Of a DNA stretch of 64,000 bases, positions 1 through 64,000 are shown one piece after another. The notes beneath the pieces were generated by a model, which ran no database searches, had not been told where the DNA came from, and was given only the letters and a program-made list of their open reading frames with translations. The stretch is from assembly GCA_035911175.1 (NCBI GenBank), contig JAMHWA010000034.1, forward strand, positions 5,206-69,205, in the 5' to 3' direction. Numbering within the stretch: the first letter of the stretch is position 1; every line of letters begins with the position of its first letter. The DNA is from Alphaproteobacteria bacterium. GTDB taxonomy: Bacteria > Pseudomonadota > Alphaproteobacteria > Rickettsiales > UBA3002. Made by a program: the position numbers and the translations under genes.

Positions 1-225
1 CACGGCATGTTTGACCTTGCGACCAAATATAAGGAAGCGGGTATGGCGGGTTATGTGACCCTGCAGGACAAAGAATTCGCCGATGCCGCCAAAGGCTTCA
101 CCGCCGTGAAGCACCAGCGCGAGGTGGGTGTGGGCTATTTCGATGCCGTGGCCGAGGCCATTTCAGGCGGCAAGGCCAGCACCACCGCGTTTAAGGGGTC
201 AACGGAAGAAGAACAATTCCACTAA
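1..225 (+). CDS. aceA: isocitrate lyase, C-terminal fragment (5' part lies outside the window)
   Basis: Frame 1 is open from the window edge. The tail ...KHQREVGVGYFDAVAEAISGGKASTTAFKGSTEEEQFH matches the conserved isocitrate lyase C-terminus (E. coli AceA ends ...EVGTGYFDKVTTIIQGG..SVTALTGSTEESQF, recalled from memory). Confidence 0.8.
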   Translation, partial: HGMFDLATKYKEAGMAGYVTLQDKEFADAAKGFTAVKHQREVGVGYFDAVAEAISGGKASTTAFKGSTEEEQFH

Positions 226-322
226 GCCTCTGAATTGTAGTGGTGGGAAGTGAATTGTAGGTTGTCGGTGCGCTTCTTTTGCACTATTCACCACTCTCAC
301 TTCACAAACGACTGAGACGCTA

Positions 323-2341
323 ATGTTCCATTCTATCCTGATTGCCAACCGCGGCGAGATTGCTTCGCGGATTATGACCACCGCACGCAAGCTCGGCATG
401 CGCACGATTGCTGTCTATTCCGAGGCGGATACGAACGCGCTGCATGTGAAAAATGCGGACGAGGCGGTGTATATCGGCGCGAGCCCCAGCGTGAAGTCGT
501 ACCTCAATATCGACAACCTGATTTCGGCGATTGACCAAACAGGCGCGGAATGTGTGCACCCTGGCTATGGCTTTTTGAGTGAGAAAGAGAATTTCGCCCG
601 CGCGGTGGTAGAGCGCACCAGCGCCGCATGGGTGGGGCCAACGCCCGAGGCGATTCGCCTGATGGGTGATAAAATTGAATCGAAAAAAATTGCCCATGCA
701 GCGGGGGTGAACGGCGTTCCTGGCTTGCTCGAGGCCATTTCGGACCCCAAAGAAGCCCTGAAAATTGCCCGCGAGATTGGCTACCCTGTCATCATTAAAG
801 CCGCTGCAGGCGGTGGTGGTAAGGGGATGCGCGTGGTGCGTTCGGATGAAGAGCTGGCCGATGGCATGAAAATGGCGACGAGCGAAGCGCGCAGCAGCTT
901 TAACGATGCGCGGGTGTTCATCGAGAAATATTTCGATAATCCACGCCATATCGAGATTCAGGTGATTGCCGATAAATACGGCAATGTGGTGAGCTTAGGC
1001 GAGCGTGAATGCTCCATCCAGCGCCGCCACCAGAAGGTAATCGAAGAAGCGCCAAGCATGTTTGTCACCCCCGAAATGCGCGCCCAAATGAGCGCGCAGG
1101 CCATTTCGCTGGCTAAGCAAGTGGGCTATGTGAGCGCGGGTACCGTGGAGTTTATTGTCGATACCGAGGGCAAGTTCTACTTCCTTGAAATGAACACGCG
1201 TTTGCAGGTGGAGCACCGTGTGACCGAGCTCGTTACGGGGATTGACCTTGTCGAGCAGATGATTCGTATCGCCGCAGGTGAGAAACTGCCGTTCACGCAG
1301 GATGATATTAAAATCAACGGCTGGGCGTTTGAAAGCCGGATTTATGCGGAAGACCCGACGCGCGGGTTTTTGCCCTCGACAGGCCGCGTGATAAAATACC
1401 AAGAGCCCGAGGCCAAGCCTGGCACGCTGATTGATACGAGCATCTATGAAGGCGGCGAAGTGAGTATGTTCTATGACCCGATGATCGGGAAATATTGCAC
1501 CCACGCGCCGACGCGTGAGCAGGCGATTGACCTCATGGTCGATCAGCTCGGCGATTTCGTGATTCAGGGCATCGCCCATAACACCAGCTTTTTGCAAGCA
1601 GTGCTTAGCCACGAGCGCTTCCGCAAAGGGGATATTAGCACCAACTTTATCGAGCAGGAATGGCCCGCGGGCTTTACGGGTGCCGAGCTTTCTACCGAGG
1701 CGCAAAAAGTGTGCATGGCTGTGGCGGTGTTCTGTAGCTTGCGCGATATTGAGCGTGCAGCACAAATCACGGGGCAATTGCCAAACCGTTCGCCAGCGAT
1801 TGGCGCACGCTGGGTGGTGACGCTGGGTGGCAATGCGGTCTCGGTCTACAGCCGCAAAAAGGACTATGGCTACGATATCAGTTATGATGATGGCATGATT
1901 GTCATTCGCTCGGCATGGAAGCTGGGACGACGCTTGTTCCAAGGTACGGTGAACGGCAAGCCTGTCAGCGTGCGTGTGCAGCCATTAGCCGAGGGCTATC
2001 AGCTCAATTACGCAGGCGCCGAGGTGAAAGCCACGCTGCGCACCTTGCGTGTTGCGGAGCTAGGTCAGTACATGCCAGTGCGTGAAACTACCGTCTCGCA
2101 ATTTGAAATCACCGCTCCCATCGCAGGCCTTATTTCCGCGGTGCAGGTAGCCAAGGGCGATAAAATTCGCGCTGGCCAACAGCTATTCGTAATCGAGGCA
2201 ATGAAGATGGAAAACATCATCTATGCTGATGCGGATGCTGTGGTGAAAGATGTCCACGTGAAAGCGCCTGCAAGTGTCACTGCAGGACAGCTCGTGATTG
2301 AGTTCGAAGAACCCGCGAAGGAAGAAGCGAAAGCGGCCTAG
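323..2341 (+). CDS. biotin-dependent acyl-CoA carboxylase alpha subunit (biotin carboxylase + BCCP domain; propionyl/methylcrotonyl-CoA carboxylase type)
   Basis: 672 aa. N-terminal biotin carboxylase (ILIANRGEIASRI, GGGGKGMR, ATP-grasp). C-terminal biotinyl domain with EAMKMEN. No carboxyltransferase subunit is adjacent, so the substrate is not resolved. Confidence 0.85.
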   Translation: MFHSILIANRGEIASRIMTTARKLGMRTIAVYSEADTNALHVKNADEAVYIGASPSVKSYLNIDNLISAIDQTGAECVHPGYGFLSEKENFARAVVERTSAAWVGPTPEAIRLMGDKIESKKIAHAAGVNGVPGLLEAISDPKEALKIAREIGYPVIIKAAAGGGGKGMRVVRSDEELADGMKMATSEARSSFNDARVFIEKYFDNPRHIEIQVIADKYGNVVSLGERECSIQRRHQKVIEEAPSMFVTPEMRAQMSAQAISLAKQVGYVSAGTVEFIVDTEGKFYFLEMNTRLQVEHRVTELVTGIDLVEQMIRIAAGEKLPFTQDDIKINGWAFESRIYAEDPTRGFLPSTGRVIKYQEPEAKPGTLIDTSIYEGGEVSMFYDPMIGKYCTHAPTREQAIDLMVDQLGDFVIQGIAHNTSFLQAVLSHERFRKGDISTNFIEQEWPAGFTGAELSTEAQKVCMAVAVFCSLRDIERAAQITGQLPNRSPAIGARWVVTLGGNAVSVYSRKKDYGYDISYDDGMIVIRSAWKLGRRLFQGTVNGKPVSVRVQPLAEGYQLNYAGAEVKATLRTLRVAELGQYMPVRETTVSQFEITAPIAGLISAVQVAKGDKIRAGQQLFVIEAMKMENIIYADADAVVKDVHVKAPASVTAGQLVIEFEEPAKEEAKAA

Positions 2342-2344
2342 TTA

Positions 2345-2393
2345 TTGTCATTCAACTGTCATTCAAACGTCATCAAATCGTCATAAAAGTCAG
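2345..2393 (+). promoter_or_regulatory. tandem Pho-box-like direct repeats (four 11-bp units plus a partial fifth)
   Basis: TTGTCAT-TCAA, CTGTCAT-TCAA, ACGTCAT-CAAA, TCGTCAT-AAAA, then GTCAG. The GTCA cores start at 2347, 2358, 2369, 2380 and 2389. This matches the CTGTCAT-N4 periodicity of PhoB boxes. Confidence 0.55.
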
Positions 2394-2426
2394 CTAAGCA
2401 TGTCTTTATAACGAAGGAGATGAACC

Positions 2427-2939
2427 ATGGTTGAGTCGGTAACCACCAATGAGGCGCGCATCCGCGATTCTCTTGCCAAGCGCAGAGGTGCGCTAGACCC
2501 TAGTGAAATTGTTTTCAACGCACAACAGGCGGCGCTGAAAACAAATTTTCCAAACACTAATGTTACGCTAGAATATCTTATTGGGCAGCAAGCCACTGAG
2601 TCCTTAGTTCAAAATAAAGTAGCTAGGCGCGTTGCAATCGCGAACGACATACATAGAGCCACCAAAGAAACGGCACTCTATATGATGGTCGATAAGCTGG
2701 CGCCGAGTGCGATATCGCAGCAATTGGGCTACATACGACATGATACGCTTGTACCAGCGTTACAGGCTCTGCGTGAAGACGATACAAGTCTGAGCGGAAT
2801 CAGTGACGCATCCCTCGAGAAAATGGCTGTTGATGTGCAAACAGCAATAGAGAAAAGCGTGAATGCTGCATTGGCAAGCCGAACTACTGCTTCACACGCG
2901 GCGCGTTTGAGCGGCGATAGAGCCGGTAACGGCAGATAG
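2427..2939 (+). CDS. hypothetical protein (orphan, 170 aa)
   Basis: AAGGAG lies 7 nt upstream of the ATG. It fills an otherwise empty gap. No recognisable domain. C-terminus is ...GDRAGNGR. Confidence 0.65.
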   Translation: MVESVTTNEARIRDSLAKRRGALDPSEIVFNAQQAALKTNFPNTNVTLEYLIGQQATESLVQNKVARRVAIANDIHRATKETALYMMVDKLAPSAISQQLGYIRHDTLVPALQALREDDTSLSGISDASLEKMAVDVQTAIEKSVNAALASRTTASHAARLSGDRAGNGR

Positions 2940-2968
2940 TGCGCCGGATGCCGCGCTTAGAAAAAGGC

Positions 2969-4621
2969 TCAGCCCTTCGGCGCCATTTTCACTTTCATTG
3001 GCTCGGGCACAATGGCCAGAATGGCGGCTTCGTCGACCTCGTCGATCTGCTCGGGCGGTAGGAACATTTCGGCAAAGCGGCGATAGGTTTTGCTGGTAAC
3101 AAAGAAATCAACAATGTTGGGGTCGAGATGGTTGTTCTTCTTGAACTGGCCAATAATGGCCATCGCCTCGGATAAGGTTTTGGCCTTTTTGTAGGGGCGG
3201 TCATTCGCAGTCAGCGCCTCAAAAATATCCGCGATGCACATCATCCGTGCGGGTACGCTCATGGTGCCTCCAAGCACCCCACGCGGGTAGCCGCTGCCAT
3301 CCATTTTCTCATGGTGGCCGGTGGCATATTCGGGCACGCGCTGGAGGTGTTTCGGCCATGGCATGGATTCGAGCATGTTCACGGTGTGCACCATGTGGTC
3401 GTTCATGATCTGGCGCTCTTCGGCGGTGATGGTGCCGCGACGGGTGGAGAGGTTATAGACTTCATCCGTCGTGAGGAGTGGGTGCGACTGGCCTTCAATA
3501 TCGAGGGTGATCTGGGCAAGCCGCTTCAGTCGCTCGATTTTTTCATCTTCCATAAACTCGCCGCCGATATTGGCGGTTTTGAGAAAAGCAATGTCTGCAT
3601 TGAGGTTAGCGACATCTTCATCATAACGTGCATGGAGGGCCTTTTTGTTGGCGCCTTCGATGGCTATCTCCTCAAGGTAGCGGATGCGTGCTTCGCGCTT
3701 CAAAATCTCGAGACGCGCAATCACCAAGTGGATGCGGTCATAGATAGTTTCAAGTTTGGTGGCCTTGTCCATGATATGGGTCGGGGTCACCATTTTGCCG
3801 GCATCATGCAACCAGCCTGCAATATGCAGCTCGTATTTTTCTTCGTCGCTCATGTTGAAATTGCGGAAGAAGCCTTGCGTATCATTACAGGCGGCCTCGG
3901 CCAGCATTTCGGTGAGCACAGGTACGCGCACACAGTGCGAGCCAGTATAGGGCGATTTGGCGTCGATCGCCTGTGCCATCATTTTAATAAAGGATTCGAG
4001 GAGAATCTTTTGCTCGCTGATGAGCATTTCTTTGTCGACAATTACCGCCGCTTGGCTTGCAAGCGAAGCAATGATTTCGACCATTTCATCGGTAAAAGCA
4101 ATGGTGGCGCCCGTGGCGGGGTCTTTGGCGTTGATGAGTTGTAAGCAGCCAATAGGCTCCGCGCGGTGGTTGATCATTGGGATCGTAATCACAGAGCGGG
4201 TGCGAAACCCGTATTTCATGTCGAATTTTTTGGTGCCAGCGAAATCGAACTCGGTCGAGCTGTAGGCATCCACCACGTTGATGGATTCTTTTTTAACGAC
4301 AGCGCGGACCACTTGGGTGCGCAGATCCGGTTCGTCGGTGATGGGGTCGTAAACGCGCACAATTTTGAAGGGCGGTTTTTTGCCTGTGGTGCCGCCGTAA
4401 GCAATGCCAAGCGAATCGGTGCGCACAATGACATATTCCAGCACGTCGCCCTCGGCCGAAAGCAGGTAGAGGGTGCCACCATCCGCATGCGCGATTTCTT
4501 TGGCGGCAAGAAGAATATGCTCGAGTAATGTGTCGCGGTCGCGCTCGCTGCTGAGGGCTTTACCGATATTCGTCAGTCGCTTGGCGAGCGCTACGGCATC
4601 ATATGAGGGTGCTACTTGCAT
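2969..4621 (-). CDS. GAF domain-containing HD-GYP phosphohydrolase (probable c-di-GMP phosphodiesterase)
   Basis: 550 aa. N-terminal GAF-like region. C-terminal HD domain (WLHDAGK) and HHEKMDGSGYPRG, the HD-GYP signature. Confidence 0.8.
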   Translation of the reverse strand: MQVAPSYDAVALAKRLTNIGKALSSERDRDTLLEHILLAAKEIAHADGGTLYLLSAEGDVLEYVIVRTDSLGIAYGGTTGKKPPFKIVRVYDPITDEPDLRTQVVRAVVKKESINVVDAYSSTEFDFAGTKKFDMKYGFRTRSVITIPMINHRAEPIGCLQLINAKDPATGATIAFTDEMVEIIASLASQAAVIVDKEMLISEQKILLESFIKMMAQAIDAKSPYTGSHCVRVPVLTEMLAEAACNDTQGFFRNFNMSDEEKYELHIAGWLHDAGKMVTPTHIMDKATKLETIYDRIHLVIARLEILKREARIRYLEEIAIEGANKKALHARYDEDVANLNADIAFLKTANIGGEFMEDEKIERLKRLAQITLDIEGQSHPLLTTDEVYNLSTRRGTITAEERQIMNDHMVHTVNMLESMPWPKHLQRVPEYATGHHEKMDGSGYPRGVLGGTMSVPARMMCIADIFEALTANDRPYKKAKTLSEAMAIIGQFKKNNHLDPNIVDFFVTSKTYRRFAEMFLPPEQIDEVDEAAILAIVPEPMKVKMAPKG

Positions 4622-4716
4622 CCAAGAACTCTAGCGGATTATTCGCACGAGCACTAGGTATAGGCTGCACCTACGCACAATAGTCTTACTTTTTATTAAG
4701 GCTGTGTTCTAAAAGC

Positions 4717-5319
4717 CTAACCCAGACGAATTGCGCTAAGCGCATGCAATTGTGCAAGCAGTGGCACGAGTGCCAAGCCTTGCACCACATCGTGGTCGCC
4801 GGTCACGCGGGCAAATAGATGGCGACCCAGCCCCTCGAATTTATAAGAACCACAGGAGGAAAGGGGGGCATCCGCTGCAACGTAAGCATGGATTTCCGAG
4901 GGGGAAAGGGAGCGCATGGTGAGTTCGGCCATGGCGTGAAATTCCCAAACAATTTCTGCGCCGCGTGCCAGCGTCATGGCGCAATGTTGCTGGTGGGTTT
5001 GGCCGCTTAGGCGGGCAAGCTGTGCTTCGGCATTGGGGTAGGTATTCGGCTTCGAGAGCGCTTCACCCCCAAGCACACATATCTGGTCGGCGCCGATGGT
5101 GTAAGCATCAGGGTGCTGCGTGCTGACGGCCAGTGTTTTTGCGCGGGCAAGTGCTGCGGCCAACTCGGGGATGGGTGCGCCTTTCATGGCGGTTTTAATG
5201 GCGTCCTCCTCGACCCCGCTAGGCACCACACTAAAAGTGAGACCCACTGCCTTTAACATCTGCTGGCGAATGGAGGAGCCAGAAGCAAGAATCAGCGGCG
5301 CGGTTTGGGTGAGCGTCAT
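4717..5319 (-). CDS. maf: Maf-like nucleoside triphosphate pyrophosphatase
   Basis: 200 aa. LILASGSSIRQQML N-terminus and an overall Maf/YhdE-like pattern. Abuts folE. Confidence 0.8.
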   Translation of the reverse strand: MTLTQTAPLILASGSSIRQQMLKAVGLTFSVVPSGVEEDAIKTAMKGAPIPELAAALARAKTLAVSTQHPDAYTIGADQICVLGGEALSKPNTYPNAEAQLARLSGQTHQQHCAMTLARGAEIVWEFHAMAELTMRSLSPSEIHAYVAADAPLSSCGSYKFEGLGRHLFARVTGDHDVVQGLALVPLLAQLHALSAIRLG

Positions 5320-5964
5320 TTAGCCAATATCGCTTGCGGCGACCATGCGCATGACTTCAGCACGTGCATCGCGGTCCGTTTTAAACTCGCCGCGCATTTG
5401 GGTGGTGACGGTGGTGGACCCCGTTTTGTGCACGCCACGGGTGCTCATGCATTCGTGGTTAGCATCGATAATGACCGCCACGCCACGTGGGGCGAGTACT
5501 TTCTCGATGACATCGGCGATTTGTTGGGTCATCAGTTCCTGCGTTTGTAGGCGCTTGGCGAACACATCGAGCAGGCGGGCAATTTTGCTTAAGCCTACGA
5601 CTTTTTTATCTGGCAGGTAGGCAATGTGGGCGCGGCCAATGATGGGCACCATATGGTGTTCGCAATGCGATTCGAAATGCATGTTTTTGAGGAGGACGAT
5701 CTCATCGTATCCCGCCACTTCCTCGAAGGTTTTGGCAAGCACTGCCTCGGGGTCTTCGTCATAGCCCGAATAAAACTCGCGGTAGGCCTCGATGACGCGT
5801 TTAGGGGTCTCGACCAGCCCTTCGCGGCTGGGGTTGTCGCCTGCCCAACGGATGAGGGTGCGCACGGCTTCCATCGCCTCGTCGGCACTGGGGCGCGCGG
5901 TTTTTTGTTGGTTCTGGTTAGCCGCTGTCAGCGTGCTTGCTTTGGCCGTGGTGGGGGGCGTCAT
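5320..5964 (-). CDS. folE: GTP cyclohydrolase I
   Basis: 214 aa. Contains [20 protein letters not shown], the FolE zinc/active-site motif. Confidence 0.9.
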
Positions 5965-6042
5965 AGTGCCTCTCGTTAAAAAATGAGGCTGGAATATACG
6001 GATTTTGGTGAGGAATGCAAGGAAGTAAGCGAATGCGGCGCA

Positions 6043-7425
6043 TTAGCGGCGCGGAGCTAGGCTTAATGAATTGTCAGGGTGTCCGCGGGCTTCCTCGATT
6101 GCCTTCAGATTTAGCCGCTCCTGCTCTGTCAGCGGATTACCAATCGTTTGAAGTTGCCCCTGCATGGTGGCGCGGATGGCGGCAAGGGGGTCATTGCTTG
6201 CTGCTGCTGCAATTTCTTGTGGAGCTGGGGTGCTTGGGCTTGGAGCGCTCGCTTGGCGCATGTCTGGATTCCAGCTAAAGTCTTTTACGCCCGCGCCAAG
6301 AGCTTCCTTGGCATGCATCTGCATTATAAATTCTTGGCTGGCGCTGGCAGTAGTGCGCGCGTCATAGGCCACACCCTCGGGTAGTTGCGAGAGGCTCGTG
6401 ATGGCTTTGCCATCAATCGCCACGTTACGCAGATGGACGCCGCTGAGATCTAGCCCATTCACGTTGCCGCTAAGCGTGACATTTTGTAGCGAAGATCCTG
6501 GCTCGAAATGGCTGGTCATCGAGATGGTGGACTTGCTTAAATCGGCATTCGATATGACGGCGCCTGTGCCGACGTCGAGATGGATGATACTAAAGCCATC
6601 GGAGGTTTTGATGTCACTGATTCGCGCGTGATCGCCAACCGCAATGCTCGCGCTCTTGCCAGAAATAGTGATGCCATCGACCGTGCCGTTAAAGGTTACG
6701 TTTCCGCCCTGGACATTTTCCAAACGAACATTCTGATAGTGTGCGCCCGCCCCGAAGGTAAAGCGATCACCTTCCGCCATGCCGCTGAAGGTTAGCCCTT
6801 GGAGGTCTTTGGCTTTGGCTACTTCCTCGTTGAACGAGGTTGCGGGCTCAACAAACGCTTCGCGCAGTGATGCGCCATTCAATCGAATCTCGTCATAAAA
6901 CTGGCCAATGGCAGGGTTATTAATCTTACCATCGCCATCGCGATCAAAACTGTCATAGTCTGCTTGGGTAGCAGGAGTCAGTTCGTATTCTGGTTTATTG
7001 GTTGAGCCAAGCTTCACAGCCTTGGGGTTGCTTAGTCGGATACCATCAAGATTCTGGCCAGAAAGGTCAGCATAGATTTTGGGGTTCCAACGACCGTTGG
7101 GGTATTCTTCCGATGCGGCGGCGAGCTTCTGCCCTTTTTCGCTGGCTGCAAAGAGTTCGCATTCTTTGCGGTAATGCTCGAGCGAAAACTGCTCGCCACG
7201 TTCCTTTGCCTTCACGCGCGCTTGAGTAATCAATTGAGCCTTGAGATCGAACATGGCTTGTTCTTCGGGGCTGCGCAATGGGCTCGATTTCGCGGTGGAA
7301 GGCAGGGACGGCTTATCCGTCGCGTAGTTTCCTAAGCCCCTCGCGAAAGCGGCAGGGTCTAGGCTATATTTATCGCGCGCCTGACGAAGAATGTTGCTGA
7401 TCGATAAGTCCATAACTACGAACAT
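6043..7425 (-). CDS. pentapeptide-repeat protein with an EF-hand-like loop (orphan, effector-like)
   Basis: 460 aa with no signal peptide. Pentapeptide runs ADLSG-QNLDG-IRLSN and NVTLS-GNVNG-LDLSG-VHLRN-VAIDG. Loop DRDGDGKINNPA resembles an EF-hand. Pro/Ser-rich tail ending ...SLAPRR. Confidence 0.7.
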   Translation of the reverse strand: MFVVMDLSISNILRQARDKYSLDPAAFARGLGNYATDKPSLPSTAKSSPLRSPEEQAMFDLKAQLITQARVKAKERGEQFSLEHYRKECELFAASEKGQKLAAASEEYPNGRWNPKIYADLSGQNLDGIRLSNPKAVKLGSTNKPEYELTPATQADYDSFDRDGDGKINNPAIGQFYDEIRLNGASLREAFVEPATSFNEEVAKAKDLQGLTFSGMAEGDRFTFGAGAHYQNVRLENVQGGNVTFNGTVDGITISGKSASIAVGDHARISDIKTSDGFSIIHLDVGTGAVISNADLSKSTISMTSHFEPGSSLQNVTLSGNVNGLDLSGVHLRNVAIDGKAITSLSQLPEGVAYDARTTASASQEFIMQMHAKEALGAGVKDFSWNPDMRQASAPSPSTPAPQEIAAAASNDPLAAIRATMQGQLQTIGNPLTEQERLNLKAIEEARGHPDNSLSLAPRR

Positions 7426-7438
7426 ACCATGCTATCCA

Positions 7439-7454
7439 TTAAGTTTTGGTTAAC
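7439..7454 (+). promoter_or_regulatory. CtrA-type box TTAA-N7-TTAAC
   Basis: The sequence reads TTAA GTTTTGG TTAAC, an exact match to the Caulobacter-type CtrA consensus. It lies in the divergent region between ORF 6043-7425 and the ppx-family gene. Confidence 0.45.
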
Positions 7455-7600
7455 GCCAATCGCGAAAATCCAAGTAATATCAAGCACTCGCGATGATATG
7501 ACCCAAATTGCTGAAATTTTTAGGGAATTCTCAGTTTTTGGGCAGTGGCTTGTTCGCGTGGGGCTTGTATCTCGTGGCTAGTTAACGCTATAGTGGTGGC

Positions 7601-8671
7601 ATGAAACAGGAAATCCCGCATTTAGATGAACTCACGCACGAAGCCGCCATGTCGGATTCGGTGCGCACGGATAGTGGCGAGCTTTACGCCGCACTCGACC
7701 TTGGCACGAATAATTGCCGTTTGCTGATCGCGAAACCCAGCTTCCAGCAGCACACGCAGCACAAAACCCTGAAGGTGGTGGATAGCTACTCGCGCATAGT
7801 GCGTTTGGGCGAGGGGGTGAGCGATACGGGCCGTTTGAGCGAGGAAGCCATGCGCCGCACGATGCGCGCGCTGTCGACCTGCAAGCAAAAGCTGGATCGC
7901 TACAACATCGCCAAGCTGCGCTTTGTGGCGACGGAGGCGTGTCGCCGCGCCAGTAATGCTGAGCATTTCCTCGCGCGAGTGAAGGACGAGCTCGGCCTGC
8001 CGATTGATATTATTTCAAACGAAGAAGAGGCACGGCTCGCGTTTCTGGGCTGTTCGTCGCTGTTGATGAAAGACACCAGCCACGCCTTAGCGTTCGATAT
8101 TGGCGGCGGTAGCACCGAGTTCATGTGGGTGAAGATCGACCCCGAGCAGCCACTCAACAGCCATAAGCGCCATTTGATTCAAGATTGGGTGAGCTTGCCT
8201 TACGGCGTCATGAACATGAGCGAGCAATTCGGCGGGCCTGCCTTCACCGAGATGTATTTCGAGGAGATTGTTGCCAAAATTAGTAGCCTGCTGACGCCGA
8301 TGGAGCGCGACAACCAAATCGCCGCGCGCATGTGGAAGGAAGATGTGCAAATGCTCTCCACCAGCGGCACGGTGACGACACTTGCCGCCATCCACCTCGA
8401 TTTGCCGCATTACGACCGTTCAAAGATTGACGGGATAAAGTTGAGTATCTCCGATATTCGCGGTGCCACGCAGACGTTGATGCGTATGAGCCCCGCCGCC
8501 CGCGCCGCCCACCCCTGCATTGGTTCGAGCCGTACCGATTTTATCCTATCGGGCTGTGCGATTTTCGAGGCCATTGCCCGAACCTTCCCGATCGATAAGA
8601 TTACGATTGCGGATAGAGGTGTGCGCGAGGGAATAATCGTCAGCCTGATGCGGGAAGTGATACCCGTCTAA
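7601..8671 (+). CDS. Ppx/GppA family phosphatase (short, single-module form)
   Basis: 356 aa. LDLGTNNCRLLIA and FDIGGGSTEF, the ASKHA-fold Ppx/GppA motifs. The start could be the later Met at 7649. Confidence 0.8.
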   Translation: MKQEIPHLDELTHEAAMSDSVRTDSGELYAALDLGTNNCRLLIAKPSFQQHTQHKTLKVVDSYSRIVRLGEGVSDTGRLSEEAMRRTMRALSTCKQKLDRYNIAKLRFVATEACRRASNAEHFLARVKDELGLPIDIISNEEEARLAFLGCSSLLMKDTSHALAFDIGGGSTEFMWVKIDPEQPLNSHKRHLIQDWVSLPYGVMNMSEQFGGPAFTEMYFEEIVAKISSLLTPMERDNQIAARMWKEDVQMLSTSGTVTTLAAIHLDLPHYDRSKIDGIKLSISDIRGATQTLMRMSPAARAAHPCIGSSRTDFILSGCAIFEAIARTFPIDKITIADRGVREGIIVSLMREVIPV

Positions 8672-9363
8672 TGGCCAAAGCACCCACCAAGAAAATCAAT
8701 AAGAAATCCGGCTCTCGCGGGCTGCATGTGAATGTGAAAACCGCGAAGAAGCGCAGCAACAGCAGTGCGCGCTGGCTGGCGCGGCAATTGAACGACCCCT
8801 ATGTGGCCAAAGCCAAGGCCGAAGGCTATCGCAGCCGCGCGGCGTTCAAGCTGATTGATCTGGATGAGAAATATAAGCTGCTCAAGCCCGGCATGCGCAT
8901 TGTAGATTTGGGCTGCGCACCCGGCGGGTGGAGCCAAGTGGCGGTGGCCAAGCTGGGCGGGCATGGCAAAATTGTCGGCTGCGATTTGCTGGAGGTGCCA
9001 AAGATTGTCGGCGCCGAGCTGATTGTGCAGGATTTTTTGGCCGAGGACGCACCCGACATCATGAAAAATCTGCTGGGTGGCAAGGCCGACCTTGTCATGA
9101 GCGACATGGCCGCCAACACCACTGGCCATACGCCGACAGACCATTTGCGCATCATTCATTTGTGTGAACTGGCCTATCTCTTCGCCACCGAAGTGCTAGA
9201 GCAGGGCGGTGCTTTCATCTGTAAAGTGCTCAAAGGCGGCACCGAGAGCGAACTGCTTAAGCAAATGCAGCGCGATTTTGCCACTGTGAAGCACGCCAAA
9301 CCCAAATCCTCCCGCGCTGATTCGGCCGAGAGCTACGTGGTTGCAACAGGGTTTCGGGGTTAG
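8671..9363 (+). CDS. rlmE: 23S rRNA 2'-O-ribose U2552 methyltransferase
   Basis: 230 aa. RSRAAFKLIDLDEKYKLLKPGMRIVDLGCAPGGWSQV, an FtsJ/RlmE signature. The start codon overlaps the ppx stop by 1 nt (TAATG). Confidence 0.9.
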   Translation: MAKAPTKKINKKSGSRGLHVNVKTAKKRSNSSARWLARQLNDPYVAKAKAEGYRSRAAFKLIDLDEKYKLLKPGMRIVDLGCAPGGWSQVAVAKLGGHGKIVGCDLLEVPKIVGAELIVQDFLAEDAPDIMKNLLGGKADLVMSDMAANTTGHTPTDHLRIIHLCELAYLFATEVLEQGGAFICKVLKGGTESELLKQMQRDFATVKHAKPKSSRADSAESYVVATGFRG

Positions 9364-9842
9364 CGTCCGCGCGTATCGGTATCTGGGGTGGAGTTGCTGT
9401 TGCGCGCGCGCGTGAGTCGCCCGCCTGCGTTCGCGTGCTTTTCAATCAGTGCACTAATATCGACCGTGGGGTCGATGACCACATTTTGCGCATCGGATGC
9501 GTGGAAGTGGCGGCGCTTCCAGAACAGGTCGCTTTGGCCAGTGAGCGCACCGAGCTTTTCGCGCATGGGGCGGGGCAGTGGCATGGTTCCATCGTTATAG
9601 CCCGTATTAAACACATCGGAGCGGAAATAATCGGAATCTTTGGCGTGGCCAAGCAAGCCGTCGAACTCAGCGGGGCTAATGGATTGTTTGTCTAAAAGAA
9701 ACTGCACAAACTCGGCAGGAAACAAGAGTGGGTTCTCGCCCCTTACGATGGCGTCGCATTTTTGATTGTAGGTACGCCTACGGCATATAAGGCCGCTACC
9801 TTCGGATAGTCGTGTTGTATGGCTGGTGGGGCGATTTGTCAT
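9360..9842 (-). CDS. hypothetical protein (orphan, 160 aa)
   Basis: Only long ORF in this gap. No clear SD and no recognisable domain. C-terminus is ...TPDTDTRGR. Confidence 0.5.
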   Translation of the reverse strand: MTNRPTSHTTRLSEGSGLICRRRTYNQKCDAIVRGENPLLFPAEFVQFLLDKQSISPAEFDGLLGHAKDSDYFRSDVFNTGYNDGTMPLPRPMREKLGALTGQSDLFWKRRHFHASDAQNVVIDPTVDISALIEKHANAGGRLTRARNSNSTPDTDTRGR

Positions 9843-9953
9843 CGTATAATCAGTTTATACCATATGAGGCTAAAGGTCTGTGACAGTTTCTTGACATTTG
9901 CGCCCCCGCATGCGACATGACCCTGCAACCCCAAGAAAACTTGCGAGGATTGC

Positions 9954-11420
9954 ATGACTGATTCCCCATTCCCCCTAGCCTTAACGTTCGACGATGTGCT
10001 GCTGAAACCCGGCGCGTCCGAGGTGCTGCCACGCGATGCGGATACAAAGACCAAGCTAACTCAGGGTATTGAGCTGGGCATCCCCCTCATGTCGGCGGCG
10101 ATGGATACGGTGACCGAGTCCTCCCTCGCGATTGCCATGGCGCAGCATGGCGGCATTGGCACCATCCACAAAAACATGGAGCTCGAGGCACAGGCGCGCG
10201 AAGTGACGCGAGTGAAGAAGTTTGAATCGGGCATGGTGGTGAACCCCGTCACCATCACCCCTGAAAAGACCTTGGCCGATGCCTATGCGCTGATGGACGC
10301 GAACAACATTTCTGGCATTCCCGTTACGGAGAAGGATGGCACGCTGGTGGGCATCCTGACCAACCGCGACGTTCGTTTCGCTACCGATATAAAGCAGCCT
10401 GTGGCTGAGTTAATGACCAAAAAACTGATCACGACCAAAGAGGGCATCAGCAAAGAAGAAGCGAAGAAATTACTGCACCAACACCGCATCGAGAAGCTGC
10501 TGGTGGTGGATGTGAACTACCGTTGCGTGGGGCTGATTACGGTTAAAGACATTGAAAAATCAGTGAAATACCCGCAGGCGGCCAAGGATGAGCGCGGCCG
10601 TTTGCGCGTCGCAGCAGCGGTCGGTACGGGGGCGGAAGGAATTGCCCGCGCCGAAGCCTTGATTGCGGCCGATGCAGATGTGATTATTGTTGACACCGCC
10701 CATGGCCACAGCGCGGGTGTTATCAAAACTGTACAAGAGATCAAGCGCTTACACCCCCATGTCGCGGTGATTGCCGGCAACATTGCCACCGCCGAAGCAG
10801 CCGAGGCGCTGATTGCCGCAGGGGTGGATGCGGTGAAGGTGGGCATTGGCCCCGGTTCCATTTGCACCACCCGCATGGTGGCGGGGGTGGGGGTACCACA
10901 ACTGAGCGCCATCATGGATGTGCGTAAAGTAGCGGATAAGAAGAATATCCCCTTGATTGCCGACGGCGGAATCAAATTCAGTGGTGACTTTGCCAAAGCC
11001 ATTGCCGCAGGTGCCAGTGTGGCCATGATTGGCTCGTTGCTCGCAGGCACCGAGGAATCCCCTGGGGAGGTGATCTTGTTCCAAGGCCGCAGCTACAAAA
11101 CCTATCGCGGCATGGGCAGCGTGGGTGCCATGGCCAAAGGCTCGGCCGACCGCTACTTCCAAGCCGAGGTGACAGAGGCGTTGAAGCTTGTTCCGGAGGG
11201 TGTTGAAGGCCGCGTGCCGTTCAAGGGCTCGGTGGCGGGTGTCATCCACCAATTGGTCGGAGGACTGAGGGCTTCCATGGGCTATACCGGTAACGGAACG
11301 ATTGAAAGAATGCGAAATAACTGCCAGTTCGTTCGTATGACAGGGGCGGGCCTACGCGAATCCCACGTGCATGATATTACGATCACGAAAGAGTCGCCGA
11401 ATTATCGCTTGGAGAGTTAG
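9954..11420 (+). CDS. guaB: IMP dehydrogenase
   Basis: 488 aa. [11 protein letters not shown] start, a CBS pair, the catalytic loop [11 protein letters not shown], and a C-terminal YRLES-like tail. Confidence 0.95.
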
Positions 11421-11506
11421 GGTGCTTTGAAAGAAAAAGTGGATTCCAGCTTTCGCTGGAATGACGATACTGCTATAAGCCCCAGCCCTAACAATTTGGA
11501 ACACGC

Positions 11507-12850
11507 ATGAAACCCGCTGCCCGCATTCAAGCTGCTATTGAGATCATGGAGCATGTCCAGTCTATCTGGCTGGCGGATAAGCGCGCGCCGGTGGATGGAT
11601 TGCTGGCGGATTATTTTCGCGCGCGGCGCTATATTGGCAGCAAAGACAGGGGCGCGATTGCCGAACTGGTCTATTTCTGTCTGCGCTTTGGTGGTGCGCT
11701 GCAATGGCATGTTGAGGCATGTGATCGCTCGGTGACGCCGCGTCGGGTGGTGATGGTGGCACTGCTGTTCCACGAGCCAAGCATGAGCGTGGACGAGATT
11801 GCGGATAGTTTCGATGGCACACAATATTGCCCCGCCGCACTGACCGACCAAGAACGCACCATGCTGACGCGTTGCGCGAAGCACGAATTTTTGGGTGATG
11901 AAATGCCCGAAGATGCACGGCTGAATTACCCCGAGTGGATGGAAGGCCGCCTGAAGGATGCATTTGGAGACGATTTGCCCAAAGCCATGGAAGCCTTGAA
12001 CGCCCAAGCGCCGATTGATCTGCGCGCGAACACACTGAAATGTAAAGATGCGGGCGATTTGATTCTGGCGCTTGATAAAGATGGCTATTTTGGGGTCCCA
12101 ACGCCGCATTCGCCTGTGGGGGTGCGCCTCAAGAAGCGCATTGCTGCGTTTAACACACAAGCTTTCAAAGATGGCAAATTCGAGATGCAGGACGAAGGTA
12201 GCCAGATTGCTTCGTTGCTGGTGCGGGCCAAGCCAGGCCAAAAAGTCATCGATTTTTGTGCGGGGGCGGGGGGCAAAACCTTGGCCATTGCCGCCACCAT
12301 GCAAAACAAAGGGCGCATTTTAGCGTGGGATACCTCGGCCAATCGACTGGCGCAGATGGGCAAGCGCTTAGCACGCGCAGGAGTGAGCAATGTGCAAACC
12401 CATGTGCTGCGCGATGAAACAGACCCGTTCTTGAAGCGGCATCTGGCGAGTGCCGATTGGGTGCTGGTGGACGCGCCATGCTCGGGTTCGGGCACATGGC
12501 GGCGTAACCCCGACCTTAAATGGCGATTCACGCTCGAGGATTTGCAGGAAATTAAAGCAATTCAAGGTCGTATCCTGCAAAGTGCAGCACGGCTCGTTAA
12601 GCCAGGCGGACGGCTGATTTATGTTACCTGTTCCATCTTCCCAGATGAGAATTTTTGGCAGGTAAAGCAATTCCTTGGGGGTAATCCAACATTTCGAGTT
12701 GAAGCCCCCGACAAAATGTGGAATAAGCACCTACTTGCACGCGATGGCGTAGGTGCCAGCCTCGTGCTCAGCCCGCACAAAGACGGGACGGATGGTTTCT
12801 TCGCAGCTATCCTACTGAAAGATGTGGCCGCCCCGAAAGGGACACAGTAA
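11507..12850 (+). CDS. RsmB/Sun-family rRNA cytosine-C5 methyltransferase
   Basis: 447 aa. NusB-like N-terminus. FCAGAGGKT SAM site and DAPCSGSGTWRRNPD plus YVTCS catalytic cysteines. Confidence 0.85.
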   Translation: MKPAARIQAAIEIMEHVQSIWLADKRAPVDGLLADYFRARRYIGSKDRGAIAELVYFCLRFGGALQWHVEACDRSVTPRRVVMVALLFHEPSMSVDEIADSFDGTQYCPAALTDQERTMLTRCAKHEFLGDEMPEDARLNYPEWMEGRLKDAFGDDLPKAMEALNAQAPIDLRANTLKCKDAGDLILALDKDGYFGVPTPHSPVGVRLKKRIAAFNTQAFKDGKFEMQDEGSQIASLLVRAKPGQKVIDFCAGAGGKTLAIAATMQNKGRILAWDTSANRLAQMGKRLARAGVSNVQTHVLRDETDPFLKRHLASADWVLVDAPCSGSGTWRRNPDLKWRFTLEDLQEIKAIQGRILQSAARLVKPGGRLIYVTCSIFPDENFWQVKQFLGGNPTFRVEAPDKMWNKHLLARDGVGASLVLSPHKDGTDGFFAAILLKDVAAPKGTQ

Positions 12851-12909
12851 CCTTTTGATTTCTATGGTTCTGTGGGTCGCAAAACCAGGGATTAACCAAA
12901 GGATTACCG

Positions 12910-14145
12910 ATGGCAAAACAGGCAAATCAGCGTTTCTTACGCAAAGGCAATAAGGCAAAAACAGCGGTTCGCGGGGGGCTCCTCGGGTTTATTGACCGTG
13001 TATTCAGTAAGCGTAGTATCATTGTTGTATCAGGGCACACCACGACCCACGTACCGTTTTCGGCGCGCGCACAACTGTTGATGAGCGTTGCAGTTCTGGG
13101 CTTTGTTGGTTTGGGAAGCTACTCAAGCGGCTCCTACATGGCGGCACAGCAGGTGATTGATGAAAAAGAGCAAAAACTAGCCAGCTTCGAGCAGGAAAAC
13201 GCTAAAGTTGAGGCAGAGTTTACACTACTCAAACAGGATTTAATGAAGCTTGCCGAAGGTGGCAAAGGCGCAAAGGCGGCTGAAGCCGCCAAGGAAATCG
13301 TTGAGCAATATGCGGCGGATGCGGCGGCACCAGCAACGTCGCTGACGGGCAACACCGAAACGGAAGCGCAATATAATGTGGTGTTTAACCGCATTCAGTT
13401 TTTGGAAGCCAAGGTGAAAGCGCTGCAATCGGATCATGATGCGATGATTGCCGGCATCCGCGCGACAACTGGCGGAAAAATTAAGGAAATTGAAAGCGTC
13501 ATTGCGCGCACGGGCATCAACGTCGAACCGCTACGCCGCGCGGCGGAAGCGAAGCAAATTCAGGAAGAGCAGCGTCGCGAGAAATATGGCCGCACACAAG
13601 CAGCCAATACCGAGGGCAAAGGCGGCCCTTACACGCCATTACCCACGGCCGTGCTGAAGGAGAAAGAGACCGAGCTCTACTTCAATTTGCGTAAGCTGAT
13701 GTCGCTTGATGACGTGGTTTCGGCGATGCCACTGGCTTCGCCCATGGCAAGCAGCACCTATAAAAAAACCAGCGGTTTTGGTACGCGTGTTGACCCCTTT
13801 CGTGGAACGCTAAGCACGCATTCCGGTGTCGACTTGGCAGGCCCTAGTGGCACCAAAGTTGTTGCAAGCAATAATGGCCGAATAGATTTTGCTGGCTGGA
13901 AAACGGCCTATGGCAACACGGTGGATGTGAAGCATGATTATGGCTTCACGACGCGCTATGGCCACTTGCGCCAGATTCTTGTCAAGCCGGGCCAGTTTGT
14001 GCGCAAGGGGCAAGTGATTGCAATTCAGGGCTCCACGGGTCGTTCTACGGGCGATCATTTGCACTATGAAGTGCGCTATAACGATAAGCCTATTAATCCT
14101 TCGAATTTCTTGAAAGCAGGCAGTGATGTTCAAGCGCTTAATTAA
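12910..14145 (+). CDS. membrane-anchored coiled-coil M23 (LytM-type) peptidase
   Basis: 411 aa. TM near the N-terminus and a coiled-coil middle. The C-terminal HSGVDLAG...GDHLHYEVRYNDKPINP are M23 zinc motifs. Confidence 0.85.
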   Translation: MAKQANQRFLRKGNKAKTAVRGGLLGFIDRVFSKRSIIVVSGHTTTHVPFSARAQLLMSVAVLGFVGLGSYSSGSYMAAQQVIDEKEQKLASFEQENAKVEAEFTLLKQDLMKLAEGGKGAKAAEAAKEIVEQYAADAAAPATSLTGNTETEAQYNVVFNRIQFLEAKVKALQSDHDAMIAGIRATTGGKIKEIESVIARTGINVEPLRRAAEAKQIQEEQRREKYGRTQAANTEGKGGPYTPLPTAVLKEKETELYFNLRKLMSLDDVVSAMPLASPMASSTYKKTSGFGTRVDPFRGTLSTHSGVDLAGPSGTKVVASNNGRIDFAGWKTAYGNTVDVKHDYGFTTRYGHLRQILVKPGQFVRKGQVIAIQGSTGRSTGDHLHYEVRYNDKPINPSNFLKAGSDVQALN

Positions 14146-14644
14146 AGGAAATAAACTAAGCGCATCAAGCAACGCCAGCCACAAGTCGATGGAGCTGTCG
14201 GTGGTGGCGAGCAACATGAACGTGCTCGGTAACATCGTGAGTGATGGTATTTTGGATATTGATGGCCAAGTGGATGGCAATGTGCGTGGCCACTCGGTAA
14301 CGGTGCGTCCTGATGGGCGTATCCGCGGTGATTTGATCGCGACCGAAGTGTTCGTGCATGGCACTGTGGATGGACTTATTAAGTCCGAGAATGTTACCTT
14401 GTTTTCTAGTGCCCATGTGCGCGGCACTATTATGCACGAATCGATTACCATCGAGGATGGTGCGAAGGTGGATGGCAAGCTGAAGCGTACCGAGCGTTTG
14501 GCGATTGAAGACATGCGTGCTGAATCGGTGCGTCGTAATGTGGTACCGGTGATGGATTCGACTTTTGAAAGCCAGAACGATAACGACGAGCCGCAAAGCG
14601 AGCGCGAGATCAAGATTCTCGAGAATCTTCGCTTAATCAGCTAG
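14126..14644 (+). CDS. bactofilin
   Basis: About 172 aa. Repetitive beta-helical pattern GNIVSDGILDIDGQVDGNVRGHSVTVRPDGRIRGDLIATEVFVHGTVDGLI typical of the DUF583/bactofilin core. Overlaps the 3' end of the M23 gene (ATG 14126 or GTG 14123). Confidence 0.8.
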   Translation: MFKRLIKGNKLSASSNASHKSMELSVVASNMNVLGNIVSDGILDIDGQVDGNVRGHSVTVRPDGRIRGDLIATEVFVHGTVDGLIKSENVTLFSSAHVRGTIMHESITIEDGAKVDGKLKRTERLAIEDMRAESVRRNVVPVMDSTFESQNDNDEPQSEREIKILENLRLIS

Positions 14645-14735
14645 TTTTTTGATTGCTCCGCGTTGGTCTGCTGACCAACGCTGCGCGAGCCGTGCCGGCA
14701 CAGCGACGCTTGCCCAGCTCGCGATGGTTACATAA

Positions 14736-15329
14736 TTACTTCTTCCCCCACACCTTTTCGATGTAGCCCGCGCGGCCTGAGCCTTTTTTGTAGGCATTAT
14801 AGTGGGCGGCATTTTTGAGGTAGTATTTTTGGTGGTATTCCTCCGCCGCATAAAACGGCGTGGCAGGAAGAATTTTTACCACTATCGGCTTGGGGGCAAA
14901 TTTGGGGGCAATGGCGGCAAGGGCTTTTTCAGCAGCCAGTTTCTGCGCATCATCGGTATAATAAATAGCGGTTTGGTAGTGCTTGCCTTTATCCGCAAAC
15001 TGGCCTTCGGCATCCGTCGGGTCGATATTTTCGAGGTAGGTTTCGAGCAGTTTTTCGTAGGCGATTTTGCTCGCGTCATAGGTCACCTGAATCGCCTCGA
15101 CATGGCTAGTGGTGGCGCTTGATACATGCTCATAGGTCGCGGTTTTCACATCGCCGCCCGTGTAGCCCACACTGGTGGCAGTCACGCCTGAAGCATTATC
15201 AAACGCTGGTTGCATGCACCAGAAACAGCCGCCCGCGAACATCGCGGTTTGGATGGCAGGCGTGGGGGTGGCGGCCATGGCAGAGCTCCCGATGACTAGG
15301 GTGGCAAGCAGGGTGATAAACTTTTTCAT
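14736..15329 (-). CDS. msrA: peptide methionine-S-sulfoxide reductase with an N-terminal signal peptide
   Basis: 197 aa. MKKFITLLATLVIGSSAMA leader followed by the GGCFWC active site. Confidence 0.9.
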   Translation of the reverse strand: MKKFITLLATLVIGSSAMAATPTPAIQTAMFAGGCFWCMQPAFDNASGVTATSVGYTGGDVKTATYEHVSSATTSHVEAIQVTYDASKIAYEKLLETYLENIDPTDAEGQFADKGKHYQTAIYYTDDAQKLAAEKALAAIAPKFAPKPIVVKILPATPFYAAEEYHQKYYLKNAAHYNAYKKGSGRAGYIEKVWGKK

Positions 15330-15372
15330 AGGCTATCTCCTACCAGATAATTCGCTCGGTGGACAGCTATGG

Positions 15373-16770
15373 TTACACCGCTAGCAAAATCAGGGTCGCA
15401 AGGCCGAGGAAGCTGAAGAAGCCGACGCAGTCCGTCACCGTGGTGAGGAACACCGTCGAGGAAATCGCGGGGTCGAATCCGCGGCGATGCAGGAAAATGG
15501 GGATGAGTGCGCCCCACAAGCCCGCCATAGCCATGGTGACGGTGGCGGCCAACCACATCACCAGTGCAAGTTTCATATCGGCAAACCACGCATAGACGCC
15601 CAGTGCCATTAACAATCCCAGCCCAGCCCCGTTGATGAACCCAATCCAGAGTTCCTTGAACACATAGGACCGAGCGTTGGTGTCGGTCAGTTGGCGGGTG
15701 GCAATGGCGCGCACAGCGACGGTGACGGTTTGCGTGCCCGAATTGCCGCCCATGCTGGCCACCATCGGCATCATGAGGGCGAGGGCGACAATTTGTTCGA
15801 TGGTGCCTTCGAACAGGCCAATCACCAACGAGGCAAGCAGCGCTGTCAGCAGGTTGATGAAGAGCCAGCCGAAGCGCGAACGCACGGTTTCACGCACGCC
15901 GGATTGGAAATCGGATTCCGCAACGCCCCCTGCACGCAGGTAATCTTCTTCATCTTCCTCGACGAGTACATCCACCACGTCATCCACTGTGATGGTGCCC
16001 ACCAGCACGCCTTCGTGGTTGATGACGGGCGCCTCGACCAGTGCGTATTTGCGGAAGAGGTAAGCGACTTCTTCTTGGTCGGTGTCGGTGGTGACGGCAT
16101 AGAGATTGGTCTGGCGGATTTGCTCAAGCGGCACATCGCGCTTATGCCCCAAAATGGTGCCCAGCATGATGCGGCCTGTAGGGACAAACCCAGCATTGAC
16201 GGTATAAATAACATAGAAATATTCAGGCAATTCATCCGCCGCGCGCATGAAATCGATCGTGTCGCCCACCGTCCAGAATTCGGGCACAGCAACCAGCGCC
16301 TTACGCATGAGGCGACCTGCCGAGGCAGTTTCATAGGTGAGGCTTTCCTCGATATCCTCGCGCATGTCGATGGGCATGCCCTCGAGCAGCTCCATCTGCT
16401 CGGCGGGGGCGAGGTCTTGCAGGATGTTCACCGCGTCATCGGTTTCCATGTCCGCCAGCACCTCGGCGGATTTTTCGGTGCCTAGCGCCTCAATCACATC
16501 CTCAGCGGCTTCGGGCGACAGTTCAGCCAGTGTCTCGGAATCAAAATCGCCAGCCAATGCACGGGTAAGGAACAGGCGTTCATCGTGGCTCAGTTGCTCG
16601 AACAGCTCGGCCTGGTCGGGTGCGGGCAGGGGGGCAACCAAATCATGCGCGGCGGCAATATCCTCGCGCGTGATGGCCTCGAAAATGGCGGCGGTCAGCT
16701 CTGGGTTCAGGGAAAAGCCGTGTTCGCTATCATGAAGGGGACTTTGCGTGGTGTCGGCGTTCTCGCTCAT
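15373..16770 (-). CDS. mgtE: magnesium transporter MgtE
   Basis: 465 aa. N-terminal MgtE_N acidic domain, a CBS pair and a C-terminal 5-TM domain (GNSGTQTVTV, DPAISSTVFLTTVTD). Confidence 0.9.
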   Translation of the reverse strand: MSENADTTQSPLHDSEHGFSLNPELTAAIFEAITREDIAAAHDLVAPLPAPDQAELFEQLSHDERLFLTRALAGDFDSETLAELSPEAAEDVIEALGTEKSAEVLADMETDDAVNILQDLAPAEQMELLEGMPIDMREDIEESLTYETASAGRLMRKALVAVPEFWTVGDTIDFMRAADELPEYFYVIYTVNAGFVPTGRIMLGTILGHKRDVPLEQIRQTNLYAVTTDTDQEEVAYLFRKYALVEAPVINHEGVLVGTITVDDVVDVLVEEDEEDYLRAGGVAESDFQSGVRETVRSRFGWLFINLLTALLASLVIGLFEGTIEQIVALALMMPMVASMGGNSGTQTVTVAVRAIATRQLTDTNARSYVFKELWIGFINGAGLGLLMALGVYAWFADMKLALVMWLAATVTMAMAGLWGALIPIFLHRRGFDPAISSTVFLTTVTDCVGFFSFLGLATLILLAV

Positions 16771-16815
16771 ACACAGCCCCTCCTGAAAAATCGGTGTTGA
16801 TACACCCTAGCAGGC

Positions 16816-16900
16816 TGGTGCGACCAAGAAGACTCGAACTTCCACGGGTCGCCCCGCTACCACCTCAAGGTAGTGCGTCTACCAATTCCGCCATGGTCGC
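16816..16900 (-). tRNA. tRNA-Leu (anticodon GAG), CCA encoded
   Basis: Reverse complement is GCGACCATGGCGGAATTGGTAGACGCACTACCTTGAGGTGGTAGCGGGGCGACCCGTGGAAGTTCGAGTCTTCTTGGTCGCACCA. The acceptor stem pairs 7/7. Anticodon loop is TTGAGGT. Long variable arm. Confidence 0.9.
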
Positions 16901-17029
16901 ACATCAGCCAGCTAGGAGGTGCGGGTTAGCAAATGTTTGCGGCAGGAGCAAGTGATTAGTGAGTGGTGATGGCGAATAGTGGCAGGCAGAGGGATTGCAC
17001 TCGTGTATTCTCAAAGCTATAGCTGCCCT

Positions 17030-17656
17030 ATGGAATGGAAACTATCGCAGGGATTGACCGCCTACCCCGAGGCGCTTGCCACCATGGCGGCACGGGTGGA
17101 AGCGATTCAGCACGGCAAAGCCGACGAGCTGGTCTGGCTGGTGGAGCACCCGCCTCTTTACACCCTTGGCACCAGTGCCAAGGGCGGGGATGTGTTGGGC
17201 AAGGGCTTCCCAACCTATGAAACAGGGCGAGGCGGGCAGGTGACCTATCATGGCCCCAGCCAGCGCGTGGCCTATGTGATGCGCGATTTAAAAAAGCATG
17301 CGGGTGCAGCGGGGCCTGATTTACGTGCCTATGTGCAGCAATTAGAGCAGTGGATCATCCTGACCCTCGCCCAGTTCGGGATCGAGGGGTTTTTGCGCGA
17401 TGGCCGTGTGGGGGTGTGGGTCAACACACCGACGGGCGAGGCCAAAATTGCTGCACTCGGTGTGCGGGTACAAAAATGGGTGACCAGCCATGGCATTGCG
17501 CTGAACGTGAACCCCGACCTATCCCATTATGCGGGCATTGTGCCTTGCGGTATCCGCGAGTTTGGCGTCACCAGCATGCACCAGCTTGGGGTGACGGCAA
17601 CGATGGACGAGGTGGATGCAACGCTGAAAGCGCAGTGGGGCAGGGTGTTTGCCTAA
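17030..17656 (+). CDS. lipB: octanoyltransferase (lipoyl(octanoyl) transferase)
   Basis: [12 protein letters not shown] and [10 protein letters not shown] motifs. The track ORF starts at 16979. The Met at 17030 gives the usual LipB length. Confidence 0.85.
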
Positions 17657-17934
17657 GCCGTTGGCCGTGATGTGAAGCCTTGCGCAATCTCTTCGGTCCA
17701 ATCGGCCACCTCCACCTGTGTCACGCGTGCGGCAAGTGGGCCCTCGTGGCAGGTAGCAATCATTGCTTCAATAGTGGCGGTATCGCCCGCAATGACGGCC
17801 TCGACGGTGCCTTCGGTGCGGTTGCGCACCCAACCGTTCAGGCCAAGCTGGCGGGCGTTAGCGCTCATCCATGCGCGATAGCCCACGCCTTGCACGCGGC
17901 CATGGATGAGGAGATGTTTTGCGGTCACAGCCAT
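17653..17934 (-). CDS. acyP: acylphosphatase
   Basis: [12 protein letters not shown] and [12 protein letters not shown] motifs. The track ORF (to 18093) was trimmed to the Met that gives a ~93-aa protein. The start is uncertain. Confidence 0.75.
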
Positions 17935-18006
17935 CGATTTTTTGCTGCATTGCATGGAGGTTATTTGCCTTACGCCAAGAATATGCGTAAATAGAGGGAA
18001 AGCAAA

Positions 18007-19284
18007 ATGAAAGTGATTCCTATGTCGAGCCTTCCTCCCACCACCCAAACCATCGGCGCGCTGAGCCAAGAATTGATTGCCAAGGGCAAGCAATTCTATA
18101 CCCCCAACTACAAGCCGCGCGAGATGATCCTCGACCGTGGGAAGGGCAGCACCGTATGGGATCTCGATGGGCGCGATTACATTGATTTAGGCTCAGGCAT
18201 TGCGGTGTGCAGCCTTGGCCACCAAGACCCCGATTTGCTGGCGGCACTGGATGTTCAAAGCCGCAAGCTTTGGCACACCAGCAATATTTTCTACACCGAG
18301 CCGCCTATTCACTTAGCGGAAAAATTGGTGGAGCTGGCCTGCTTTGCCAAGAAAGTGTTTTTCTGTAATTCGGGCGCCGAGGCCAATGAAGCCGCCATCA
18401 AGCTGGTGCGTAAATACGCGGCGGACGCGGGACGCCCGCCTGAGAAACGCAACATCATCAGCTTTAACGGTTCGTTCCATGGCCGCACCTTGGCCACCGT
18501 TACCCTCACCGCGCAGCCCAAATACCATATTGGGTTTGAGCCAATGCCAACAGGCTTCATCTATTGCGATGTGTTCAACGACGAAGCGGCGATTGAAAAA
18601 TTGGTCGATGATTCTGTCTGTGCGATTTTTGTTGAGCCGGTGCAGGGCGAAGGCGGCGTGATGCCTGCTAAACCAGGATTTTTGCAGCATTTGCGCATGT
18701 TATGCGATAAGGTCGGCGCGCTGTTGGTGGTCGATGAAATTCAGGCCGGTATGGGCCGTACGGGTAGTTTGTTCGCCCATTGCCAAGATGGCGTCATTCC
18801 CGATGTGGTGACGCTGGCTAAGGCGCTGGGTGGCGGCTTGCCTATTGGAGCGATGCTGGTAGGGGGCAAGGCGGCGGATGTGCTGCAATTCGGCACCCAC
18901 GGCACTACCTTTGGCGGTAACCCCGTCATGGCGGCGGTGGCACTTGCATCGGTCACCAAACTCGCGCGGCAGGATATTCTGGAAAACGTGGCCGATCGCG
19001 GCGAGCAGTTGCGTGCGGGGCTGGCGGATATCAATGCCGAGCTTGGGTTATTTAAGGAAATCCGCGGCCGCGGACTGATGATTGGGGCGGAATTGCTGCC
19101 TGAGCATGCCGGTAAATCGGGCGATATTTCGGAAGCCGCGCGCAAAGCCGGCACATTGGTTCTGGTCGCAGGACCGAACGTCATGCGCTTTTTGCCGCCG
19201 CTGGTGATTACGCAGGCAGAAATGGCCGAAGGGCTGAAGCGGTTCAAAGCAGCGCTGGTGAACTATAAGGCGAGTATCGCCTGA
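18007..19284 (+). CDS. astC: acetylornithine/succinylornithine aminotransferase (class III PLP)
   Basis: 425 aa. NSGAEANEAAIKL, VDEIQAGMGRTG, TLAKALGGGLP. Assigned to the AST pathway by context with astA, astD and astB downstream. An ArgD/DapC role is not excluded. Confidence 0.8.
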   Translation: MKVIPMSSLPPTTQTIGALSQELIAKGKQFYTPNYKPREMILDRGKGSTVWDLDGRDYIDLGSGIAVCSLGHQDPDLLAALDVQSRKLWHTSNIFYTEPPIHLAEKLVELACFAKKVFFCNSGAEANEAAIKLVRKYAADAGRPPEKRNIISFNGSFHGRTLATVTLTAQPKYHIGFEPMPTGFIYCDVFNDEAAIEKLVDDSVCAIFVEPVQGEGGVMPAKPGFLQHLRMLCDKVGALLVVDEIQAGMGRTGSLFAHCQDGVIPDVVTLAKALGGGLPIGAMLVGGKAADVLQFGTHGTTFGGNPVMAAVALASVTKLARQDILENVADRGEQLRAGLADINAELGLFKEIRGRGLMIGAELLPEHAGKSGDISEAARKAGTLVLVAGPNVMRFLPPLVITQAEMAEGLKRFKAALVNYKASIA

Positions 19285-20492
19285 TGGATAGGGCCACACG
19301 CGAGGTGCTCGATTGGGTTGCCACGCAAGAAGCGGCGATGGTTGCTCTCACCGAACAATGGTCGGCGATGAATTCGGGCAGCTACAACCTTGCAGGGTTG
19401 CGCGCTATGCGCGAAGCATTGGCCGGCGCATTTGCACCGCTAGGTGGGGTGGCCGATATAATTCCGCTTGCACCCATCACCCAAATCAACGCGAAGGGCG
19501 AGGCGGTGGAAGTGCCGATGGCTGAGGCACTGCGCATTAGTAAAAGGCCAAATGCCGCACTGCAAGTGCTGCTCGTTGGTCATATGGATACGGTGTATGG
19601 CATTGACCATCCCTTTCAAAAAACGACCAAAATTTCTGAGAATATACTGAACGGCCCGGGCGTGGCCGACCTGAAGGGCGGCCTTGCGATTATGCTGCAT
19701 GCGCTGATGGCGCTGGAGCGCAGCCCATGGGCAGAGAATATCGGCTGGCAGGTGTTGCTGAATCCCGACGAAGAAATCGGCAGCGTGGCGAGTGACCCGC
19801 TGCTGAAAGAGGCTGCGAAAGGCAAAATGCTGGGGCTGGTGTATGAGCCCGCACTGGCCGATGGCACACTGGCAGGCGCGCGCAAAGGCAGCGGCAACTT
19901 CACGCTGGTAGTGCGTGGCCGCGCGGCACATGCGGGCCGTAACCCTGAGGATGGAAGAAATGCCATCGTTGCCTTGGCCGATATCACACAACGCGTGTTT
20001 ACACTCAATGGCAAGCGCGAGGGACTGACCTTGAACCCTGCGAAAATTGACGGTGGTGGGGCGCTGAATGTAGTGCCTGATTTGGCCATTTTGCGCTTCA
20101 ACATCCGCACCCGCGAAGTGGCGGATGAGGCATGGGTGCTGGCCGAGTTGCATAAGCTTGTGGATGAGTGGTGCAATAAGGATGGCTACCACGCTGAACT
20201 ACATGGCCATTTCACCAGAAAGCCCAAACCCATGTCGCCTGAAGTTCAAAAAGTGTTCGACCTTGTGCAGCAATGCGGGGCGGAACTTGGCCTCACGATT
20301 GGCATAAAACCCTCGGGCGGGTGCTGCGATGGCAATAATTTATGGCACCATGGCTTGCCTAATGTCGACACACTCGGCGTGCGCGGCGCGAACATCCATT
20401 CGGCGGATGAGGTGGCCTACCTCGATAGTTTTGTTGAGCGCGCGCAGCTTTCCGCACTCATTCTCATGAAACTGGCGCAGACGAACGCTTAG
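19284..20492 (+). CDS. M20 family metallopeptidase (carboxypeptidase G2 / desuccinylase-like)
   Basis: 402 aa. LLVGHMDTVY, GPGVADLKGG, NPDEEIGS, GRAAHAG. The start overlaps the astC stop (TGATG). Confidence 0.8.
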   Translation: MDRATREVLDWVATQEAAMVALTEQWSAMNSGSYNLAGLRAMREALAGAFAPLGGVADIIPLAPITQINAKGEAVEVPMAEALRISKRPNAALQVLLVGHMDTVYGIDHPFQKTTKISENILNGPGVADLKGGLAIMLHALMALERSPWAENIGWQVLLNPDEEIGSVASDPLLKEAAKGKMLGLVYEPALADGTLAGARKGSGNFTLVVRGRAAHAGRNPEDGRNAIVALADITQRVFTLNGKREGLTLNPAKIDGGGALNVVPDLAILRFNIRTREVADEAWVLAELHKLVDEWCNKDGYHAELHGHFTRKPKPMSPEVQKVFDLVQQCGAELGLTIGIKPSGGCCDGNNLWHHGLPNVDTLGVRGANIHSADEVAYLDSFVERAQLSALILMKLAQTNA

Positions 20493-20501
20493 CTGGCGGC
20501 G

Positions 20502-21311
20502 CTATTTCCAGTAATCGACGAATTTCTCGGCGAAAATATACTGGTACATGGGGTCACGGGTTTGCGCATTGGCCTGCTCGATAATGGGGCGGATGACTGA
20601 GGCAGGTTGCTTGAACCACACCCACAAGCGCGAGGCGACATTATAGACCGAGCAGGAATAGCCATGCTGCGTGAATAGCGCCTGCATGGATGCATTGGTG
20701 AAGAACGAGCAGTGCACCGACAACAAATAGAACCAATCCGGATTTTGTGGCACATGCTCGGCCACCAAGGTGTGCAGAATCATCACCCCATCATCACTCA
20801 CCAAATCAAAGATAGCATCGCATTGCTTCTTGAAGCGCAGATGTTCCATCACCGCTGTGTGCATGACGACGTTGAACGCGCGCGGGGTTAACTCATCCGC
20901 CCGCAAATAACCTTTGGCAGGGTTGCTGCTATGTTCATATTTCTCGACATGCAGTTGATGATCCTTTGCCAATGCAGCGCACAGTTTGCCATCACCTGCG
21001 CCATAATCCAACCAGCGGCCTTTGGGCAATAACCCGAGCGCGGCCACATCACCAATGATGGCAGATTGGGCAACAAAACGCTCCATCCAGCGGGGGTCTT
21101 CGGGGTTTTCATCCGTCCCTTGGTAGAGCGATACCCATTGATTGTTGAGTGTTTCCCACTGTGCGTCGGTCATTTCGTAATGCGTGCGCGAGAACACAAA
21201 GCCGCAATCCTTGCAGCGGTCATACTCCACCCAACCAAGGTTGAACTGCTCGAAATGCTTGCGCATGAACGGGGCCGTGTCACCACCACATACACTACAC
21301 GCTATTGACAT
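20502..21311 (-). CDS. class I SAM-dependent methyltransferase with an N-terminal zinc ribbon
   Basis: 269 aa. CSVCGG...CKDCGF are four Cys in ribbon spacing. WLDYGAGDGKL is a SAM motif I. GGAG lies 8 nt upstream of the ATG. Confidence 0.7.
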   Translation of the reverse strand: MSIACSVCGGDTAPFMRKHFEQFNLGWVEYDRCKDCGFVFSRTHYEMTDAQWETLNNQWVSLYQGTDENPEDPRWMERFVAQSAIIGDVAALGLLPKGRWLDYGAGDGKLCAALAKDHQLHVEKYEHSSNPAKGYLRADELTPRAFNVVMHTAVMEHLRFKKQCDAIFDLVSDDGVMILHTLVAEHVPQNPDWFYLLSVHCSFFTNASMQALFTQHGYSCSVYNVASRLWVWFKQPASVIRPIIEQANAQTRDPMYQYIFAEKFVDYWK

Positions 21312-21383
21312 AGATGGCTCCGCTTCCTAGTTTCAACATGCGCTGCAACGCTACCATGGCACCCCCATAAAGGCCAGTATCAT

Positions 21384-23123
21384 ATGAAATTTTATCCACT
21401 CGCATTGCTCGAAAATTATACTCTGGAAACGCTCACGCACACGTGCGTACTTTCCGATTATGTGGCGGGGGTGCACGCCACGCCCGATGCATTTTTTAAA
21501 AAAGAAGCGGATGGGTCGGTGGCATGGGTGATCGACCGCCATTGCGACCATGCAGGCGGCCAACTGCGCTTAAGCGATGGTGATAGCTGCAAGGCAGTGT
21601 GCCCACTGCATCTGTGGGAGTTTGATTTTAACTCGCTCAGCTATTCCAAAATTCCCAATCAAACCTTCGAGCACATTACCAAAAAATCCATCCCATTCTC
21701 GGTGAACGATGGCGTGCTGAGCTACCAGATTAACAAGCAGGCATTACGCATTCCTGAAACGGTGACTCACACTAAAACCACGCCCACGCAGGCGGAATTG
21801 CGGTATATCACCCATGCCTCGGTGATGCTAACCATTGGCGGCGTGAAGCTGCTCACCGATCCGTGGTTTGTGGGCGAATGCCTTGCGAGTGGCTGGTGGC
21901 TAAAATATCCGCCGAAGGCCGATGCATGGGAGCTGCTTGCAAGCGCCGACATACTCTATATTTCGCATAACCATCCGGATCACCTGCACGAGGAAACACT
22001 GGCGCGGCTGCGGCGTGATATCCCGATTATTGTTCCCCAGTTCGACACCGATTCCGTCGCTGCCCCGCTGCGCGCCATGGGGTTCACCAATGTTATCGAG
22101 CTTGAGAAAAAGCGCCTCTACCGCCTGAACGATAGCGAGTTGCTGATCAGCATTCTGCCCACGGGCGACCATCGCGATGATAGTGGGTTATTCATTACTC
22201 AGGGTGATTTCTCGGCCATTCTGACGGTCGATTGCGTCGGCACAAACCAATATGTGTTGCCCCATAACCCAACATTCCTGCTCACCAACTTCTCCTCGGG
22301 CGCATCGGGTTGGCCGCTATGCTACGATGTGCTTGGCTCGTTCGATGAGCGCTCCAAGATTGTCACCAAAAACCGTGGCAATGCGTTGGTTGAGGTGATG
22401 AAATATATCGGAGTTACGAAGCCCAAGGCCTACATGCCGTATGCAGGGTTTTTCCATGAGCGCGCCCCACGGGATGCGGTGATTCAGCAATATAACGTGA
22501 AGAACGGGCCCGAGAGCATCACCGATAAAGTGAAGGCCAAATTCCCTGATGTTGTTGCCGCAAACCCGCTGGAGCACGATGTGATGACGTGGCAGGGTGG
22601 GCAGGTATCTCTCAGCACCGTTAATCAGCCACCGCTGTTCACCTATGATGCGGCGATGATTAACCAATACCTCGCGGCTCAGCGGGCGTTGCTAAAGCAT
22701 TTCGATATCCATAAAATCGCCGATTATTTCTGCCAATCCGAGTTTCAGGACGCGCTGATTGTCTATCTGGTGCTGACCGATGACGATTACACCCCCGAAG
22801 GGCAAAGCCTGCGGATTGATTTTTCGACGACGCCCATCAGTTATCGCATTGTCGATAGCGCAGCGCTCACCGCAGAATTTGAGGCGCTTACGGAGTTGAA
22901 TGGCTTCCACCATTTGCTGATTAAGGTGCGCACTGATAGCATGTGGCAGATTGTGTTCTATGGCCGCCCGATTGAGGAGCTCACGCTTGGCTTCCAATGC
23001 CGTATCGACCGCAAGCCCGATCAATACAACGCCGCATTCTGGAAGCACTACACCACCTATGGCGCACCCATGCTGCGCTCTGGCGAAGACCGTCTGCTCT
23101 ATAAGCTGCTCGAGGGGGCGTAG
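21384..23123 (+). CDS. Rieske [2Fe-2S] + metallo-beta-lactamase-fold monooxygenase, CMP-N-acetylneuraminate hydroxylase (CMAH)-like
   Basis: 579 aa. Rieske ligands are C-D-H in RHCDHAGG and C-P-L-H in AVCPLHLWEF. Then DPWFVGECLASGWWLKYPP, ADILYISHNHPDHL, TVDCVG, SSGASGWP, MPYAGFF and a C-terminal GFQCRIDRKPDQYNAAFWKHY. These are co-linear with blocks I recall from mammalian CMAH. Confidence 0.75.
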   Translation: MKFYPLALLENYTLETLTHTCVLSDYVAGVHATPDAFFKKEADGSVAWVIDRHCDHAGGQLRLSDGDSCKAVCPLHLWEFDFNSLSYSKIPNQTFEHITKKSIPFSVNDGVLSYQINKQALRIPETVTHTKTTPTQAELRYITHASVMLTIGGVKLLTDPWFVGECLASGWWLKYPPKADAWELLASADILYISHNHPDHLHEETLARLRRDIPIIVPQFDTDSVAAPLRAMGFTNVIELEKKRLYRLNDSELLISILPTGDHRDDSGLFITQGDFSAILTVDCVGTNQYVLPHNPTFLLTNFSSGASGWPLCYDVLGSFDERSKIVTKNRGNALVEVMKYIGVTKPKAYMPYAGFFHERAPRDAVIQQYNVKNGPESITDKVKAKFPDVVAANPLEHDVMTWQGGQVSLSTVNQPPLFTYDAAMINQYLAAQRALLKHFDIHKIADYFCQSEFQDALIVYLVLTDDDYTPEGQSLRIDFSTTPISYRIVDSAALTAEFEALTELNGFHHLLIKVRTDSMWQIVFYGRPIEELTLGFQCRIDRKPDQYNAAFWKHYTTYGAPMLRSGEDRLLYKLLEGA

Positions 23124-23894
23124 GTGGCTTCAAAGAAAATGCGCATCGCCCTTGGTTTCTTTCTAGCCGTCATTTTGATTGGTATCGCGTTTTTTTACAC
23201 TGCTTATCAGTATTTGTATCGGTTAAAAACTGCCTGCTCTCAGGAACGGGTAATGCTTGCTACTGGGCATAAATTCAACAACGCGCCATCTAAAGAGGCA
23301 TGCGAAGGCAAGAAAATCGTCGATCTTGAAACGGGTACCTATCAACTTGGTGAGCTAACCTTCAAAATCCCTCGGGCTTACTTATGGCAAGAAAAATATA
23401 CCGAAGGACAAGTTAAGAATATCTACCTTAGCATGTATTATCCTTCGTTTGAACCTGAACGCGCAGATTCAAACGGTTTGGACCCGAGCTTAATTCATGC
23501 CACTATTCACCAGTGTTTTTTAAAGGAATGTAACCAGAAAAAGACCCCAGATTATGATCTAAAAATTACTATTCCTCGATACAAGTCAACTTATAGCCAA
23601 TCCGATTATGTCCCAGAATTAGATTTATGGCGTTATGTCATAATTGATCAAATGACTACAGTAAGAAAAAGTGAAGTTTATTTCCGAGGAACTCAGGAAA
23701 ATCCAACTTACTGGTTCATCTGCACCGTCTCTGACCGCAACCCTCATTGTGAAGGGGATGCTTGGTTCAAAAATGGAAGCAGCATCAGTTATAGATTCCA
23801 TTATAGCCAACTGAATGATCATGAAAAGATTGTAGGTGGCATTCACAGTAAGATTGATAATTTTCTAATTAAGGGAGCCCCTCATGCCAATTAG
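23124..23894 (+). CDS. hypothetical N-terminally anchored, Cys-rich protein (AT-rich orphan)
   Basis: 256 aa. GTG start directly after the CMAH-like stop, with GAGGGGG 5 nt upstream. One TM (IALGFFLAVILIGIAFFY). Seven Cys in the extracytoplasmic part. Composition is clearly AT-richer than the neighbours. Confidence 0.6.
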   Translation: MASKKMRIALGFFLAVILIGIAFFYTAYQYLYRLKTACSQERVMLATGHKFNNAPSKEACEGKKIVDLETGTYQLGELTFKIPRAYLWQEKYTEGQVKNIYLSMYYPSFEPERADSNGLDPSLIHATIHQCFLKECNQKKTPDYDLKITIPRYKSTYSQSDYVPELDLWRYVIIDQMTTVRKSEVYFRGTQENPTYWFICTVSDRNPHCEGDAWFKNGSSISYRFHYSQLNDHEKIVGGIHSKIDNFLIKGAPHAN

Positions 23895-23935
23895 CCTTTC
23901 GAGGCTTAGCTAGAGCTGTCGCTCATCAGAGCATT

Positions 23936-24021
23936 TGGTGGAGGGGGAAGGATTTGAACCTTCGAACTCCTAAGAGGGCGGATTTACAGTCCGCTGCCAT
24001 TGACCACTCGACCACCCCTCC
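23936..24021 (-). tRNA. tRNA-Tyr (anticodon GTA), CCA encoded
   Basis: Reverse complement is GGAGGGGTGGTCGAGTGGTCAATGGCAGCGGACTGTAAATCCGCCCTCTTAGGAGTTCGAAGGTTCAAATCCTTCCCCCTCCACCA. Acceptor stem pairs 7/7. Anticodon loop is CTGTAAA. Long variable arm. Confidence 0.9.
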
Positions 24022-24164
24022 ACGTCACTGAAAGCCATTGCTTCAGCCTAGGTTGTTGCGGTGCGCACGTGGTGCGCGCGGCAAAACCGAGACGGGGTTA
24101 TGCCGCGAAAATGGTGGTCTGTAAACCCTTAATTTTAAGGTTAGGGATTGCCGCCGATGATGGC

Positions 24165-24731
24165 CTAATGTTCGCGCACCGAACTGGTGACCACACCCCA
24201 AATGGTGACGCCTGTTTCTGGGTTCACGGGGATGGGGGAATATTCGGGGTTAGCGGGCATCAGGTAGGTGCGGCCTTGTTTGATGATGAGGAATTTCACC
24301 GTCAGCGCCCCATCCACCGCAGCGATGACAATTTTGCCGTGCTTGGGTGGCGCGGTGCGGTCGACCACCAGCAGGTCACCATCGCGGATATTGGCGTCGA
24401 TCATGGAGTCCCCCGCCGCGCGCACCAAAAAGGTCTCCTCTGGCTTGCGCACGAGATGGGCGTTCAAATCCATGCGGCTTTCCACATGGTCATCCGCAAA
24501 GGCGGGTGAGCCAGCCTGCACGGTGGCACTGTAGAGCGGAATTTTGAAGGCTTTGGATTCCACGAACCGAATCACATCCCCCACCAAACTGGCTGGCACG
24601 CGCACGCGTTCAGTAATTTCGCCAAAGCGTCCGCTGCCTTTGGGGCGCCCAGCCCCTTGGCGTTTGCCACCATGGATGGGGGTGACATTACTTGCCGCGC
24701 TTGCGGCTTTATTTTTACTGGCTTGTTTCAT
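24165..24731 (-). CDS. S24 (LexA/UmuD-type) autopeptidase with a short basic non-HTH N-terminus
   Basis: GGAGG lies 5 nt upstream of the Met at 24731. VQAGSP is an Ala-Gly cleavage-site context. GDSM carries the Ser and TVKF the Lys of the dyad. The N-terminus is KRQGAGRPKGSGR. No umuC or dinB next to it. Confidence 0.75.
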   Translation of the reverse strand: MKQASKNKAASAASNVTPIHGGKRQGAGRPKGSGRFGEITERVRVPASLVGDVIRFVESKAFKIPLYSATVQAGSPAFADDHVESRMDLNAHLVRKPEETFLVRAAGDSMIDANIRDGDLLVVDRTAPPKHGKIVIAAVDGALTVKFLIIKQGRTYLMPANPEYSPIPVNPETGVTIWGVVTSSVREH

Positions 24732-24921
24732 TCGAGCCTCCATTCTTGTCCCAAAAATCAAGATGCACAAAACCAGCCAGCAGGTCAAGCGGCGATTTTA
24801 CAATGGGCGGTATCATGGCCAATGAACCGGGATGTATGAGAATGTGGTGCCAAGCTGCCACTTGAGTCTACCTTGTGGGAGGGGTATGCTGAAGAGGACA
24901 GCAAAACAAATGAGGTGAAGC

Positions 24922-25941
24922 GTGTTTCTGCGCCCTGCGACGATGAATGACCAAGAAGCTGTGCTGGAGCTGGCCCGCCAAGCAGGATTTGGCATGACCA
25001 GCCTGCCGCCCGATGCGGCGGTGCTGCGCGAAAAGATCGAGGCATCGGTGGCGAGTTTTGCGGGGGTCTACCCGAAAAAGGGGCAGGAGAGCTTCTTTTT
25101 TGTGCTCGAAGATAGCGAAAATGGTGGGCACATCGCGGGCACGTGCGGCATCAAGGCGCATATTGGCCTAAGCCAGCCCTTTTATTCCTATAAACTCACC
25201 ACCATCACCCAAGTTTCGACCCAGCTCGATATTTTCAGCAAACAGACCATGCTGCAGGTGACGAACGACCTGACGGGGGCAACGGAAGTGGGTTCACTGT
25301 TCTTGGAGCCATCCTATCGGCGCGACCGCTTGGGGAAAATGATGTCGCTGGCGCGCTTTATGTTCATGGCCGCGTTTCCGCAGCATTTTGCCGACCAAGT
25401 GATTGCTGAAATGCGTGGGGTGCATGATGTTGAGGGTAATGCACCGTTTTATAATGCGTTGCCGAAGAAGTTCTTCCAGATGGGTTTTGCCAAGGCGGAT
25501 TATATCAATGCCACGCAGGGCAACCAATTCATCAATGACCTCATGCCGAAATATCCGATTTACCTGAGCCTCATGCCCAAATCGGCACAGGCGGCAGTGG
25601 GGATGGTTAATTCGGCCTCGGAACCCGCGAAGGCGATGCTCGAACGTCAGGGGTTTAAGTATACAGGCTATGTCGATATTTTCGATGGTGGGCCAACCCT
25701 GATTGCTGAGCGTACTGCGATTGATGTGGTGGCCAAAAGCAAACGCGGCCAAGTCGTTTCGATAGCGGAATTGCCTGAGGAAACAAGTAAATTTATGGCT
25801 AGTAACGATCAGTTTGAAGGGTTTCGCTGCGCTGTCGGGCGGTTGGTAGAAGCGGCGGATGGCGGCGTAAGTATCACCCCTCGCTTGGCGCGCAGGGCAG
25901 GGGTCGCACTTGGCGATGTGGTGCGTTACTATCCCGTCTAA
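24922..25941 (+). CDS. astA: arginine N-succinyltransferase
   Basis: 339 aa with a GTG start and an upstream GAGG. The N-terminus LRPATMNDQEAVLELARQAGFGMTSLPPD parallels E. coli AstA (IRPVERSD...GGGLTSLPAN). Confidence 0.85.
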   Translation: MFLRPATMNDQEAVLELARQAGFGMTSLPPDAAVLREKIEASVASFAGVYPKKGQESFFFVLEDSENGGHIAGTCGIKAHIGLSQPFYSYKLTTITQVSTQLDIFSKQTMLQVTNDLTGATEVGSLFLEPSYRRDRLGKMMSLARFMFMAAFPQHFADQVIAEMRGVHDVEGNAPFYNALPKKFFQMGFAKADYINATQGNQFINDLMPKYPIYLSLMPKSAQAAVGMVNSASEPAKAMLERQGFKYTGYVDIFDGGPTLIAERTAIDVVAKSKRGQVVSIAELPEETSKFMASNDQFEGFRCAVGRLVEAADGGVSITPRLARRAGVALGDVVRYYPV

Positions 25942-25968
25942 GCGCAACGGGTTTGAATAGGAGTCCTT

Positions 25969-27426
25969 ATGCAATATATCAATGGCTTATGGGTTGATTC
26001 TGGCAGCCATAGTTTCACCTCGACGAACCCAGCGACGGGGGCGACCCTCTGGCAGGGTAAGGCGGCGGATGCCGCTCAGGTGGGGAAGGCGGTTGCCGCG
26101 GCGCGGGCTGCGTTTCCGGCATGGGCAGCGCTTGGCTATGAGGCGCGCTATGCACTGGTTGATAGGTTTAAGTCGTTGATTTCGGGCAGCCAAGAGGAAT
26201 TGTCGCTGGCGATTGCCAAGGAAACAGGCAAGGCGATGTGGGATGCAAAATCCGAAGTCGCCGCCGTCATCGCGAAGCTTACCTATGCCAGTGAGGCCTA
26301 TGTCGAAAGAACAGGCACAAAATCAAGGACTTCGCCTGTTGGCAATGCGGTGGTGCGGCACCGCCCGCACGGGGTCATGGCGGTGTATGGCCCCTATAAC
26401 TTCCCCGCCCATTTGCCCAATGGGCATATCATGCCAGCGCTTTTGGCTGGGAATACCATCGTATTCAAACCCAGCGAACAAACACCGATGGTGGCGGAAT
26501 GGATGGTGAAGAAGTGGGAAGAAGCTGGCTTGCCCAAGGGTGTGCTGAACCTGATTCAAGGGGAACGCGACACTGGGATTGCCCTCGCGCAAGCGGCGGT
26601 GGATGGCATTTTGTTCACCGGTTCCTCGGCGACGGGGAAGGCCATTCATGCGCAGCTGGCAGGGCGGCCTGAGGTTATCCTTGCGCTGGAGATGGGAGGT
26701 AATAACCCATTGATTGTCGGCCAGGTTAGCGACATCAAGGCTGCGGTACTGGAGACCATTCTCTCGGCGTTTACGGGAACGGGGCAGCGCTGCACTTGCG
26801 CGCGGCGACTGATCTTGCCCAAATGGGCGGGGCGTGAAACATTTATTGCAAAATTACTTCAGGTTAGCGCATCGCTTGCCATTGGTGCTTACGATGAAAC
26901 ACCAGCCCCCTTCATGGGCCCAGTAATCTCGATGCGGGAGGCAACGCGGCTACTGGAGGCGCAGAGCGATCTTGAGAAGTTAGGTGGCAACGTGCTGCTT
27001 CGCATGCGCCAGTTGCGCGACGGATTGCCGTTCCTAACGCCTGCCATCATTGATATGACAGGGGCAAAAAATATTCCGGACGTGGAATATTTTGGCCCAT
27101 TACTACAGCTCTATTGCGTGGATACAATCGACCAAGCAATCGAATCTGCCAATACTACGTGCTACGGGCTAAGTGCCGCGGTTCTGTGCGATGATTCGGC
27201 ACTGTTTCAACAGGTTAGCAGCCAATTGCGCGCAGGGCTTATCAACTGGAATCGGCAAACAACGGGGGCTTCGGGGGCGGGGCCCTTTGGTGGGGTGGGG
27301 CTTAGTGGCAACCACCGGCCAGCGGGCTATTACTCGGCGGATTATTGTGCCTATCCTGTGGCCTCTGTCGAGTCGGGGGCGCTCGCCCTTCCAGCCCAAC
27401 TCCCTGCGGGAATAACAATAGGATAG
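25969..27426 (+). CDS. astD: succinylglutamate-semialdehyde dehydrogenase
   Basis: 485 aa aldehyde dehydrogenase (EMGGNNP, GQRCTC). The N-terminus INGLWVDSG...NPATGATLWQGKAADAAQV parallels E. coli AstD. Confidence 0.85.
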   Translation: MQYINGLWVDSGSHSFTSTNPATGATLWQGKAADAAQVGKAVAAARAAFPAWAALGYEARYALVDRFKSLISGSQEELSLAIAKETGKAMWDAKSEVAAVIAKLTYASEAYVERTGTKSRTSPVGNAVVRHRPHGVMAVYGPYNFPAHLPNGHIMPALLAGNTIVFKPSEQTPMVAEWMVKKWEEAGLPKGVLNLIQGERDTGIALAQAAVDGILFTGSSATGKAIHAQLAGRPEVILALEMGGNNPLIVGQVSDIKAAVLETILSAFTGTGQRCTCARRLILPKWAGRETFIAKLLQVSASLAIGAYDETPAPFMGPVISMREATRLLEAQSDLEKLGGNVLLRMRQLRDGLPFLTPAIIDMTGAKNIPDVEYFGPLLQLYCVDTIDQAIESANTTCYGLSAAVLCDDSALFQQVSSQLRAGLINWNRQTTGASGAGPFGGVGLSGNHRPAGYYSADYCAYPVASVESGALALPAQLPAGITIG

Positions 27427-27429
27427 CAG

Positions 27430-28761
27430 ATGTATACACAGGAATGGCAGTTCGATGGTTTAGTGGGGCCGACGCATAATTACGCAGGGTTAGCGACAGG
27501 CAACCTAGCGGCGGCGCATAATGCGGGCATGGTCTCGAACCCGCGCATGGCAGCGCTGCAGGGATTGGAGAAAATGCTGTTCGTGCGCAACTTGGGGATG
27601 AAACAAGCGTTCCTGCCACCCCATTATCGGCCACTCGTTGGTGAGCTAAAACGTCTTGGCTTTCGTGGCACGTTGGGCGAGATTCTAGATAAAGCCTATA
27701 CGCAAGCGCCAGGCCTTCTTTCGGCGCTGTATTCTTCCTCGTTTATGTGGGCTGCTAATGCAGCCACTGTAACCCCTGCGGGTGATGCATCCGATGGGAA
27801 AACCCACTTTACTCCCGCTAATTTAATGAGCCATTTCCACCGTAGCGTGGAAGCGCCGTTCTCGCAACGACTGCTTCATAGAATTTTCCATAATAAAAAA
27901 TTATTTGTAGTGCATGCAGCCCTACCTTCGGTCGATATCATGGCCGATGAGGGAGCTGCTAATCATATGATTACAATTGGTAATAATGATAGAGTTGGAT
28001 TAAATATATTTGTCTACGGAAAAAGTCACGGAATGCTCCATAAGACGCAAAAGCATCCTGCTCGGCAGCAGCGCGAAGCGAGCGAGGCAATAGCACGCCT
28101 TCATGGCTTGGATGCGACTAAAATTATGTATCTACAGCAATCACCTGAGGCCATCGACAAGGGGGTATTCCATAACGATGTGATTGCGATGAACACGACT
28201 AGCCTTATGGTCGTGCATGAGCATGCGTTTATACCTGAACATAGGGATCATCTGCGTGCATACTTTGAAACAAGGCCCGAACTGCAGTTTGTGGAGGTGC
28301 TCGCCAATGAGTTGAGCATCGAGGACGCCGTATCGACCTACTTATTCAACTCCCAACTGCTCGAATTGCCGAACAAAAATTTTGCTCTCGTATCGCCTTC
28401 CGAGTGCTCGAATCATGCGGGTGTCAGGGGGGTTGTGGATCGGCTCATGGGGCAGGGGGCGCTACAGCAGGTGCACTACCTAGACGTGCGTGAAAGTATG
28501 CGTAATGGTGGTGGCCCCGCCTGTTTGCGACTTCGAATCGTTTTGGATACGGAACGAGAGCAATCCATGCATCAGGGCATCGTGTTAACTGATGAGAAAT
28601 ATTTGCTGCTACGCCGATGGGTCGAAACCCATTACCGTGACCGACTTCAGTTTTCGGATTTGCGTGACCCTGCATTCGTAGCTGAGTTGGATGTCGCGTA
28701 TGAAGCCCTAGCTCAGATCATAGGGATGGATGATTTATACACCCCTTGGCGTGAGTACTAA
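27430..28761 (+). CDS. astB: N-succinylarginine dihydrolase
   Basis: 443 aa. The N-terminus EWQFDGLVGPTHNYAGL parallels E. coli AstB (EVNFDGLVGLTHHYAGL). C-terminal GGGPACLRLR. Confidence 0.9.
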   Translation: MYTQEWQFDGLVGPTHNYAGLATGNLAAAHNAGMVSNPRMAALQGLEKMLFVRNLGMKQAFLPPHYRPLVGELKRLGFRGTLGEILDKAYTQAPGLLSALYSSSFMWAANAATVTPAGDASDGKTHFTPANLMSHFHRSVEAPFSQRLLHRIFHNKKLFVVHAALPSVDIMADEGAANHMITIGNNDRVGLNIFVYGKSHGMLHKTQKHPARQQREASEAIARLHGLDATKIMYLQQSPEAIDKGVFHNDVIAMNTTSLMVVHEHAFIPEHRDHLRAYFETRPELQFVEVLANELSIEDAVSTYLFNSQLLELPNKNFALVSPSECSNHAGVRGVVDRLMGQGALQQVHYLDVRESMRNGGGPACLRLRIVLDTEREQSMHQGIVLTDEKYLLLRRWVETHYRDRLQFSDLRDPAFVAELDVAYEALAQIIGMDDLYTPWREY

Positions 28762-28896
28762 GCAGCGTCACGCGCGTGACGCACTTGCAACAGACGCACT
28801 AAACCTGCGCGACAATTGTGTACAACAGCGATTGAACTGGAAAGCTTGGGGGAAATAGCTAGATTGTTCACTCATGCTTTTGCTGGGTGAGTGACC

Positions 28897-29766
28897 ATGC
28901 TTGGAATTATCGGTATTGTTGTTGTATTTGCGATGGTTTTCGGCAGCTATGTGATGGCTGGCGGTAAGTTCGGGATTATCTTACATGCGGCACCGCACGA
29001 GTTTATGGCCATTGGTGGCGCCGCAGTTGGCGCTTTCCTGATTGCCAACAAGGGCAATGTGATTAAGGCCGCGTTGAAGGATTTTGGTAAATCGTTCAAA
29101 GGGCCAAAATGGAAAAAGCAAGATTACCAGGATATCCTCGCCCTGTTGTTTGCGATCCTGAAGCTGGTGCGCACCAAAGGCATGGTGGCGCTGGAGCAGC
29201 ATATCGAAAATCCTGAGCAATCATCGATTTTTAGCCAATACCCTAACATTTTGCATGACCATTTTGCCGTCGATTTTATCTGCGACACGCTGCGCATGAT
29301 TACCATGAACTTCGAGGATCCACACCAGCTTGAAGACATGATGGAAAAGCAGCTCGAGAAACACCACCATGAATTGCTGGCGCCCGCCCATTCCATTCAA
29401 ACCATGGCCGATGGTATTCCTGCACTTGGCATTGTGGCGGCAGTACTGGGCGTGATTAAAACCATGGCCAGCATCAGTGAACCAGTCGAAATCCTCGGCG
29501 GCATGATTGGTGGTGCGCTGGTGGGTACATTCCTTGGTGTATTTTTGGCCTATGGCTTGGTGGGCCCAATTGCCTCGAAGCTCAACCAAATGTACGATCA
29601 GGATCACATGTTCTACATGATCATTAAAGCGGTGCTGGTTTCGCATTTGCAAGGCAATGCGCCGCAGGTTTCGGTCGAGATTGGTCGTGGCAATATCCCG
29701 ACCATTTACCAGCCGAAATTCTCGGAAATGGAGCAAGTGCTGAACAACCTTCCTGCCGCGGGGTAA
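28897..29766 (+). CDS. motA: flagellar motor stator protein MotA
   Basis: MLGIIGIVVVF start (the GTG at 28891 is also possible). Four TM segments and the MotA/TolQ/ExbB channel region PALGIVAAVLGVIKTM. Followed by motB. Confidence 0.85.
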   Translation: MLGIIGIVVVFAMVFGSYVMAGGKFGIILHAAPHEFMAIGGAAVGAFLIANKGNVIKAALKDFGKSFKGPKWKKQDYQDILALLFAILKLVRTKGMVALEQHIENPEQSSIFSQYPNILHDHFAVDFICDTLRMITMNFEDPHQLEDMMEKQLEKHHHELLAPAHSIQTMADGIPALGIVAAVLGVIKTMASISEPVEILGGMIGGALVGTFLGVFLAYGLVGPIASKLNQMYDQDHMFYMIIKAVLVSHLQGNAPQVSVEIGRGNIPTIYQPKFSEMEQVLNNLPAAG

Positions 29767-29769
29767 GCC

Positions 29770-30723
29770 ATGGCTGCCAAAGGCAAGGATGACGGCAAAC
29801 GCCCGATTATCATCAAGAAAGTGAAGAAAGTCGCGGGTGGGCACCATGGTGGGGCATGGAAAGTGGCCTATGCCGACTTTGTAACGGCGATGATGGCGTT
29901 CTTCTTGCTTTTGTGGCTTCTTTCTTCTGCCTCGAAGGAGACGCTGCAAGGCTTGTCGGAGTATTTTACGCCGACGCAAGGTATCAAGGACAGCCAAGGG
30001 ATTGGCTTTGATGGGGGGCTTTCGCCCAATGTGGACGGCACTGCGAAGGGACAAATGTCAGACCCTGCGATTGTTACCGGCTATACGCCAAGCGGCACGG
30101 TGGCCGGCAACCCCGAAAGCAAAGCCAAGGATGAATCCGACAAGGATGATAATCTCTTTAAGCAAAGCGAAAGTGCCATTGAGCAGGCTATCGCGCAGGA
30201 AGCCTCGATGCAAAAATATGCGGATAATATAAGCGTTACCCAAACGCCTGAGGGGTTGCGTATCGATGTCATGGATAACGATAAATACGCGATGTTTGAA
30301 AAGTCTACCGCCACGCTGACGGAGCATGGCCGCACGATTCTAACGCGCATGGGCGAGATGATCAAAAAAATGCCCAATTACATGTCGATTGCTGGGCATA
30401 CCGATGCTTCGCCTGCGGAGACAGGCCGCGCCGATTATACGAATTGGGAGCTTTCGGCCGATCGTGCACAGGCGGCGCGCCGCTTCCTCACCAAAGTGGG
30501 GCTCGAGGGTGAGCGACCCAAAAAAGTAATGGGTATGGCGGATAAAGAGCTTTTTACGCCTGCTGAACCACGCGGCCCCAAAAATCGTCGTATTTCATTG
30601 GTGATGCTGCGCGGATCGCATATCCTAATTCCTGATATGGCCTTGCCGAAAGAAGCCTCCCCTGAGGCTCCTGCGCCTGCTGCTCCTGCACCCGTGGAAG
30701 CCCCAGCCCCCGCTGCGCACTAG
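29770..30723 (+). CDS. motB: flagellar motor protein MotB (OmpA-like C-terminal domain)
   Basis: 317 aa. WKVAYADFVTAMMAFFLLLWLL plug/TM region. C-terminal IAGHTDASP...NRRISLVML OmpA-like fold. Pro/Ala-rich tail. Confidence 0.85.
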   Translation: MAAKGKDDGKRPIIIKKVKKVAGGHHGGAWKVAYADFVTAMMAFFLLLWLLSSASKETLQGLSEYFTPTQGIKDSQGIGFDGGLSPNVDGTAKGQMSDPAIVTGYTPSGTVAGNPESKAKDESDKDDNLFKQSESAIEQAIAQEASMQKYADNISVTQTPEGLRIDVMDNDKYAMFEKSTATLTEHGRTILTRMGEMIKKMPNYMSIAGHTDASPAETGRADYTNWELSADRAQAARRFLTKVGLEGERPKKVMGMADKELFTPAEPRGPKNRRISLVMLRGSHILIPDMALPKEASPEAPAPAAPAPVEAPAPAAH

Positions 30724-31448
30724 CGCTGTTGAACGTCTTGAATACAGCGCACAGGGACGATGAAATTGCGTGCATTATCGCGCAGCACGCCATCGCCATA
30801 GGCAATGGCGCCACTCGTGGATTCATAAAAGCTGACTGCGTGTTGACGCAGGAAATCCTGCAGGGCGCTGAGCGTAATCGCCACATCGGATTTGCCAACG
30901 GCATCGCCGACTGGGTTGCCGTCTGCCCCAACACGGTAGGTGATAGCCATGCCGGAAATAACTGCAATCACGTTGCCTGAGCCATCAAGTACTGGCCCGC
31001 CCGAATTGCCCTTGGAGGCAACGCTTTTAAGCTGAATCCACTGATCCTCGCCCGTTGGGCCTTTAAGCGAGGTGACGCTGGTTTTTTTGTATTGGTATTG
31101 CCCCGTGGAACCCTCTTGCCCAGGGTAACCCATTACGACTACCCCATCACCCACCCGCAAATCGCTGATGTTCCAGCGCAGGGGGGCAGTGGTTTTGCTC
31201 ACATAGGCCGTTTTTAGAAGCGCGAGGTCGTATCCATCGGCCACAGCAACCAAACTGGCTTGTTCCTCGCCCTTGGGCGTTAAAATGGAAATGGACTTGC
31301 AGTTGCGCACCACATGCTCGTTCGTCACCACATGCCCATCGTTATTCACCACAAAGCCGGTGCCAGAGGATATTTTATAATACACCATCTGCTGCGCAAA
31401 GGCAGGCGCGGCGAGCAGGGTAAGAAAAGCGAGAAGGCGCATGAGCAT
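30720..31448 (-). CDS. secreted trypsin-like (S1) serine protease without a PDZ domain
   Basis: 242 aa. Signal peptide MLMRLLAFLTLLAAPAFA. Triad contexts are TNEHV (His), DLALLK (Asp) and GNSGGPV (Ser). Confidence 0.8.
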   Translation of the reverse strand: MLMRLLAFLTLLAAPAFAQQMVYYKISSGTGFVVNNDGHVVTNEHVVRNCKSISILTPKGEEQASLVAVADGYDLALLKTAYVSKTTAPLRWNISDLRVGDGVVVMGYPGQEGSTGQYQYKKTSVTSLKGPTGEDQWIQLKSVASKGNSGGPVLDGSGNVIAVISGMAITYRVGADGNPVGDAVGKSDVAITLSALQDFLRQHAVSFYESTSGAIAYGDGVLRDNARNFIVPVRCIQDVQQR

Positions 31449-31480
31449 GTTTTATAACGAATAATAAATGGTGCAAGCTA

Positions 31481-32680
31481 TTAACGGCTTGGTGAAGGCT
31501 GAGCTGGGGTGGTGCTATTGGGGGTTTGTGCAGGTGCGGAGGCTTCTGCAGGCGCACTGACAGGCAACGAGGGTAACTCTTTTGCAGAGCTAGAGATAAA
31601 TTGTTCCGCTAAATCCTTGGTCGAGAGGGATGTTTTATATTTATCGACAACCATTTTCTTTGTATCCCCAAGGCATTTGATATCTAGATGATCCTGCGTT
31701 TGTAACCAACCCGTCGAAGTAAATACGGGTGTGCCAGTTCCAGATTCAATCAGTATGGGCTTGGTGCAGTACTTGGCGCTTGCCGTTTCAATGGCGGGCA
31801 CAAGCTCCCCCAGCAGTTTGTTGGAGCGATCAGACAGCGTAACCCATCCGGCTGTTTCGGGCTGCGTAAGCCTGCCTAGCGCGGCAACGTCTAGCGGGGT
31901 GGATTTAAGAACGCGCATACGTCGTTCTGCTACTACTTGATGCGTGTCATCCATCGCGGCGGGGTAGAGATAGTCAGCAGTTATTGCTGGGTATCCTGCA
32001 ACTATCTCGCTAAAATCGAGATTGGTCTTTTTGTAGCCATGAGAGTTATCAATCGCCTCGATTATGTTGCCGGTATTGGCGCTTACAATGAATTGATGGC
32101 CTCCCAAAAACTCAGGAATTGCGGTGTTGGAGCCCATGATTCCTCCGGCCGCGGCATAGAACTGCGTCGCTTCCTTACGAGTCCCTTGGGTAACAAGGGT
32201 CTGGTCGGCCTCGTGCATCAGCAGGCCGCGTATGAATGTTAACTGCTCGCAATCATACTCGTCTTTTGGGGTAAGATGATTGAGTGAGCGCGTATCATTG
32301 CCGTCGTCACGTGCCTGTCGATAGTTGGCGGCGTCGAAGGTTGTGCCCTTAATCGCATCGTACACATGCTGAGCTAAGGCTTGCTCGTAGTCTGCCTGCT
32401 GCTGAGGTGAGCTTAACTGGTGCAATGCCTTGTCGGACGCCACATTTTCGCGCAGAATCGCTAGAATCTCATTGTATTCTTTCGCAACGGCATCCGTTCC
32501 GTTCTTATCAAACGTTATCACGAGGCTGGGAATGGATTCCATTCGGCCGGTTTGCGCAATATGCGCGAACGACGTATAATATTCACCCTTTTGGATGCTG
32601 GGAATGAGCAGAGGATAGGCCAGCGCCTGAGGCTTTTCGGGTGTCGATGGCGTTGCCGCCTGCGTTGGCTCGGTGCTCAT
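31481..32680 (-). CDS. hypothetical protein (orphan, 399 aa)
   Basis: GGAG lies 8 nt upstream of the ATG. No signal peptide. Pro/Ser/Thr-rich at both ends. C-terminus is ...PAQPSPSR. Lies between clpA and the S1 protease on the same strand. Confidence 0.65.
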   Translation of the reverse strand: MSTEPTQAATPSTPEKPQALAYPLLIPSIQKGEYYTSFAHIAQTGRMESIPSLVITFDKNGTDAVAKEYNEILAILRENVASDKALHQLSSPQQQADYEQALAQHVYDAIKGTTFDAANYRQARDDGNDTRSLNHLTPKDEYDCEQLTFIRGLLMHEADQTLVTQGTRKEATQFYAAAGGIMGSNTAIPEFLGGHQFIVSANTGNIIEAIDNSHGYKKTNLDFSEIVAGYPAITADYLYPAAMDDTHQVVAERRMRVLKSTPLDVAALGRLTQPETAGWVTLSDRSNKLLGELVPAIETASAKYCTKPILIESGTGTPVFTSTGWLQTQDHLDIKCLGDTKKMVVDKYKTSLSTKDLAEQFISSSAKELPSLPVSAPAEASAPAQTPNSTTPAQPSPSR

Positions 32681-32722
32681 CTCGTTCTCCGCAGCACGAT
32701 GGTAACCAGTAAAATAGGGGTG

Positions 32723-35092
32723 TTAGCCTACCAGCTCGCCATCATCCCCAGCGTTCGCCTTGGCTTTGCCTTTGGGCTTGGTGGTGGAGTATTTGAAGGT
32801 GAGGGTGTCCTCGCCGTCGTTGGTTTCGACGCCAATCGTCACCGAACCGCCCTTGCTAAGTTTACCAAACAGCACTTCTTCGGCCAGCGGCTTCTTGATC
32901 TTATCAGCAATCAAGCGGGCGAGGGGGCGGGCGCCCATGGCTTTGTCGTAGCCTTTTTCGGCCAGCCAATCTTGTGCGCTATCCGTGAGGTTGATGGTGA
33001 CATTGCGCTCGGAAAGCTGGCTTTCGAGGCGGTAGATAAATTTGTGCACCACCGATTTGACCACCTCGCGATTGAGGTGATCGAAGCCAATGATGGCATC
33101 GAGACGGTTACGGAATTCGGGCGTGAAGAGCTTGTTTGTCGCCGCTTTTGATTCATCCGCGCCGCGCTCCTCGCGGCCGAAGCCGATGGAACGTTTCGCT
33201 GCATCTGCCGCGCCGACATTGCTGGTCATAATGACAATGGCGTTGCGGAAGCTGACCGATTTGCCGTTCTGGTCGGTCAGTTTGCCGTAATCCATCACCT
33301 GCAGCAGGATGTTGAACACATCGGGGTGCGCCTTCTCGATTTCGTCGAGCAGGATGACCGCATAGGGTGTTTTATCCACGGCGTCGGTCAGTTGGCCACC
33401 TTGGTCGAAGCCTACATAGCCCGGAGGGGCGCCGATGAGGCCAGAAACGCTGTGCTTCTCCATATATTCCGACATATCGAAGCGTACCAGCTCCATGCCG
33501 AGCGTTTTGGCGAGTGCCAGTGCCACCTCGGTTTTGCCGACGCCTGTGGGTCCCGTGAACAGATAGCTGCCCATAGGTTTGCCATCATCACGCAAGCCAG
33601 CGCGCGCCATTTTAACAGCGGCGGCGAGTTCCTCGATGGCTTTATCCTGCCCAAACACGGTGAGTTTGAGGTTCTTCTCAAGGTTCTTGAGTTGCTCGGC
33701 ATCATCAAGCGACACGGTTTTGCTCGGCATACGCGCCATTTTGGCGACGACATCTTCGATCTCACGAACCGTGATGGTTTTCTTGCGCTTCGCCTCGGGC
33801 AGCAGCATTTGCGCAGCACCTGCCTCATCGATCACATCAATCGCTTTATCCGGCAATTTGCGGTCGTGGATGTAGCGGCTGGATAGTTCTACCGCTGCCT
33901 CAATCGCCGCAGGCAGGAAGCGCACTTTGTGGTGCTCTTCATAATACGGTTTCAAGCCGCGTAGGATTTTGATGCTGTCTTCGACACTTGGCTCCATGAC
34001 GTCGATTTTTTGGAAACGACGGGCGAGGGCGCGGTCTTTCTCAATGGTGTTGTTATATTCCTTGAAGGTGGTGGAACCCATGCAACGAAGCGAGCCGCGG
34101 GCGAGGGCGGGCTTGAGCAAATTCGCTGCATCCAGCGCGCCGCCGCTGGTGGAGCCAGCGCCGATGATGGTGTGGATTTCATCGATAAAGAGCACGGCAC
34201 CGGGGAGTTTCTCGATGGATTTAATCACGGCTTTCATGCGCTCTTCGAAGTCACCGCGGTAGCGCGTGCCAGCCAGCAGGCTGCCCATATCGAGCGAGAA
34301 GATGACAGCATTCTTGAGTACATTGGGTACTTCACCACGGGTGATACGTAGTGCTAACCCTTCCGCAATCGCGGTTTTGCCTACGCCTGCCTCACCCACA
34401 AAGAGTGGATTGTTTTTGGTGCGGCGGCATAAAATCTGTACGGTGCGCTCGATTTCATTCTCGCGGCCGATAAGGATATCCGTTTTGCCATTCTGGGCTT
34501 TTTTGTTGAGGTTGATGCAGTAAAGGTGGAGTGGATCTTTGCTTTCCTTCTCCTCGTTAACCGATTGTTTCTCTGCCTTATCGGCGGTGTAGCGGATGGA
34601 ACCATCATCCATCTCTTGCTCGCTATGGTCGCGCGGCAGGGCAATGCGGGTCATGTCGCTATATTTCACAATGCCGTGGCTGATATAGTTCACCACATCA
34701 AGGCGGCTTACATCCTGCTCCTGCAGGAAGAATACCGCGTGCGATTCACGCTCACTGAACATCGCAACCAGCACGTTCGCGCCGTTCACTTCATGCTTGC
34801 CCGCAGACTGCACATGAATCGCTGCACGATGGATAACCCGTTGAAACCCTGCGGTAGGACGTGCTTCTTCTACATGATCGACCACGAGGGTGGAGAGCTC
34901 CGTTTCCATGAAATCGGCAAGGGTGCGTTTCAGCTCGGCGAGGTTAACGCCCACGCCACGCAGCACACTCGATGCATCCGCATCCTCGGTCAGCGCGAGC
35001 AGTAAATGCTCTAGCGTCGCATATTCGTGGCGCTGCTTACGTGCCAGCTCAAGCGCGGTGCGAAGGGTGTTCTCGAGGTTGTGCGAAATCAT
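32723..35092 (-). CDS. clpA: ATP-dependent Clp protease ATP-binding subunit ClpA
   Basis: Clp_N repeat and two AAA+ modules (GEAGVGKT and GPTGVGKT Walker A). The start is set to the Met at 35092 (MISHNLENTL), 14 nt after the clpS stop. The track start 35131 would overlap clpS. Confidence 0.9.
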   Translation of the reverse strand: MISHNLENTLRTALELARKQRHEYATLEHLLLALTEDADASSVLRGVGVNLAELKRTLADFMETELSTLVVDHVEEARPTAGFQRVIHRAAIHVQSAGKHEVNGANVLVAMFSERESHAVFFLQEQDVSRLDVVNYISHGIVKYSDMTRIALPRDHSEQEMDDGSIRYTADKAEKQSVNEEKESKDPLHLYCINLNKKAQNGKTDILIGRENEIERTVQILCRRTKNNPLFVGEAGVGKTAIAEGLALRITRGEVPNVLKNAVIFSLDMGSLLAGTRYRGDFEERMKAVIKSIEKLPGAVLFIDEIHTIIGAGSTSGGALDAANLLKPALARGSLRCMGSTTFKEYNNTIEKDRALARRFQKIDVMEPSVEDSIKILRGLKPYYEEHHKVRFLPAAIEAAVELSSRYIHDRKLPDKAIDVIDEAGAAQMLLPEAKRKKTITVREIEDVVAKMARMPSKTVSLDDAEQLKNLEKNLKLTVFGQDKAIEELAAAVKMARAGLRDDGKPMGSYLFTGPTGVGKTEVALALAKTLGMELVRFDMSEYMEKHSVSGLIGAPPGYVGFDQGGQLTDAVDKTPYAVILLDEIEKAHPDVFNILLQVMDYGKLTDQNGKSVSFRNAIVIMTSNVGAADAAKRSIGFGREERGADESKAATNKLFTPEFRNRLDAIIGFDHLNREVVKSVVHKFIYRLESQLSERNVTINLTDSAQDWLAEKGYDKAMGARPLARLIADKIKKPLAEEVLFGKLSKGGSVTIGVETNDGEDTLTFKYSTTKPKGKAKANAGDDGELVG

Positions 35093-35106
35093 AATGTTCT
35101 CTTGTT

Positions 35107-35502
35107 TTAAGACTCTTGCTCCAGAGTGCATTGTAGCGGGTAGTCGTTGATCCGTGCGTATTCGATGACTTGATCCACCTTGGTTTCGGCCACATCGCGG
35201 GTGTAAATCCCTGCGAGGCCAGCGCCTTTCTGATGCACTTCAAGCATCACACTCAGCGCCTCTTGGTGGGGTTTGCGGAAAATTTGCTCCAACACCATCA
35301 CCACGAAATCCATGGGCGTAAAATCATCGTTTAGCAGGATCACCTTGTACATCGGCGGGCGTTTGGTCTTCACCTTGGGCTCGGCAAGCATCAGCCCGCC
35401 TTCGCTTTCGGTGTTGCCATCCGCGCCACCGCGCCTAATGTCACCCATACAGCGGGGAGTTGCGTTTGGTGGAAGGAACTGATCAAGGAACATCCCAGAC
35501 AT
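35107..35502 (-). CDS. clpS: ClpA adaptor protein ClpS
   Basis: YKVILLNDDFTPMDFVVMVLEQIF is the ClpS core. The Met at 35502 has GGAG 8 nt upstream. The exact start is uncertain (35448 to 35538). Confidence 0.85.
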   Translation of the reverse strand: MSGMFLDQFLPPNATPRCMGDIRRGGADGNTESEGGLMLAEPKVKTKRPPMYKVILLNDDFTPMDFVVMVLEQIFRKPHQEALSVMLEVHQKGAGLAGIYTRDVAETKVDQVIEYARINDYPLQCTLEQES

Positions 35503-35743
35503 GCGTTTCTCCACCGCTGTACAACTCCAATTTCGCATAAAATCCCTAATCTTCCGTTAACGCCGCTGATAAAAATAGAGCGGATTTCCTGTGTTTTGTA
35601 TTTTTCTTATGAATAATATAGGGCAGCGAAGGGTTGCTGACTAGGTGGAAGGTGCAGATATAAAGAGGGAAATTTCATGGAATTGTCACACAAAGGTTGG
35701 GCGGGTGTGATACAATGAGGCCTTAAATGTAGGAAAATTAGCT

Positions 35744-36208
35744 ATGCCAGAATACGGTCAAGGAGGCCTAGGGCCAACAGCGAGCGAGCTTGATGCTATG
35801 GCTACAAGCGCTGTCGCCAAGCCCGATGCGCGCGTTAAGATGGTACAGCTAAACCCCGAACAGGCACATAATCAGCTCGACTATCGCTGCATAGGGGCTG
35901 AAAAGGTAAGGCCAAGTAGTGTGCTTAAAAGCAAGGATAGAGCGCTGCTGCATCTTGAGAACGAGCTGATTGTGGCGCTAGCGACTGGAGAAAAAGCTTC
36001 GGCACGCAATGCTGCGAGCGAACTAAAAGCGTATGTGAGCGGAATGATTAAGCCCAAGGAAGATTCTTCAGCTAAAGATACGGCCAGCACAATCAGTGCT
36101 TATATGGTAGCAAGAAAGATGGTTGACGATTGGCTTGACTCACAACGTCTCGATAAAATGCGTGGGTACAGCCCCAAAGCATCTGTGGGTGCCAGCCCGC
36201 GACGCTAG
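35744..36208 (+). CDS. hypothetical protein (orphan, 154 aa)
   Basis: Sole ORF in an AT-richer gap, with AGGAAA upstream of the ATG. No domain recognised. C-terminus is ...SVGASPRR. Confidence 0.55.
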   Translation: MPEYGQGGLGPTASELDAMATSAVAKPDARVKMVQLNPEQAHNQLDYRCIGAEKVRPSSVLKSKDRALLHLENELIVALATGEKASARNAASELKAYVSGMIKPKEDSSAKDTASTISAYMVARKMVDDWLDSQRLDKMRGYSPKASVGASPRR

Positions 36209-36255
36209 ATAGAATCTAAGGGGGCGGCTGATTATGTATCGGATTTTGCTTTCAG

Positions 36256-36492
36256 CTACCGCCACCAAGGCTTGCCCAAATTAATCGTATCGATATCGGT
36301 CATCGCGCCTACGCCTGCGCCAACGCCTGCGCCGATGAGCGCGCCTTCACCCGCAGCGCCTACCGTTGCGCCAATGAGCGCGCCTGCGCCTGCGCCCACC
36401 ACGGCGCCGCCCACGGTGCGGTCGGTTTTATCGGATCCGCAGGCGCTCAAGGTAAGCAAGGCTGCTATAATCAGGATGTGGCGACGGTTCAT
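36256..36492 (-). CDS. small glycine-zipper lipoprotein (17-kDa surface antigen-like)
   Basis: 78 aa from the Met at 36492, with GGAG 8 nt upstream. Lipobox LTLSAC. Gly-zipper GGAVVGAGAGALIGATVGAAGEGALIGAGVGAGVGA. The longer track ORF (to 36672) would run over the rRNA promoter. Confidence 0.7.
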   Translation of the reverse strand: MNRRHILIIAALLTLSACGSDKTDRTVGGAVVGAGAGALIGATVGAAGEGALIGAGVGAGVGAMTDIDTINLGKPWWR

Positions 36493-36653
36493 GTGGTGCT
36501 CCATACGTGCGGTTATTGATGAAAAAATTACAGCTATGCGTAAATGACGGCTATCAATGACTGCCCTCAGATGCCTCCGCGCGGATAGAAAACATGAAAA
36601 TGTGGCGGATTTGTCCCATTTATTTTCCCTGTGAATTATTTTTATTTTCTTGG

Positions 36654-36683
36654 TTGACATCCTGCACGCCATGCTATTATAAC
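36654..36683 (+). promoter_or_regulatory. candidate sigma70-type promoter of the 23S-5S unit
   Basis: TTGACA at 36654-36659. The TATTATAAC block at 36675-36683 gives a -10 at 16 to 18 nt spacing. An AT-rich UP-like tract (TTATTTTTATTTTC) lies upstream and a GC-rich discriminator (CGCCC) downstream. Confidence 0.5.
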
Positions 36684-37208
36684 GCCCATCCCTTCGACGG
36701 GGTTCCGAAACAAAAAACAGTCATTGACTGGATGATGTGAAGGAAGATAAAACGTCGAATGCGAAAACGACTGATGCCCTGACGGGCGCTAGAAACGAAT
36801 CGCTGCTAAGTGAATAGTGAATAGGTATCTACAACGCGCTCTAGTAGCGTTGTTCTTAGCCAACATCGTGTCATTGTCTAACCGACAGCGATGTAAGAAC
36901 AACACGCGGCCTAGCTCTTCCCGAGCAAAGCCAATAGCAGCTCTAGAGACGTTGATGCTGATTGTTAAAATTAGTTCGTACCAACACCACGAATAAGCGA
37001 TTTGCGTTTCTTTGTTTAATCATGAAGTTCGAAGGCAGGAGCCGGGTCAAACCGCAGCCTTAAACTCAAGATAGTTAAATATAGGGAAATAAAAGTCTGT
37101 TTTGTTCTGTGCGTGGGGTGCATCATAAAAATCAATCAAGCGCTAAAAAATACTTCATTTTCCTGCATTTTTACAAATGCAGGTGATAATTAAGTAGATC
37201 ATAGATCT

Positions 37209-40001
<2,793 letters not shown>

Positions 40002-40185
40002 AGCATTTCGATTCGTCGAAATCGGCTTGATTGCAAATTTATGATACCCTCACGTACAGTGCAAAGCAGTGCTTTGTTCTGTAGTTAGTGAGTGTCTGAG
40101 TTGAACTAATAGAACACAGCTTGTAGATACCTATAAAATATGGGCGGGAATGAAAGTTCCCGCCCGCTCAAAAGGCCGTTTCGAC

Positions 40186-40304
40186 GGTCTGGTGATTATA
40201 GCGAAGGATGATCCACACGTACCCATTCCGAACACGACCGTGAAACCCTTCAGCGCTGATGGTACTAAGTCTCAAGGCTTGGGAGAGTAGGACGTCGCCA
40301 GACC
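40186..40304 (+). rRNA. rrf: 5S ribosomal RNA
   Basis: GGTCTGGTG...CCCATTCCGAACACGACCGTGAAAC...GGGAGAGTAGGACGTCGCCAGACC. Helix I closes 5' GGTCTGG with 3' CCAGACC. Flanked by an extended complementary stem (AAAAGGCCG.../...CGGCCTTTT). Confidence 0.9.
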
Positions 40305-40340
40305 TTCGAAGCGGCCTTTTGTTATTGAATTCATTATGAA

Positions 40341-40373
40341 AAGCCCCCTGGAAACAGGGGGCTTTTTCGTTTT
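40341..40373 (+). terminator. rho-independent terminator of the 23S-5S unit
   Basis: AGCCCCCTG GAAA CAGGGGGCT followed by TTTTCGTTTT. Confidence 0.8.
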
Positions 40374-40571
40374 ACGAATAAATGCTGAACCAGAGGGATT
40401 TTAAAGCTATTCCTAGTCATCTCAAGCAGAACGCCGACTTCTCTTCTGGTGTCAAATAAATGTGTATTGTGCGCTGCTGATGGTTTCCCATCTGTATTAA
40501 AAAAATCAGAGCTCTCTTAGGTGAATCTTCATCAAATTGTCACGCTTGCTGGCAATGCGTTCAGTTAATCT

Positions 40572-41288
40572 GTGGACATGAAATCGATCACACTTAAACC
40601 CGCAAAGCTGTTCATCTGGGATTTGGATAACTGCATCTATCCGTATGATGACGCGTTCCATCGTGCTTGCGAGGAGGCTGCTGCACGCGCTGCAGTCTCT
40701 CTTGGGTTTAAAGATTCGGGGGAAGGCGCAATAGACCTCGCCAGCCAATCCTATAGAAAATATGGTACTAGTTTTGATATTTTTATCCGCGAGTATGGTC
40801 TGCCAGAAGCGGAAATGCACCGCCGTTACCATGAAGAAGTCTCAACGGATTTCTTAAAACCTGGTCAGCGTCTACTCGCAAGTTTCCGCCAAATTGCCGC
40901 CGCGACGCCTGAGGTTACCCATGTTATCCTAACCCACGGCAGCACCGAATGGGCAAAGCGTGTGTTGGCTGCGCGGGGCTTGAGTCAGTTCTTTAAACCA
41001 GAACATATTATCGGCACGGAGCAACTCAACTTTAGCCGGAAATGCGATGGCATTCATTCCTTTGCTCGTGTGTTGGCGCTGACTGGCCATCAGGCCGAGG
41101 ATGCGATCATGGTTGAGGATACGGCCAAAAACCTGAAGCACCCCAAAGCCATGGGTATGCAGACAGTATTTATCTCTTATGGCAAGGGCGATGGTGATGG
41201 GCACGCGGACCATGTTTTTCCTACAGTACAGGATTTTCTGAGGGCATACCAAAAGCAAATTCCTGTACCAGCACGAAATCGCAACTAA
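40572..41288 (+). CDS. HAD-superfamily hydrolase (pyrimidine 5'-nucleotidase-like, subfamily IA)
   Basis: LFIWDLDNCIY (DxD motif I), ILTHGS (motif II), VEDTAKN (motif IV). GTG at 40572 or ATG at 40578. Confidence 0.7.
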   Translation: MDMKSITLKPAKLFIWDLDNCIYPYDDAFHRACEEAAARAAVSLGFKDSGEGAIDLASQSYRKYGTSFDIFIREYGLPEAEMHRRYHEEVSTDFLKPGQRLLASFRQIAAATPEVTHVILTHGSTEWAKRVLAARGLSQFFKPEHIIGTEQLNFSRKCDGIHSFARVLALTGHQAEDAIMVEDTAKNLKHPKAMGMQTVFISYGKGDGDGHADHVFPTVQDFLRAYQKQIPVPARNRN

Positions 41289-41298
41289 TTACGTACAT

Positions 41299-41336
41299 AA
41301 AAAAGGCCACCGAATTGCTTCGGGGGCCTTTTTCTT
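41299..41336. terminator. bidirectional hairpin terminator between convergent genes
   Basis: AAAAAGGCCACCGAA TTGC TTCGGGGGCCTTTTT, with an A-run and a T-run flanking the stem. Confidence 0.7.
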
Positions 41337-41353
41337 TGTAACTTCCAGATGGC

Positions 41354-41848
41354 TTAGTGGCCAGCAGCGGGTGCTGGTGCTGCAGCCGGTGCCAAAGGTG
41401 GTACAGCATCTGCAGGAGCAGGTGCGGTAACAGGCAATGCGGCAGCAGGTGCGCTAGGTGTAGGCACGGGTGCAGCAGGCGCAGCGGCAGCAGGTGCCGT
41501 GCTGGTCGCAGCAGGTGCAGGAACAGCAACAGGTTCCGCAGCCATAGGCATAGGTTCTGGCTGGGCTTCAACCACAGGCTCTGCGGGTGCTTCCATGCTG
41601 TGTGAGGCAGCCTCTTGTTCAGCTTTGGCGGCAGCGGCAGCTTCACGCTTCTTGCGTGCGCGCTCAGCAGCTGCGGCGCGGGCTTTGCGAATCTGTGCAG
41701 CTTCCTCTTTAATGGCCGCTTTTTCTTCGGCGGTCAGTGGTGCGCTTGCGGCACCAAAGGGGGTGCTGCCAGCAGCAGCAGGCGACGCCATGAAAGCAGC
41801 GCTGGAAAGCGCGGTGGCAGCCAATAAAGCAAAAACGAACGAACGCAT
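41354..41848 (-). CDS. secreted Ala/Pro-rich low-complexity protein
   Basis: 164 aa from the Met at 41848, with GGAGTGACT upstream. Signal peptide MRSFVFALLAATALSSAAFMA. Charged coiled segment, then AP-rich repeats. The longer track ORF N-terminus was discarded. Confidence 0.6.
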   Translation of the reverse strand: MRSFVFALLAATALSSAAFMASPAAAGSTPFGAASAPLTAEEKAAIKEEAAQIRKARAAAAERARKKREAAAAAKAEQEAASHSMEAPAEPVVEAQPEPMPMAAEPVAVPAPAATSTAPAAAAPAAPVPTPSAPAAALPVTAPAPADAVPPLAPAAAPAPAAGH

Positions 41849-42082
41849 AGTCACTCCTAATGATAAGAAATTCGCCACAATGGCGTAGATTGTCCACGCA
41901 AACCCTAGTATTTTCCGCTTCGCAAGCCAAGAGGATTGTGTGATTTGCGCATGGTGCGCGCAGATTTTTTTGCAGTGTGGTTTTATGGCGGCAGCCAAGA
42001 GCCCCCATGCATTTGTCATCAAACCTTCACACTTCTTGGGGCAATAATCACCTATTATTGAGGGTGAAGGAGTCTGCCCAAC

Positions 42083-42946
42083 TTGAAGCAAGAAAATACA
42101 GAGAAAACAATGCCAGAGCCCGCTGTGGAGCTGGCCAAAGGTAAATCGAAAGGTGAAAAGCTGTTCGATCGCGCAGTCTATGGCGGTTTGGCGGGCGTAG
42201 GTACTTTTTTTGCGACATTGTTTCTAGCAGATAAGTTGAAGCATGGCGGTTGGGCTGGGCCACGCTATCAGCGCGCTGTGGAGTGGACGCAGCGCCACTT
42301 GTCGCGCGTACTTCCTAAGGAAACTAGCAAGCAAATCGCAGAAGAGGCGGTGATGACCACTTCGCTGATGATGGGCGGCAACGCCATGATTCTGCCGATT
42401 GGTGCGGCGGAGCACTACAAGGTGCCTATAGTCAGTGGCCTCAACGTGATGATGGGAGATAAAACCCCGCCCGAGGCAGTTGAAAGCGCTCCCAAGCAAA
42501 CATGGGGCAGCCTGATTGAAGGAAGGCTTCTTGCGTGGGGCGCAGTATTTACCGCGCTGATGGGCGCGCGCTTCGCGGTTCCTAAAACATTCGAGTTATT
42601 CCCCCAAGAGGCAGGCCAGCGTACGCACCAATTTATACAAAAGTTGCGTAAGGAGCCAATGTTAGCTGAAGAGGCCATGAAGAAGACTAAGGCGTATCGC
42701 TATGGCGAGATTGGGGCGTTTGATGTGTTCGCAACAGCTGCGGCCGCAACGCTGCTTTATGTCGGCGGGCATTTCTTTGCGCGCAAGCAGGCCGAGAAGA
42801 AGGCGGATCGCTCAGAGCGCTATGCAGGGCGTGAGAAGGCAACCGCGTTGGTGGAGAATGCGCCTACGAAAGCCGTCACTCAGGTTATGGAAGCAACGCA
42901 TGAAGGGCGTGTAAGCACACCAAGCCGCGAGGCGCAGTTAAGCTAG
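42083..42946 (+). CDS. hypothetical membrane protein
   Basis: 287 aa with several hydrophobic segments. TTG start, with GAAGGAG 10 nt upstream, or ATG at 42110. No domain recognised. Confidence 0.55.
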   Translation: MKQENTEKTMPEPAVELAKGKSKGEKLFDRAVYGGLAGVGTFFATLFLADKLKHGGWAGPRYQRAVEWTQRHLSRVLPKETSKQIAEEAVMTTSLMMGGNAMILPIGAAEHYKVPIVSGLNVMMGDKTPPEAVESAPKQTWGSLIEGRLLAWGAVFTALMGARFAVPKTFELFPQEAGQRTHQFIQKLRKEPMLAEEAMKKTKAYRYGEIGAFDVFATAAAATLLYVGGHFFARKQAEKKADRSERYAGREKATALVENAPTKAVTQVMEATHEGRVSTPSREAQLS

Positions 42947-43329
42947 CGCGAGGCCATTACAGGGCGGTTGCAGCGGCGCACGTTGGGGCTTGGGTGGCTG
43001 GCATGCGCAAGGTGCTTCGCCGTAATCGGGCCAACAATACCATCCACCGCAATGCCACGATCACGCTGGAATGCTTTCACAGCCCGCTTGTCGCGTTTGC
43101 CATAATGGCCATCGACAGTGGATTTATAGCCCAGTGCCGCGAGCTTATGCTCCACAACGCCGACCGTGACCGAGGAACTGGTGTAAAGCTTCGATGAGCT
43201 CTTTAAGTACCCGCAATGGTGGATGGTCTGGGTGTTGCTGTCGGCGCCGCCAATATAATCAAGCGACTCCGCGAACGAAGCAAGCGGGGCAAGCATGATA
43301 AGGGCGCACACGGGAAGAATTTTTTTCAT
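42943..43329 (-). CDS. secreted peptidoglycan-binding domain protein
   Basis: 128 aa. Signal peptide MKKILPVCALIMLAPLASFA. GHYGKRDKRAVKAFQRDRGIAVDGIVGPITAKHL has a PG_binding_1-like pattern. Confidence 0.7.
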   Translation of the reverse strand: MKKILPVCALIMLAPLASFAESLDYIGGADSNTQTIHHCGYLKSSSKLYTSSSVTVGVVEHKLAALGYKSTVDGHYGKRDKRAVKAFQRDRGIAVDGIVGPITAKHLAHASHPSPNVRRCNRPVMASR

Positions 43330-43463
43330 AGGTCAGCTCCATTCACTGTATTGTACGATTAGCCAATATAGCTGTGAATGAATAAGAAAGTGTTAACGCC
43401 AATAAGAGGGGTGTTTGTTGCCCCATGTGGCGTAGATGTCGCAGAGGATATGAGGAAAATGAT

Positions 43464-43985
43464 TTAGGCGCGGCCTTGGGTAGGTTCGACACTCGCTGCC
43501 TCACGCGCGGCGAGGATGGCTTGAGCGCGGTCTTTATCGGCCATGCCTTGATCAAGGATTTGCTGGATGCGGTTTTGGCTCTCGACCCCGTGACCCGTAG
43601 CGGCTACCCAGCTTTTTGCTGGAGCTTGGGGGCTATCGAGCGAAGGCTCTTGGCTTTGGTAGATGACAGGGGCGGTGGTGCCAGCAACAGGGACTGGAAC
43701 AATGTTTGTCGTTGATGGTTTGCTCGAGAAGCTATTTTTTGCCCCCATGAGACCAGAAAAAAGCGCGGTTGCGGGAATCATCACAGCCGCAGTCGACATA
43801 AGCGGAGTCAGGAAGGCTGCCATGCCAAATGCGGCGAAGCCACCCGTGAATAACGTGCCTGCTGCAAGCACGCCAGCGACGATGACACTCATCAAGGCGC
43901 CCGTGCCAGCACCCGACAATGCGCCACGCACGAAGCTGCCAGTAGCAGAGGGGCGTTCTTGATGCGTGTTGAAGCTATTTTCCAT
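43464..43985 (-). CDS. hypothetical Gly/Ala-rich membrane protein
   Basis: Three predicted TM helices and a soluble tail ending ...EPTQGRA. Start uncertain (43985, 44048, 44069 or 44111). The longest form overlaps the nth start. Confidence 0.5.
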   Translation of the reverse strand: MENSFNTHQERPSATGSFVRGALSGAGTGALMSVIVAGVLAAGTLFTGGFAAFGMAAFLTPLMSTAAVMIPATALFSGLMGAKNSFSSKPSTTNIVPVPVAGTTAPVIYQSQEPSLDSPQAPAKSWVAATGHGVESQNRIQQILDQGMADKDRAQAILAAREAASVEPTQGRA

Positions 43986-44098
43986 AGTCCAAGTATAGCA
44001 AATAGACCGCCCAATAATGTGACAGTTTTGTGAAGATTCCGAGGGCATGGCATAGGTTTGAGTTGTCATTTCAAGGCGGCTATGCGCATGATTAAGCG

Positions 44099-44752
44099 AT
44101 GAAAAAACCAAGCAAAAAGCTCTCCAAAGCTAGTGCCGATGCTATGTTCAGCACCTTCGCCGCGGCCAATGCGCAGCCAAAAACCGAGCTGGAGGCCCCC
44201 AACACATTTTGCCTATTGGTGGCGATTGTGCTTTCCGCACAGGCGACCGATGTGAGCGTGAACAAAGCCACCAAAGCGCTCTTCGCTGTGGCGGATAGCC
44301 CTCAGAAATTCCTGAAACTCGGTGAGGTGGGGCTGAAAAAATACATCAAAACGATTGGGCTATTTAATACGAAAGCCAAGAACGTGATGGCGCTGTGCGC
44401 GCGGCTAATAGAGGCGTATGATGGAAATGTCCCCACCACGCGTGAGGCGCTCGAGACCTTGCCCGGTGTGGGACGAAAAACCGCGAATGTTTGGCTCAAC
44501 TGCGCACTGGGCTTGCCCACCATAGGGGTGGATACGCATGTGTTTCGCGTCGCCAATCGCCTCGGCCTGTGCGCCACCACCAACCCGCTAGCAACTGAGT
44601 TGGCATTGGAGAAAGCTATTCCCGCGCATTGGAAGCAGCATGCCCACCATTGGCTCATTCTGCATGGGCGGTATGTATGTAAGGCGCGCGCGCCTGAATG
44701 CGGGCGCTGCACGGTAGCCACATGGTGCGCGTTTCCTGAAAAAACGGCATAA
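44099..44752 (+). CDS. nth: endonuclease III
   Basis: 217 aa. HhH-GPD motif LPGVGRKTANVWL. C-terminal 4Fe-4S cluster CKARAPECGRCTVATWC. Confidence 0.9.
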   Translation: MKKPSKKLSKASADAMFSTFAAANAQPKTELEAPNTFCLLVAIVLSAQATDVSVNKATKALFAVADSPQKFLKLGEVGLKKYIKTIGLFNTKAKNVMALCARLIEAYDGNVPTTREALETLPGVGRKTANVWLNCALGLPTIGVDTHVFRVANRLGLCATTNPLATELALEKAIPAHWKQHAHHWLILHGRYVCKARAPECGRCTVATWCAFPEKTA

Positions 44753-44780
44753 AAAAGGGCTGCCTTTTGCAAGGCAGCCC
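44751..44780 (-). terminator. rho-independent terminator for the minus-strand bactofilin gene
   Basis: The minus strand reads GGGCTGCCTT GCAA AAGGCAGCCC TTTTTT. The hairpin also follows the nth stop on the plus strand, without a T-run. Confidence 0.7.
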
Positions 44781-44802
44781 CGTATCATTTATTGAATCTG
44801 CG

Positions 44803-45438
44803 CTACGCCGCTTTTTTGGCGGTGTTTGCACCAGCTTTTGCATCTGCCGCATTGCGGATATTGCCAGAGATTTGGCCACCGCGCTGGATTTCGATTTCAC
44901 CATAGGTGATGTTGCCGCGTACGCGACCCGAGGTGTAAACCGTCAGTTTGCCGCGCACCACAAGGTCGCCTTCGAAGCTGCCAGAGATCTCTGCATCTTC
45001 AACTTCGGCAGTGCCTTTCAGCGAACCAGTTTCAGCGAGTTCAACCGTGTGCACATCGCGCATGGTGGCGTCTACAACACCTTCGATGACCACGCGGTCA
45101 CAGGTGGTGATTTCACCTTTCATTTGAATGTCTGGGCCTACCGTAAGCACGCGCTTGTTAGACGTGCGCGAAGCAGGGTTTGCTGCGGCAGGGCGCGCTG
45201 CTTCACTCGAGGCGAGCGAAGACGGTTGAGAGATCGATGGCATGGCTGGGCGCTGCGCGGAGGCAACGGCAGCTTGTGGCGGTACGGGACGGAAGCTTGG
45301 AGCCGCAGCCTGTGCCGCGGGAGCAACGGGCATAGAAGGCACAGCCGAGGATGCCGCGCTAGCCGGTATTACGGTCGCGCCTTCGTTATCGTTGATCAAT
45401 TCTTCGGTCCCATCTTCCCTACGGCGAAACATGCGCAC
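44803..45438 (-). CDS. bactofilin (second paralogue) with a Pro/Ala-rich N-terminal extension
   Basis: 211 aa. Core IQMKGEITTCDRVVIEGVVDATMRDVHTVELAETGSLKGTAEVEDAEISGSFEGDLVVRGKLTVYTSGRVRGNITYGEIEIQRGGQISGNI. Confidence 0.8.
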   Translation of the reverse strand: MRMFRRREDGTEELINDNEGATVIPASAASSAVPSMPVAPAAQAAAPSFRPVPPQAAVASAQRPAMPSISQPSSLASSEAARPAAANPASRTSNKRVLTVGPDIQMKGEITTCDRVVIEGVVDATMRDVHTVELAETGSLKGTAEVEDAEISGSFEGDLVVRGKLTVYTSGRVRGNITYGEIEIQRGGQISGNIRNAADAKAGANTAKKAA

Positions 45439-45590
45439 TCTCCTTCGTATTTTGGTGGTTGGTTATGTGGGCAGTCGCACCGACTACCGAGCACAGCAAT
45501 CCTAACTAGATTGCCACTGCGCGGCTAGTAAAAAATGCGCGCTCACGCAAAAAAGTGACAGGCCCTATTGAGGCTGCTAGAAGCAACGCT

Positions 45591-46574
45591 ATGGCTGTTT
45601 ATACTACCCTTACCAATGAACAAATTGCGAACCATCTGGAGCAATCCTATGCAGTGGGGGCGCTCGATTTTGCTGTGGGCATTGCGCAAGGGGTGGAGAA
45701 TACAAACTATCTGGTGGCGGTGAAGTCGCCAACAGGAGCGGAAGAGAAATATATCCTTACGCTCTATGAAAAGCGCGTAAATGCTGCAGATTTGCCGTTC
45801 TTTCTTGGGTTGCTTGAGCATGTGGCAACGCAAGGCGTGGCATGCCCTAAACCGATTGTGCGGCGTGATGGCGCATTGGTGGGTGAACTTGCCGGCAAGC
45901 AAGCCTCGCTGGTGAGTTTTTTGCATGGCAAAAGTCGCAGCATTATCCGTAATCCACACGCTGCATCCGTCGGCGATGTACTGGGCGCTTTGCACCGTGC
46001 CACCGCTGGTTTTGCTGCACACCGTGCGAATGCGCTTTCCCTCGTAGGGTGGCAGAAAATCTACGAAAAAATTAAGGGAAGGCTCGATGAAATTCAAGGC
46101 GGCCTCGAGGATTTGTTGCGCTTAGAAATGGAATATGCGGCGCAGCATTTTTCGGAAATCAAAGGACTGCCGCAGGGGGTCATTCATGCGGATTTGTTCC
46201 CCGACAATGTCTTCTTCGAGGGCGATGACGTAAGCGGTGTCATTGATTTTTATTTCGCCTGTAACGATGCGCTGGCCTACGATGTGGCGATTACCCTCAA
46301 CGCATGGTGCTTCGAGCAAAGTGGTGAATTTAGCCCAACGAAATCGAAGTTATTGCTCGCGGCATATCAAAAACAGCGCCCGTTCACGGTGGCAGAAATT
46401 GCGGCATTCCCGACCTTGCTGCGTGGTGCAGCGTTGCGCTTCTTGCTTACGCGCGCGCATGACTGGTTGCATCGTGACCCGAACGCACTGGTGCGTCCGC
46501 ACGACCCTTTGGAGTATGCCAGCAAGTTGCGCTTCCATCAACGGGTGAAGGATGTAGGCGAATATGGCCTCTAG
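45591..46574 (+). CDS. thrB: homoserine kinase, type II (APH-fold ThrB)
   Basis: [11 protein letters not shown]...[14 protein letters not shown]-terminus and [11 protein letters not shown] catalytic loop. The track ORF starts 12 codons earlier. Confidence 0.8.
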
Positions 46575-47016
46575 CCGTAAAAAAGTAACCATCTATACCG
46601 ATGGTGCATGCAGCGGCAACCCAGGCCCTGGCGGCTGGGCGGCGTTGCTGATGTTTGGTGAAAAGCAAAAAGAAATCAGCGGAGGTGAGAAAGAAACCAC
46701 CAATAACCGTATGGAATTGATGGCGACGATTGCAGCCCTGAAACAACTGAAAGAGCCATGCGATGTGGCGCTCTATACGGACAGTAAATATGTGCTGCAA
46801 GGCTACACCGAATGGCTCGATGGCTGGATTAAAAAGGGCTGGAAAACAGCCGACAAGAAGCCAGTAAAGAACGTTGATTTATGGCAAGCGCTTGAGCAAA
46901 TTGCTGCGCAGCATAAAATTGCTTGGCACTGGGTGAAGGGACATAGTGGCGACACCCATAACGACCGCGTGGATGCGCTAGCGGTGGAGCAGGCACAAAA
47001 ATTTAAGGCAATGTAA
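46564..47016 (+). CDS. rnhA: ribonuclease HI
   Basis: 150 aa. [44 protein letters not shown]. Confidence 0.9.
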
Positions 47017-47037
47017 CAACCCATTCATGGAGAATTT

Positions 47038-47468
47038 ATGAAACGTATTTCCTATGCAGCATTGTCGCTAGCGCTACTAGCATCTCCCGCCTTTGCACTA
47101 AAGGTAACCAATCTCGATACGGTGGCTCACCGTGTGGAGCTATCGGGTCGCGGTTCGCCCGAAGTACGCATAATCGAGCCCAATGAGACTGAGCAATTCT
47201 TTGGCGCAGCGCAGGGCTTTTTGTCACTCTTACCGCTCGAGGAAGTGGCAACTGAGGCGCCCCAATCGAAAAAGAAAGCCAAGAAAAAACCTAGCAAGAA
47301 AGCTACGTCTGCAAAGGCTGGCAGCATCGTCCATGCGGATGGCCTTTTATCGGGCATCATTGGCAACGAGCGCACCAGCGGCATCCCCGCTGATCCTGAC
47401 CATAGCTATACCATCTGGCGGGGTGGCAAGTTAACCGTGCAGGGGCGCATGAAGCGCCACGGCTACCG

Positions 47469-47472
<4 letters not shown>
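47038..47472 (+). CDS. hypothetical secreted protein with a Lys-rich centre
   Basis: 144 aa. GGAG lies 7 nt upstream. Signal peptide MKRISYAALSLALLASPAFA. SKKKAKKKPSKKATSAK tract. Confidence 0.6.
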
Positions 47473-50165
<2,693 letters not shown>

Positions 50166-50170
50166 GGTGG

Positions 50171-52174
50171 TTATCCTTCAATTTTAGAAAAATCGGCGAT
50201 GTGTAGTGTAGCCTCTCGCACGGCGGCAAGCAAGCCCAAGCGCGCATCGCGCTTGCCTTCCTCGGTGACCATGAGGTCGGTAAAAAACTGTTGAATGGGC
50301 GCGGCGAGGCGCTCCAAGCAGGCAGGGCCTGCAGCCGTATTTTTTTGTGCCTCTGCAAGTGCGGCCACCAAGGCTTTTTCCGATGGTTCCACCGCGCCGC
50401 TAGTGCTGGGCGCAAAGGTGGTTTTCGATTTTTTCTCCTCGGCAGCGAGAATGTTCATTGCGCGCTTGATTGCGGCGAGGGTTTCGGTGCCAGCGGGGGC
50501 GGAGAGCCATTCATCGAGCAGCCTTGCCTTGGCAAAAATCAATTCACTCACAAAGGTTTCATTCGTTTCTGGCATAACAGCCTCAATAACATCGTGCCGA
50601 TAGCTTTGTTCTTTGAGGAGTTGCTTAAGACGATCTTTGAAGAACTCGATAACTTCCTTGCGGACTTTTGTATCGATGAGAGGGGCGATATCCAGATTGC
50701 GTTTATGACGATTCAATATCCGTAGTACACCTAACGCCGCACGGCGGAGTGCCAGCGGGTCTTTGCTGCCCGTTGGTTTTTCACCTGCCTTGAATAGTTC
50801 TCCAATAGAATCGAGCTTGTCGGCAATCGCGATAATTCCAGAAAGCTCGGACTGCGCGGTCAATTCCTTTGCATCTGCGGCAGAAGCTCCCCGAGGCACG
50901 TAGTGGTCACGAATCGCATCGGCGACAGCGTCATTTTTGCCCTGAGCCTTAGCATAGTAGCGACCCATGATGCCTTGCAGCTCGGGGAATTCGCCGACCA
51001 TGCCTGAGGTTAGGTCGGCCTTGCAAAGCTGTGCAGCGCGTCGAACGGCAATCTTATCTTCAAAGCTAATGGCGTCTGCGATATCTGAGGCCAAAGCCTC
51101 AATCCGCTCTACCTTTTTATTCATCATGCCCACTTTGGCGTGGAAGACGACATCCGATAATTTCTTGCCCCACTCTTCGAGGCTGGTTTTGCGGTCTTGT
51201 TCCCAATAAAACTCACCATCGGCGAGGCGGGCGCGGACGACGCGGGCGTTGCCTGCCTTCACTTGTGCGCCACCATCCGCATTCACCATGTTGGCGACGG
51301 TGATGAATTGGTTGGTGAGCTTGCCGTTCGCGTCCACGAGGGCGAAATAGCGCTGGTGGTTTTTCATTTCGGAAATCAGCACTTCTGGCGGCAAATCGAG
51401 GAATTTTTTGTCGAATTCGCACAGCAGCGGCACAGGCCATTCCACCAGCCCTGTCACCTCGTTCAGCAAATCTTCATCCTCCACCATGCCGAGTTTGGCG
51501 CCAGCGGCGACTGCAGCAATTTCAGCCGCAATTTTCGCGCGGCGTGCGGCGAAATCGACGATGACTTTTGCATCGCTCATCAGCGCTTCGTATTTCTCGG
51601 CGTGTGCAACAGTGATTGGTTGAGGCGCAAGGAAGCGGTGGCCTTCCGTGACATTGCTGGCGGTGAGGTGCGCGAACTGCAGCGGTACGACCGCTTCGTC
51701 GAGTAGGCACGTGATACGATGTAATGGGCGCACCCAAGCCAGCGGGCGCTTGTCGCGGCTGCCCCAATGCATGGATTTTGGCCATGAGAACGCAGTGAGT
51801 GCGCTTTCGCAAATTTCTTTCACCACATCGGCGACGGCGCGGCCTTTGCGTTCGATGGTGGCGTAATAATAGCCATCGCGCTGTTCGCACTGGTCGAGGG
51901 TGAGGCCGCTCGCGGTCAGGAAGCCTTTCAAGGCTTGCTCCGGCGCGCCGATTTTGGGGCCGCGTTTTTCTTCCTTCACATCCGGCTGGATGGTGGGAAG
52001 GCCGAAACATTGAATGGCCAAGTGGCGCGGGCTGACGAATGTCTTCACGTCGCTGGGTTTCAGCATATTTTTTTCAAAGCCAGCAGCGATGAGACGCTGC
52101 AATTGCTCCGCCGCGGCGCGCTGCATGCGGCTGGGGATTTCTTCCGAGAAAAGTTCGAGGAGAAGGGTGGCCAT
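50171..52174 (-). CDS. glyS: glycine--tRNA ligase beta subunit
   Basis: 667 aa. MATLLLELFSEEIPSRMQ N-terminus typical of GlyS. The start overlaps the panD stop (TAATG). Confidence 0.9.
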   Translation of the reverse strand: MATLLLELFSEEIPSRMQRAAAEQLQRLIAAGFEKNMLKPSDVKTFVSPRHLAIQCFGLPTIQPDVKEEKRGPKIGAPEQALKGFLTASGLTLDQCEQRDGYYYATIERKGRAVADVVKEICESALTAFSWPKSMHWGSRDKRPLAWVRPLHRITCLLDEAVVPLQFAHLTASNVTEGHRFLAPQPITVAHAEKYEALMSDAKVIVDFAARRAKIAAEIAAVAAGAKLGMVEDEDLLNEVTGLVEWPVPLLCEFDKKFLDLPPEVLISEMKNHQRYFALVDANGKLTNQFITVANMVNADGGAQVKAGNARVVRARLADGEFYWEQDRKTSLEEWGKKLSDVVFHAKVGMMNKKVERIEALASDIADAISFEDKIAVRRAAQLCKADLTSGMVGEFPELQGIMGRYYAKAQGKNDAVADAIRDHYVPRGASAADAKELTAQSELSGIIAIADKLDSIGELFKAGEKPTGSKDPLALRRAALGVLRILNRHKRNLDIAPLIDTKVRKEVIEFFKDRLKQLLKEQSYRHDVIEAVMPETNETFVSELIFAKARLLDEWLSAPAGTETLAAIKRAMNILAAEEKKSKTTFAPSTSGAVEPSEKALVAALAEAQKNTAAGPACLERLAAPIQQFFTDLMVTEEGKRDARLGLLAAVREATLHIADFSKIEG

Positions 52175-52596
52175 TATTTCGTTACCGTCTTTTTCTTCGC
52201 GGGCGTTTTGGCCGCGCGTTTAGGGTCGATCATCGCTTTGGTGCGCATGGGTTTTACCTTATTGCCCGCGCCCAGAATGATGACAGTGGGTTGGTGCTTT
52301 TTGGCTTTCTTAGGCTCCATGCTGGCATAGGCGCAGACAATCACGCGGTCGCCTTTTTTGATGAGGTGGGCGGCGGGGCCGTTCATGACGATGTGGCCGC
52401 TACCTGCGGGGTATTCCAGCACATAGGTGGTGAGGCGTGCACCATTGGCGAAGTTGAGGACATCCACCCGCTCGTGCGGCAACAGGCCCGCTGCATCCAT
52501 CAAATCGCGCGGGATGCCGATGGAGCCTTCATAGTTCAGGTTCGCGTCCGTCACCGTCGCGCCGTGGAGTTTGCATTTGAGGAGGGAGAGGTACAT
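52174..52596 (-). CDS. panD: aspartate 1-decarboxylase with a Lys-rich C-terminal extension
   Basis: [28 protein letters not shown] contains the Gly-Ser self-processing site. The start is set at the Met aligning with E. coli PanD. The tail ...KRAAKTPAKKKTVTK is extra. Confidence 0.85.
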   Translation of the reverse strand: MYLSLLKCKLHGATVTDANLNYEGSIGIPRDLMDAAGLLPHERVDVLNFANGARLTTYVLEYPAGSGHIVMNGPAAHLIKKGDRVIVCAYASMEPKKAKKHQPTVIILGAGNKVKPMRTKAMIDPKRAAKTPAKKKTVTK

Positions 52597-53285
52597 TAGG
52601 CGCCCTGTTGTTTTATTAGCACGCATTCACCAGCTTTTTGATCCTGCGATTCAACCTGCATTCTCATTGCAGCAATTATTTGCGCTGACTCGGAATTTAT
52701 ATCTTGCTTAACTTTAGCTATGACGTCGCTTAAATCAGCAGATTTTTTCTTATTGAACTCATAGATATCTCGGCTTGTTAGAGCCTCAAGTTGTTCTATT
52801 TCGCTCTCAGAGAACTGGCCTGAGGCAACAAGGTCTCGATTCATTTCTTCAAGCGATGAAGGCTTGGTTTTTAAGTCTGCACGGTTCAATCGAAGTACTA
52901 AAGGGCTGGTAAAATAGCTGTCTATACTATTCATCTGTGTTGCTGTGTAGCGGTCTGCCCATGTGGAGGCTAGCTTGCCACGTATATTCTCAAGCGCATA
53001 ATGCTTATTATAAAGTTGGGTTATTAATGTCACTGTAGAAGCATAACAAGGATGGCTAGGATTATTGCCAGATGCTTGATTGGCAGCTTGCGCTACAGTT
53101 TCCTGAATTGTGCCCTGAACTTTGCGTGCGAATTCAGGTGAAGAAAATATATTAGGATAAATGGTGGGGACTAACGAATAAGCACGATTGTACGCGCCAC
53201 CCTTTTCTTCTGCAAACGCAGGAGCTGCTGAGGTGCAGATAAAAAGCAAACTTATTGATATAATGATAACGAGTGTTCGCATCAC
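52596..53285 (-). CDS. hypothetical secreted protein (AT-rich insert in the glyQS operon)
   Basis: 229 aa from the Met at 53285, which overlaps the glyQ stop (TGATG). Signal peptide [24 protein letters not shown]. Its stop overlaps the panD start (TAATG). Confidence 0.6.
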
Positions 53286-54169
53286 GCAGCCTCCTGCGTT
53301 TTTACCCATGCTTCGCAGCAGGCTTTGGCGAGGGCGCGCACGCGGCCGATGTAGCTCGCGCGTTCGGTGACGCCGATGACGCCGCGCGCGTCCAGCAAAT
53401 TGAAGCGGTGGCTGGCTTTGATGCACTGGTCATAGGCAGGCAGCACCAGCCCTTGCGAGCGTTCGTTGGTGTGGGCGAGGAGGGATTTGCACTCGGCCTC
53501 GGCTTCCTCGAACTGTTTGAACAGTTGCTCGGTGTTCGCGGCTTCGAGGTTGTAGGCGGAAAATTCCACCTCGTTTTGCTTGAACACATCGCCGTAGGTG
53601 AATTGCACTTCGCCTTCTTTGGCGTCGTTCCATTTTAGGTCATAGACGTTCTCGACGCCTTGGATATACATGGCAAGGCGCTCGAGGCCGTAGGTCAGCT
53701 CGCCTGCAATCGGGTTGCACTCGATGCCGCCGACTTGTTGGAAATAGGTGAATTGGGTGACTTCCATGCCGTCGCACCAGACTTCCCAACCCAAGCCCCA
53801 TGCGCCGAGGGTGGGGGATTCCCAGTCATCCTCCACAAAGCGGATATCGTGTTCTTCCGCCTTAATGCCCAGCTCGCGCAGCGAATCAAGGTAGAGCTGC
53901 TGGAGGTTATCGGGCGAGGGTTTTAGGATGACCTGAAACTGGTAGTAATGCTGCAAGCGGTTGGGGTTCTCGCCGTAGCGGCCATCCTTCGGGCGGCGGC
54001 TGGGCTGCACATAGGCGCAATTCCACGGTTTTGGCCCCAGCGCGCGCAAGGTGGTGGCGGGGTGGAAGGTGCCTGCGCCCACTTCCATGTCATAGGGCTG
54101 CAAAATGACGCAGCCTTGGCGCGCCCAATAGTTTTGCAAGGTCAGGATGATATCTTGAAAGCTTTTCAT
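53282..54169 (-). CDS. glyQ: glycine--tRNA ligase alpha subunit
   Basis: 295 aa. [36 protein letters not shown] is a highly conserved GlyQ N-terminus. Confidence 0.95.
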
Positions 54170-54229
54170 GCGCGCGTATGTAGCGCGCGGGGGGCGCTAA
54201 ATCAAGGATAATATTAAGAAAAGCGCGGC

Positions 54230-54898
54230 TTACGCATGCCCAACGGTGGTGCTGAAAAACGCCATGTCGATGCCCAGCGACTTGCTGGCGGTCGCCCATT
54301 TCAGGTCATTCTCGGTGCCAAAGACGAGTTCGGGCGTGGCAGGGACGGAAATCCAGCTATTTTGCTCGATTTCGGCCTCCAGTTGACCTGCGCTCCAGCC
54401 CGCATAGCCGACAATGAGGACGGCGTCTTTCGGGCCTTCGCCACGGGCAATATCCGCCAATATGTTGCTGCTGGCGGTGATGGCCAGCTCGCCAGATTTC
54501 ATGAGCGAAAACTCGCGGAAATAATCCGTGCTGTGGAGCACAAAGCCGCGCGCCCGCTCCACCGGCCCGCCGAAATAGACAGGAATGTTTTTGGTGGCCG
54601 CTTCGGCCGGTAGGTTCATGCCCTCGATCAGGGTGCCGTAATTCACCAGTTCAATCGGCTGGTTGATGATGAGTCCCATCGCCCCATCTGCCGAATGGTT
54701 GAACACATAAATCACCGATTTTTGGAAGCAGCCCGAATCGATCACAGGGGTGGCGACCAGCAGTTGCCCAGCCAGATAGCCCTTTTGCGCGCTGGCGTCG
54801 ATAATGTTGGGGGTGCCGATAGCGGCGTGCGATACGGTAATATCGGTAGGCGACGATTCGGGCGTGATCATGGTTTTTACCTTACGAAAGAATTTCAT
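54230..54898 (-). CDS. YqgE/AlgH family protein (UPF0301)
   Basis: LAGQLLVATPVIDSGCFQKSVIYVFNHSADGAMGLIINQP and GYAGWSAGQLEAE motifs. The start may be the later Met (MITPESS). Confidence 0.8.
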   Translation of the reverse strand: MKFFRKVKTMITPESSPTDITVSHAAIGTPNIIDASAQKGYLAGQLLVATPVIDSGCFQKSVIYVFNHSADGAMGLIINQPIELVNYGTLIEGMNLPAEAATKNIPVYFGGPVERARGFVLHSTDYFREFSLMKSGELAITASSNILADIARGEGPKDAVLIVGYAGWSAGQLEAEIEQNSWISVPATPELVFGTENDLKWATASKSLGIDMAFFSTTVGHA

Positions 54899-54991
54899 AA
54901 TGTCGCGTCGCTCGTTGGTTTTATTTTCTACAGATTAGCATTTAGGGATCGCTTTTACCAAATACAATACTGCATGCATCCACGAATAATT

Positions 54992-55723
54992 TTATTGATT
55001 CTCGCGGTTGTTTTGGAACTGCTCCAGTTTTGGCGCCATCCATGCTGGCAAGCTGGCGCGGTAGGTGATGCCATCCAGCGTCACAGGTGATGGATGGCAG
55101 GTCGCGGGGGATGGATTGTTCGCAAAGACATCCTCGAATTTAAGTAAGCCAAGGCGCGGGGGCATGGTGTCGTGTTCGAGAATAAAGAATCCGCGCCGAG
55201 CAATGTTTTTATAGTGCATGCGTGCCACAATTTCCTGCCCGACATAGCAGCCCTTGGTGAAGCAGATGGCGCTCAACAAATCATAACCAGCATCCAGCGG
55301 AACCACCTCATCGGGCATAAAATCGCGGCCGAGTTCGGGGATGCCGAGGGAAAGTGAAGAGGGCTGCTCGGCGAGTGGCGAGTAGGCAGGAAGCTCGGGA
55401 TGCCGAGGGTCAGCCAAGGGCGTGGGGATAAGGGCTAGAGCCGCCTCGGGGGATAGTTCCGCAATCGTCACTTTCGCACGCAGTTTATACATCATCAGGC
55501 GCTTGACGAGAGTGTCTTTATACTGCGTGGCGGTATCAATAAGGATGGAGTCATCCGCTGCGATGAGAAACATATCATGCAGGATTTTTCCTTGCGGCGA
55601 GAGCAATGCCGCGAATTGGATTTTATCCTCGTTCAGCTTCGTCACATCTTGCGTGACAATGCCTTGCAGGAAGCTGATGCGGTCGTTGCCGCTGATGCGG
55701 ATAAAGCTGCGGTTAGTTATCAT
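54992..55723 (-). CDS. ygfZ: YgfZ/GcvT-like folate-binding protein
   Basis: 243 aa. FLQGIVTQDV and the FTKGCYVGQEIVARMHY signature. Confidence 0.75.
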   Translation of the reverse strand: MITNRSFIRISGNDRISFLQGIVTQDVTKLNEDKIQFAALLSPQGKILHDMFLIAADDSILIDTATQYKDTLVKRLMMYKLRAKVTIAELSPEAALALIPTPLADPRHPELPAYSPLAEQPSSLSLGIPELGRDFMPDEVVPLDAGYDLLSAICFTKGCYVGQEIVARMHYKNIARRGFFILEHDTMPPRLGLLKFEDVFANNPSPATCHPSPVTLDGITYRASLPAWMAPKLEQFQNNRENQ

Positions 55724-55742
55724 GGATTAGGTCTTATCCCAA

Positions 55743-56186
55743 TTATCGAGACCGTGGTGAATCTTTTAGTGTAGCAAGATTGTGTTGTTGCCAAATTTCT
55801 TCAATAGGGGGCAAATTTTTTATGAGTCTAGCATGAATTAATTCAAAATAGCTTTTTGCCGCATCTGCAGATTCCCCCGCATATTCACTAATGCAGCCCT
55901 CAAGCATCCTTCTGTGAACTTTCATGCCAATGCAGTCGAAATCTATTCGGTGGCCGTACTGAACTCGGCTGGTTAGGTCATAACCATATCGTAGTATAGT
56001 ATTATATAGGTCTCTAACGGCGGTCTCTTGGCTTCTAATGCGTGTCAGTAGCCAACTAAATTCATCGCTCTGGAATAGCTCGGCGACCGTTTTATCCATT
56101 GCCTTTTCTACGGAAGTAACAACTTCTTCTGGAATGTTCGGCTTCCTGCGCCGATACGGTAGTCCCATCAAAGACGCGACAATCAT
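55743..56186 (-). CDS. hypothetical protein (AT-rich orphan, 147 aa)
   Basis: GGGAG lies 7 nt upstream of the ATG. No domain recognised. C-terminus is ...LKDSPRSR. Confidence 0.55.
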   Translation of the reverse strand: MIVASLMGLPYRRRKPNIPEEVVTSVEKAMDKTVAELFQSDEFSWLLTRIRSQETAVRDLYNTILRYGYDLTSRVQYGHRIDFDCIGMKVHRRMLEGCISEYAGESADAAKSYFELIHARLIKNLPPIEEIWQQHNLATLKDSPRSR

Positions 56187-56291
56187 GGCTAGCTCCCAAT
56201 GTGCTAGAGTTTCTGGAAGATTATCACACTAAGCGTTAAAGTCCAATCCGCGGTATCCGCGCAGGCAAGCAGTCAATTATAGCTTATACTT

Positions 56292-57305
56292 CTATGGGTT
56301 GCTGGCAGGGGTGCCAGTAATTATTCCTTGGAGGCGTTGAGCGACAATGGCTGCCGCATAGCGGTCTTCGGCTCGGGTGCGGGCATTGGCCCCCATCATA
56401 ATGGTTTGGCTGGGGTTGCCCAGTGCCCGTGTGAGGCCAGCGGCGATACCCTCGGCGGTGATGGGGCTGAGGATGCCGCATCCATCCGACAACATTTCAG
56501 CGGGGCCACCGCCACATTCGGTGCTTACGGCGGGGCAGCCATGCGCCATGGCCTCAAGCAGGGTGATGGGGAAATTTTCCGTGCGCGAGGGCAGGCAATA
56601 CACATCAAGGTTTGCAAAGAAGGTAGATTTATCGGCAATCCACCCTGCCCAAGTAATGGCATCGGCAATGCCAAGGCGTACAGCTTGGGTTTTGAGCGCT
56701 TCGCCTTCTTTTCCCTCACCGCCGATGATAGCGCGAAAAGGAATGTTTTTTGCGCGTAAAATCGCAAGCGCATCGAGGAGTACGTCGAAGCCTTTCTCCT
56801 GCGATAGGCGCCCCATGCTACCGATGATCGGCGGGTTGCGCCATGGCGCGCGCGGCGTGTCGGGGGGCAGGTCAATCATATTGGGGACGATATAAACGGG
56901 GCCAGAAAACTGTGCTTTTATCTCCGCCGCGCGTTGTTCACTCAGTGCGATCACAACATCGAAATGTGGCGCTGGCGTGAAGAAGCGGCTATGCGCGATA
57001 GCGATGTTCTTGCAGCGCCGGTGTGTGCCCACCATATCGCCTGCGCGGTTACCGTGGAGGATGGCGACGTCGCAATCACGCAGTAGTTGTGCGATGCGCC
57101 AACGGGCAAGCAAGTTCCACCGTTGCGGGGTGCGGATGCTAACAAAAGGAAGGTTGGCGTTCGCAAGGGCAGGAATGATCGCCGCGTTGTGGCGGGTGAT
57201 GGTGAGCACGTTGTGCCCCAAGCCATGCAGGGCGCGAGCATAATCGACCGCTGCTTGCTCCACCCCGCCACGGCTGCCGCCAAGCATAATGTTCGCAATG
57301 TTCAT
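56292..57305 (-). CDS. glycosyltransferase family 4 (GT-B, GT1-type C-terminal domain)
   Basis: GRLSQEKGFDVLLDA and PSRTENFPITLLEAMAHGCP (EX7E region). The Met at 57305 forms an ATGA overlap with the upstream gene's stop. The track start is 57323. Confidence 0.8.
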   Translation of the reverse strand: MNIANIMLGGSRGGVEQAAVDYARALHGLGHNVLTITRHNAAIIPALANANLPFVSIRTPQRWNLLARWRIAQLLRDCDVAILHGNRAGDMVGTHRRCKNIAIAHSRFFTPAPHFDVVIALSEQRAAEIKAQFSGPVYIVPNMIDLPPDTPRAPWRNPPIIGSMGRLSQEKGFDVLLDALAILRAKNIPFRAIIGGEGKEGEALKTQAVRLGIADAITWAGWIADKSTFFANLDVYCLPSRTENFPITLLEAMAHGCPAVSTECGGGPAEMLSDGCGILSPITAEGIAAGLTRALGNPSQTIMMGANARTRAEDRYAAAIVAQRLQGIITGTPASNP

Positions 57306-58237
57306 GCTGCGCTTCCTTTGCATAACAGGCGACGAACACGACGCTCCATATCGACAAGGCGGCGCATGGGTGAGTGCTCGATATGCTTAACATCGAGCAT
57401 TGTGAAATCACCGCAGGAGGATAGCGTGTGCATGCCATCGGCGTAATTTTTGTGCAGTCCTTGGCCGCTGAATGCGGCAACGGGTTCTGCAGCAAAATCA
57501 TCACGAGTGAGGCGGGTCACTTTCAAGATGGTCATGCCGCATCCATAGCCGTGCGTAGAGTCCTGCATTGGCAGATGTAATGCGCCTTCGTGCACAAACG
57601 GGGTGCCACCCATGCGGCTACCGTTAAGCCCAGTGCGGATAGGGTTTTGGGGGTGCAGAGTCCATGGCCCCAGCAAATCATCGGCAGTGGCGAGGTGCAG
57701 TTCGCGCAGCGCGCGGGTGTCATCGCCGGGCAGGGAAAAAAACATCCACCATTGTCCATTATGTTGCACGGGGCTCGCATCAATCGCGGGTAGGTCGAGC
57801 AGGGTGGCTACAGGCTCCCAATCTTTCGGAAATGCGCGCGCACGATAAAGGGCAAGGGTGCCACTGCGGAAGGCTTCCGGCAGCATGTAGGTTTCGCCGT
57901 GGTGCGCAATCAGATAGGGGTAGGAAAGATGCGCGTTCGTGCGCAGCGCAGTGCCGTGGGCAATCAATTCGAGTGTGGGTGAATAGGTGTAATAATCAAT
58001 CTCACCATGCTTGGTGCGGTAGTCGAATGCTTCGACAAGCACGCTGAGATTTCCGTCCGCTCCACGCATGGCAAATGGGTCGGCAATAAAGCTAAAGGGG
58101 CGCGGGCGTGGCAGCCATGCAATGCTAGGGGCAGGGTTGCTAAGAAAGCTCGCAATGGGTGCACGAGCAATGCCGACATGCCACATGTCAGTTGCTTTGT
58201 AGGGCCAGTAGCGACGGTGCTGCATGCGATAGACCAA
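57302..58237 (-). CDS. hypothetical protein, possibly a beta-propeller glycosyl-hydrolase-like family
   Basis: 311 aa. FIADPF...GNLSVLVE...YPYLI...WWMFFS are repeated beta-strand motifs. They resemble the family often annotated as glucosamine inositolphosphorylceramide transferase-like. This is from memory and weak. Confidence 0.4.
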   Translation of the reverse strand: MVYRMQHRRYWPYKATDMWHVGIARAPIASFLSNPAPSIAWLPRPRPFSFIADPFAMRGADGNLSVLVEAFDYRTKHGEIDYYTYSPTLELIAHGTALRTNAHLSYPYLIAHHGETYMLPEAFRSGTLALYRARAFPKDWEPVATLLDLPAIDASPVQHNGQWWMFFSLPGDDTRALRELHLATADDLLGPWTLHPQNPIRTGLNGSRMGGTPFVHEGALHLPMQDSTHGYGCGMTILKVTRLTRDDFAAEPVAAFSGQGLHKNYADGMHTLSSCGDFTMLDVKHIEHSPMRRLVDMERRVRRLLCKGSAA

Positions 58238-58291
58238 CTATGCCGTGAAATTTGCTCTGGTTTACAGCGCAATAGGCGGTTGGTAAATGAT

Positions 58292-58567
58292 TTAATGAAC
58301 CACGATGGGGGCGTTCACCAGCTTGAACTCGGCGGGGGTAATGAGCTCGGCGTGCATGACTTTGACGGAATGAATTTTGCCGTCCAGCTCGCGATCCCAG
58401 AAGGCGAGGAATTTTTTTAAGGTTGGGAATTTAGGGGCAAGGTCGAATTCTTGCCAGACATAGGATTGCAGCAATACTGGATGGTCGGGTAGGCGGTAAA
58501 TGATTTCGGCTGTCGTCAGCCGATAATCGCGCAGCATTAGCTCCAACTCATTCCCTCTTGGCGTCAT
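58292..58567 (-). CDS. usg: Usg family protein
   Basis: LRDYRLTTAEIIYRLPDHPVLLQSYVWQEFDLAPKFPTLKKFLAFWDRELDGKIHSV is the typical alphaproteobacterial Usg sequence. The start was trimmed to the Met at 58567. Confidence 0.75.
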   Translation of the reverse strand: MTPRGNELELMLRDYRLTTAEIIYRLPDHPVLLQSYVWQEFDLAPKFPTLKKFLAFWDRELDGKIHSVKVMHAELITPAEFKLVNAPIVVH

Positions 58568-58680
58568 AGGCGCATCACTCCTACATGGACCAACTTCACG
58601 CATCTACGACGCGTGCAACAAAACTCAAGCTTTAATCTAGCAGAATTTTCTGAAAAAAAACACAAAGAAATGGCGTTTAT

Positions 58681-59490
58681 TTATTGTATGCGCACGAATA
58701 AATAACAGGTTTTGGCATCCGTGGTGGTGGTGTAGGTGGTGGCATCCGTCGTGCAGGCGGTAAGTGCGCTCGTTTTGGGGGTTACGATCATACCGGTGCT
58801 GGGAATCCCGTCATCGTATTTTTCGTCGAGATTAAGTGCTTGTTTGCCAGTCAAAAATGGCTGGTCGGGGATAGTGGTGGCGTTATCGAATAACCCCGCA
58901 ATGCGCAGAATGTTCCCGTATTGCCCATCGAAATAAAGGGCGTTCGGGGTCGTGGCGTGGATAACAAATCCATCGCGCTCATCGGGGTGGTCGAACATGA
59001 ATGCCACTTTATCCATCGAAGATCCTGGGACGTTTTCGCCAATCGTGGCGCCACCTGTACCATTCGCCGCACCCGTGTAGCGCCCCTGAATGAATCCCGC
59101 GAGGGATAGATGCTGGAAGGCATAATAACGCTCGTTTTCAAATGCGGTCGAGGCCGCGCGAATGAGGCCATTGCCATCGCCATTAAAGGCCGTTGGCCAG
59201 ATGGTGCTAGCAGTGGGTGTGGCGCTGGTTCCGCACGTTGTGGCGGTGGCACAATGATCCCCCGGAGGGTTGTTATAGCGGCTTTGGAATTGGTGGTAGG
59301 CATCGACGAGGAGCTTGCTCTCGTTCATCATAGAGGTGATCGCAGCATTGCGCACATAGGAGCGTAAGCTAGCAACGCCACCGACCAATAGGCCAATAAT
59401 CGCGAGCGCAATAGATAGCTCGAGTAGGCTGAATCCTCCGAGGGATTTTTGGGCTTGGGTGCTGTTGGCCACGGGCAACTCCTGAATCAT
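58681..59490 (-). CDS. prepilin-type N-terminal cleavage/methylation domain protein (type IV pilin or pseudopilin-like)
   Basis: 269 aa. The leader ends ...KSLGG, followed by FSLLELSIALAIIGLLVGG (class III signal with Glu+5). Large Thr/Gly-rich C-terminal domain with Cys pairs. Confidence 0.75.
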   Translation of the reverse strand: MIQELPVANSTQAQKSLGGFSLLELSIALAIIGLLVGGVASLRSYVRNAAITSMMNESKLLVDAYHQFQSRYNNPPGDHCATATTCGTSATPTASTIWPTAFNGDGNGLIRAASTAFENERYYAFQHLSLAGFIQGRYTGAANGTGGATIGENVPGSSMDKVAFMFDHPDERDGFVIHATTPNALYFDGQYGNILRIAGLFDNATTIPDQPFLTGKQALNLDEKYDDGIPSTGMIVTPKTSALTACTTDATTYTTTTDAKTCYLFVRIQ

Positions 59491-59538
59491 TTATTCACAT
59501 TTTAGAGCAACTTTAAGTAATTGTCATACTGATTTCTT

Positions 59539-60522
59539 TTGTATCTCGGCACGATGCTTGCTACACTGCCGCTGATGATAAAACGACCCTCATTCCAGTT
59601 CGCTATGGCATCCGCATTAGGGGCGCTTGGTGCGCTTGCATTGTATCCCGTGGCGGCGAATGCCAAAACGGATCCCCTGATTGAGGGTGCACGCCAGTGC
59701 ACGCAATATTTCCCCGTCGAGGAAAAGAAAAACAGCATTCCCACCCATTTGTTGGCTGCAATCGCTACAACAGAATCGGGACGCTACAGCAAAAGTCTGG
59801 GCATGAGTGTGCCGTGGCCTTGGACCATTAACGTAGAAGGTAAGGGTTACCATTTTGATAGCAAAGCGGAAGCGATTGCGATTACGCAAAGCTTCCTTGC
59901 TCAAGGCTACCGCAGTATCGATGTCGGGTGCATGCAGGTGAATCTGAAACACCACCCCAAAGCGTTCGCCAACTTGAACCAAGCGTTCGATCCGGCCACC
60001 AATGTGGCCTATTCGGCTAAATTCCTGAGCACCAATTACCGCACGTTGGGCGATTGGATTAAGGCTACGGCAGCTTACCATTCTCGCACACCAGCGCATG
60101 GGCAGCGTTATCTAGGAAATATTGAGCGCAACTGGAACAAGATTGTGGGCAAAGTAGCTGCCGCACGCACCAGCAAAGCGGATGAGGGCACAACGAATGT
60201 GGCTGTAACCACTGCGCCAACGCAGAACCGTTCGGCGGCTGAGGCCAAGCCACGGGTGATTGCAAGCAACACGCGTGTAGCCATGCAGCAGCCTCGTCGC
60301 GTGCGGGTGATTCAGGTGAGCGACACCACACGGCGTGAGAATGATGTGCTGGTGGTGCGCGCCAGCAGTGCGCCCGTGGAACCAATTACCGTTGCCGATG
60401 TTCCTGCTCAATTTTCGCCGACACAAGGCAACTCGATTCGTCAGGTTAGCCTTGACAACCAAGCCACGAGCCGCCTACCTGTAGCTCGGCCGAATGGCCC
60501 GCAATTTGTTTTTGCTAACTAG
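59539..60522 (+). CDS. lytic transglycosylase (SLT domain) with a long C-terminal tail
   Basis: 327 aa. Signal-like MASALGALGALALYPVAANA. LLAAIATTESGRY catalytic Glu-Ser context, GCMQVN, and AAYHS. The start is probably the ATG at 59554. Confidence 0.75.
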   Translation: MYLGTMLATLPLMIKRPSFQFAMASALGALGALALYPVAANAKTDPLIEGARQCTQYFPVEEKKNSIPTHLLAAIATTESGRYSKSLGMSVPWPWTINVEGKGYHFDSKAEAIAITQSFLAQGYRSIDVGCMQVNLKHHPKAFANLNQAFDPATNVAYSAKFLSTNYRTLGDWIKATAAYHSRTPAHGQRYLGNIERNWNKIVGKVAAARTSKADEGTTNVAVTTAPTQNRSAAEAKPRVIASNTRVAMQQPRRVRVIQVSDTTRRENDVLVVRASSAPVEPITVADVPAQFSPTQGNSIRQVSLDNQATSRLPVARPNGPQFVFAN

Positions 60523-60531
60523 AGTTACGCT

Positions 60532-60708
60532 ATGTTTGAAACCATCGAAGTAAGTACGCTAGAAGTCGCCTGTGATGGCGGCGGCGGTGCTCTTGGTCAC
60601 CCAAAAGTCTATCTGCATATCGACCATGGGCATGGCGATAGCGTAACGTGCCCTTATTGCAGCCGCACCTATGTATTGCGCCATGAAAAGGCAGGAAAGG
60701 TTGCTTAA
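60532..60708 (+). CDS. zinc-finger (CHCC-type, NDUFS6-like) small protein
   Basis: 58 aa and not in the supplied track (below the size cutoff). MFETIEVSTLEVACDGGGGALGHPKVYLHIDHGHGDSVTCPYCSRTYVLRH. The C..HP..CPYC pattern is typical of the alphaproteobacterial zf-CHCC protein. Confidence 0.7.
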   Translation: MFETIEVSTLEVACDGGGGALGHPKVYLHIDHGHGDSVTCPYCSRTYVLRHEKAGKVA

Positions 60709-60900
60709 ATGATGTTCGGGGTAATCCTTCTGGGCGCATTAATGTTGGCAACGGTGGTGGTGCTGGTCACAGGCATTGTGCTCATGGCGCGTGGCGGCGA
60801 AGCCAATGCCAAATACGGCAACAAGTTGATGGTCGCGCGTGTAGCCTTCCAAGGTGCTGCGCTGGTGGTGGTTTGCGCATTACTGATGATGAAAAGCTAG
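60709..60900 (+). CDS. twin transmembrane helix small protein (HIG1 domain)
   Basis: 63 aa. Two TM helices flank RGGEANAKYGNKLMVARV. The start directly abuts the previous stop. Confidence 0.7.
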   Translation: MMFGVILLGALMLATVVVLVTGIVLMARGGEANAKYGNKLMVARVAFQGAALVVVCALLMMKS

Positions 60901-60983
60901 CATTCTATCTATATTGCAGCGCACTGTAACCTCTTGCAAATCTCTAAAAAAACACGCACACTGACCCGATAAGGGAGAGTTAC

Positions 60984-61733
60984 ATGCGCATACTGGTTCC
61001 CGTCAAACGGGTGGTTGATTACAACGTTAAAATCCGTGTGAAGGGGGATGGTTCGGGGGTCGAGCTAGCCAACGTGAAAATGAGCATGAATCCGTTCGAC
61101 GAAATCGCCGTCGAAGAGGCGATTCGTCTTAAGGAAAAAGGAATTGCCACCGAGGTGGTGGTTGTTTCCATCGGCGCAAAACCTGTCGAAGAAACCTTGC
61201 GCACGGCGCTCGCGGTTGGCGCAGATCGGGCTATTATCGTGACTGTGGACACACGGATTGAACCGCTGGTCGCCGCCAAACTGCTGGCAGCAGTCGCCAA
61301 GAAAGAGGCTGCCGACCTTGTTATCACTGGCAAGCAAGCGATCGATGACGATGCTAGCCAAACAGGGCAAATGCTGGCCACGCTGCTGGGCTGGCCACAG
61401 GCGACGTTTGCAAGCAAGGTCGAAATTGCAAGCAGCGAGGCCATCGTCACCCGCGAGGTAGATGGCGGGTTGATGACCATTGCGGTGAAGCTGCCTGCGG
61501 TCATCACCACCGACTTGCGCCTGAACGAACCGCGCTATGCCAAACTACCCGACATTATGAAAGCGCGCGCCAAGCCGCTTGCTGTGCTCACGCCTGCGGA
61601 GCTCGGGGTTGAAATTACCGAGCGCACCAAAGTGCTGAACGTCGCCGAGCCCGTCAAACGCAAGGGCGGCGGCAAAGTGAAGGATGTGGCCGAGCTAGTC
61701 GATAAACTGCGTAACGAAGCGAAGGTGATATAA
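60984..61733 (+). CDS. etfB: electron transfer flavoprotein beta subunit
   Basis: 249 aa. [30 protein letters not shown], and [18 protein letters not shown]. Confidence 0.95.
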
Positions 61734-61734
61734 T

Positions 61735-62664
61735 ATGACCATACTCGTAATCGCTGAACATGACGGAAACTCTATCACCCCAGCAACGCGCGCTACCATT
61801 GGTGCAGCACAAAAGATAGGTGGTGAAATTCACCTGCTGCTGGCGGGACACAATATTGCTGGCGTAACGGCAGCAGCAAAAACCATTGCTGGCATTACAC
61901 AAGTGTTGGTCGAAGACGACGCGCTCTATGCGCATCCGCTTGCTGAAAATCTTGCGCCGTTCATTGCCCAGTTCGGCAGTGGCTACACGCATATTCTTGC
62001 GGCGGCAACGAGTGTTGGTAAGGACGTCATGCCCCGCGTGGCGGCGCTGCTCGATGTGCAGCAAATTTCCGAGATTACGCAGGTGGTGTTGAGCGATACA
62101 TTCGTGCGCCCCATCTATGCAGGCAATGCGCTCGAGACTGTGCAATCGACCGATAGTATTAAGGTGATTACGGTGCGCGCCACCGCGTTCGATAAGGTGG
62201 CCGAAACGGGTAGCAATGCGGAAGCGGTCGATGTTCCCGCTGTGGCGGTGCCCACCCAATCGCGCTTTGTGAGCATGGAAGGTGCAAAGAGCGAGCGGCC
62301 CGAACTGACCGCCGCGCGGGTGGTGATTTCGGGAGGGCGTGGGCTAGGAAGCAAAGAAAATTTTGCTATCCTGAACGGCCTAGCCGATAAGCTAAACGCG
62401 GCGCTGGGTGCAAGCCGTGCGGCGGTGGATGCAGGCTATGTGCCGAACGATTGGCAGGTGGGGCAAACGGGTAAAGTGGTCGCGCCCGAGCTTTATATTG
62501 CAGTGGGCATCAGCGGCGCCATCCAACATCTCGCGGGTATGAAGGAAAGCAAAGTCATCGTCGCCATCAACAAGGATGAAACCGCCCCGATTTTCGAAGT
62601 GGCCGATTATGGTTTGGTGGGGGATTTGTTTACTATCGTCCCTGAGCTGGAGCGTTTGCTGTAG
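61735..62664 (+). CDS. etfA: electron transfer flavoprotein alpha subunit
   Basis: 309 aa. The C-terminal FAD site is [45 protein letters not shown]. Confidence 0.95.
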
Positions 62665-62941
62665 AACGATAATCTTTCCTTCTAAACTCAGCACTATTAA
62701 CGATTGTCTTGGCCTGCGATTCGCTAAGGCAAATCATTCTATAGCCATTGGCATCTTGTTGCGTTGCCTTGATTTCGTTTTGAAGCGATGGCGCGATTTC
62801 TTTCAGGCGAAGTACGCTATGCCCAAGATGTAGTTGATCTACAGGGCTGGAATAAAAAAGGCTTTTACTCTCGTTGTATTGCCACGTGATGCCCGTCGCA
62901 CCCTTCAGCTCTCTGCTGATGTAATCTGTCATCTGTGACAT
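62633..62941 (-). CDS. hypothetical small protein (AT-rich orphan, 102 aa)
   Basis: GGGGG lies 6 nt upstream of the ATG. Overlaps the 3' end of etfA convergently. C-terminus is ...NAPAQGR. Confidence 0.55.
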   Translation of the reverse strand: MSQMTDYISRELKGATGITWQYNESKSLFYSSPVDQLHLGHSVLRLKEIAPSLQNEIKATQQDANGYRMICLSESQAKTIVNSAEFRRKDYRSTANAPAQGR

Positions 62942-63020
62942 GTCGCCCCCATTATTTGCACTTCCAGTATGTCATACTGTGCTTAAAAGAAGGTTAATCT
63001 CTTAAGTAATGGTGGGATTG

Positions 63021-63302
63021 TCAAGATTGCCATTTCCGGCGGTGTGGCTTCACTTTTGCCCCTGTTTTTTGCACAGCTTTCAAAATCGCGGGCATTTGGT
63101 CGATGCCGACGGTGGCGATGTAGCGGCCACTACGCGCCGCACTCACTTCACCGCTGGCGATGATGTTATGGTCGGCCAGCATGAGCTGGATACCCTCGAG
63201 ATGCGTATGGTTAATGCGCGCCTCGAAACGGCCATCGCGTTTGCGCCACTCCACATCGGTCAGGGAGCGTAATAGGGCCTCGGCGGGGTCTTCGTAGGGC
63301 AT
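63021..63302 (-). CDS. hypothetical small protein (93 aa)
   Basis: GAGG lies 5 to 6 nt upstream of the ATG. Basic tail KVKPHRRKWQS. Possible weak paralogue of ORF 62633-62941. Confidence 0.55.
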   Translation of the reverse strand: MPYEDPAEALLRSLTDVEWRKRDGRFEARINHTHLEGIQLMLADHNIIASGEVSAARSGRYIATVGIDQMPAILKAVQKTGAKVKPHRRKWQS

Positions 63303-63416
63303 GGGGCCTCGTTAAACGGGTGAAGTATGGCTCATAGCATGGCTATGCGGCCTTGCCTAGCTACTCTTTGCCGATAAATCGTTGCCAATAAGGCCGCTTT
63401 GCGGCAGCATACGGCG

Positions 63417-64000
63417 ATGATCGACCAGTTTACCCTTGCCCTCTCGCAATTCAACCCCACGGTGGGCGACCTTGCGGGCAATGCCGCGCGGATGGAGGCC
63501 ATTGCACGCCAAGCCGCTGCGCAAGGTGCCGATTTGGTGCTTTTCCCCGAAATGTGCCTGACGGGCTATCCGCCCGAGGATTTGGTGCTCATTCCCGCCT
63601 TTCGTGAACGCGCCATGGCCGCCGCACAGGAGTTGGCCGTGGCCACCGCGCCCCTTGGCTGCGACCTGATGTTCGGCAGCGTGTGGGTGCGCGATGGGCT
63701 CATCTATAATGCTAGCTTGCTCGCCTCGCGCGGGGAAATCACGGTCATCCGCGAGAAGCATGATTTGCCCAATTACGGCGTGTTCGACGAAAAGCGTGTC
63801 TTTGCCGAAGGGGCGTCGCCGCGTGTGCTTTCGTGGCGCGGCGTCAAGCTTGGCGTGCTGATTTGCGAAGAAGTATGGGATGTGGAATCGGCCAAATTGC
63901 TTGCGACACAAGGGGCAGAAATACTGCTGGTGCAAAATGCCAGCCCCTACCATATCGGCAAAGCGAACCAGCGCAAAAAAGTGGTCGATGCGGCGGTAGC
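63417..64000 (+). CDS. nadE: glutamine-dependent NAD+ synthetase, N-terminal CN-hydrolase domain (3' end outside the window)
   Basis: My own translation: MIDQFTLALSQFNPTVGDLAGNAARM...ADLVLFPEMCLTGYPPEDLVL...VLICEEVWD. The frame runs off the window end. The antisense track ORF 63357-63953 was rejected. Confidence 0.8.
   Translation, partial: MIDQFTLALSQFNPTVGDLAGNAARMEAIARQAAAQGADLVLFPEMCLTGYPPEDLVLIPAFRERAMAAAQELAVATAPLGCDLMFGSVWVRDGLIYNASLLASRGEITVIREKHDLPNYGVFDEKRVFAEGASPRVLSWRGVKLGVLICEEVWDVESAKLLATQGAEILLVQNASPYHIGKANQRKKVVDAAV

What the first reader, a model, noticed from the sequence alone, without database searches (positions are those of the whole stretch)
20502..23123. Bacterial homologue of animal CMP-Neu5Ac hydroxylase (Rieske + MBL fold), divergently paired with a zinc-ribbon methyltransferase
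ORF 21384-23123 (579 aa) has an N-terminal Rieske centre. The ligands are C-x-H in RHCDHAGG and C-x-x-H in AVCPLHLWEF. This is followed by an MBL-like domain.

A series of blocks appears co-linear with mammalian CMAH as I recall it, listed here as window versus CMAH:
- DPWFVGECLASGWWLKYPP vs DPWLIGPAFARGWWLLHEPP
- ADILYISHNHPDHL vs ADLIYISHMHSDHL
- TVDCVG vs TVDCTR
- SSGASGWP vs AGGASGFP
- MPYAGFF vs CPFAGYF
- GFQCRIDRKPDQYNAAFWKHY vs GFQTRLQRDPDIYHHLFWNHF

The length is also nearly the same. CMAH converts CMP-Neu5Ac to CMP-Neu5Gc in deuterostomes. To my knowledge, bacterial homologues have no assigned function.

The gene shares a 72-bp divergent promoter region with a SAM methyltransferase carrying a 4-Cys ribbon (CSVCGG...CKDCGF). 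That architecture is reminiscent of NDP-sugar methyltransferases. The two genes could form a minimal nucleotide-sugar or nonulosonate tailoring cassette (hydroxylation plus methylation). The cassette sits inside an amino-acid catabolic operon, with no sialic, legionaminic or pseudaminic acid synthase nearby.
Basis: partly seen in the sequence, partly recalled or inferred. Interest (0 to 1): 0.75.

Follow-up and report, generated by a model that had tools for sequence, protein, structure and literature searches.

The report
Bacterial CMAH-type hydroxylase–methyltransferase sugar-tailoring islet
A small accessory gene pair, a true bacterial relative of the animal enzyme that makes the sialic acid Neu5Gc plus a dedicated zinc-ribbon methyltransferase, has been dropped into an arginine-breakdown operon and most likely decorates a nucleotide-activated surface sugar, though its substrate has not been tested.

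Summary
ORF 21384-23123 (579 aa) is an end-to-end, colinear homologue of animal CMP-Neu5Ac hydroxylase: 28% identity over 525 residues, E 6e-53; profile-profile probability 100%, 504 columns. Its Rieske ligands and HxHxDH motif are invariant across the family. It sits 72 bp from a divergent 269-aa SAM methyltransferase with a conserved 4-Cys ribbon.

New findings:
- The pair is a conserved module in its clade. It is usually joined to a DegT aminotransferase, a TPR/GT41 glycosyltransferase and a second methyltransferase.
- Across 75 genomic loci of the wider family, 30 carry NeuA/NeuB/NeuC-type nonulosonate genes within 10 kb, and 16 have a methyltransferase gene immediately adjacent.
- The methyltransferase model most resembles zinc-domain dTDP-sugar methyltransferases.
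- In this window the pair lies on a 3.7-kb islet (20482-24164, with a low-GC ORF and tRNA-Tyr). The islet is absent from relatives, under purifying selection (dN/dS about 0.05), and more diverged between strains than its flanks.

Best reading: a hydroxylase plus methyltransferase cassette tailoring an N-acylated nucleotide sugar. The substrate is unproven, and the 64-kb window has no nonulosonate genes. Bacterial CMAH homologues were already reported, and NamH is a characterised distant relative. I rate this a new variant of a known kind, of moderate interest.

The parts
21384..23123 (+). CMAH-type monooxygenase, 579 aa, with an N-terminal Rieske [2Fe-2S] domain and a C-terminal metallo-beta-lactamase-fold domain
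   Evidence: ORF, translation, Pfam Rieske plus Lactamase_B_3/B_2. BLASTP to animal CMAH gives E 6e-53 over 525 aa; hhalign gives probability 100%. AF2 model pLDDT is 91.3. dN/dS is 0.05 against the sister strain.
21543..21611 (+). Rieske cluster ligands C54, H56, C73 and H76 (C-x-H ... C-x-x-H)
   Evidence: Present in the translation. Invariant in 43 family members. Aligned to C54/H56 and C75/H78 of animal CMAH.
21966..21983 (+). HxHxDH metal-binding motif (H195, H197, D199, H200) of the MBL-fold domain. Further invariant carboxylates are D262 (nt 22167-22169) and D283 (nt 22230-22232).
   Evidence: Invariant columns. The profile alignment to the diiron hydroxylases FrsH and CmlA places window D262 and D283 at chain positions 379 and 405 of 4jo0 (my count in the printed alignment). 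From memory these are the CmlA iron ligands E377 and D403. No invariant His occurs after H200.
20502..21311 (-). Class I SAM-dependent methyltransferase (269 aa) with an N-terminal 4-Cys zinc ribbon; conserved divergent partner of the hydroxylase
   Evidence: Translation; Methyltransf_23 E 4e-13. Partner in all clade loci. AF2 pLDDT 93.5. Foldseek top hits are TcaB9, KijD1 and MtmC. dN/dS is 0.046.
21204..21299 (-). Zinc-ribbon cysteines C5, C8, C33 and C36 of the methyltransferase
   Evidence: Seen. Invariant or nearly invariant in 29 homologues (positions there are one lower because the query lacked the start Met).
20988..21008 (-). SAM-binding motif I (D102-x-G-x-G-x-G) of the methyltransferase
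   Evidence: Invariant or nearly invariant D/G columns.
21312..21383 (.). 72-bp divergent intergenic region between the two genes
   Evidence: The same spacing (about 71-80 bp) occurs in L001, L005, L006, L007, L093 and L094, with partly conserved sequence. One promoter-like match at 21356-21383 is not above chance.
23124..23894 (+). Low-GC ORF of unknown function with an N-terminal transmembrane helix (a gene caller elsewhere starts it about 129 nt later, giving 214 aa). It is part of the islet but not of the conserved module.
   Evidence: Translation. GC is 39-45%. No Pfam or NCBIfam hit. No relatives in other loci. It is only 71-84% identical between two strains that are otherwise 99-100% identical.
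23936..24021 (-). tRNA-Tyr (GTA) at the right end of the islet
   Evidence: ARAGORN; Rfam. Absent from the syntenic site in relative L086.
20482..24164 (.). 3.7-kb accessory islet (methyltransferase, hydroxylase, low-GC ORF, tRNA-Tyr) inserted between the M20 hydrolase gene and the S24-peptidase/astA genes of the AST locus
   Evidence: blastn against relative L086 leaves 20482-24164 unmatched. A close relative has astC, M20 and astA contiguous. The islet interior (about 20758-24354) is 71-96% identical to strain L085, against 99-100% for the flanks.

Best explanation
**What it is.** The two divergent genes are a self-contained, horizontally exchanged cassette that tailors a surface-glycan sugar.

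**The hydroxylase.** The 579-aa protein is a CMAH-type monooxygenase. Its N-terminal Rieske [2Fe-2S] centre would take electrons from a host ferredoxin or reductase that is not encoded nearby. It would pass them to a carboxylate-rich iron site in the metallo-beta-lactamase-fold domain. There O2 would be activated to hydroxylate a C-H bond. The most likely target is the methyl of an N-acetyl group on a nucleotide-activated amino sugar, giving an N-glycolyl group. That is the reaction of both characterised relatives: CMAH on CMP-Neu5Ac and NamH on UDP-MurNAc.

**The methyltransferase.** The zinc-ribbon SAM methyltransferase would then methylate the same nucleotide sugar. It could act on the new hydroxyl or on another position.

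**Likely substrate.** The most probable class is a CMP-linked 5,7-diacetamido nonulosonate of the legionaminic or pseudaminic type. A dTDP- or UDP-4-acetamido-4,6-dideoxyhexose is the main alternative.

**Shown versus inferred.** Shown here: homology, conserved metal ligands, conserved gene pairing, islet status and purifying selection. Inferred: the reaction, the substrate, the order of steps and the electron donor.
For: **Homology and active site.**
- Homology to animal CMAH is end-to-end.
- The Rieske ligands and HxHxDH motif are invariant, D262 and D283 are invariant carboxylates, and there is no invariant His after the motif.
- The closest solved MBL domains are the O2-activating diiron hydroxylases FrsH and CmlA, by sequence and by fold.

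**The pair is conserved and functional.**
- The divergent methyltransferase partner occurs in all clade loci at 61-83% identity. Contig lengths of methyltransferase hits mirror those of hydroxylase hits.
- Both genes are under purifying selection: dN/dS 0.05 and 0.046.

**Gene neighbourhoods point to sugars.**
- The clade module also holds a DegT aminotransferase, a TPR/GT41 glycosyltransferase and a Methyltransf_24 gene. In some genomes it adds a NeuD/PglB/VioB acetyltransferase or rmlA.
- Of 75 family loci, 30 have NeuA/NeuB/NeuC-type genes within 10 kb. The NJ sister clade includes L009, whose cluster runs DegT-NeuC-NeuB-NTP transferase/CBS-NeuA-hydroxylase.
- Methyltransferase genes of two unrelated families are immediately adjacent in 16 loci, 11 of them within 0-14 nt.
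- A 42%-identical methyltransferase homologue in Nostoc sits beside a different Rieske oxygenase, with DegT, an acyltransferase, GT41/TPR and Methyltransf_24 genes.
- The methyltransferase model most resembles dTDP-sugar methyltransferases, which as I recall have an N-terminal zinc domain.
Against: - No biochemical data exist for any member of this bacterial family in the literature searched.
- The window has no NeuA/B/C, DegT or GT41 gene in 64 kb, so the pathway that supplies the substrate is unseen here.
- The window carries only two of the five module genes.
- Identity to CMAH is only 28%, so substrate specificity cannot be transferred.
- The methyltransferase matches NDP-sugar methyltransferases by fold only (TM 0.56-0.59). 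It has no sequence-level PDB match to them and lacks their C-terminal domain.
- No ferredoxin or reductase gene is adjacent.
- Gene calling in the loci was a crude longest-ORF method, and the tree is neighbour-joining only.
Confidence: 0.55

Rival explanations
1. It is a genuine CMP-Neu5Ac hydroxylase, so the bacterium makes Neu5Gc de novo exactly as deuterostomes do.
For: It has full-length CMAH homology with the same domain order and almost the same length. JGI annotates many family members as CMP-N-acetylneuraminate monooxygenase. Many family loci contain NeuA/NeuB/NeuC-type genes.
Against: Identity is only 28%. The window has no neuA/B/C genes. The clade module and many family loci include DegT aminotransferases and NTP-transferase/CBS genes. 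From general knowledge, those genes serve legionaminic, pseudaminic or other diamino-sugar routes, not Neu5Ac. The dedicated methyltransferase partner has no counterpart in the animal pathway.
Confidence: 0.1
2. The pair acts on a dTDP- or UDP-linked 4-amino-4,6-dideoxyhexose (viosamine or bacillosamine type) rather than a nonulosonate. The methyltransferase C- or O-methylates the NDP-sugar, and the oxygenase hydroxylates its N-acyl group.
For: The adjacent DegT scores best against DesI-type dTDP-4-keto-6-deoxyglucose aminotransferase (E 1.6e-43). rmlA and a NeuD/PglB/VioB acetyltransferase are nearby in L093 and L094. The methyltransferase fold is closest to dTDP-sugar C3-methyltransferases. 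Distant methyltransferase homologues sit in O-antigen-like clusters with DegT, PglD-like and acyl-carrier genes and no NeuB. No NeuB lies within 10 kb in any window-clade locus.
Against: All DegT scores are far below the curated cut-offs, and LegC and PseC models also hit. The NJ sister clades lie in NeuA/NeuB/NeuC clusters. Both characterised relatives of the oxygenase act on 3-carbon-extended or lactyl-bearing acetamido sugars, not on dideoxyhexoses.
Confidence: 0.2
3. The oxygenase and methyltransferase modify a non-carbohydrate substrate such as a lipid, a small metabolite or a carrier-bound amino acid. The link to glycan genes would then be coincidental for this clade.
For: The closest solved MBL-fold oxygenases, CmlA and FrsH, are named beta-hydroxylase and non-heme diiron monooxygenase; from memory they hydroxylate carrier-protein-bound amino acids. 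In the window the pair stands alone among amino-acid catabolism genes.
Against: Similarity to CmlA and FrsH covers only the MBL core (residues about 136-284), whereas similarity to CMAH spans the whole protein. The pair is absent from relatives that have intact AST operons. In all other clade members it abuts sugar aminotransferase and glycosyltransferase genes.
Confidence: 0.1
4. It is an MBL-fold metallo-hydrolase, as NCBI names it, or a decaying remnant of the five-gene module with no present function.
For: NCBI calls homologues 'MBL fold metallo-hydrolase'. The window retains only two of the five module genes.
Against: The Rieske ligands are invariant across the family, and there is no invariant His after the HxHxDH motif. 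From general knowledge, hydrolytic MBL enzymes have such histidines in motifs 3 and 5. Both ORFs are intact with dN/dS of about 0.05. The same two-gene arrangement persists in several independent metagenome samples.
Confidence: 0.05

Closest known systems
[quoted passage not shown]
   Same: It has the same architecture and nearly the same length (579 vs 577 aa). The alignment is colinear from residue 54 to 556, with 28% identity and E 6e-53. The Rieske C-x-H/C-x-x-H ligands, the HxHxDH motif and several signature blocks are shared (DPW..G..GWW, YISH.H.DHL, TVDC, GASG.P, P.AG.F, GFQ.R..R.PD.Y...FW.H).
   Different: The host is bacterial. No CMP-Neu5Ac synthesis genes are in the window. It has a dedicated divergent methyltransferase partner that the animal system lacks. 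No cytochrome b5 or b5-reductase partner is evident. The substrate is unknown. It belongs to a distinct clade, a single 50%-identity cluster among 1.84 billion representatives.
NamH, UDP-N-acetylmuramic acid hydroxylase of Actinobacteria
   Same: It shares a Rieske domain and a homologous MBL-fold oxygenase domain (31% identity over 229 aa, E 4e-23). NamH also hydroxylates an N-acetyl group on a nucleotide sugar (PMC6481270).
   Different: The domain order is permuted: in the NamH-like protein the MBL domain is N-terminal and the Rieske domain C-terminal. The window protein does not hit the NamH-associated Pfam family PF25451. The C-terminal 200 residues shared with CMAH are not shared with NamH.
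Other bacterial CMAH-like proteins embedded in nonulosonate (NeuA/NeuB/NeuC) clusters; reported to exist (Simakov 2015; Peri 2018, PMC5767959) but uncharacterised
   Same: They belong to the same family at 29-43% identity with the same invariant residues. They are often next to a methyltransferase.
   Different: The window clade uses a different methyltransferase family (zinc-ribbon Methyltransf_23, divergent rather than co-directional). It travels with DegT, TPR/GT41 and Methyltransf_24 genes, without NeuB within 10 kb. In this window it is reduced to the two-gene core on an islet.
CmlA and FrsH, diiron beta-hydroxylases with an MBL fold
   Same: They are the closest solved structures for the catalytic domain (E 2.4e-14 to 7e-12 by profile; Foldseek E about 1e-10). 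The HxHxDH motif and two carboxylate ligand positions are shared.
   Different: They have no Rieske domain. From memory they act on carrier-protein-bound amino acids. Similarity is limited to about 150-330 residues (TM about 0.3 over the whole query).
TcaB9, KijD1 and MtmC, dTDP-hexose C3-methyltransferases
   Same: They are the best structural matches for the methyltransferase (Foldseek E 4e-10 to 4e-8, TMq 0.55-0.59). As I recall, they combine an N-terminal 4-Cys zinc domain with a Rossmann SAM domain, the arrangement seen here.
   Different: The window protein is 269 aa, against about 405 aa; from memory the extra length in those enzymes is a C-terminal sugar-binding domain. There is no detectable sequence similarity and no Pfam Methyltransf_13/14 hit. 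Whether it methylates C, O or N is unknown.

Membership tests
CMAH-type Rieske/MBL-fold monooxygenase (KEGG K08080-like) | Full-length, colinear sequence homology to animal CMAH | tested here: met
   BLASTP gives 28% identity over 525 aa, E 6e-53. hhalign gives probability 100%, E 2.3e-75, 504 columns.
CMAH-type Rieske/MBL-fold monooxygenase (KEGG K08080-like) | Rieske [2Fe-2S] ligands C-x-H ... C-x-x-H in the N-terminal domain | tested here: met
   C54, H56, C73 and H76 are present, invariant in 43 sequences, and aligned to the animal ligands.
CMAH-type Rieske/MBL-fold monooxygenase (KEGG K08080-like) | MBL-fold domain with HxHxDH and conserved carboxylates, located C-terminal to the Rieske domain | tested here: met
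   Pfam domain order. H195, H197, D199, H200, D262 and D283 are invariant. The fold model has pLDDT 91.3.
CMAH-type Rieske/MBL-fold monooxygenase (KEGG K08080-like) | Catalyses CMP-Neu5Ac to CMP-Neu5Gc | not testable with these tools
   This needs an enzyme assay. No report on any bacterial member was found.
CMAH-type Rieske/MBL-fold monooxygenase (KEGG K08080-like) | Genomic association with CMP-sialic or nonulosonic acid biosynthesis genes | tested here: not met
   There are no NeuA/B/C-type genes in the 64-kb window, nor within 10 kb in window-clade loci. The feature is met in the wider family, at 30 of 75 loci.
NamH (UDP-MurNAc hydroxylase) | Domain order MBL-fold then Rieske, with the NamH-specific Pfam PF25451 | tested here: not met
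   The NamH-like P0119 has the MBL domain at residues 6-224 and the Rieske domain at 465-512; the window protein is the reverse. The window protein has no PF25451 hit.
Hydrolytic metallo-beta-lactamase superfamily enzymes | Conserved histidines of MBL motifs 3 and 5 completing a di-zinc site, and no redox cofactor domain | tested here: not met
   There is no invariant His after H200; carboxylates D262, D266 and D283 are conserved instead, and a Rieske domain is present. The nearest structures are oxygenases.
NDP-hexose C-methyltransferases (TcaB9/KijD1 type) | N-terminal 4-Cys zinc domain plus SAM Rossmann domain | tested here: met
   The four Cys are conserved. These enzymes take the top 17 Foldseek PDB hits.
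NDP-hexose C-methyltransferases (TcaB9/KijD1 type) | C-terminal sugar-binding domain (about 400 aa in total) and sequence-family membership (Pfam Methyltransf_13/14) | tested here: not met
   The protein is 269 aa. Only Methyltransf_23 is hit. There is no sequence match in the PDB.
tRNA-targeted integrative genomic island | Integrase gene and direct repeats duplicating the tRNA 3' end | tested here: not met
   No integrase lies in 20482-24164. No significant flanking repeats were found. The tRNA-Tyr itself is absent from the relative's syntenic site.

The most novel reading that the evidence does not exclude
The CMAH-type oxygenase and its dedicated methyltransferase form a previously undescribed bacterial route that first N-glycolylates and then O-methylates a nucleotide-activated nonulosonate or amino sugar, giving an N-methoxyacetyl-type group. 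This would be the first de novo N-glycolylation of a surface sugar in Gram-negative bacteria. It would imply that the several dozen CMAH-like genes found in NeuA/NeuB/NeuC clusters across Proteobacteria, Bacteroidota, Cyanobacteria, Bdellovibrionota and gastric Helicobacter make Neu5Gc-like epitopes.
Probability: 0.3. Interest if true: 0.75.

Novelty: new variant of a known kind. Interest (0 to 1): 0.55.

Why it matters
N-glycolyl sugars are rare. A review (PMC6481270) notes that reports concern only Neu5Gc and actinobacterial N-glycolylmuramic acid. Neu5Gc matters medically as a xeno-autoantigen.

Bacterial CMAH homologues have been listed (PMC5767959), but none has been given a function. Two patterns found here give a concrete, testable hypothesis: some bacteria may hydroxylate, and then methylate, the N-acyl groups of nonulosonates or related amino sugars.
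- The family repeatedly sits inside nonulosonate biosynthesis clusters.
- It is repeatedly coupled to a methyltransferase.

The window's two-gene islet is the smallest version of such a module, which makes it a convenient pair for heterologous expression. It is also more diverged between closely related strains than its flanks, which would fit a role in surface-antigen variation.

If the enzymes prove active, they could serve as tools for chemoenzymatic synthesis of modified sialic-acid-like sugars. They would also bear on the proposed microbial or algal origin of deuterostome CMAH.

Tried and rejected
- **AlphaFold-database search.** Foldseek against afdb50 was meant to test structural identity with animal CMAH, but that library was not available. 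I used sequence and profile comparisons with real CMAH sequences instead.
- **Source organism.** The nearest genomes are MAGs labelled Rickettsiales or Alphaproteobacteria.
- **Insertion mechanism.** I looked for att-like repeats or an integrase flanking the islet and found none. The mechanism of insertion is therefore unknown.
- **Mobile carriers.** No full-length relative occurs on plasmids or phages; only partial MBL-domain hits in Actinobacteria and haloarchaea.
- **Methyltransferase catalytic pair.** I considered whether the invariant E-H pair corresponds to the TcaB9 E224/H225 catalytic pair. The profile alignments show it is the generic 'vlEHl' motif of class I methyltransferases, so I dropped the idea.
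- **Apparent paralogues.** A suspected tandem duplication of the hydroxylase in Pannonibacter was an artefact of my distance formula (corrected).
- **Electron donor.** I searched conserved small neighbours for a ferredoxin or reductase partner. By inspection of their sequences, the candidates in the gammaproteobacterial clade look like Sox-type and exosortase-related genes (my reading; no family search was run on them).
- **FlmG resemblance.** The TPR/GT41 neighbour has the same N-terminal TPR plus C-terminal glycosyltransferase layout as the flagellin glycosyltransferase FlmG (PMC7591256). I had no FlmG sequence, so homology was not tested; this remains a lead only.
- **Literature.** Searches for a characterised bacterial CMAH-type enzyme found none.

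Full report
**1. The observation**

ORF 21384-23123 (+) encodes 579 aa, and ORF 20502-21311 (-) encodes 269 aa. They are separated by exactly 72 bp.

Pfam finds a Rieske domain (residues 38-93) followed by Lactamase_B_3/B_2 (residues 138-258) in the long protein. It finds Methyltransf_23 in the short one.

The surrounding genes are the arginine succinyltransferase pathway: astC at 18007-19284, an M20 hydrolase at 19284-20492, astA at 24922-25941, astD and astB. lipB and mgtE lie upstream.

**2. Is it really a CMAH homologue?**

A mouse CMAH sequence that I recalled from memory found named vertebrate CMAH proteins at up to 97% identity.
- BLASTP of the window protein against Sarcophilus CMAH (577 aa) aligns residues 54-556 with 54-558. 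Identity is 28% and E is 6e-53, with every quoted block in register.
- A profile of 43 bacterial relatives against a profile of 14 vertebrate CMAHs gives probability 100%, E 2.3e-75 and 504 aligned columns.

In the bacterial alignment the following are invariant: the Rieske ligands C54, H56, C73 and H76; the HxHxDH motif (H195, H197, D199, H200); and the carboxylates D262, D266 and D283. No histidine after H200 is invariant.

The AlphaFold model is confident (pLDDT 91.3). No CMAH or NamH structure is in the PDB. The nearest solved proteins, by sequence and by fold, are FrsH and CmlA, which are diiron hydroxylases built on an MBL fold. In that alignment window D262 and D283 fall at chain positions 379 and 405 of 4jo0, by my count in the printed alignment. 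From memory these are the CmlA iron ligands E377 and D403. This supports an O2-activating iron site rather than a hydrolytic zinc site. That is an inference from motifs, not a measurement.

NamH-like proteins match only the MBL core and the Rieske domain, and they have the two domains in the opposite order. The window protein is therefore CMAH-type, not NamH-type.

The family is rare. Only 136 clusters reach E<=1e-30 among 1.84 billion 50%-identity representatives, and the window clade is a single cluster.

**3. The methyltransferase partner**

The partner family is small, with 45 hits. Down to about 61% identity, every hit lies on a contig whose length matches that of a hydroxylase hit.

In every clade locus examined, the two genes are divergent. 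They are about 71-80 bp apart in L001-L007, L093 and L094, and roughly 235-310 bp apart in L010. The four cysteines and the SAM motif are conserved.

The methyltransferase model (pLDDT 93.5) has as its 17 best PDB matches TcaB9, KijD1 and MtmC. These are dTDP-sugar C3-methyltransferases, which as I recall carry an N-terminal zinc domain. The match is by fold only. The protein is about 135 residues shorter than those enzymes (269 vs about 405 aa), and no sequence-level match exists.

**4. Neighbourhoods elsewhere**

*Window clade.* The pair is usually the end of a five-gene block: Methyltransf_24, a TPR/GT41 glycosyltransferase, a DegT aminotransferase, the zinc-ribbon methyltransferase, then the hydroxylase on the opposite strand. 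The block sits in different chromosomal contexts in different genomes. In one genome it is accompanied by a NeuD/PglB/VioB acetyltransferase (L094). In another it is accompanied by rmlA and a PseC-like aminotransferase (L093).

*Wider family.* A scan of species-representative genomes gave 78 loci from Alpha-, Beta- and Gammaproteobacteria, Bacteroidota, Cyanobacteria, Bdellovibrionota, Marinimicrobia and gastric Helicobacter. I clustered crude ORF calls from those loci and annotated the clusters with Pfam. Counts below are per locus among the 75 loci left after omitting three that yielded no clustered gene.
- A CMP-sugar cytidylyltransferase (NeuA type) occurs in 27 loci.
- NeuB occurs in 22 loci.
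- A UDP-GlcNAc 2-epimerase (NeuC type) occurs in 22 loci.
- 30 of 75 loci have at least one of these three.
- A methyltransferase gene is within 300 nt in 16 loci. In 12 of them it is a co-directional Methyltransf_11 gene, and 11 of those lie 0-14 nt from the hydroxylase gene.

*Sister clades.* In a rough neighbour-joining tree, the window clade is sister to alphaproteobacterial members such as L009. The L009 cluster reads DegT-NeuC-NeuB-NTP transferase/CBS-NeuA-hydroxylase. Next out is a gammaproteobacterial clade in NeuA/B/C clusters.

*Distant methyltransferase homologues.* Homologues at 42-45% identity lie in O-antigen-like clusters. In Nostoc sphaeroides one sits directly beside a different Rieske oxygenase, together with DegT, an acyltransferase, GT41/TPR and Methyltransf_24 genes. 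That is the same gene set with a non-homologous oxygenase. It argues that the oxygenase-methyltransferase pairing is functional.

**5. Status in this genome**

Three lines of evidence show that the pair is an accessory insertion.
- A relative at about 80% nucleotide identity (L086) is syntenic on both sides but lacks window 20482-24164. Its astC-M20 block is inverted.
- A closer relative, whose astA falls in the same 90%-identity cluster, has astC, M20 and astA directly contiguous.
- The missing 3.7 kb holds the methyltransferase, the hydroxylase, a low-GC (39-45%) membrane-anchored ORF of unknown function, and tRNA-Tyr.

No integrase or flanking repeats were found.

A sister strain (L085) has the same arrangement. 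There the flanks are 99-100% identical, but the islet interior is only 71-96% identical. Even so, dN/dS is 0.05 for the hydroxylase (111 synonymous and 23 non-synonymous differences) and 0.046 for the methyltransferase. Both genes are therefore maintained by selection, and the locus looks like a recombination hot spot.

The rest of the 64 kb is housekeeping, and no nonulosonate, DegT or GT41 genes were found in it.

**6. Interpretation**

*Shown.* This is a bona fide CMAH-type Rieske/MBL-fold protein with intact cofactor ligands. It has an obligate zinc-ribbon methyltransferase partner within its clade. The clade and the wider family are associated with amino-sugar and nonulosonate glycan genes. 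In this genome the pair is an accessory islet under purifying selection.

*Inferred.* The enzyme hydroxylates an N-acyl group of a nucleotide-activated amino sugar, as CMAH and NamH both do. The methyltransferase modifies the same sugar. The electron donor is a host ferredoxin system.

*Candidate substrates.* A CMP-linked legionaminic or pseudaminic-type acid fits the sister-clade contexts. A dTDP- or UDP-4-acetamido-4,6-dideoxyhexose fits the DesI-like DegT, the rmlA and VioB-type neighbours, and the dTDP-sugar-methyltransferase-like fold. These cannot be told apart with the available data.

*Less likely.* Literal CMP-Neu5Ac hydroxylase activity, a non-sugar substrate, a hydrolase, or a dead remnant.

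**7. Relation to what is known**

Prokaryotic CMAH homologues have been noted. Peri et al. found 60 prokaryotic hits and cite Simakov et al. 2015 (PMC5767959). CMAH is recognised as a distant homologue of NamH (PMC6481270). JGI annotation already calls many family members CMP-N-acetylneuraminate monooxygenase.

A possible N-glycolyl legionaminic acid has been reported in Tannerella forsythia UB4 without a gene assignment (PMC5378307).

I found no paper that assigns a function to the bacterial CMAH-type family, describes its embedding in nonulosonate clusters, or describes the methyltransferase pairing. The library searched is incomplete.

I therefore class the feature as a new variant of a known kind, of moderate interest. 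It is a compact, testable entry point to the question of bacterial N-glycolylation, but it has no experimental support yet.

**8. Limits**
- Gene calls in the fetched loci were longest-ORF heuristics.
- The tree is neighbour-joining on BLOSUM distances.
- Only 64 kb of the genome could be inspected.

Noticed in passing
window 37209-40303: A 23S rRNA gene (37209-40003) and a 5S rRNA gene (40188-40303) are present, but no 16S rRNA gene occurs anywhere in the 64-kb window. This indicates an unlinked rRNA operon.
   Followed up: no
window 31481-32680 (-), especially 31555-32154: There is a second strain-variable spot. It is about 84% identical to sister strain L085 while its flanks are 99-100% identical. 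It lies inside a 399-aa ORF with no Pfam match.
   Followed up: no
window 23124-23894 (+): This low-GC (39-45%) ORF has an N-terminal transmembrane helix. It has no family match and no relatives in any fetched locus. It is the most diverged segment between the two strains, at 71% identity.
   Followed up: partly
window 17652-20481 compared with L086 6642-9092: The astC-M20 block is inverted in a related genome. The roughly 380-bp acylphosphatase-gene region (17652-18030) is specific to the window lineage. The islet sits at one breakpoint of this rearrangement.
   Followed up: partly
window 56292-58237 (-): A GT4 glycosyltransferase gene overlaps a gene with a GINT1_N-like domain (glucosamine inositolphosphorylceramide transferase N-terminal family). 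These are the only other glycan-related genes in the window.
   Followed up: no
P0119 (NamH-like protein from the homologue search): Relative to CMAH, the NamH-like protein has a permuted domain order. Its MBL-fold domain is at residues 6-224 and its Rieske domain at 465-512.
   Followed up: partly
L022, L024, L027, L032, L034, L039, L041, L046, L054, L058, L059, L078: A co-directional Methyltransf_11 gene lies within 0-14 nt of the CMAH-like gene (107 nt in L078). The hosts are Bradyrhizobium, Pannonibacter, Roseibium, Pontibacter, Chitinophaga/Ferruginibacter and Flavobacteriales genomes and MAGs (organism names). This is a second, independent hydroxylase-methyltransferase pairing.
   Followed up: partly
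L091 (Nostoc sphaeroides CP045226), 6891-8852: A 42%-identical homologue of the zinc-ribbon methyltransferase lies directly after an unrelated Rieske/ring-hydroxylating-type oxygenase. The cluster also has KAS III, ACP, SDR, an acyltransferase, DegT, GT2, GT4/Methyltransf_24 and GT41/TPR genes.
   Followed up: partly
L031, L064, L074, L080: Non-pylori gastric Helicobacter species (H. cynogastricus, H. baculiformis, H. cetorum, H. bizzozeronii) carry a CMAH-type gene. None of the recurrent nonulosonate gene clusters was detected within 10 kb.
   Followed up: no
L011-L017, L023, L029, L048: A gammaproteobacterial clade keeps a fixed cluster: aminotransferase, NeuB, NeuC, PLD-like, an unknown gene, a methyltransferase, NeuA, an unknown gene, then the CMAH-like gene, followed by a large (about 860 aa) protein not submitted to any family search. 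By inspection, nearby genes look like Sox-type and exosortase/PEP-CTERM genes; these too were not scanned.
   Followed up: partly
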